Shown here: piece after piece, positions 1 through 28,879 of the stretch | Position numbering within the stretch: the first letter of the stretch is position 1 | How the letters are laid out: the number at the start of each line of letters is the position of its first letter | IMG/VR virus record: IMGVR_UViG_3300012940_000086 | Span: 1-28,879 of that record | DNA: 28,879 nt | Source: a virus | Lineage: Duplodnaviria > Caudoviricetes | Strand: one strand, 5' to 3' | Translations under genes and position numbers: made by a program | The notes under the pieces: generated by a model | The model's database searches: none | Seen by the model: only the letters and a program-made list of their open reading frames with translations | Told to the model about the DNA's origin: nothing

Positions 1-122
1 ACATATATCGACAGTGTCGAATAGTTTCCCGATTGACTCTGGGATACCCAGTCGACCTCTGTAATATAAAGTGTACGAGGATTAGTGGGGCTAGTATCTC
101 GAGAAACGCGCGGTGTACCCAT
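1..122 (-). CDS. Minor tail protein, N-terminal part (truncated by window edge)
   Basis: Translated by hand: AAGGAG RBS, ATG at 122, MGTPRVSRDTSPTNPRTLYITEVDWVSQSQSGNYSTLSIY..., open to the window edge; follows the baseplate genes. Confidence 0.7.
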   Translation of the reverse strand, partial: MGTPRVSRDTSPTNPRTLYITEVDWVSQSQSGNYSTLSIY

Positions 123-136
123 AGAATCTCCTTAGG

Positions 137-382
137 TCACAACGTCTGGAAATAGATCGTCCCGTCTGGTTTTCCATCGCTGTTGTTGGGCGCGGTTGTT
201 CCTGAGGAAATACCCGCAGCGGCTTGATACCCTGCAATACCCACAGGAATGAGGGCGCCTAACTGTGCAATGAAGTCCCGAGTACGGTTGATCTCTCGAG
301 CACCATAACGGACTCGCCCCTCTTCGCCTGTGTTGGGGACGAGAGGATATCCAGCAGCTGTCGCGTCATCACCAACGGCCAT
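137..382 (-). CDS. Small minor tail protein
   Basis: 81 aa with AAGGAAGAG RBS; C-terminal GISSGTTAP...GKPDGTIYFQ motif typical of tail fibre junction segments; lies in the tail operon. Confidence 0.7.
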   Translation of the reverse strand: MAVGDDATAAGYPLVPNTGEEGRVRYGAREINRTRDFIAQLGALIPVGIAGYQAAAGISSGTTAPNNSDGKPDGTIYFQTL

Positions 383-400
383 GAGTCTCTTCCTTCTTTA

Positions 401-2050
401 TCATGGCCTCGACTCCCAGGTGTCGGCCGGGTTAACCAGATCGTCCCACACCTCAGCAGCAGGTTCAGCATACCACGAGCCCGCAGTAATCAGCTGCTTG
501 ATTGAGAGAGTCGGATAAGCACGATCCCCCGTTGCATCGGAAGCAAATATCTGCTCCGTGACGCGCATCTGATTCGTCACCTGATCCGAATTGCGAATTT
601 CAACCAGATCCCCAAGTTCGTAATCTCGATGATAGACGTATTGACTATTCTCCGGAATCTCACCGTCAAAAGCCACAAGGTTAGTGTTTTTGGCAAGCTC
701 GTCTTTTCCTCTCTGAATCAGGAAGGGAAGAAGAGCAGCATCTTCTGCATCGTTGTACGAGTCTGTTCTCTCGATAAGATCTTCAATGAGAGTTTTCTCG
801 TCGCTCATCACAGTAGTCTGCTGTTTATTAGCTGCGTCCGAAATATATTGCTTGTTAGTGTTGGTGATGTTTGCATTATTAGCAAGCATCGTATTCAAGC
901 TCGATAGATCCGAATTACTGAGACGGACTGAAGCTTCCATGCGACTTAAAGCATCTTTTTGATCCTGAGTTACCCCGCTAGCTGCTTTTGCCAAGGTAAT
1001 GGCCGAAGCCTCGCTCGATGTCAGAGAATATACATTATTGATAACCGCTTCAATATTTACTTTATCCTGAGGATAGAGTCTCCTCATCTGAGTGATTTTA
1101 CCCAGAGAAGATGATTGAAAATCAGTAACATTAATCAGACTCTGAACTGCCCGTACAACTGCAGCCTCATCATCCGTAATGGTATACGGTAATGGATCTA
1201 ACTGCGATCGATCGGGATAGAGGATATCACTAGCATCGACGAAAAGAACTTTTCGATCAAAACCCGAAACACTCTCATCAACGTTGTTAGCGTAGACAAA
1301 GGTTTCGCCGTTCGGACTTATAACGTGAGCGACATTCTTATAATTTCCCACAGCTGTCAAATATGACACGTCAGTAAGGTTGTCTAACTCAGGCGCAAAA
1401 ATAACAGCAGGAAGAGTACTCTGTAGAGTAGTTCTATCATTACCCGAATAAATGTTGAACATCAGCTCAGACTCATCCCCGTTTCGAACTAAGCGGAAAC
1501 CCAAGTCATAAATATCGCAAATCTCTTTAATCGCCTGATAGACGCTCGTCGGAGAGATAACGAGAGAGACAGGGTCTTCCGGCTCAGGGATGTTGTCTGG
1601 GGGATAAATATTACCCTCCACGTAGAACGGAATGATATCTTCCGTATGAATGTTTCCTTCCACGCAAACGTAATTAAATATCTCTCTGGCAATTTCTGCA
1701 GGGAGAACGTCCGTGAAATACCATTTCACATCGGTTACATCCGTGTTCGGAGTCATATTCTTAGCTACTCGGGCATCGAGAATACTCTCGAGGGAAGGTC
1801 CTTTGATGTTCAAATATACCTTACCGTCAGAATCTTTTCGATCCTCAACCGTCTCGATGACCATGATGCGTGTAGACTCATTGATCGCCAAATATGTCCC
1901 TGGGGTCAGAAGACTACGCGCTTTCAACGACGATGGTATAACGAGCTCAAAATCCCCCGCGGAACTAAAACGTTCGGTCCATATCAAAGTTTCATACTGG
2001 TCAAACACAGCCGTGCGACGGAGTTGGCTATCCAGGATGAAAAGATCCAT
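401..2050 (-). CDS. Minor tail/baseplate hub protein (ReqiPepy6 gp37-like) with helical insertion
   Basis: LIWTERFSSAGDFEL N-terminus and YVYHRDYELGDLVEI...RVTEQI C-terminus. Start moved to 2050 (TAATG overlap with upstream stop, GGAG RBS). Confidence 0.85.
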   Translation of the reverse strand: MDLFILDSQLRRTAVFDQYETLIWTERFSSAGDFELVIPSSLKARSLLTPGTYLAINESTRIMVIETVEDRKDSDGKVYLNIKGPSLESILDARVAKNMTPNTDVTDVKWYFTDVLPAEIAREIFNYVCVEGNIHTEDIIPFYVEGNIYPPDNIPEPEDPVSLVISPTSVYQAIKEICDIYDLGFRLVRNGDESELMFNIYSGNDRTTLQSTLPAVIFAPELDNLTDVSYLTAVGNYKNVAHVISPNGETFVYANNVDESVSGFDRKVLFVDASDILYPDRSQLDPLPYTITDDEAAVVRAVQSLINVTDFQSSSLGKITQMRRLYPQDKVNIEAVINNVYSLTSSEASAITLAKAASGVTQDQKDALSRMEASVRLSNSDLSSLNTMLANNANITNTNKQYISDAANKQQTTVMSDEKTLIEDLIERTDSYNDAEDAALLPFLIQRGKDELAKNTNLVAFDGEIPENSQYVYHRDYELGDLVEIRNSDQVTNQMRVTEQIFASDATGDRAYPTLSIKQLITAGSWYAEPAAEVWDDLVNPADTWESRP

Positions 2051-2874
2051 TATAGTGCTCCGTATTTGTCCGTATAAGCGATAGACCAAGGAATGGGTTC
2101 CCCGGCTACCAGAACTCGAAGTTTGTTGAGCCCCTCAAATAGATTGAGCCAGTTCGCCGAAGGATTCACACCATAGAGAACTGAATTATCAACTCCCGCA
2201 TGTGTCAGGATAGCGTACTTGTCTCCCGGAACTGTGGAGATCTTCAAAGTATCACCAGCCACCATAGGGGCCGTAAACTGAAGAGATCTCTGAGAGTTGT
2301 CAGGAGGGGTGTTATAGAAGGTGAATCCATTGATGTCTCGATCGAGGTTCAACGTAAACACGAATCCGGTTTCAACACTACCGTTATACGTGAGATCTGA
2401 GGTTGTAGATCCCGATGTGGTAGTAGCCGAGAATATACGAGGGGTCAGATCTACAAAGTTGGAATCCTCACAGACGATAGAGATGGTTGCATCCGGATCC
2501 TGGGTGCCGAATCGGGGCGTGTCGTTGGATTCGACACGCCCCGATATGTCTACGACAAGCCCATCATCCTCATAAAACCGAAGACGGACGAGCGACTTGG
2601 GCATAAACCATTTGTACAAACGTCGTCTAAGATCTCGGACAGAGGTGTTGACGTAATCCGGCTCATAACCTAATTTCAGAATAATATTCCGACGATCACG
2701 TCGTGCAGATTGAAAAGTACTGAGATCCTGCCCAGCGAAATCAGAATATACTAAAGTCGCTTTAACCGGATCTAGTCCTTGCACATCCTCTACGGAGATA
2801 CCTTCGGAAATATCCAGAAGGGAGAGCGTGAGAAGACTCCCTTGAAGGTTGCGTGCTTCAATTTTCGTCAGCAT
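2050..2874 (-). CDS. Distal tail protein (Dit-like minor tail protein)
   Basis: 274 aa directly after the tape measure gene; VQGLDP, RRNIIL.L and L.EG.NKL motifs of siphovirus Dit proteins. Confidence 0.85.
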   Translation of the reverse strand: MLTKIEARNLQGSLLTLSLLDISEGISVEDVQGLDPVKATLVYSDFAGQDLSTFQSARRDRRNIILKLGYEPDYVNTSVRDLRRRLYKWFMPKSLVRLRFYEDDGLVVDISGRVESNDTPRFGTQDPDATISIVCEDSNFVDLTPRIFSATTTSGSTTSDLTYNGSVETGFVFTLNLDRDINGFTFYNTPPDNSQRSLQFTAPMVAGDTLKISTVPGDKYAILTHAGVDNSVLYGVNPSANWLNLFEGLNKLRVLVAGEPIPWSIAYTDKYGAL

Positions 2875-5800
2875 TACTTCTCCAGCTCTCCCTTCACAAC
2901 GGATAGTTGATTCTTAGTATTACGATATATCTCTACCGTAGACATAGCCTTCGGCGAGTAGTTGTTCTGAGTGTAATACATGTTCGTTTGATTACCCGTG
3001 ACAGGATTACCATCGGCATCCGTCATAACGCGCATGTTATCTTCATACCCAGTATTCGCAGAATATACATCGGTCTTGACTTTGTCAAGAGACAAAGTCT
3101 GGTCTTGAGGTGTGAGAATACCGTTGATCTGCGAGGCATCTTTCTTAACCGCAGAAAGATCCAAAACAGGACGAATAGTCGGTTGAACGTCAACATTCTC
3201 ATCAACAGTTCTACCGATATCCATCATAGTCTTTTGCAGACCAGTCAATGCTGCGTTACCTACATCAGACCCTGCATTCTCTACCTTCGTTCCCATCTTG
3301 CCCAACTGATTGATCAGACCAAGAATCGACCAGGTTCCAACCTCAGCAAAGGCCTTCGACGGGGAGTGAATCCCAAGAGCGTTCTTCGCACCCTGCAGAA
3401 GTGCGTTACCAATCCTACGACCAGCGTAGTTAAGGTCCGAACCTCCCTGCTCAATGGCCATTGCGACTCCGTCAACGATGGCTCGGAAGAGTCTACTTCC
3501 TGCCCTGACAAAGTCATCACTGTACTTCTTGACCGCGTCTCCCACACCGATAATGAACTTCAGAACCAGATTAGCCGCAGCATCAATGATTCGCGGTATA
3601 GCATTAGCTATACCATTAATAAAGTTCACAACGATGTCTGTGCCCTTTTCAATAACCTTCCCGATGTTCTTTCCGATTCCGTCAAGAACTCCGGTGAGGA
3701 TTTTCAAACCCGCATCGACCAGGAAAGGTATCAATACAACGAGAGCGTCCACGAGAGATGTGATAAGTACTGTCGCAACCCGGATTATTTCAGGAACGAC
3801 GGTCTCAATAGCACTCAGCATTGCTATAAGTAGCTGAACGAACGCCTCAATAAGTCGAGGAGCGTTAGCACCGATAGTTACTGCCATGATTACCAGACCC
3901 TCTCCAATTTTCAGAGCAAGGAGAGGAATAGTATCAGCAAATGCCAATATACCCTTGATAAACATGTCTATGCCTTGTTGACCTGCTGCTACAAGCACGC
4001 CGATACCAATTGCAAGAGCGCCGATTCCGACAGAGGCCAGGAATATACCCGTGCCCAAGAGCAGGAGTGCTGCTCCGAGAAGGGTAAATCCAACCGCAGC
4101 TGGAATGAGCAATACTCCACCAACCGCTAGAATAGCAATGGCAGAACCCAGCACAGTCAGACCTCTCCCGATCTCATCCCACGACATACTGCCTAGGAGT
4201 TTGAGAGCGGGGGCAAGAATCATCATAGCAGCAGCAACTGCGATCATTGCCACCGCACCGAGAGCTGCGGCCTCGAAAGCAAATGCTGCACCCGCAAGAA
4301 TGAGAAGTCCTCCTGCAAGAACTACCATGGTGCGACCAATGTCATCCCAAGACATCGTGGCGATGATCTTTAAAGCATTGGCCAGAACCATAATCGCAGC
4401 GGCTGCGATAACCATTCCAATCGACCCAACGATTCCCGCACTCATAGCAATCATAGCTATGGAGAGAATAGTAAGTCCTGCTGCTAGAACAGTAAGACCT
4501 CGACCGATGTCATCCCACGACATTCCCGAAAGAGTCGTCATGGCCTGTGCAAATATAACAAGGCCCACTGCCGCAATAACCATAGCGCCTGATAGAGCAA
4601 CAACCGCAAGAGCTCCCACTATAACCATAGGTCCAATCAGTGAAAGCAACGTGACAGCTCCTACAAGAACCGCAAGAACGGCAGCGAACGCAACCGCTCC
4701 CTGAATAGCCCCTTCTGTAGGAAGTGCAGCGATAATAGCAATAGCCGTTGCCATGGTGAGCATAGCACCCGATAGAAGTATCAGAGCTCCCGCTCCAAGA
4801 AGAGCTTTCGGCCCCATAAGGTTGAGAAGCGAAACCGCGCCCACCAAAGCTGCCAAGGTCACAACAAATGCTGCCGTTCCTTGTATAACCCGATCCAGAG
4901 GGAAAGCCGCTATAATAGCGATAGCCCCCGCTACAAGAATCATAACGCCGGCGAGCATCTGCAACGCTAGAGCCCCCGCCAAGGCTTTCGGCCCCATGGT
5001 ATTGAGAACTGCGACAGCACCAACCAGAGCTGCGAGAGCAATAACAATACCGCCAACACCCTGCGCCGCTTTATCAAGAGGAAGAGCAGCTACTATAGCA
5101 ATAGCTCCTGCCAGAATCAACAAAGCAGTAGACATGGTGATCATAGCAGCCGTAACGACCGGAAGCATGAGCAACTTTTTATCACCAATGATCCGGATCA
5201 TAACCGCCATCGACGTGATGAGCGACGCCATCATAGCTACCAGAACGTTCAGCGAGTTGTTCAACTTTTCCGAGTCTACAAGACTCATAACAACGGCAGA
5301 ACCAGCTAAGATTGCCAAGGATATCGCAATATCCTTGATCGTCTTCGCCTGAACCTGACGCTGCATCGCCTTGAGATTTCCCGTGATTTGATCGAATACT
5401 CCGGAAATAGACGTACCGATTCCGCCGAACTTGTCGAACATACTGGAGATGCTACCGAGAATACCTCCACCGCCTGCAATGCTGTCGATACCAGTCTTGA
5501 TTTTACCGAAGAGTGTGGTTATAGAGAAAATCAGAGCGGTAACGAGGCCAGTATTAATCAGATCGATCACATTGTCAAAGGTGATCTTACCTATACCGTC
5601 GATAAGACCTTGAATGAAGTTAGTCAGAGGATTATCTCCGCCCTTACCCTCATTTTTCGGAAATAGGTCGTTGAACCAGTTCTTGGCTTTGGCGACCATT
5701 TCGCCAATCTTATCGCCGACCCATTCTGCAGCTTCTCCGATCTTCCCGAAGAGGTTGGCAATCGGCTCGAATCTTTCTTTGAGTTTTGTCGCGAACTCCG

Positions 5801-7337
5801 TCAGACCATCCGGATTGATCTTGGCGAAAGATTCCACCATCTGAGCAATAAAGCCAACAAGCCCCTTAATAAGAGCAATTGGTGTCTTTATGACGGTTCC
5901 GATCACACCGAAAATCTTGCCGAAAATATCACCCTTCTTGATCGCTTCGTCCACTTTAACGAGCCACTCGCCGATCGTAGACGTAAAGTCCAGGATCGAT
6001 CCTTCCCCATCTCCTCGAATGAAGTTGATCAAATCAAATATGGTGGTGAAGATCGCCTTTATAAATTGAATACCGATGCTGATAATCGCAAAGAAACCCG
6101 CAAAAGTGGTCTTCAGCTGACCCAGTTCTTTGTTCGAAGGGATTAAAGATGCGGTGAATCGTCTAATAGCACTGAGGATATTAATTACACCGTCGACGCC
6201 CTTCGAAGGAAATATCTCAGAGAAGCCTTCCTTGAACGAGCTGACAAGACCCTTTACGACACTTGAGAGATTCTTGAATGTGGCGAGAAGGATCTCTGGG
6301 GCCTTGGACTGCGCGATACCCTTCAAAAGATCTATCAGATTGTTGTTTCCAGCGAGCTGAATCTCTGATATTGTTTTGATAAAAGGGATCAGAGCATTCT
6401 TCGCCATGTCAATCAACGGAGTGATTGCGTTGAAGAGATCTCGCTGACGAGTCAAATATCCGACAAACTCGTTATCGACACCGTCGTAGTAGAGAGCCCC
6501 GATTCGAGCAAGCGCGGTCTTCAAGTTACCAAGCGAACCAGTATAGGTCTCGTTAGCCTTAGTGGCGTGCTCACCGAACGCGTTGTCCATCGCCTGAGCA
6601 AAGGTCGCGAACGAGATCTTTCCCTCAGAGGCCATCTTGCGAACTGCTTCTTCGCTTGTTCCCATCGATTTAGCGAGAGTTGCTGCGGCGTTGATACCAA
6701 GAACACCAATTCGGTTAATATCGTCACCCATAAGGCGACCCTGACCGGCAACTTTGGTGAATATGTTCGATACCTCGTCGAAGGACCGGCCACCCATAGC
6801 TGCCAGACCAGAAACCGCACGAAGTGCCGTCTTCATCTGATCCCCGGCTTGAACGCCCGAAGCACCAAACTGTGCAGCAGCCTTAGCGGCGGAATCCAGA
6901 CCGAAAGCGGTTCCCTCCACTGCGTAGAGAGCATCCTTCATGATCTGTTTGACGTCCAGACCCAAACCCTCCAGCTGGAATCTCGCCTGCTCGAGGTTCA
7001 GAGCACGATTCATGCCGCCTTCGATAATGGGGTTGATGACGTTCGCAATGGCGTTTTGGGCGAAACTGATAGCTTCTTGTGTCAGACGGCTAAGAACGTT
7101 GATCGCTATGACGCCAAGACCTGAGAAGGCAGCGGCGATTTGTTGAACGGCTCCAGTCAGACCGCCAAGGTTTACTTCATTAGCGGCTCTTTGAATATCG
7201 TCAAGACCTTTTGTGGCGCCGTCGAGCTCAAGGTGATCTTTAAGGTCGTCAAGAGAGTCATTAGACTGCCGAATTGCCCTTTCAAACTGTTCGTTCTCAA
7301 ACTGCATTTCAACAATGCGATCATCGATACTGCTCAC
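2874..7337 (-). CDS. Tape measure protein
   Basis: About 1,490 aa, Ala/Gly/Ile-rich, N-terminal tape-measure domain, long hydrophobic repeat region. Start moved to GTG 7337 (GTGA overlap with upstream stop). Confidence 0.95.
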   Translation of the reverse strand: MSSIDDRIVEMQFENEQFERAIRQSNDSLDDLKDHLELDGATKGLDDIQRAANEVNLGGLTGAVQQIAAAFSGLGVIAINVLSRLTQEAISFAQNAIANVINPIIEGGMNRALNLEQARFQLEGLGLDVKQIMKDALYAVEGTAFGLDSAAKAAAQFGASGVQAGDQMKTALRAVSGLAAMGGRSFDEVSNIFTKVAGQGRLMGDDINRIGVLGINAAATLAKSMGTSEEAVRKMASEGKISFATFAQAMDNAFGEHATKANETYTGSLGNLKTALARIGALYYDGVDNEFVGYLTRQRDLFNAITPLIDMAKNALIPFIKTISEIQLAGNNNLIDLLKGIAQSKAPEILLATFKNLSSVVKGLVSSFKEGFSEIFPSKGVDGVINILSAIRRFTASLIPSNKELGQLKTTFAGFFAIISIGIQFIKAIFTTIFDLINFIRGDGEGSILDFTSTIGEWLVKVDEAIKKGDIFGKIFGVIGTVIKTPIALIKGLVGFIAQMVESFAKINPDGLTEFATKLKERFEPIANLFGKIGEAAEWVGDKIGEMVAKAKNWFNDLFPKNEGKGGDNPLTNFIQGLIDGIGKITFDNVIDLINTGLVTALIFSITTLFGKIKTGIDSIAGGGGILGSISSMFDKFGGIGTSISGVFDQITGNLKAMQRQVQAKTIKDIAISLAILAGSAVVMSLVDSEKLNNSLNVLVAMMASLITSMAVMIRIIGDKKLLMLPVVTAAMITMSTALLILAGAIAIVAALPLDKAAQGVGGIVIALAALVGAVAVLNTMGPKALAGALALQMLAGVMILVAGAIAIIAAFPLDRVIQGTAAFVVTLAALVGAVSLLNLMGPKALLGAGALILLSGAMLTMATAIAIIAALPTEGAIQGAVAFAAVLAVLVGAVTLLSLIGPMVIVGALAVVALSGAMVIAAVGLVIFAQAMTTLSGMSWDDIGRGLTVLAAGLTILSIAMIAMSAGIVGSIGMVIAAAAIMVLANALKIIATMSWDDIGRTMVVLAGGLLILAGAAFAFEAAALGAVAMIAVAAAMMILAPALKLLGSMSWDEIGRGLTVLGSAIAILAVGGVLLIPAAVGFTLLGAALLLLGTGIFLASVGIGALAIGIGVLVAAGQQGIDMFIKGILAFADTIPLLALKIGEGLVIMAVTIGANAPRLIEAFVQLLIAMLSAIETVVPEIIRVATVLITSLVDALVVLIPFLVDAGLKILTGVLDGIGKNIGKVIEKGTDIVVNFINGIANAIPRIIDAAANLVLKFIIGVGDAVKKYSDDFVRAGSRLFRAIVDGVAMAIEQGGSDLNYAGRRIGNALLQGAKNALGIHSPSKAFAEVGTWSILGLINQLGKMGTKVENAGSDVGNAALTGLQKTMMDIGRTVDENVDVQPTIRPVLDLSAVKKDASQINGILTPQDQTLSLDKVKTDVYSANTGYEDNMRVMTDADGNPVTGNQTNMYYTQNNYSPKAMSTVEIYRNTKNQLSVVKGELEK

Positions 7338-7714
7338 GCGTTCACCACCGCCTTCCACACACCTTCGGAGATCTTGTCAAATATATCAACCATAGCGGGG
7401 TTGATGAAATCGTAACCTTGAACGTACCCGCCTGTACCCGTACCATGTCCATACTGAAGCATGATCACCACAGGAGTTGTTCCGGCAAAATGGTCATTCG
7501 TCCAGGTGATCGACGACCGCCCCCCAGAGATGTCTACAAAGTAGCTCCAAGAGGCGGCCGTCACACCGGAATCTTTCGGAGTCGCTGCGGCAAGAGCGTC
7601 AACTCCCAGTTGTCCGTACTGATCAAGAGTTGAGTAGAGATCACCATTGAGCATTTTCTCAAAGAAGTTTTCAATCTTTCGAAAACTCCCTCTTTGCTTG
7701 ACAGTGAGCTTCAT
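7334..7714 (-). CDS. Tail completion/neck protein (HK97 gp10-like)
   Basis: 126 aa with ATPKDSG.TA.SW and QYGHGT...GYDFINPA motifs; strong AGAAAGGAG RBS. Confidence 0.7.
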   Translation of the reverse strand: MKLTVKQRGSFRKIENFFEKMLNGDLYSTLDQYGQLGVDALAAATPKDSGVTAASWSYFVDISGGRSSITWTNDHFAGTTPVVIMLQYGHGTGTGGYVQGYDFINPAMVDIFDKISEGVWKAVVNA

Positions 7715-7763
7715 CTCAACTCCTTTCTTATACGTTTTAACTTCTATTTTGACTCTGCTGAGA

Positions 7764-8591
7764 TCACGCAGTTTTCACTACTCGAATCCACCCAGTTAAA
7801 GTAGCACTGGTGGTTAACCATGAAAGCTGTAAACCATCTAAAGACTCTGTTCCGGAAAAAATTCCGCTTCCCATTACCACAGCATGATTATCAGCTACGG
7901 CTAAAGAAGTGGCATGTAATCCCATTCGCCAATCAAGTTTAGTCGGAACGACAGGTATTTTAGGACTTACTATTCTTATTCTTCCATCAAAAAATTCAAA
8001 AGCATTAGTGATTCCTAAAGAGAAAGTCTCTTGAGCGGGGTTCATAACAGCCGTAGCAGTCGATCCTCTTCCATAAAAACGTTCAAAAGAACATTTATTA
8101 CCTGTCGTTAAGGTTCCTGCAACGGCAAACGCAAGTTTTATGTCCGTTTTCGTCGAGGACTCGACATGATAATCCACGTCATAGGCATCAACGCCAAGAC
8201 CATTAAAAACGCCGTTTAACAATACAGAAGAAGCATTTGTAAACTGTACCGTTCCGTCACTCAAAATTGTCGAAGATCCCGACCCAACAACAACTGAAGA
8301 AGGAGTCATTACTGCAGAACCAGACGGACCCGGAGGACCTATTAAAGATTCAAGGAAGTCTTCCTCTGACCCAACATTTCCATTATCCAGCCAGATTTGA
8401 TACGCGGATTTTCCATCTAAACCGTTTAGTCCATCTTCACCATTCTGTCCTTTGACTAATCCGGCGTCGATGGTTGTTTCATTTCTTTTTTGAAGAAGAA
8501 GATGCCCATCAATGTCTACAAAACCTGAAACGACAGTATTATCTTCTATGTCTTTCATTCGCACTGCATTGAAAAGAGTAACAGAACCCAT
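7764..8591 (-). CDS. Minor tail/fibre-like protein with short collagen-like segment
   Basis: G-X-Y runs (GQNGEDGLNGLDGK, GPPGPSG) around the SAYQIWLDNGNVGSEEDFLESL motif; beta-rich C-terminus. RBS spacing favours ATG 8591. Confidence 0.65.
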   Translation of the reverse strand: MGSVTLFNAVRMKDIEDNTVVSGFVDIDGHLLLQKRNETTIDAGLVKGQNGEDGLNGLDGKSAYQIWLDNGNVGSEEDFLESLIGPPGPSGSAVMTPSSVVVGSGSSTILSDGTVQFTNASSVLLNGVFNGLGVDAYDVDYHVESSTKTDIKLAFAVAGTLTTGNKCSFERFYGRGSTATAVMNPAQETFSLGITNAFEFFDGRIRIVSPKIPVVPTKLDWRMGLHATSLAVADNHAVVMGSGIFSGTESLDGLQLSWLTTSATLTGWIRVVKTA

Positions 8592-8606
8592 AAATATCAT
8601 CTCCTT

Positions 8607-9386
8607 TCAATACGAAGTAACAAAATAAAGATTTTCCTCAATCTGGTTTACTGAAATATAATCTAAAACCCAAAGATCATCATGCCCTAGAGGATATACA
8701 GCATCGTCAGGGCCGCTAATAGTCGCTGTTCCGTCGCCATTATCTACGACACGAAATATCGCATAGGACTCAAACAGTGCAAAAATCTCGGTCATGGAAG
8801 GCATACGAGGTGTCGTACCTGCAGTACCGTACAACCATTCCTCAAGAATTGTCAAAACATCAACATTAACTGTCCGAGAATCAATGATCAAATGAGCACT
8901 CGGATGAAGTCCTAGAATGGGAACTGGAGTAGTTGAGAGCTCCCATTCTAGAGTTAAATAGTCCGTGTCCACATTCAGGGAAGTAAATTCATTCCCTGAA
9001 GGATCGGCGAGAACGTTATACACCAGATGAATCTTATATGCGAAATCGGTTCCCTCAACCGGATCTCCGATTAGTGTTCGGTAAGAAAGAGAGAAGCTTT
9101 TCCTCCGCTGACCCGTGATGAAGTCATTCGCATACCCTTCGTATTCTTCAAATTCTACAGGGTATGTAATGGCGGAAAGGGTTGCCGAGTAAGAACCAAT
9201 CTGGATATTGGAAATATGACGATCTCCGTCAACGTACAAAACCATTTGAGTCTTGTTATCGTCATTCTCTGTAAGAGAGATAAGACCGTTCCAAGCAACA
9301 CCGGGGCCGACCGCAGGATAGAAGACACCACGATCGACCCCAGCTTCATAAAGTCGCTGCGCCGGATCGCTCCAAGAAAGCCGCAT
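8607..9386 (-). CDS. Major tail protein paralogue 3
   Basis: YEAGVDRGVFY..GVAWNGL and FSLSYRT.IG...YKIHLVYN motifs shared with 10991..11878. Confidence 0.85.
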   Translation of the reverse strand: MRLSWSDPAQRLYEAGVDRGVFYPAVGPGVAWNGLISLTENDDNKTQMVLYVDGDRHISNIQIGSYSATLSAITYPVEFEEYEGYANDFITGQRRKSFSLSYRTLIGDPVEGTDFAYKIHLVYNVLADPSGNEFTSLNVDTDYLTLEWELSTTPVPILGLHPSAHLIIDSRTVNVDVLTILEEWLYGTAGTTPRMPSMTEIFALFESYAIFRVVDNGDGTATISGPDDAVYPLGHDDLWVLDYISVNQIEENLYFVTSY

Positions 9387-9394
9387 TGTTTCTC

Positions 9395-9613
9395 TTAACT
9401 ACCAAGAGTCAGCGAGATGATAAAGACCCAATCTGAGCCGTCCCACTGATACATCCATCCCGGATGATCTCCAGAGGAATCATAAATGAAAATATCTCCT
9501 AAACGAACCGTCGCCAGAAGACCTGGATCGTAGGGGTTTGATCCGGATGTGAACTTTGGGGGCTGAATCATCTGATCCAGTTCGTCTTTGGTGTAGCTTT
9601 CTACTCTAGCCAT
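9395..9613 (-). CDS. Small virion-associated hypothetical protein
   Basis: 72 aa, AAAGGA RBS, GDIFI...MYQWDGSDW motif common in tail appendage proteins. Confidence 0.65.
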   Translation of the reverse strand: MARVESYTKDELDQMIQPPKFTSGSNPYDPGLLATVRLGDIFIYDSSGDHPGWMYQWDGSDWVFIISLTLGS

Positions 9614-9624
9614 GAGAATATCCT

Positions 9625-10395
9625 TTACTCAATAGTGAAGGTTCCATCACCATTGTCGGTGACAGTATTATGATCAACGGCGAATCCTTCAGAGAGATCC
9701 TCAACGGCCGTTCCATTCAGAATATAAACACCATCCTGAACCGACTCCACATCAACCCAAGGTGAAGAGAATATCGTGATAATCTCCTGCGGGGTGGGAA
9801 GACGAGAGATAGTTTCATCTGTCCCGTAAAGAATATCCTCAATCTCAGACAGTATAGGACGAGGAGTTGTACGAGAATCGATAACCAAATGGGCAGTAGG
9901 TCGATACCCCGAGATTGCAGGAGGTGTCGTTGTGATCTTCCAACTCAACGTAAGAGGATCCGTAGAAACACCAAGAGTACGACGTTCTCGAGTAGAGGGA
10001 GAAGCAAGAGAATTATACACGATATGAATCTTATACCCATAATCGGTTGAATCTACATCATTACCGACCCGAGTACGATAACTCAACCCAAAAGTTTTTC
10101 TCGGTTGTTGAGTAATTGACAGTCCGGAATAGAGAGGAATCTCTCCATCACATCGTGCAAATTCAGCAGGAGCGGAGAAAGCTTCGATTGTGGCCTCGAA
10201 TTCCTCTGCTTGGGAAAGGTTAAGATACTTTATCCCATCATGGTAATAGGCTTGTGGTCCGCCCCCAGACGGTTCCTCCGATACCGATTTCAGACCATTC
10301 CATGGAACGCCCAGATTATCAACGAAGAGGACCCCACGATCGGTTCCAGCTTCGAAGAAACGTTGTCCCACTGCTCCCCAGACGAGTCGGGTCAT
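9625..10395 (-). CDS. Major tail protein paralogue 2
   Basis: FEAGTDRGVL..WNGL, EEFEATIEAF and FGLSYRTRVGND..YGYKIHIVYN motifs shared with 10991..11878. Confidence 0.85.
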   Translation of the reverse strand: MTRLVWGAVGQRFFEAGTDRGVLFVDNLGVPWNGLKSVSEEPSGGGPQAYYHDGIKYLNLSQAEEFEATIEAFSAPAEFARCDGEIPLYSGLSITQQPRKTFGLSYRTRVGNDVDSTDYGYKIHIVYNSLASPSTRERRTLGVSTDPLTLSWKITTTPPAISGYRPTAHLVIDSRTTPRPILSEIEDILYGTDETISRLPTPQEIITIFSSPWVDVESVQDGVYILNGTAVEDLSEGFAVDHNTVTDNGDGTFTIE

Positions 10396-10407
10396 AACAT
10401 CTCCTTT

Positions 10408-10971
10408 CTAGCCGGTGGTTCCTAGTTGAGCTCTACGCCGTTGATTAAGTGCGCGGCGAGCCGCAAGAGAACTCTTAGTTGGTCGCGGCGTCTTTTGCGG
10501 CTGGTTCTTCAAATTAATCACTCGAACCAGAGTGATAAGTTTATTAAGGTGTTTGTACTGCCATTCCATTGGGATGTTCAAAGAAATCATCCAATAATAG
10601 ATGATCTCGGCAGTGATGAACTCCCCCGTATTACGATTTTTAGCAGTCTCATTGATGACCGTTGCAGTCATCTTTCGTCCGATATAGTTATCGATCTCTC
10701 GAAAATTATCTGCGGTGAGATGATCATATACTCGAGGGGAAGAAACTGGAGCAATCGTCATACAACGAATGTATTCGATTGTTTCTTCACGAGTCTTCTC
10801 TCCCTTACCCAGGAAAGGTTTCTCGTAGATTTCCTCCCATTTTGACATGGAGGCCAGGGAATGCTCAAGTAGCAGTTCTTCTCCAGCAAAAGGTTCTGAG
10901 TTGAGGAATCGTTGATTCTTTTCGTCCCAGAGTTCGACTGAGGGAACTGCAGGAACTGTAAGTACGAGCAT
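10408..10971 (-). CDS. Tail assembly chaperone (probable)
   Basis: 187 aa immediately downstream of the main tail tube gene; helical, with a basic C-terminus. Confidence 0.6.
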   Translation of the reverse strand: MLVLTVPAVPSVELWDEKNQRFLNSEPFAGEELLLEHSLASMSKWEEIYEKPFLGKGEKTREETIEYIRCMTIAPVSSPRVYDHLTADNFREIDNYIGRKMTATVINETAKNRNTGEFITAEIIYYWMISLNIPMEWQYKHLNKLITLVRVINLKNQPQKTPRPTKSSLAARRALNQRRRAQLGTTG

Positions 10972-10990
10972 TCCCCGGCCTCCTTATCGT

Positions 10991-11878
10991 TTACGGTGTC
11001 GGCGAGAACGACCAGTCGTCGTCCGAACCGGCAGTGAAGACGTAACCGTTGTTCGGGTAAGCACGAACCACCGTCGGGACCGTGATAGGAGGCTGAGCTC
11101 CCGTCTTGGTGACGCCGTTGATGGTGTAACGAACACCGGTAACCGTCGGGATGGTGATGATGTCGGTCTCGTCGTCAAAGGTCGGAGCGAGAGGCGTAAC
11201 CTCCGTGACCGTGCCCGTGAAGAGCGCGATGACCTCCGCGGGAAGCGGAAGACGCGGGTCGACACCCGACGAACCATAGAGGATCGTCTCGAGAGCGGCA
11301 AGAGCCGTTGCGTCGACTTTGGTCGAGTCGATCGTGAGCGTTGCCGAAGGCTTGTACTGAACGCCCCCAATCTCACCGATCTCCACAGGCGTAGTCGTGA
11401 ACTCCCAGCTGAGCGAAACTGCCTCAGGAGAGTCATTGACCGTTGCACGAGCCTTCTCCGACACCGAGGCGAGAGCGTTGTACACCAGATGCAGCTTGTA
11501 GCCGAAGTCAGTACCCTCGATATCGTTACCGACGAGGGTACGATACGAGAAACCGAACTGACGGCGTCGCTGCTGACCCACGGTTACACCCGGGGCAGGC
11601 GCGCGAGTACCATCGCACTCTTCGAACTCATCAGGATAGGTGAACGCCTCGATGGTGCCACCGAACTCCTCGGCCGAAACCAGGTTCAAATATGCGATGT
11701 TGTCTGCGTACTGCTTATTAGACTCGGCGCCCGAGGGCGATTCCGTGACAGTCGTCAGACCGTTCCAGGCAACGCCGAGAGGGTAAAGTCCCGTCGAATC
11801 CTGGGGGTAGAGAACACCATGATCGACACCGGTCTCGTACCGGCGCTCGCCCACGGCATCCCAAATGAGCTGGCTCAT
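10991..11878 (-). CDS. Major tail protein with C-terminal Ig-like domain
   Basis: 295 aa, high-GC3 codon usage like the capsid gene, follows the tail terminator, GAAAGGAAG RBS. Confidence 0.92.
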   Translation of the reverse strand: MSQLIWDAVGERRYETGVDHGVLYPQDSTGLYPLGVAWNGLTTVTESPSGAESNKQYADNIAYLNLVSAEEFGGTIEAFTYPDEFEECDGTRAPAPGVTVGQQRRRQFGFSYRTLVGNDIEGTDFGYKLHLVYNALASVSEKARATVNDSPEAVSLSWEFTTTPVEIGEIGGVQYKPSATLTIDSTKVDATALAALETILYGSSGVDPRLPLPAEVIALFTGTVTEVTPLAPTFDDETDIITIPTVTGVRYTINGVTKTGAQPPITVPTVVRAYPNNGYVFTAGSDDDWSFSPTP

Positions 11879-11890
11879 TCTACTTCCTTT

Positions 11891-12223
11891 CTAGAAGTAA
11901 AGGTTGAAGACATCATGATTCAGATTATCTGCCACAAAGAACCTACTATAGGCGCAGAGAGGCAAGGCTTTGACCTTTGCAGGAATCTCAGAATCGGGAT
12001 TCTTATCAATAACGGTCACCTGATACCGTGTCTTGTGTTTGTACGGACCGTTGTCGGCGTACTCCGTTTTCATATAATCGCGTTGATACACGATACATGG
12101 ATACTCAAGAGTGATGTTCGACGGGGGTTGGAAATATACTTTTTTCACAACCCCCGGTGCGAGATTCTCAAGGAGTGTCTGGAGTTTCAGGCGCTGGCTC
12201 TGCTCGCTCACCCGTGTATACAC
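11891..12223 (-). CDS. Tail terminator
   Basis: VYFQPP...YPCIVY motif and position just before the major tail gene. Confidence 0.8.
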   Translation of the reverse strand: MYTRVSEQSQRLKLQTLLENLAPGVVKKVYFQPPSNITLEYPCIVYQRDYMKTEYADNGPYKHKTRYQVTVIDKNPDSEIPAKVKALPLCAYSRFFVADNLNHDVFNLYF

Positions 12224-12521
12224 CTCCTAGCCGCAAAATAAGGCGGGGACTCTCTACAAGAACATTACTGACCTTCCAGCAAGTTCCAGCCCATTCCACA
12301 AAGAGGATGGCGAAGAAGTGTTCATTCGCATAGGCATCAGAGATGATGCTAATAGAATTCCCCACAGAGAGATCGTCGTTGACTTTCTCTCCGTCTCGGT
12401 GTGTGACAGAGTTGCGGAGAACGTCGCCGTAGAAGTTTCTCTCTACGACGACGTTCGTCCACACTCCTGGTACCGACTCTACGGCCTGCTTGAACCCAAT
12501 AGGACCGTAGAACTTCGGCAT
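12168..12521 (-). CDS. Head-to-tail stopper (head closure protein)
   Basis: 117 aa, beta-rich, between capsid and tail terminator; PGVW and W.G..WKVSNV.V..PRLIL motifs. Confidence 0.75.
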   Translation of the reverse strand: MPKFYGPIGFKQAVESVPGVWTNVVVERNFYGDVLRNSVTHRDGEKVNDDLSVGNSISIISDAYANEHFFAILFVEWAGTCWKVSNVLVESPRLILRLGGVYTGERAEPAPETPDTP

Positions 12522-12533
12522 TGGACGTTAGTC

Positions 12534-14555
12534 TTAGAAGACGAAGGTCCAGTACGTGTCCGCGGTGTGCGGGAACGAGTAGTGTGCCGCAGGACGCGAC
12601 TCGACCTCGGTAGTCTCCGCGATGGTCACCGTCGAACCCGGAGCCTGATCCACACCGTTGATGGAGTAGATAACGCCCGTCTGGCTCGGGATGGTGATCA
12701 CATGAGTCGAGGGGTTGTAGCTCGGCTGCGTCGGAGTCACAACAGTACCCGCAGCGCGCTTGATGACAATGGCCGACTTAGCCTTCGTCAGAGCACCCGA
12801 GATACGGGTCTCCAGCAGGTACTTCTGCTGGTTGTAGTCGATGTCGAAGTCGTCGAAGAACGAGATCTCGCCACCCTTGTCCGCGCCAACACGGTAATCC
12901 GCGAGGTTCACGATGATCGCGATGATGTCAGGCTCGTCCTCCATGACCTCAACCGGAACGATACGGCTGACACCGAGAGCGTCAGCGAGCTCCGTCTTGG
13001 TGGCGAAGAATCGACGACCCAGAGTGTCCTTGTCCAGGAGGAGGTCAGTCAGGACGGCCTGAGTCGTGTACATGGCCGGGTTACCCGAGCCCTTGTAGAA
13101 CGACAGCGCACGAGTGATCGCCTCGTTGGTCTGAGCCGGAGTCGAGTCGGTGACAAGGTTGATCTTGTGGGCATACATGTCGTCGTCCCACGCGATCGGA
13201 CGAAGGTGGTCCTCGTCGATCTTGTCCTCGTCATCCATGTCACGGCCGTCACCGATGAGGATCGCACGAGCGATTTCCTCATCCAGCATGATACGCATCT
13301 CCGCCTTGAGCCAGGCGATGACGTCGAAGTCCGTGATGTCGACAATGTCGTCACGGTCCAGCTTCTGCTTCTTGTAGATGGTCGTCGGAGTGGTCACACG
13401 CTTCAGAAGCTTGATAACCTCCTCCTTCTTCACCGTACCCTTGACGTAACCCTTTGCGCGAGCCTCGTCCGCCGTGATGTCAGCGTGAATGGTCTTGACG
13501 CGAGCGAACGGCGAGTGCGTGGTGTTCGTAAGAACGTCCTGCACCCACTCCATCCGGCGGCTGAGAAGCTCCGGAGTGTTCTGAACGGCCTTAGCGTCGG
13601 GGAAGAGGAAATCGATGTCATCGATACCGTAGTCGCCCTCGGCGTGTGCGAGGAAGTCCTCGACCGAGTCCTTCAGAGAACCGTTACCAGTCTTCGCAGA
13701 GTTAACGATTCGCTCGAAGTCGCTGTGCGAAAGTACCTTACGCTCCCGCTCCTTCCGACCATTGGCCTCCGCCTGGTCTGCGAAGAGGTTACGCCCCATT
13801 TCAATTCCTTCCTGGAACTTAGCGGTGAGATCCTCACCAGTGTACAAGTCGCCGTGCTGCACCGTGCCGCCGGCCTCTTCGCGGGTCTGCGCAATGGCAT
13901 CACCGATCAGATACTGAAGAACAAGCTGCTGCTTGTCATTCATGGAATCTAACACATCCTTGATGGTCTCGTTCTCATCAAGCACCGCGGTGCCATCGGC
14001 ATGAACGAGCTCATCAGGCTGCTGGAAATTACCCATCTCTTCTCCTTGGTTTGTGCCAGCAGCGCCGGCGATGTCGTCGATCTCTTCCTCTTCGAAATCG
14101 GCGTGAATGATGGTTTCGCCAGTGTAGATGATGGCCTCGTTTTCGACGTCACCATCCCCATGAGCGATAGACGTTTGGTCGATGAATGCCCCCGGATTTG
14201 CGCCCGAGAGAACCAGACTGACCTCTTTGATCATACCGCGAGTAACCTCACGGCCCTTCTGAACGAGTTTATTCGCCCAGATGGACAGAGCGTTGACGTC
14301 CCCATGCTGGACGAGAACCTTCGCCTGCTGTCCAGAGGGAGAATCGTTGAAGAAAGCCTCCGTGTAGACGCCTTCGGGCTTGTTGTAGAGCACCGCATGG
14401 CCAAGGACATTCCCCGGGCTATTGTGATCGTGCTGCCAGACGAGAGGAACCTTCATTCCTTCCTGGTGAGCGAAAGCACCAGCCTTGAGGATTCGTCCAT
14501 CAGAGCACAGCAGATCGTTCTTGGATGCCCAACCACTGAAGTCGGGAACTCCCAT
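12534..14555 (-). CDS. Capsid maturation protease-scaffold-major capsid protein fusion
   Basis: N-terminal HK97-type protease (PLVWQHDH, LSI, EVSLV..GANP.A), acidic linker, HK97-fold-sized capsid region, C-terminal Ig-like domain; high-GC3 codons. Confidence 0.92.
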   Translation of the reverse strand: MGVPDFSGWASKNDLLCSDGRILKAGAFAHQEGMKVPLVWQHDHNSPGNVLGHAVLYNKPEGVYTEAFFNDSPSGQQAKVLVQHGDVNALSIWANKLVQKGREVTRGMIKEVSLVLSGANPGAFIDQTSIAHGDGDVENEAIIYTGETIIHADFEEEEIDDIAGAAGTNQGEEMGNFQQPDELVHADGTAVLDENETIKDVLDSMNDKQQLVLQYLIGDAIAQTREEAGGTVQHGDLYTGEDLTAKFQEGIEMGRNLFADQAEANGRKERERKVLSHSDFERIVNSAKTGNGSLKDSVEDFLAHAEGDYGIDDIDFLFPDAKAVQNTPELLSRRMEWVQDVLTNTTHSPFARVKTIHADITADEARAKGYVKGTVKKEEVIKLLKRVTTPTTIYKKQKLDRDDIVDITDFDVIAWLKAEMRIMLDEEIARAILIGDGRDMDDEDKIDEDHLRPIAWDDDMYAHKINLVTDSTPAQTNEAITRALSFYKGSGNPAMYTTQAVLTDLLLDKDTLGRRFFATKTELADALGVSRIVPVEVMEDEPDIIAIIVNLADYRVGADKGGEISFFDDFDIDYNQQKYLLETRISGALTKAKSAIVIKRAAGTVVTPTQPSYNPSTHVITIPSQTGVIYSINGVDQAPGSTVTIAETTEVESRPAAHYSFPHTADTYWTFVF

Positions 14556-14567
14556 TTTGATTTCCTT

Positions 14568-15908
14568 TCACTTTCGTGGTCGAAGTGATTCTAATTCTTT
14601 AATTTTGGTTTCACCCAGAGTCGATCGAACTTCACCGATGTCAATCTCTCCCTGCTGAGGAGCGGGAGAAACGGGTGAGATTTTCTCGATTGCTGGCTGG
14701 GGCATGTTCGAGTTGATGAGCATGTCCGCCTTCGGATCCTTAGAGGGTCGAAGACCGATCTTCGCACGGATCTCGTTAGAAGTCATGATCTCATTACGAG
14801 CGAACTTGTCCGCAATTTCAGCGATGTCCGAAACTGCAACCAGTTTGAACGGATCTCTGAAGTACACAATGGACTGTCCTTGAGTCCTTGCCGTTTTGGT
14901 AAGGAAGGTTCGTCGCATTGATTCCGTAATTGATGTCAACACAGGCTCAATCGTACGCGTGTAGTAATTGAGTAAGGTCTTTTCATCAGCCTGACCGTTG
15001 AAGATCTCTTCTGTCAGTCCCAGCTGCCCATACAACATACTCGTCAGATAGGTAATCTGATTAAGTAGATTGTTCTCGGCCGGGCGATTCAGCTGAGTGA
15101 TGTGTTCCGTACCGTCCGTATAGGCAATGCCGTACTTAGAGTTTCTCAGCTGCATCTCAATGTCTTGCGCACGTTTCTCTGCCTCTTCTTTACGAGCCTG
15201 AGACTTGATAACATACGGAAGTTGAATGATAAGGTCAAGCTTTCCCGAGCTTGATGCTTCATCGACGGCGTCAAGGATGTTGAGCTTTCGGATCAGTCGT
15301 TGAAGAGTCGAATTAGGCTCATTCATCACCTGATAGAACGGATTCTCGATGATGGCAGCAATCGATTTGGGGACCGTTACTTCCTCATATCGACCTTTTC
15401 CCGGACTGTCGTTCCACAACTTTACGCGAATATGACGTGGGTACCATTGGACAATTTCACCCACACGCATACTATCGATATCATATGCTCCAGTCATGAT
15501 AGGGTTCAGAGAGGTATCGATAGGAACGACAGCAAGAACGCCCTTTTCAAACATAGTCATTGCAATATCCTGTTTGAAATGCCGGGCAGTCTGGTCGATG
15601 TTTGGATTGAGTGATAAACACTCATTTAGACCGCTCTTAATGTCTTCCTGATAATTCATGTTCTCATCGACCCGAGCATGTCGCATCTCATAGCTGGCAA
15701 CGTCAATGCCAAGACGCGTGTAAATCGAGGCCACAATGGATTTCTCATTACCGTTCGTCATTCGACGCCGGTCTGGTCGAACACCATACCCCGCTCCGTA
15801 TTGTCCGAAATCGCGAGTGTAAGACATCTCTTCATTCTGAGAAAAGACGCTCCATGCGTGGGCTAACCGATTGGCAGCGGATGCCATTCTATCAAAAATA
15901 GACGCCAC
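14568..15908 (-). CDS. Portal protein
   Basis: 446 aa between TerL and the protease/capsid gene; L...PN..QT, and IMTSNEIR..IGL.P HK97-portal C-terminal motif; AGGAGGTGA RBS with GTG start. Confidence 0.93.
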   Translation of the reverse strand: MASIFDRMASAANRLAHAWSVFSQNEEMSYTRDFGQYGAGYGVRPDRRRMTNGNEKSIVASIYTRLGIDVASYEMRHARVDENMNYQEDIKSGLNECLSLNPNIDQTARHFKQDIAMTMFEKGVLAVVPIDTSLNPIMTGAYDIDSMRVGEIVQWYPRHIRVKLWNDSPGKGRYEEVTVPKSIAAIIENPFYQVMNEPNSTLQRLIRKLNILDAVDEASSSGKLDLIIQLPYVIKSQARKEEAEKRAQDIEMQLRNSKYGIAYTDGTEHITQLNRPAENNLLNQITYLTSMLYGQLGLTEEIFNGQADEKTLLNYYTRTIEPVLTSITESMRRTFLTKTARTQGQSIVYFRDPFKLVAVSDIAEIADKFARNEIMTSNEIRAKIGLRPSKDPKADMLINSNMPQPAIEKISPVSPAPQQGEIDIGEVRSTLGETKIKELESLRPRK

Positions 15909-15953
15909 TATAGCTCACCTCCTTTCCTGATCGAAAATATGCGCATAGAATCT

Positions 15954-16505
15954 TTACTTTCGATTCGGATTATATCCATGAGATCGCATGTTGATACCCA
16001 CTGCAATATCTCCAGCGAGGAGATTGCCTACAACTGCCGCTCCGGTACTCAACGCGATTCGTCCCTGAGGAGAATCAAGAAGACTAAGTGCGGAAACAGT
16101 TGCGTACTGCGCAGATTGACCGACGTACTTGTTCATGAAATTAATCACGGGACGAGAGTGAGCAGCCTTCTTTAATCCACTTACGGCGAGATTCGCTAAA
16201 GCGACTCCACCAACAACGCCTGCGACTTTACCGACTTGACGAACGTACTTGTTTCGACCCATGACTCGATCGCGTCGGGTCTTTTCATCTCCGCGAGCAA
16301 CTGAAATGGAATCACCACGATTGAGAGCTCGATTGATTCGACGCTCTCCCCGGCGACCATAGACTTGACGGTCTCGCTTACGCTGGTTAGAATTATAATC
16401 AGGATTAGGAGCGTTTCGTGACTTACGAACCCCCCATCGCATTCCAAGAACACCATAGTGAGCGAGAAAGTCGTCAGCATCTTCAAAAATATCAGACATA
16501 TTCAT
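15954..16505 (-). CDS. HYGxxGMxWG-leader basic protein (putative internal virion protein)
   Basis: DFLAHYGVLGMRWGVRK followed by an Arg-rich region and Gly/Ala/Val hydrophobic stretches. Confidence 0.8.
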   Translation of the reverse strand: MNMSDIFEDADDFLAHYGVLGMRWGVRKSRNAPNPDYNSNQRKRDRQVYGRRGERRINRALNRGDSISVARGDEKTRRDRVMGRNKYVRQVGKVAGVVGGVALANLAVSGLKKAAHSRPVINFMNKYVGQSAQYATVSALSLLDSPQGRIALSTGAAVVGNLLAGDIAVGINMRSHGYNPNRK

Positions 16506-16507
16506 CC

Positions 16508-16948
16508 TTACTTACGCAACACATAGCGTTGAGCAGTGGGTTCCCAGATGGCGTCTAAACGAGACTCGACGAACTTTTGAACCTCTTTACCCTCCGGAGT
16601 GTCCGTATAGCCAAAGACGCTGGTCAAAGTGGCATTAAAGACACCGCCCTTTTCAAGATATGACAGAAACTCTTTACCACTTACGACAAGAGGAATCGAC
16701 ATTGGTGAATCAGCAGTTTGGATGAAAACATTGTCTTTTCCTCGAGCTGCGGCTTCAACTGTCAACTCGGCATTCTTCATTCGAGCTTTCTTAAAATCAG
16801 AAGATCTCTCTTTTAGTGTCTTCTTCCGATATAATTTCTTTTGCTCACGACTGAGAGAACGATACTCGTCTTTGCGAATACCCCATTTCATCCCCAGAAC
16901 GCCATAGTGAGCCAGAAAATCTGCCCCATTATTCAAAATATCAGTCAT
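16508..16948 (-). CDS. HYGxxGMKWG-leader basic protein (putative internal virion protein)
   Basis: DFLAHYGVLGMKWGIRK followed by a Lys/Arg-rich segment. Confidence 0.8.
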   Translation of the reverse strand: MTDILNNGADFLAHYGVLGMKWGIRKDEYRSLSREQKKLYRKKTLKERSSDFKKARMKNAELTVEAAARGKDNVFIQTADSPMSIPLVVSGKEFLSYLEKGGVFNATLTSVFGYTDTPEGKEVQKFVESRLDAIWEPTAQRYVLRK

Positions 16949-16957
16949 CAGACTTCC

Positions 16958-18703
16958 TTACTCAAAACTGTCACGGTTGGCTTTCCATGCAACGTAAGCG
17001 TCCATCAAAGCAGCGACGTTGTCAATCTTGGCATCTTTTCGCATCTTCATGAGTTTGCGGTTACCGTTAGTATCTTCAATAGTAATCGCATTACCCATGG
17101 CGAAAGACATCAACTTCTGATCGAAGATCAGCATTCTCTGTTCACTCAGTTTTTTCAGCTCGCCGAGAGGAACCGATTCAGTCTTAGCGCCCTGAATTAC
17201 TTTAGTAATTCCGAAAGGACCGTTCTCCGCTTCCCAACGAGTAACAAACTCTTTAGCGTTGTAAGGGTCAAAACCGAGAGCTCGAACGTCATACTCACTG
17301 CTCAAAATATGCTGATCAAGATCTTCATAAATCTCGATCATGTCTAGAGTCGTTCCATTTCGAACAAAGAGACTTCCCTCTTTGATGAACTCCTCATACT
17401 TAGCACGCATAGCTCCAGGGAGCTTCTTCAGTGTGTATTCTGAAATATAGCTTCGAGTCTTGATTCCGAACGAACCATCTGACAGAGGGAACAAAAAGGT
17501 GAATGCAGTAAAATCATCACCCTGAGAAAGATCCGCTCCGAGCGCACATGGTAGTCTCCAGAATTCATGGGGTCGATGAGCAATCGTCTCTTCATAGGTA
17601 AAGAAGTATGTATACCCCTCCATGGGGATTCCAAACCTCTTCGCCAGAATGTCGTTAGCAGCGGCGGGGACTTTTTCGGCTCTCTCGACGTCCTGTTGGT
17701 ACGTCTCATAAGTGACCGTCAATCCAATGTTAGGTTGAGCCTTAGGCCACATCGCTGGATCATTCACTTCTTCCACGTTGTCCAGGCGATACCACCAGAT
17801 AGACACGTGAGGATTATAGTAATCGCCCTTCAGGATACTACTTAATTCCATTTTGATGGTATCACCCGAACCATTTCGGACAGTACCTTCAGAGCTGATC
17901 GCAACGATGACCCAATCATCAAGTTTGGATGCTCCCTGTTCGACAGCACCCACTACGTCCTCTCGAACATCCCCCGACAGCCATTCGTCAATGGTTGTGA
18001 TTTTAGGTCTGAGACCCTGAAGTTTATCGATACGCATCGGACGAATCTCTAAGAGAGAATTCGTCATGAAGTTCTCGATGCCCTTCTTTGTAGAAGCTAA
18101 CTTGGCGCGAAGAGCGCGAGCCCCCGTGGTGTTCTGCAAAGATCCTTGAGTAAGGAACTTAAAGAGCGGACCAATAGCTCGCGTGATCGCCGTGCGGAAC
18201 GGACCCAACACCTCTTCCGCCTGCTTCATGGTAGGAGCAGTCGTAATCTGATGTGTAGTGTCCGTATCCACGACAAGGAAGTACGCCTGTAAGAAGAATG
18301 CGTACATCGACTTGGCACCGCCTCGAGCGACGATCAGGTACTGCTTGTTGACGAGACGCTTCTTGATCATCTTACGGACATAGTGTCCGCCGTGATTGTC
18401 CTTTGACGGAACATATACGTCGCGCTCGACGAAGTAGAACCAAGCAAGCAGAGATTCAGCCCACAACTTGAATGATTCAAGCATGTGGACTTTGCTACCA
18501 TCGGTAAGTGTCAGCTCACCCTCGCAGTAGCGAATGAATCCATCAATCGCCTGATCGTCGTAGTAGAAATTCGGGTTCGCGATGAGATCGTCAATGCGGT
18601 TCATCTCCAGAGAGATCTGCGCGTTAACGGGAATATCTCCGCGCATGACCGCTTCACGAAACGCTGCATAATACTTGGGTGTGGCTGTATTAGACAGCGC
18701 CAT
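16958..18703 (-). CDS. terL: Terminase large subunit
   Basis: Walker A-like VARGGAKS, Walker B TTIDE, nuclease motifs LGADLSQGDD, GFDPYN and KIDNVAALMDA. Confidence 0.96.
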   Translation of the reverse strand: MALSNTATPKYYAAFREAVMRGDIPVNAQISLEMNRIDDLIANPNFYYDDQAIDGFIRYCEGELTLTDGSKVHMLESFKLWAESLLAWFYFVERDVYVPSKDNHGGHYVRKMIKKRLVNKQYLIVARGGAKSMYAFFLQAYFLVVDTDTTHQITTAPTMKQAEEVLGPFRTAITRAIGPLFKFLTQGSLQNTTGARALRAKLASTKKGIENFMTNSLLEIRPMRIDKLQGLRPKITTIDEWLSGDVREDVVGAVEQGASKLDDWVIVAISSEGTVRNGSGDTIKMELSSILKGDYYNPHVSIWWYRLDNVEEVNDPAMWPKAQPNIGLTVTYETYQQDVERAEKVPAAANDILAKRFGIPMEGYTYFFTYEETIAHRPHEFWRLPCALGADLSQGDDFTAFTFLFPLSDGSFGIKTRSYISEYTLKKLPGAMRAKYEEFIKEGSLFVRNGTTLDMIEIYEDLDQHILSSEYDVRALGFDPYNAKEFVTRWEAENGPFGITKVIQGAKTESVPLGELKKLSEQRMLIFDQKLMSFAMGNAITIEDTNGNRKLMKMRKDAKIDNVAALMDAYVAWKANRDSFE

Positions 18704-18729
18704 CGGAACCCTCCTCCTTTCCTAAAGCA

Positions 18730-19086
18730 TTATCGATTAAAAAGCTTCTTAAGATATTCTGCTCCGGCTTTTCCCGCCTGACTATTAGCAATATTGTAAA
18801 TAGCGACAGCGGTTCCCGCGACAGCGAGTGCGCCGGTAATATAGTTGTACCCCGCCTGGATCTTATTCGGATATTGCTTCTTGTAGTTCTTCTCCAGCTC
18901 GCGGCGATAATTCAGTTCCTTCAGTTCTTTGTTACTGAGGTTCTGAATTCCACTTTTCTTAACCCGCTGCTGAAGACGACGCTTACGAGCATAGTCCGAA
19001 GAATATGAACCAGATCGATCCTTACGAACTCCCCACTTCATCCCTAATACACCGTAGTGAGCAAGGAAGTTCTCGCTATCAAGCAT
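18730..19086 (-). CDS. HYGxxGMKWG-leader basic protein (putative internal virion protein)
   Basis: NFLAHYGVLGMKWGVRK, LSNKEL...R.ELEK.Y helix, hydrophobic ITGALAVAGTAVAIY segment. Confidence 0.8.
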   Translation of the reverse strand: MLDSENFLAHYGVLGMKWGVRKDRSGSYSSDYARKRRLQQRVKKSGIQNLSNKELKELNYRRELEKNYKKQYPNKIQAGYNYITGALAVAGTAVAIYNIANSQAGKAGAEYLKKLFNR

Positions 19087-19089
19087 TAA

Positions 19090-19470
19090 TCATCCCTCCT
19101 CTGGGGTACTAGAATATACAGCAGGAGGAGCATAGAGGCTGAGACGCCATTCTGCTTCCTTAATCTGCTTGTCGATCGCATCGATCGCGAAAGAGGTGCT
19201 CGGAGGGTCGAACGCAAGCCGAACCTTCTGGACAATATAGGTCTTGAGTGAGTTCAGGTATTTCTTGTCCTGAATGACCTCACTCCACGTAGCCTCTTTA
19301 TCCGCGATCTCAAACCCCCCAGGAGACCCGATGTCGGCGACCTGAAGGAGAGTGGAGAAGGCGGAGTTGATGTGCATGATGATATCGATGTCAAACACCG
19401 TGTAGTCGTCCTCAATACCCAGAACTTTCTTGGTACTCGTGAGGATACTATCTGAAGGCCCTTCAGCCAT
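19090..19470 (-). CDS. Head-to-tail adaptor (gp6-like), probable
   Basis: 126 aa helical protein with SIL..TKKVLGI...FD.DI.MHINSA N-terminus typical of connector proteins. Confidence 0.7.
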   Translation of the reverse strand: MAEGPSDSILTSTKKVLGIEDDYTVFDIDIIMHINSAFSTLLQVADIGSPGGFEIADKEATWSEVIQDKKYLNSLKTYIVQKVRLAFDPPSTSFAIDAIDKQIKEAEWRLSLYAPPAVYSSTPEEG

Positions 19471-19493
19471 TACTCCGCCTTCTCCTTAATCAT

Positions 19494-19574
19494 TTACTGA
19501 CAGGACTCGCACTCGAGCTCGTCCATGGGGTCGACCGGTACTTCGTACTGACCGACATACTCTCGATCGTTCAT
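19494..19574 (-). CDS. 26-aa acidic peptide ending in CxxC (MNDREYVGQYEVPVDPMDELECESCQ)
   Basis: Translated by hand; ATG overlaps the endolysin stop (TGATG); fills the intergenic gap; host-like codons. Confidence 0.7.
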   Translation of the reverse strand: MNDREYVGQYEVPVDPMDELECESCQ

Positions 19575-20476
19575 CACGGAAGTACCAGAACCTGACCCGG
19601 CTTGATCACATTCGGGTTGCCACCAATGACGGCTTTGTTAGCAGCGTAAAGCTGCTGCCATCCGCCGGGAACGCCGAACTGCTGAGCAATCTTAGAGAGA
19701 GAATCCCCAGGACGAACCGTGTACTTACGTGCAGGGGTAGGAGCACTCTCGGCCAGGATTGCATTGACTCGAGCTTGAACAGCACCGTAATCATACCCAG
19801 CCGCAGACAGACGACGCTGACGATCTGCGCCATTACCCCAGTTTCCGGCAATCACCTCGCGAGCGATCTGATCCAGCGTCTTGCTCGGGGCAGGGGTTGC
19901 TCCAGAGAGAATCGCGTTCACGCGAGCCTGAACTGCAGCATAGTCGTAACCCGCCGCTGTCAGACGCTGCTGACGCTCAGAACCGTTACCCCATTTACCC
20001 GCGATCACCTCGCGCGCGACCGCATCGACATCCTTACCAGGAGTAGGCGCCGGGTTCGGATTGTACGGCTGGATGCCGACAATCGCCGGGCGGTTACCAT
20101 TAGCGCGTGATCCACCCAGGAACTTTCGATTGTACTGACTGATTCGGGTGATCTTCACACCACGACCAAGATTCTCAACCATTCCGGACTTGTTCGCCGT
20201 GGCATTCACCATCAGATCGTCTCCGATTTTGACGGCGTCATGGCCAGGAGTGGAATACTCGAAGTAGAGGATTCCGCCAATCGGAACCTCCTCCGGAGTC
20301 TCGAACTCGAGGTTGGAAGCATCACAGGCCTCCTGAGCAGATCCGTATCCGCCAGGAGCCGGACGCCCCAGATAAGCCGAGATCATCAGACCGACGAAGT
20401 ACTGACACCATCCGGACAGATCCTGCTTTGTAGAGTTACGAAGCGCGATTAACGCCAGGTCTCGACCGTTAGGCAT
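19574..20476 (-). CDS. Endolysin: CHAP/NlpC-like Cys-His peptidase, 2x CW_7 (Cpl-7) repeats, LysM
   Basis: GWCQYFV...GHDAV catalytic motifs; two AREVIAG.WGNG..R..RL.AAGYDY.AVQARVN repeats; YTVRPGDSLSKIA...N.IKPGQVL LysM. Confidence 0.92.
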   Translation of the reverse strand: MPNGRDLALIALRNSTKQDLSGWCQYFVGLMISAYLGRPAPGGYGSAQEACDASNLEFETPEEVPIGGILYFEYSTPGHDAVKIGDDLMVNATANKSGMVENLGRGVKITRISQYNRKFLGGSRANGNRPAIVGIQPYNPNPAPTPGKDVDAVAREVIAGKWGNGSERQQRLTAAGYDYAAVQARVNAILSGATPAPSKTLDQIAREVIAGNWGNGADRQRRLSAAGYDYGAVQARVNAILAESAPTPARKYTVRPGDSLSKIAQQFGVPGGWQQLYAANKAVIGGNPNVIKPGQVLVLP

Positions 20477-20658
20477 TAGTCATCCTTTCCGTTATCGATG
20501 CTCTTAATACCCTCAGCATCACCCTCGGACTCCGGGACAAAGTCCTCAGAAACCTCAGAAGGAGCAACGTCGGGACTTGCATTCACTGGAGCCGCTTCCT
20601 GTTCTGCGTTGGGAGCGACCTCCACCGGAGTGGCAGGGGTAGGCTCGGATTCGGACAT
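20476..20658 (-). CDS. Small acidic low-complexity hypothetical protein
   Basis: 60 aa, AAAGGAG RBS, stop overlaps the endolysin ATG. Confidence 0.75.
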   Translation of the reverse strand: MSESEPTPATPVEVAPNAEQEAAPVNASPDVAPSEVSEDFVPESEGDAEGIKSIDNGKDD

Positions 20659-20672
20659 AGTTTTCTCCTTTT

Positions 20673-21107
20673 CTATCGACCCCAGAGTTTCGTGTCTCCG
20701 GGACGTCTCTCCACAGGAACTACTTGCCGAAGCTTGCTCCTGTCGCCAAAGTGGATCGCATTATGTGTGTCGAGAGTAACTGAGATCAAATACTCAGGAT
20801 TGAGTATGTCCTCACTACCTTCATCGATCTGCTTGGCGGTCATCGGGTTCATGTGGTGGATAATAATCTTATCGTAGATCTCACGCCCCGGAACTGCTAA
20901 GTCACATCCGAGATCCCTCGCAATGACGTCATTGCGAATGTTCTTCCATTCTCGCGAACGATAGAATGCCTGATTAATCCATCTGTCAAAACCAAAAGTA
21001 GATGTTCCAACACTACTTCGAAGCTGCAAATAATCAAATCTGTCTTCGAAGCTATCGAACTGAAGCATCTCATGGTATGACCTTTTATGGTCAGTCAAGA
21101 TACTCAT
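20673..21107 (-). CDS. HNH endonuclease (terminase-associated type)
   Basis: FYRSREWK..R..VIARD..C, IIHHMNP and L....HNAIH motifs; sits next to the TerS candidate. Start uncertain. Confidence 0.88.
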   Translation of the reverse strand: MSILTDHKRSYHEMLQFDSFEDRFDYLQLRSSVGTSTFGFDRWINQAFYRSREWKNIRNDVIARDLGCDLAVPGREIYDKIIIHHMNPMTAKQIDEGSEDILNPEYLISVTLDTHNAIHFGDRSKLRQVVPVERRPGDTKLWGR

Positions 21108-21435
21108 CCGGAATATCATCGCTCGGTCGGTACCCCGTAAAGGCCTCGATGGCCGCACGAGCTATCTCTTCGCTGTTAACACTGGATTGGATTGCCTCAA
21201 CTCGAGCACGAAGAAGTTCATTCTCCGCCCGAAGTTTATCTCGCTCGATCTCTTCACGAACCGTAGCGAGTTTAAGGTAATGTGTGATCACCTGTGCGGA
21301 CGCCGTTCCTTCCCGGAGTTGAATCTCAGCAAGATCCACTGCTAGGGATTTCAGCTGGTCTTCACGTTCCTGGATAGTTGTCGCCGGGGGACGTTTGCGT
21401 CCGACGTAAACTTCCTTAGGAATTTTTGCCGCCAT
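21091..21435 (-). CDS. Putative terminase small subunit
   Basis: 114 aa helical/coiled-coil protein with GGAGGTGA RBS, upstream of HNH and TerL. Function inferred from position only. Confidence 0.5.
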   Translation of the reverse strand: MAAKIPKEVYVGRKRPPATTIQEREDQLKSLAVDLAEIQLREGTASAQVITHYLKLATVREEIERDKLRAENELLRARVEAIQSSVNSEEIARAAIEAFTGYRPSDDIPDEYLD

Positions 21436-21465
21436 AGTTGATCACCTCCAAAATTGAAAATATGT

Positions 21466-21603
21466 GCAGAGTCCTCCTAAAGAACCACCAGACTTATAGC
21501 GTGGACCACCCCGTCCGAAGGTGAACACGCCTCTTGAAAGGAGAAAGGGTTGATGACGCCCATTTTTTTGTTTTAGCCTGGTGGTTCATCAGAAGGACTC
21601 TGC
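21466..21603 (-). ncRNA. Structured intergenic RNA (29-bp closing stem)
   Basis: Arms 21466-21494 and 21575-21603 pair at 28/29 positions on the minus strand, three of them G-U; inner hairpin at 21499-21530. Confidence 0.65.
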
Positions 21604-21609
21604 TCCACT

Positions 21610-22026
21610 CTAAGCGATAGAGCCGGCGCCATCCACGACGACTCGAATTTCGCTCGGTGCATTCTTTCCAAAAATGTCAGCGAGTGTAATCTGCTCTCCA
21701 GCGCGGAGCTTTCCTGCCAGAATGTGTTGCCTATCCTCGAGCTCATTAATGCGCTTGTCTTTCTCATCGAGAAGAGACTTTAAGCGATCGATGGTCTCTT
21801 GTTTGGTGCTGTTAGACTTCTCCAGCTCGATAATGGTTGCACGAAGTTCTTTTCTCTCAGCTCGAGCATCTTCAAGAAGCTGAGAAGCGAATTCATTACC
21901 TAGACGAGCAAGTTCATTCTGTGACTCAGGTGAGCGAGAACGCTTCGACACCAGAGTGAATATGCCGCTGATCAGACCACTGCTGAGAACAGCAGCGATA
22001 ATCGTCTGAAGAAGGTCAGGGTTCAT
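21610..22026 (-). CDS. Membrane-anchored coiled-coil protein (lysis accessory candidate)
   Basis: One N-terminal TM segment (IIAAVLSSGLISGIFTLV) followed by a coiled coil; ATGA overlap with the upstream gene. Confidence 0.75.
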   Translation of the reverse strand: MNPDLLQTIIAAVLSSGLISGIFTLVSKRSRSPESQNELARLGNEFASQLLEDARAERKELRATIIELEKSNSTKQETIDRLKSLLDEKDKRINELEDRQHILAGKLRAGEQITLADIFGKNAPSEIRVVVDGAGSIA

Positions 22027-22454
22027 ACATTAACCTTCTTTCGATGCGAACTGATAATAACAATTCGAACGAATATGAATGCGGCCACAGCATAGGAAAG
22101 TACAGCCAAATCCGATCCTCGATGGTCGACTGAAGTCACTACAAGGACGACTCGAACAATGAAGTAGGACACTGGTCCTGAAAGAGCTAGATAGAGTCCT
22201 GCGAGCTCAAGAGTTGTTCCTCGTTGAGAAGTTTTGATGAATTTTGATGTAGCCATCAACAGTCCAACAGCCGATACAATAAGGCCGAAAAATACAACGC
22301 CCGAGACAAGAAGAGTAAGAAAGAACTGCAATGCTTGACCGACTGGGCTGGAGGAAGCATTGACGAAGAATAAGACTGACCAAATGATCATCGCAAGCTT
22401 CGCATTGAGCCAAGCCCAATGGTCTGGTCGAAGTTTCTTAAGAGTAGATATCAT
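22023..22454 (-). CDS. Four-TM membrane protein (holin candidate)
   Basis: Four hydrophobic segments and a basic C-terminus (SHRKKVNV). Start moved to ATG 22454. Confidence 0.7.
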   Translation of the reverse strand: MISTLKKLRPDHWAWLNAKLAMIIWSVLFFVNASSSPVGQALQFFLTLLVSGVVFFGLIVSAVGLLMATSKFIKTSQRGTTLELAGLYLALSGPVSYFIVRVVLVVTSVDHRGSDLAVLSYAVAAFIFVRIVIISSHRKKVNV

Positions 22455-22465
22455 GTTTCCCCCGT

Positions 22466-22526
22466 AAAATAAAAGAGAGTGCAACAACGACGGAGATGGT
22501 CGTGAGAGACACCTCCGTCGTTGTTG
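22466..22526 (-). terminator. Intrinsic terminator
   Basis: Perfect 14-bp arms CAACAACGACGGAG (22482-22495 and 22513-22526), followed on the minus strand by CACTCTCTTTTATTTT. Confidence 0.75.
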
Positions 22527-22535
22527 GGGTCACTA

Positions 22536-22781
22536 CTAACTACTCGGTGCGAGAATTTTACGATCGCGAAGTGTCTGTAACAGAGTGTTGTAGTCTGCCA
22601 CAAGATCTTCAACCGTAGTTGCCTCGGAATCCGGAACATCCGGAAGAGTAGCGGAATCTGCGACGATCGGGAAAACCTGCTCGCCTCCTAAGAAGAAGGC
22701 AGTCTCGGTTAAACCCTGACTTGCGTCTAGGGAGACCGGAGTATCGATAACGTTGAACTGTTGAATGCGGTTAGCGCCCAT
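22536..22781 (-). CDS. Head fibre-like small virion protein
   Basis: C-terminal DSEATTVEDLVADYNTLLQTLRDRKILA resembles the phage head-fibre trimerisation motif. Confidence 0.65.
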   Translation of the reverse strand: MGANRIQQFNVIDTPVSLDASQGLTETAFFLGGEQVFPIVADSATLPDVPDSEATTVEDLVADYNTLLQTLRDRKILAPSS

Positions 22782-22810
22782 TATAGTTTCTTTCTCTTAA
22801 AAATTTAAAA

Positions 22811-23209
22811 CTAGGGGACAGTCACCCACTGGAGGGAACCGTCAACAGCCTGAAGCTGAAGAGTTCCCGAAGTGGACCAACCAGGAAGGGAGTTGAGAAT
22901 CAGGGGAATGAGTTCCTCAAGACCTCGCCAGTCTAGATTCTCGCCGTTGTAAGTAATAACTCCCCACATTGGGACCGAGGTTCCTGTAAACTGACGAAGG
23001 ACCCATTCAAGCGGACCGCGATTCCATTCACCTTCACTAGAATAAATAATTTCGTAATCTAGTGAAGGTTCTGGAAGAACGTCTCCACCTCCGCCGATCT
23101 CGACAGGGTTTCCATCCTGATCGAAGAAAGGCATCTGAGTAACACCCTGACTTGGCTCGATAGCTGTCTGAGTGGTGACAATCCGAACCTACTCAGTTCG
23201 GTTGCTCAT
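22811..23209 (-). pseudogene. Gene with in-frame amber codon at position 7 (nonsense allele, readthrough or sequencing error); N-terminus paralogous to 22536..22781
   Basis: AAAGGA RBS, ATG 23209, MSNRTE*VRIVTTQTAIEPSQGVTQMPFF..., continuous with the 107-aa ORF 22811..23134. Confidence 0.7.
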
Positions 23210-23239
23210 GTTAAGTATCCTTTAGAAATAGTTTCGAAA

Positions 23240-23500
23240 TTAGACAGGTTCCGAAGCAGGTGGGTTCGTTGTGAAAATACCCATACCTCGATCGAGGATT
23301 CGAACATCACTCGTTCCGTCAGAGACGACAAAAACAGAACTACGTGTTTCCCCCACGGTAAGAGCCTGACCCACTTGCAGTTCGATTCCGGTCTCGACTG
23401 TGACGCTGGAACCACCCACATAGAGTTTGTCGGGACCTAAGTTTTGAATAAGGTATGAGGACGAGCCGACCTCAACCGGGGTGTCCGTGATCTCAGCCAC
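23240..23500 (-). CDS. Small beta-rich hypothetical protein (first gene after the putative cos)
   Basis: 86 aa, GGAGGGAG RBS, GTG start, IQNLG...LYVGG..VT...GI.L..GQ.L pattern. Confidence 0.8.
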   Translation of the reverse strand: MAEITDTPVEVGSSSYLIQNLGPDKLYVGGSSVTVETGIELQVGQALTVGETRSSVFVVSDGTSDVRILDRGMGIFTTNPPASEPV

Positions 23501-23608
23501 GAAAGTGCTCCCTCCAAAAATAGTTGTGACCTACTCCGAACGAGTTAGGACACTCCTCAAAGGAGTTTCAACCCACTCAGGCAGACTTCGATGGTAGAAA
23601 CCTCCCAG

Positions 23609-23683
23609 AATTTGTCCCCCCGGGGGAATTTTCAGGAGGCGGGCGATGCGGGAGGGGGGTCATTTTTGCGAGACCCCCCTCCC
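23609..23683. other. Putative cos/genome-end junction
   Basis: CCCCCGGGGG palindrome (23617-23626), minus-strand CGCCCGCCT (23637-23645) and perfect 12-bp inverted repeat (23650-23661/23672-23683), in a non-coding gap between the RNAP module and the packaging/structural module. Confidence 0.65.
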
Positions 23684-23710
23684 CATCTGCTTTTAAGAAT
23701 TCCTAGATCT

Positions 23711-23953
23711 TCACGAAGGTTGTGGAACCTTACGATACAGACCTAAAACATTCTCTTTCACAATTTCATCAATTGCTGATTCTCTTGCATAATTCTGAAC
23801 AGCTTCTGACATGTCATCAGAGGACACTACTATTCTAGCCAGGAGGCTATTTGTAAAGTAGCCGTGGGACTCATCAAAGCTCAACCATTCATCGTACTCA
23901 GTGAAAGGATTGAACGGATTGTCCACGGTTGTAAGCATGTGTACAGGATCCAT
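23711..23953 (-). CDS. Small acidic hypothetical protein downstream of the RNAP gene
   Basis: 80 aa, GAAAGGAGAAAG RBS, MLTTVDNPFNPFTEYDEW motif. Confidence 0.85.
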   Translation of the reverse strand: MDPVHMLTTVDNPFNPFTEYDEWLSFDESHGYFTNSLLARIVVSSDDMSEAVQNYARESAIDEIVKENVLGLYRKVPQPS

Positions 23954-23974
23954 GTGTCTTTCTCCTTTCTCTGA

Positions 23975-26689
23975 TTACTTGAGAGCCTGATTCAGAGTAC
24001 TAACACTCACACCAAGAGCAGATGCGACCTCGGCTTGTGTATAGCCGGCGGCCAACATACTCTTTGCACGAGCGATGTATGCTGTCGTCATAGTGGGAGC
24101 GTTACGTGGAGTAGCAAGTTCTTTAATGCGGTCGAGGTCTGTGTTCTGCAGGATCTTTTGCAGAATGTTAGAACTAACTGCACCAGATTGAATTGCTTCC
24201 CATTCCCTATCACTAATCGTAATGGGGGTCTTTTGCGCACCTACACGGAGTCGAGCTTCCTCAAGAGCTTGATACTTGATTCTCTTAAGGTCATCTTTAT
24301 CGAGGCTTGGGTTAGCATCGGCCTTTGATTTAGCTATGGCGTTACCTACAACCTGCGCTACTCTCTCGAGGGGGGCGTTTTTGAGGGCCCGGTTAAGCTG
24401 GGCCTTCAAATGATCCACCTCGGGCTTGTATGTCGCTTTAGCAGAAGGATTAACCTTCATGGGTGGGGTATTAACCATCTCTTTACGGGCCCGGTTAGCA
24501 AGAGCTTTCATCTTGTTGGAGTAGTCCGCATAGATGAACTCGATCGGTGTACCTGGATCAGAGACAAGACTATAAGCATCCTTAGCTTCTGCAAGCTTTG
24601 TAGTGCGGATAGTCTTTAGCTTTTGTACTTCTGTGACTTCGCCTGTCTTCTTGTTCACCTTGTATGTGGGATAAGTCTCACCTGTCTCCACATACATCTT
24701 CTCGCCTGTGTTCTTATCAATGAACCCACCTTGTGCCGCAGGTCGCGGTTTACGGGCAGGCACGCGAAGATCAGAAGAGGCTCGAGAGATGAGCGTAGAA
24801 GCGCCGCTACGAACACTTCCCTGATAGTCCTTCTTCAGCTGAGCTATGTTGTTATCCAAATAAGACTGTTTATAGTTCAGCTCATGCTTCTCAGCGTCGA
24901 TCACCACCATTGAGTGCCGAACTGCTCGAGCTAGCTCGGCTTGTGTGGCTCCACCGATACTCATGTCAGTGATCAGGTTAGAGATGTTACCCATCTGATG
25001 CTGTTTCTCTGCAGCACTCATCACCTGCATTCCCTCATATTTGGGGTATGCCGTCTTAGGATCGAAATCCTTGAGTGCGGCAAGAGCAGGAGCGGTCTTC
25101 ACTCGACCCTGATTATTGGGAATGACAAGAACTGTATCTCCATCGAAATCCGCTCCTGAGAGACGGGCAGCAACATTAGAGTTGATACCTACAGCGTCAA
25201 TTGCATTCGGGATCAAACGACGAGCATCCTTGTTTTTGTTGTTCACCGTCAACTCGGGGATCTCAAAGATACCACCGTGGGGGTGCCTGACAAGAACGAC
25301 AGTCTCTCCGTTGTTGTAATTAGGAGCATAGATCTCGTTATCCTTCAGCGAATTAATCGGAAGGATGACATGGGTATTAGTACGAGGAAGTCCAGCTGCT
25401 TTCAAATGAACAGCAGAAGAGTCCGCCGAATCAGCGAAAGACTGAAGTAGCTTCTTCTTCACCTCAGGGTTGGTCAATCGAGAAATGCTGGCTAACTCGT
25501 TCTCCATCTGATCGTAACGCATGGCCAATTGCTCCTTAGCGAGAGCTGTCGGCTGCTTGGAAAGGAACTGAGAGGAGAATTTATTCGACCACTCACTCCA
25601 TTTTCCTTCTTCGTTAACGATGTTCAGAGCACCACTTTGACGCTGGATAGAAGATCCGAAAGGGTTATTAGGATCTGAAGTTTCCTGCTTCTTCATGGCC
25701 GCAAGCTTGATGTTTGGAGCCTTGCCATCGGCAACAGCTTTTTCCATCTCGGCTCTGGTTTTGTTCGTGTTGAAGCGAATATCTACACCATCCGGAAGGT
25801 CGTCGGCATACATCGCCATTCCCTTAAGATAGTGGGTTCCATCTACTGCAATACGAACCTGAGCATATCGAGCATTACCCAAAGAAATATCTTCGACGCC
25901 TCTACGCAACTCGATCACACCATCCGCATCAGATCCACCTTCATCGCCATATCTAACCATGACTCGCTTGGATTTGATATTGCTGGGGGGTTTGATCTTA
26001 GTGAAAGTTTCACCACCGTCTTCCGAGAAAGACTGAACAGTACGAATCTTATCACTATTCTGAGCGAATTCTTTGTATGTGACACCAGGCTCCACGAGGA
26101 CTTTATAGGTAGTCATCTCACCGGTTCCAAGCTGAGGCTTCTTGATAGGATATACGTTGTATCCCTCTTCACGAAGCATTTGCAAGGCAACCTTGAGCTG
26201 GGTGTCACTTACGCCAAGATAATGTTCTGTGCCTAGACCTACGTCAAGATACTTCTTATCTGCCACTTCCTGCTTGAGAACGTTGGCAGTCGAAGTCAAC
26301 CGATCGACTTTAGCTTGGGTTGAGGGCTTCAGTAAGTCACGAACAGAAGACTCGGGCTTCCCCATAATCTTACCAATCGCAACGTTAGAGAGTCCCTTTT
26401 CCTTCAGCTTGATTGCCTCAGAGATCTCAGCTTTCTGGACTTCATTCTTAGCGCTACTGTTGAGCGCACGGAAATATGTCGTAGACCAAGGTTTACCGTC
26501 GTCGGTATACAGACCCATACCGCGAGCAATCTCAGTATCACTGAGTCCCTGGGCACGCATCATAGCAACGTAACCAAGAAATCCCTTTGCGCTTTGATAC
26601 GGGTCTTTTCCAGACCCCCAGGGATAACGACCTGAGTGGCGTGGAGTACCAAAATGAGCTAGTTCATCCTCTGCAAGCTCAAAGCTCAC
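23975..26689 (-). CDS. Single-chain two-barrel RNA polymerase (YonO/QDE-1-like) with three HTH motifs
   Basis: Ordered motifs DADGVI, AQVRI....YLKG, VLVRHP (R468), LSGADFDGD (D514/516/518; nt 25136-25150), MGNISN, HSMVVIDAEK; HTHs near both termini. Confidence 0.85.
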   Translation of the reverse strand: MSFELAEDELAHFGTPRHSGRYPWGSGKDPYQSAKGFLGYVAMMRAQGLSDTEIARGMGLYTDDGKPWSTTYFRALNSSAKNEVQKAEISEAIKLKEKGLSNVAIGKIMGKPESSVRDLLKPSTQAKVDRLTSTANVLKQEVADKKYLDVGLGTEHYLGVSDTQLKVALQMLREEGYNVYPIKKPQLGTGEMTTYKVLVEPGVTYKEFAQNSDKIRTVQSFSEDGGETFTKIKPPSNIKSKRVMVRYGDEGGSDADGVIELRRGVEDISLGNARYAQVRIAVDGTHYLKGMAMYADDLPDGVDIRFNTNKTRAEMEKAVADGKAPNIKLAAMKKQETSDPNNPFGSSIQRQSGALNIVNEEGKWSEWSNKFSSQFLSKQPTALAKEQLAMRYDQMENELASISRLTNPEVKKKLLQSFADSADSSAVHLKAAGLPRTNTHVILPINSLKDNEIYAPNYNNGETVVLVRHPHGGIFEIPELTVNNKNKDARRLIPNAIDAVGINSNVAARLSGADFDGDTVLVIPNNQGRVKTAPALAALKDFDPKTAYPKYEGMQVMSAAEKQHQMGNISNLITDMSIGGATQAELARAVRHSMVVIDAEKHELNYKQSYLDNNIAQLKKDYQGSVRSGASTLISRASSDLRVPARKPRPAAQGGFIDKNTGEKMYVETGETYPTYKVNKKTGEVTEVQKLKTIRTTKLAEAKDAYSLVSDPGTPIEFIYADYSNKMKALANRARKEMVNTPPMKVNPSAKATYKPEVDHLKAQLNRALKNAPLERVAQVVGNAIAKSKADANPSLDKDDLKRIKYQALEEARLRVGAQKTPITISDREWEAIQSGAVSSNILQKILQNTDLDRIKELATPRNAPTMTTAYIARAKSMLAAGYTQAEVASALGVSVSTLNQALK

Positions 26690-27255
26690 GAGAATACCTC
26701 CACCTTCAGTTCCTCGAGAATACGATCAGCCGTAACGATACGATCCATGATATGCATGATCTCATCAACGTCGGGCTCGTATTCTTCAATCTGGTCATTC
26801 TGATAGATACGAAGAATATAATTGAGATCGGTGGCTTTGTATCCGTATTCCAGACAGAATAGCGCACAATAGACCAGAAGTTGGTCCATCTTAGCCTTTA
26901 CGATCACTCCGGTCTTCAAGTCATGAATACGGAGAAGCTTCTTCTTCTCATCAAAGTGTATGGCGTCTGCAGTACCGTAGCAATTGTAAGAGTAAAAAAG
27001 AATCTGTTCGGGTGTCATTCTGAAACCGATGGCATCATTGACATAGCTGTTCAAAGTCTGAGTAGTGTCAGGAAGCTTGATATGCAGCTGAATAAGTTCT
27101 TTTGCTACTTCATGCAGACGATCGCCTTTTTGCGCATTCAGTTTATTGAAGAAGGTATTAACTAGCTTGTCATCGCTATAGCGAATCCAGCTATAGTTAC
27201 TTGCGCTGAGAAACGCGTGGGTACCTACCAATTCCGAATGTGTGGCAAATTGCAT
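26686..27255 (-). CDS. PD-(D/E)XK nuclease (Cas4/RecB-like)
   Basis: HAFLSAS, G..LH, EQ.L, YGTADAI, IHDLKTG and QL.VY motifs; ATGA overlap with the RNAP start. Confidence 0.85.
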   Translation of the reverse strand: MQFATHSELVGTHAFLSASNYSWIRYSDDKLVNTFFNKLNAQKGDRLHEVAKELIQLHIKLPDTTQTLNSYVNDAIGFRMTPEQILFYSYNCYGTADAIHFDEKKKLLRIHDLKTGVIVKAKMDQLLVYCALFCLEYGYKATDLNYILRIYQNDQIEEYEPDVDEIMHIMDRIVTADRILEELKVEVFS

Positions 27256-27526
27256 CTAATATCTCCTCTCGATTTTCTGGATACACGAATGCAGAGAAAG
27301 ACATGTTGTTCATCACTTCAACATGGTGGTCTTGCAGCGGTTGCTTCTTCGCTGTTGCCGATTCTTTGAATTCTAATGTGAACCAGATGTTTTGGAACAG
27401 AACCAGGCGATCTGGGATCCCATAGTATTGGACTGGATCCAGTTTGAAAATATAACAACCCGGAAGTAGAGCTCGCAGGTCGCTCATGAACGCCCGTTCG
27501 AACTTGGTTTCCGGCTTGATCGCCAT
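27197..27526 (-). CDS. VRR-NUC domain nuclease
   Basis: E..FE, GIPDRLVL, LEFK and PLQ motifs; GAGGAGG RBS. Confidence 0.88.
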   Translation of the reverse strand: MAIKPETKFERAFMSDLRALLPGCYIFKLDPVQYYGIPDRLVLFQNIWFTLEFKESATAKKQPLQDHHVEVMNNMSFSAFVYPENREEILDAICHTFGIGRYPRVSQRK

Positions 27527-27538
27527 CGAACCTCCTCA

Positions 27539-27625
27539 CAAAACGAAAAGAAGCGCAAGAGCTCTCGAATTTGACCCGAGAAACTCTCTACTCCTTCTAT
27601 TATAATCCGTGTTTTGCCCGCGATT
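27539..27625 (-). promoter_or_regulatory. TATAAT -10 box followed by a leader hairpin with U-rich tail
   Basis: Minus-strand TATAAT at 27599-27604; hairpin 27549-27598; UUUCGUUUU follows; no canonical -35. Confidence 0.5.
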
Positions 27626-27650
27626 TTTTCCGAGATGTGTGATAGGTCCG

Positions 27651-27814
27651 TTTTGGATCAAAAAACAGATTCTCTGGCCAAAAATTTTTTGAAAGTACTT
27701 TCTTCGTGAGTAATTTCATTTATGTAATATCTATCACATAAATCATCTCGCGTGGAACTAAATATACCTAAAAATTTTCATTTTTGGCCAGAACTATTGG
27801 GTTTTTGATCAAAA
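27651..27814. repeat. AT-rich nested imperfect palindrome (candidate replication origin)
   Basis: Arms GATCAAAAA (27656/27802), TCTGGCCAAAAAT (27673-27685/27780-27792) and ATTTATGT.ATA (27718-27729/27732-27743) share a centre near 27731. Confidence 0.7.
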
Positions 27815-27822
27815 TTGACTCC

Positions 27823-27890
27823 AAAAATGAAAAATCGGGGTACAAAGTGATAGATTTTGGTCAATCTCACCTTGCACCCCGATTCTCATT
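27823..27890 (-). terminator. Long hairpin/terminator
   Basis: About 24-bp arms whose mismatches become G-U pairs on the minus strand, followed by a U-rich run. Confidence 0.6.
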
Positions 27891-27939
27891 TCTGATAGTT
27901 TCCTGAGAACTTTCTGTGAATTGTCTGAGAGTTTTCTGA
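27885..27939. repeat. Five degenerate 11-bp tandem repeats
   Basis: CTCATTTCTGA, TAGTTTCCTGA, GAACTTTCTGT, GAATTGTCTGA, GAGTTTTCTGA. Confidence 0.7.
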
Positions 27940-28022
27940 ATGAAAAGTCGTCCTTAACAGTCGAACCAGGTCAGATCCATCGACCTCAATCCCACCCGAA
28001 CTCCATTTCATCACCTCAACCA

Positions 28023-28535
28023 TCACAATCTTCGGAATGTATACCCCTTCACACTCTTCGTCACTCCCCTAAAATATCCCCAGATGTTCGTCGCAGACCC
28101 TCCGATCGCCTCCGCACATGCTTGAACGGACTCGAACATCTCCCCTGTCTCGATGATCTGGATCCTTTTCCCCACTCTCCGGTCCAGCATGAGCAGTCCC
28201 GAACTCAATTTCTTCGTCGAAACCGTCTGCCAACCCCCCTCAGAATCCAGATATTCGATCTTCAGGTTATCGAGTCTCGTATTCATCGGGTCGCCATCGT
28301 GGAAGTTCACCCGGCATTGCTCCTTGTTCCCGACGAACAGCGTCCAGAACATCAACCATGCCACCGGTCCGTCGAACGACCATTCCCATACCTCTAAATG
28401 AACACTTGGCCAACCGTCTTCATTCACGTAAAGTTCGAGCAGTTCATCATCAGAATTCTTGATGCGTCCGTAGGAGCTCAGCCAATGGCCTGGATACTTA
28501 CTCAAGTGCGTCCAGAACTCATCTTCTGGGTTCAC
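28023..28535 (-). CDS. NUMOD4-HNH-NUMOD1-type homing endonuclease-like protein, probably catalytically degenerate
   Basis: W......PG..LSSYGRIK (NUMOD4-like), VNFHDGDPMNTRLDNL (HNH remnant), IIETGEMFESVQACAEAIG...KGYTF (NUMOD1-like). Confidence 0.8.
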   Translation of the reverse strand: MNPEDEFWTHLSKYPGHWLSSYGRIKNSDDELLELYVNEDGWPSVHLEVWEWSFDGPVAWLMFWTLFVGNKEQCRVNFHDGDPMNTRLDNLKIEYLDSEGGWQTVSTKKLSSGLLMLDRRVGKRIQIIETGEMFESVQACAEAIGGSATNIWGYFRGVTKSVKGYTFRRL

Positions 28536-28727
28536 TCAGTCATCCTCCTTCGACAACTTAGCTTGACAGCGATCGCACACCTGATTCTTCGGAGCAGACG
28601 ACTCAAGGAATCGGTACGAGATGCGGACATACTCACCACATAATGAAAATCGTGTGCCGGCTAAGCGGATATGAGATGTTCTCCCGTACGTGGTGAATCG
28701 TACCCGAGGAAGAGTATCTTCAGTCAC
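28536..28727 (-). CDS. Small putative zinc-binding protein
   Basis: 63 aa with H...SLCG...VCDRC; GTGA overlap with the upstream gene. Confidence 0.65.
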   Translation of the reverse strand: MTEDTLPRVRFTTYGRTSHIRLAGTRFSLCGEYVRISYRFLESSAPKNQVCDRCQAKLSKEDD

Positions 28728-28879
28728 AGAGGGTGCTCCCGGAATGCACGGTCGACGTTTTCAGCATCCAGAGAACGAGGTACGAGTCTACATTGTTCCA
28801 TTTCGATTCCGGGTGAATGATTCTTCTCATAATCGAGCACAAAACCCCCTAAAGTAATAATACCTTCCTTTGAAGGAAC
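28724..28879 (-). CDS. Hypothetical protein, C-terminal part (truncated)
   Basis: Open frame VPSKEGIITLGG...RAFREHPL* from the window edge; stop overlaps the next GTG. Confidence 0.55.
   Translation of the reverse strand, partial: VPSKEGIITLGGFVLDYEKNHSPGIEMEQCRLVPRSLDAENVDRAFREHPL

Follow-up and report, generated by a model that had tools for sequence, protein, structure and literature searches.

A predicted histidine-directed prohead protease and a putative cargo tag on basic proteins and an RNA polymerase-like protein in a siphophage lineage

The siphophage genome region analysed here probably (at roughly 60%, judged from sequence comparison and by analogy) encodes an HK97-type prohead protease with specificity for His, accompanied by a cargo tag; the two would work like gp21 and the CTS of phage T4. 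According to the proposed mechanism, the protease, which is fused to scaffold and capsid, would cut at hydrophobic-x-His sites in the linker and at the capsid boundary. A tag of the form acidic-L-x-H-[YFH]-G...WG would load three DUF7211 proteins and a predicted RNA polymerase (RNAP) into the prohead, where the tagged proteins would be trimmed after the His, to be delivered later into the host with the DNA. There the RNAP may start early phage transcription, and effector cargo may counter host defence. The window, meaning the whole stretch of DNA under study, has 28,879 nt (positions 1 to 28,879 of IMGVR_UViG_3300012940_000086) and comes from a Lactococcus 1706-like / actinophage AU-AM-AW-BI-CC-DJ-EL siphophage.

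A preliminary description had listed six LAH sites, in the capsid, the portal, the 183-aa, 146-aa and 118-aa proteins and the RNAP, as well as five similar sites in the protease-scaffold linker. All eleven were found at their positions, the six LAH sites exclusively on the minus strand, and the 34 window proteins (9008 aa) contain no further LAH. The expected count is 0.75, and none of 5000 within-protein shuffles reached six. The bare hydrophobic-x-His motif, in turn, is not rare: it has 36 matches in the 34 proteins and occurs N-terminally in six of them, where shuffling gives 2.6 on average and attains six in 206 of 5000 trials. This frequency is what favours chance, by which structural histidines would merely resemble the site of a paralogous N-terminal family to which they are unrelated, an explanation that we consider very improbable in view of the enrichment, the shuffle results and the cargo-like score of the RNAP tag given below. 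In the motif comparison across related phages that had been proposed earlier, the His site held and LAH did not: relatives have [LIV]-x-H with a varied middle residue, which rules out LAH as a family motif. These relatives are non-independent samples, and the motif windows were picked after looking. Two layers can be distinguished in the motif: the minimal site occurs everywhere, the longer cargo tag on the DUF7211 proteins and the RNAP only.

The protease-scaffold-capsid fusion

12534..14555, minus strand: 673-aa protease-scaffold-capsid fusion (phrog_3270), with a beta-rich C-terminal domain at its end
14178..14555, minus strand: S78/HK97-type prohead protease domain, aa 1-126 (Pfam PF04586)
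14430-14432, 14283-14285 and 14223-14225, minus strand: catalytic residues His42, Ser91 and Glu111
14499..14507, minus strand: lineage-specific Cys17-x-Asp19 loop
13644..14192, minus strand: acidic scaffold linker, aa 122-304, mostly of low pLDDT
14160-14162, 14103-14105, 14001-14003, 13854-13856 and 13725-13727, minus strand: linker sites H132, H151, H185, H234 and H277
13644..13646, minus strand: His304 at the scaffold/capsid boundary (capsid LAH site), predicted final maturation cut

The fused protease postulated earlier is present as an intact S78 enzyme, as seen from a profile match (23.7 bits to PF04586, cut-off 21; 31.6 to TIGR01543, below the cut-off of 59) and from His42, Ser91 and Glu111, which are invariant across 37 aligned sequences and align with the residues of seven outgroup HK97-like proteases. 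Residues 1-123 were modelled at pLDDT 73-93. In fold searches with the fusion model, the capsid domain filled both match lists and the protease domain was not reached. A search for shorter proteases returned, among the best 120 of 1464 matches, close in-group proteins or fragments only (59-71% identical). A candidate specificity loop, according to the alignment, is Cys17-x-Asp19, which is found in 73 of 73 matched relatives and in 25 of 25 proteins of a prophage sample; all seven outgroup proteases carry D-x-x-G-D at this place.

Two histidines within the protease domain were considered as further sites. For His84 (LVQH-GD), a role as self-destruct site was weakened by Asn in 8 of 76 proteins (three unmatched), and this substitution makes a helix-capping role probable. 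Conservation is lacking at His53, where one outgroup protease also has His.

In the linker (188 aa in this count), all six histidines match [LIVFM]-x-H-[AGSD], which none of 20000 shuffles achieved, although the motif was selected after the finding had been seen. The density of hydrophobic-x-His-small sites per 1000 aa is 28.0 in the linker versus 1.19 in the capsid domain for 39 nr capsids, 26.3 versus 1.4 for 34 capsids and 23.7 versus 0.39 for 25 prophage capsids; TerL has 0.41, and an outgroup control of seven HK97-type protease tails plus the N-terminal 130 aa of the capsids contained one site in 1427 aa. The linkers of relatives hold 4-11 His each. A change of the P1 residue in some relative would prove co-evolution; none was found among the 39, 34 and 25 capsids.

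At the capsid boundary, 75 of 76 proteins show a hydrophobic P3 for the His that most closely precedes the LFP motif, and this site is kept despite a His-to-LFP distance that varies from 8 to 31 residues (one row is mis-anchored at 4). The same holds for 25 of 25 further prophage capsids, 24 of them with the His within 35 aa. By its model the capsid domain is of the HK97 fold (Z 12.0 to 1ohg, rmsd 4.5, 218 aligned residues), with matches spanning aa 303-603; the 280-residue 1ohg chain ends at 383. Model residue 325 aligns with HK97 residue 124, so that residue 305 maps, by ungapped extrapolation, to 104, with which the mature HK97 chain begins. By ungapped extrapolation as well, residue 2 of Che8 maps to 303 and residue 2 of Mic1 to 302. 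Sequence searches for solved relatives of the capsid fusion, the RNAP and the tag gave nothing except a weak match of the capsid fusion to 9sz9 (E 0.0086), and a search for virion N-terminal data of the lineage gave none.

The His sites thus appear, from sequence, strongly enriched and placed like maturation cuts. Very probably, the protease would free itself at H132 as the head matures, the linker would be cut into pieces of 19-49 residues, and the capsid would start at 305; the predicted mature capsid (aa 305-673) accounts for 41.1 of 74.1 kDa. The sites might instead be a docking motif, which would fit a groove on the protease, the scaffold, the portal or the capsid, or share a metal ion, while cleavage by the protease takes place at other positions or at residues other than His. 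Such a role would suit the cargo tag, whose length and conservation go far beyond what a protease requires of its site, the position of several sites at helix ends in the models, and the Cys17-x-Asp19 loop, which could bind metal. It leaves unexplained, however, why the boundary site is kept across indels and matches the HK97 mature N-terminus, and why there are 4-11 His per linker and acidic spacers between two sites, and we regard it as unlikely.

The cargo tag and its carriers

15954..16505, minus strand: 183-aa DUF7211 protein, body pI 11.5; His16 at 16458-16460
16508..16948, minus strand: 146-aa DUF7211 protein, body pI 9.8; His14 at 16907-16909
18730..19086, minus strand: 118-aa DUF7211 protein, body pI 10.2; His10 at 19057-19059
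23975..26689, minus strand: 904-aa single-chain two-barrel RNAP-like protein with HTHs (phrog_4291; 1706 ORF75 family)
25136-25150, minus strand: RNAP DFDGD; D514, F515, D516 and D518 invariant in 39 sequences
26597..26689, minus strand: RNAP aa 1-31, conserved and of low pLDDT, with acidic leader, His12 and xG..SGRYPWGSG
26654-26656, minus strand: RNAP His12 (LAH; GTG start)

The three basic proteins match Pfam DUF7211 (PF23847) with 50.8, 41.6 and 51.3 bits (cut-off 27). Pfam assigns no function to this family, and our search found no paper naming it. The tag comprises about 22 residues, an acidic leader followed by L-x-H-[YFH]-G...WG. Conservation before the His is confined to L at P3 (89%) and to acidity; the residues kept after it are G, V/I, G, M, K, W, G, V and R, of which G, G and WG were demanded by the search pattern. 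Since the conserved half follows the His, it would be kept, unlike the removed tag of T4. The earlier picture of a leader removed as in T4 is modified here, most of the conserved tag residues lying behind the putative cut. The leader has 10-16 aa in the window and a median of 12 in 74 nr relatives. The residue at P1' differs by class, being small in linkers and aromatic or His in cargo.

The tag heads 25 to 82 unrelated body clusters, among them GNAT, ART, Ntox50 and deamidase domains, and the bodies are basic in 73 of 74 cases. Pfam searches with 31 proteins of the window and with 121 cargo bodies gave no MuF domain. With a matrix trained on cargo, the median scores are 14 and 11.8 for cargo, -7 for linker, -8 for boundary and -13 to -16 for background sites, and the RNAP tag scores like cargo. 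The low linker and boundary scores, like the class difference at P1', count against the proposed reading. The tag also recurs within polyproteins, whose acidic spacers are bordered by His sites. Among 28 internal segments of multi-tag proteins, 20 contain a second site at a distance of 4-60 aa ahead of the following tag (2.7 in shuffles; 0 of 20000), a test for which window and P1' set were picked after a first one with a 15-90-aa window (15 of 28 versus a null of 8.3; 3 of 2000); 19 of these 20 spacers are acidic.

It is fairly likely that the tag is cut after the His, by which the acidic leader would be lost and basic, putatively DNA-binding bodies unmasked, while polyprotein cargo would be split likewise. 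That a host protease cuts the motifs, or that the register is shifted so as to place His at P2 or P1', has a small probability. H-H-G variants leave the register ambiguous in 41% of 179 tags, and His-at-P1 specificity is, to our knowledge, rare. Against both variants, a hydrophobic P3 and small residues after the His fit the P3-x-P1 pattern that the accessible text of PMC5694885 gives for related prohead proteases, with sites such as A-X-E and S/A/G-X-E. The motif is, moreover, shared by phages whose hosts are Actinobacteria, Lactococcus and gut Clostridia.

A variant of the tag is found in 41 of 43 RNAP relatives and, counted by eye, in all 29 distinct N-terminally complete prophage RNAPs; DUF7211 is absent among the five Pfam matches listed for the RNAP. 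According to its model, the RNAP has the DxDGD loop and the double-psi-barrel fold of two-barrel polymerases (YonO/QDE-1-like). Its nearest structures are QDE-1 (Z 13.8, rmsd 4.8, 370 aligned; Foldseek E 4e-9) and P74-26 gp62 / P23-45 gp64 (Z 12.3 and E 1e-7 to gp62), rather than gp96 (Z 9.8). P23-45 gp96, which is delivered as a tape-measure fusion rather than through a head tag, is a precedent for a siphovirus with a virion RNAP. The 1706-family RNAP has already been predicted to be a two-barrel RNAP (10.1101/842583, PMC2919709); the accessible parts of these two sources neither call it a virion enzyme nor mention the leader.

We consider it probable that the virion contains the tagged proteins, the RNAP among them. 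In Lactococcus phage 1706, orf7 (two tags) and orf75 (the RNAP homologue) are labelled 'structural protein' in GenBank, second-hand labels that could include co-purifying DNA binders. The out-of-module structural proteins orf62 and orf71 of 1706 carry no tag, and only 4 of the 16 ORFs with an N-terminal hydrophobic-x-His (of 76) are labelled structural. Proteomics terms were not found in PMC5883640.

With virion evidence consisting of GenBank labels, one may also suppose that the scaffold and capsid sites are cut but the tag is no packaging signal, the proteins acting in the infected cell, for example as a YonO-like late-gene RNAP that is activated or cleared by the protease. Some tagged genes indeed map to the replication region or stand behind other domains in a fusion, and the RNAP fold neighbours include polymerases that are not known from virions. 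This reading seems improbable to us, since orf7 and orf75 bear structural labels, tagged genes cluster round terminase and portal, bodies are nearly always basic, and the effector domains are of kinds predicted to be head-packaged (PMC5512222, PMC9503650, as far as their accessible text goes).

Comparison with known head-processing systems

T4 gp21 has Glu at P1, whereas His is predicted at P1 here and the enzyme, an S78 protease of the HK97 type, forms one chain with scaffold and capsid. In T4, no RNAP is packed and the portal stays uncut; here both proteins bear candidate sites. In the accessible text of the T4 reports, the CTS is an N-terminal propeptide of 10-20 residues on unrelated head cargo (IPI-III, Alt), which is cut off by the protease that also digests the scaffold, and the counter-defence cargo is diverse (PMC7411985, PMC3012670). 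A short N-terminal leader on unrelated proteins is likewise seen in our phages, but the tag also occurs internally in polyproteins and is most conserved after the putative cut.

In the giant phages SPN3US (gp245), phiKZ and 201phi2-1, a three-residue motif is cut in capsid, portal and ejection proteins, additional sites lie within propeptides, and one virion RNAP subunit of 201phi2-1 is processed, according to the text available to us (PMC5694885). These are myoviruses of more than 200 kb with A/S/G-x-Glu sites, long propeptides and multisubunit RNAPs, in contrast to the 40-110-kb cos siphoviruses with a single-chain RNAP described here.

The likeness to HK97 gp4 and capsid comprises the aligned catalytic His/Ser/Glu, the HK97 fold and a boundary at the mature N-terminus; the differences are the single protease-scaffold-capsid polypeptide and C-x-D in place of D-x-x-G-D. 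HK97 gp4 cuts after Lys, and we know of no cargo tag in HK97. Cargo of the same classes (ART, GNAT, RNase, peptidase) is found in MuF-fused toxins and polyvalent proteins, predicted in the accessible text to be head-packaged and peptidase-released (PMC5512222, PMC9503650); the carrier here would be a peptide of about 22 residues, not a MuF domain.

If the proposed reading is true, DUF7211 gains a function, and an explanation follows for hundreds of genes now called 'hypothetical' in some 244 sequenced phages. His-at-P1 specificity would be new to prohead proteases and possibly useful as a reagent, T4-style tagged protein injection and virion RNAPs would reach small HK97-type siphoviruses, and the tag would be a search handle for injected counter-defence proteins. 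A bolder version, which we regard as speculative and rather unlikely in full, would see, in a siphovirus lineage common worldwide, the first His-specific prohead protease with a portable tag of about 22 residues inverting the logic of T4. The tag would lose its acidic half, and the xG..GMKWG half would become a new N-terminus that retains the cargo or pilots it through the tail; an otherwise ordinary HK97-type head would thereby deliver, with one tag, a single-chain two-barrel RNAP as well as exchangeable counter-defence enzymes, of which some are made as polyproteins.

Portal, distribution and genome end

14568..15908, minus strand: portal, with a basic R-L-A-H17 site
15858-15860, minus strand: portal H17 (LAH)
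16958..18703, minus strand: terminase large subunit, no tag; negative control
19090..19470, minus strand: head-tail connector, no tag
23637..23645, minus strand: probable 9-nt cos overhang, matching the annotated ReqiPoco6 terminus region

The portal had been grouped with the proteins bearing an acidic leader. Its LAH site stands, the acidic leader does not: the net charge is +1 here, and the mean over the eight residues before the His is +1.8 in 40 relatives versus -1.8 for the RNAP, which rules out the portal as an acidic-leader protein. The His is absent in 2 of 42 relatives, and the portal N-terminus has no homologous control because outgroup portals align only from residue 61. The portal thus seems, by sequence, the weakest candidate substrate, and its trimming at H17 is somewhat doubtful. 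In the models, H277 of the linker is compatible with a helix-capping box as well, and a helical setting is possible for H304 and portal H17.

The tag matches 244 of 50,697 phage records, the capsid fusion also 244, with near-identical genus tallies, and a different head module beside the tag was not found in 70 plus 77 loci. The tag thus appears, from these searches, to be found only in this phage lineage and to travel with it. Phages with tag and capsid fusion include those of Arthrobacter, Gordonia, Streptomyces, Lactococcus and gut bacteria, and cultured members exist. Scans of the window DNA for promoters, terminators and repeats gave nothing clearly exceeding chance. The probable cos overhang lies just downstream of the RNAP gene and an 80-aa gene.

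His sites of the capsid fusion and its protease

The preliminary description had claimed six LAH sites and five sites in the acidic scaffold linker of the protease-scaffold-capsid fusion, and this observation is real: all were found exactly at the positions given. The His residues concerned are 132, 151, 185, 234, 277 and 304 of the capsid fusion, 17 of the portal, 12 of the RNA polymerase-like protein (RNAP) and 16, 14 and 10 of the three basic proteins. LAH occurs six times in 9008 residues versus 0.75 in shuffles (six reached in 0 of 5000), and all six linker His fit hydrophobic-x-His-small, as do 0 of 20000 shuffles. The bare minimal site, hydrophobic-x-His, is common (36 matches among 34 window proteins); that the motif is shared by coincidence is hardly credible to us. 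The leader described as acidic throughout holds with the exception of the portal, which is excluded because its leader has a net charge of +1.

We put at about 0.6 the probability that the fused protease cuts after hydrophobic-x-His and that the tagged basic proteins and RNAP are packaged, trimmed and delivered. Cleavage would clear the scaffold and mature the capsid, the prohead would take up the tagged proteins and RNAP, where they would be trimmed, and this cargo would enter the host together with the DNA. Such a system is well supported comparatively and, biochemically, a prediction.

Residues 1-126 of the fusion are an S78 protease, above the cut-off of PF04586 and below that of TIGR01543. 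Across 37 sequences His42, Ser91 and Glu111 show no variation, and they align with seven outgroup HK97-type proteases. The predicted model has a confident protease, a mostly low-confidence linker and an HK97 fold from about residue 303. Lineage proteases carry Cys-x-Asp (73 of 73 matched among 76, plus 25 of 25) in place of the D-x-x-G-D found in 7/7 outgroups, a candidate basis of altered specificity. At one locus (L217), the protease and capsid profiles match separate ORFs, the fusion being split or frameshifted.

Among 39 non-redundant capsids drawn from 67 full-length ones, linker identity is 40% versus 63-65% in the flanks, each linker has 4-11 His, and the residue two places before them (P3) is hydrophobic in 84% versus a background of 21%. 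Per 1000 residues the linker has 28.0 sites, the capsid domain 1.19 and TerL 0.41; the protease domain (18.5) and tail terminator (6.9) are high because of conserved His positions, which counts against a linker-specific enrichment. Two further samples, located via the cargo tag and not via the capsid, gave 26.3 versus 1.4 (34 capsids) and 23.7 versus 0.39 (25 prophage capsids) for linker and capsid domain, and the tails of outgroup proteases, taken together with the N-terminal regions of outgroup capsids, contain a single site in 1427 residues. Docking at these sites without cleavage seems unlikely.

With Tyr counted as hydrophobic, P3 of the last His upstream of the capsid LFP motif is hydrophobic in 75 of 76 proteins, a set containing a few near-duplicates, and in 25/25 additional capsids. 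This His lies 8-31 residues from LFP in the 76 (one row mis-anchored at 4). In a structural alignment, residue 325 of the model falls on residue 124 of HK97. The mature chain of HK97 is 280 residues long, from 104 to 383, and residue 104 extrapolates to model residue 305, directly after His304. We infer that boundary and linker sites resemble maturation cuts. Cleavage in another register, or by a host protease, appears improbable.

The putative cargo tag and the proteins behind it

The three basic proteins are members of Pfam DUF7211. In 179 non-redundant copies the tag reads acidic, L (89%), x, H, [HYF], G, [VI], x, G, [MQ], [KR], W, G, V, R, of which H, G, G and WG were demanded by the search pattern itself. 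Leaders are acidic and short (median 12), and the body that follows is net basic in 73 of 74 cases. The 229 tagged bodies form 82 clusters. A Pfam scan of 121 of the 150 representatives gave no match for most, four matches each for GNAT and glutamine deamidase, and one each for ART, Ntox50, DUF6883, M90 and HTH; in one Atlas cluster DUF7211 is joined to a 2H phosphoesterase.

Multiple tags per protein are frequent. A second site lies 4-60 residues upstream of the next tag in 20 of 28 internal segments versus 2.7 in shuffles, a window chosen post hoc (the first one tried gave 15/28 versus 8.3), and 19 of these 20 segments have an acidic spacer. Judged by sequence, these proteins are arranged like a polyprotein whose spacers are putatively excisable. 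The spacers of seven loci (L061, L064, L073, L074, L083, L084, L172) have a common beta-hairpin-like D-D-x-G-x-I pattern. Multi-tag ORFs of L045, L061 and L074 contain, N-terminal to the tags, a 2H phosphoesterase-like domain that has a pair of H-x-T motifs, a possible anti-CBASS-type cargo. A replication-region protein with an internal tag occurs at L167:9455-10408, L233:9652-10575 and L377, its tag flanked by a His-rich N-terminal and a toxin-like C-terminal domain (Ntox50 in L167). In the window, the capsid start after His304 (13599-13646, minus strand) reads YGI, like the post-His [YFH]-G-[VI] of the tag, and most relatives have H-G-I there; this may be mimicry or chance.

The RNAP model matches QDE-1, P74-26 gp62, P23-45 gp64 and gp96 in a fold search, and the aspartates of its DFDGD are invariant among relatives; earlier publications already predict a polymerase role (10.1101/842583, PMC2919709). 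Its residues 1-31 are conserved although low-confidence in the model, and 41 of 43 relatives carry the tag, the two others looking truncated or frameshifted. With a matrix trained on DUF7211 tags (P7 to P2'), RNAP leaders score 11.8, close to the 14.0 of the training set itself; the capsid boundary (-8), linker (-7) and portal (-9.6) are far lower, with background His at -13 to -16. These scores point to two layers, the minimal site and, beyond it, a longer cargo tag. Portal relatives have hydrophobic-x-His in basic context in 40 of 42 (strict pattern in 37); two lack the His.

Virion evidence, distribution and known systems

In phage 1706, orf7, with two tags and three further sites, and orf75 (RNAP) are annotated 'structural protein' (GenBank EU081845). 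Eleven 1706 ORFs are so labelled, and adding the portal, the capsid and two tail genes gives 15. LC-MS/MS of 1706 reportedly gave 15 proteins. As counter-evidence, orf62 and orf71 are labelled structural though without tag, and of the 16 ORFs that have the minimal motif near their N-terminus just 4 carry the label. That the sites are cleaved and the cargo yet not packaged we regard as rather unlikely. The name of phrog_35934, 'virion structural protein', is not independent evidence, since it derives from ReqiPoco6 gp020, annotated by similarity to orf7.

The 29-residue tag matches 244 phage records, with genus tallies (compared as tallies, not record by record) nearly equal to those of the capsid fusion. 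The lineage's protease is nearby in 48 and some lineage hallmark in 66 of 70 viral loci >3 kb, chosen by tag alone out of 154; for genome loci the numbers are 55 and 66 of 77, overlapping loci of one contig counting separately. Of the 11 genome loci without hallmark, seven have matches to proteins of 1706, Poco6 or the window; the other four are unplaced. No head module of another kind was seen beside the tag in these 70 and 77 loci.

The T4 prohead protease cuts after Glu. T4 gp21/CTS (PMC7411985, PMC3012670) and giant-phage head proteolysis (PMC5694885) work similarly to the proposed system. However, its protease family is another one, its candidate P1 is His and theirs Glu, and tag conservation lies in the part that would be retained after cleavage; it is therefore a member of neither. 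Cargo classes resemble those of MuF/polyvalent systems (PMC5512222, PMC9503650). In the literature listings searched, which covered few subscription papers, we found no description of DUF7211, the motif or the family as a virion/RNAP system.

Lineage and genome setting

The window, which takes in the entire assembly, comprises a siphophage structural arm and right end, with every gene on the minus strand, and belongs to the 1706-like actinophage-Firmicutes supergroup of bioRxiv 10.1101/842583. Among 50,697 phage records, a sequence search gave 250 matches for RNAP and 244 for the capsid fusion, with identity <60% throughout, the hosts being chiefly Arthrobacter (95), Gordonia (55), Streptomyces (54) and Lactococcus (13). 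A cos-like 9-mer at 23637-23645 matches the annotated ReqiPoco6 end. The genome junction probably falls within the window. DNA features noted here are:

23637-23710, minus strand, probable cos site region, preceded by a G-run/C-run hairpin-like motif common to the ReqiPoco6 right end
21466-21603, 22482-22526, 23030-23069 and 27833-27884, inverted repeats, not clearly above chance, intergenic or at gene ends

Inverted repeat I1 has arms of 29 nt with 80 nt between them. Three major-tail-protein-like genes (295, 256 and 259 aa) lie at 8607-11878 on the minus strand, and the two scanned match phrog_2645.
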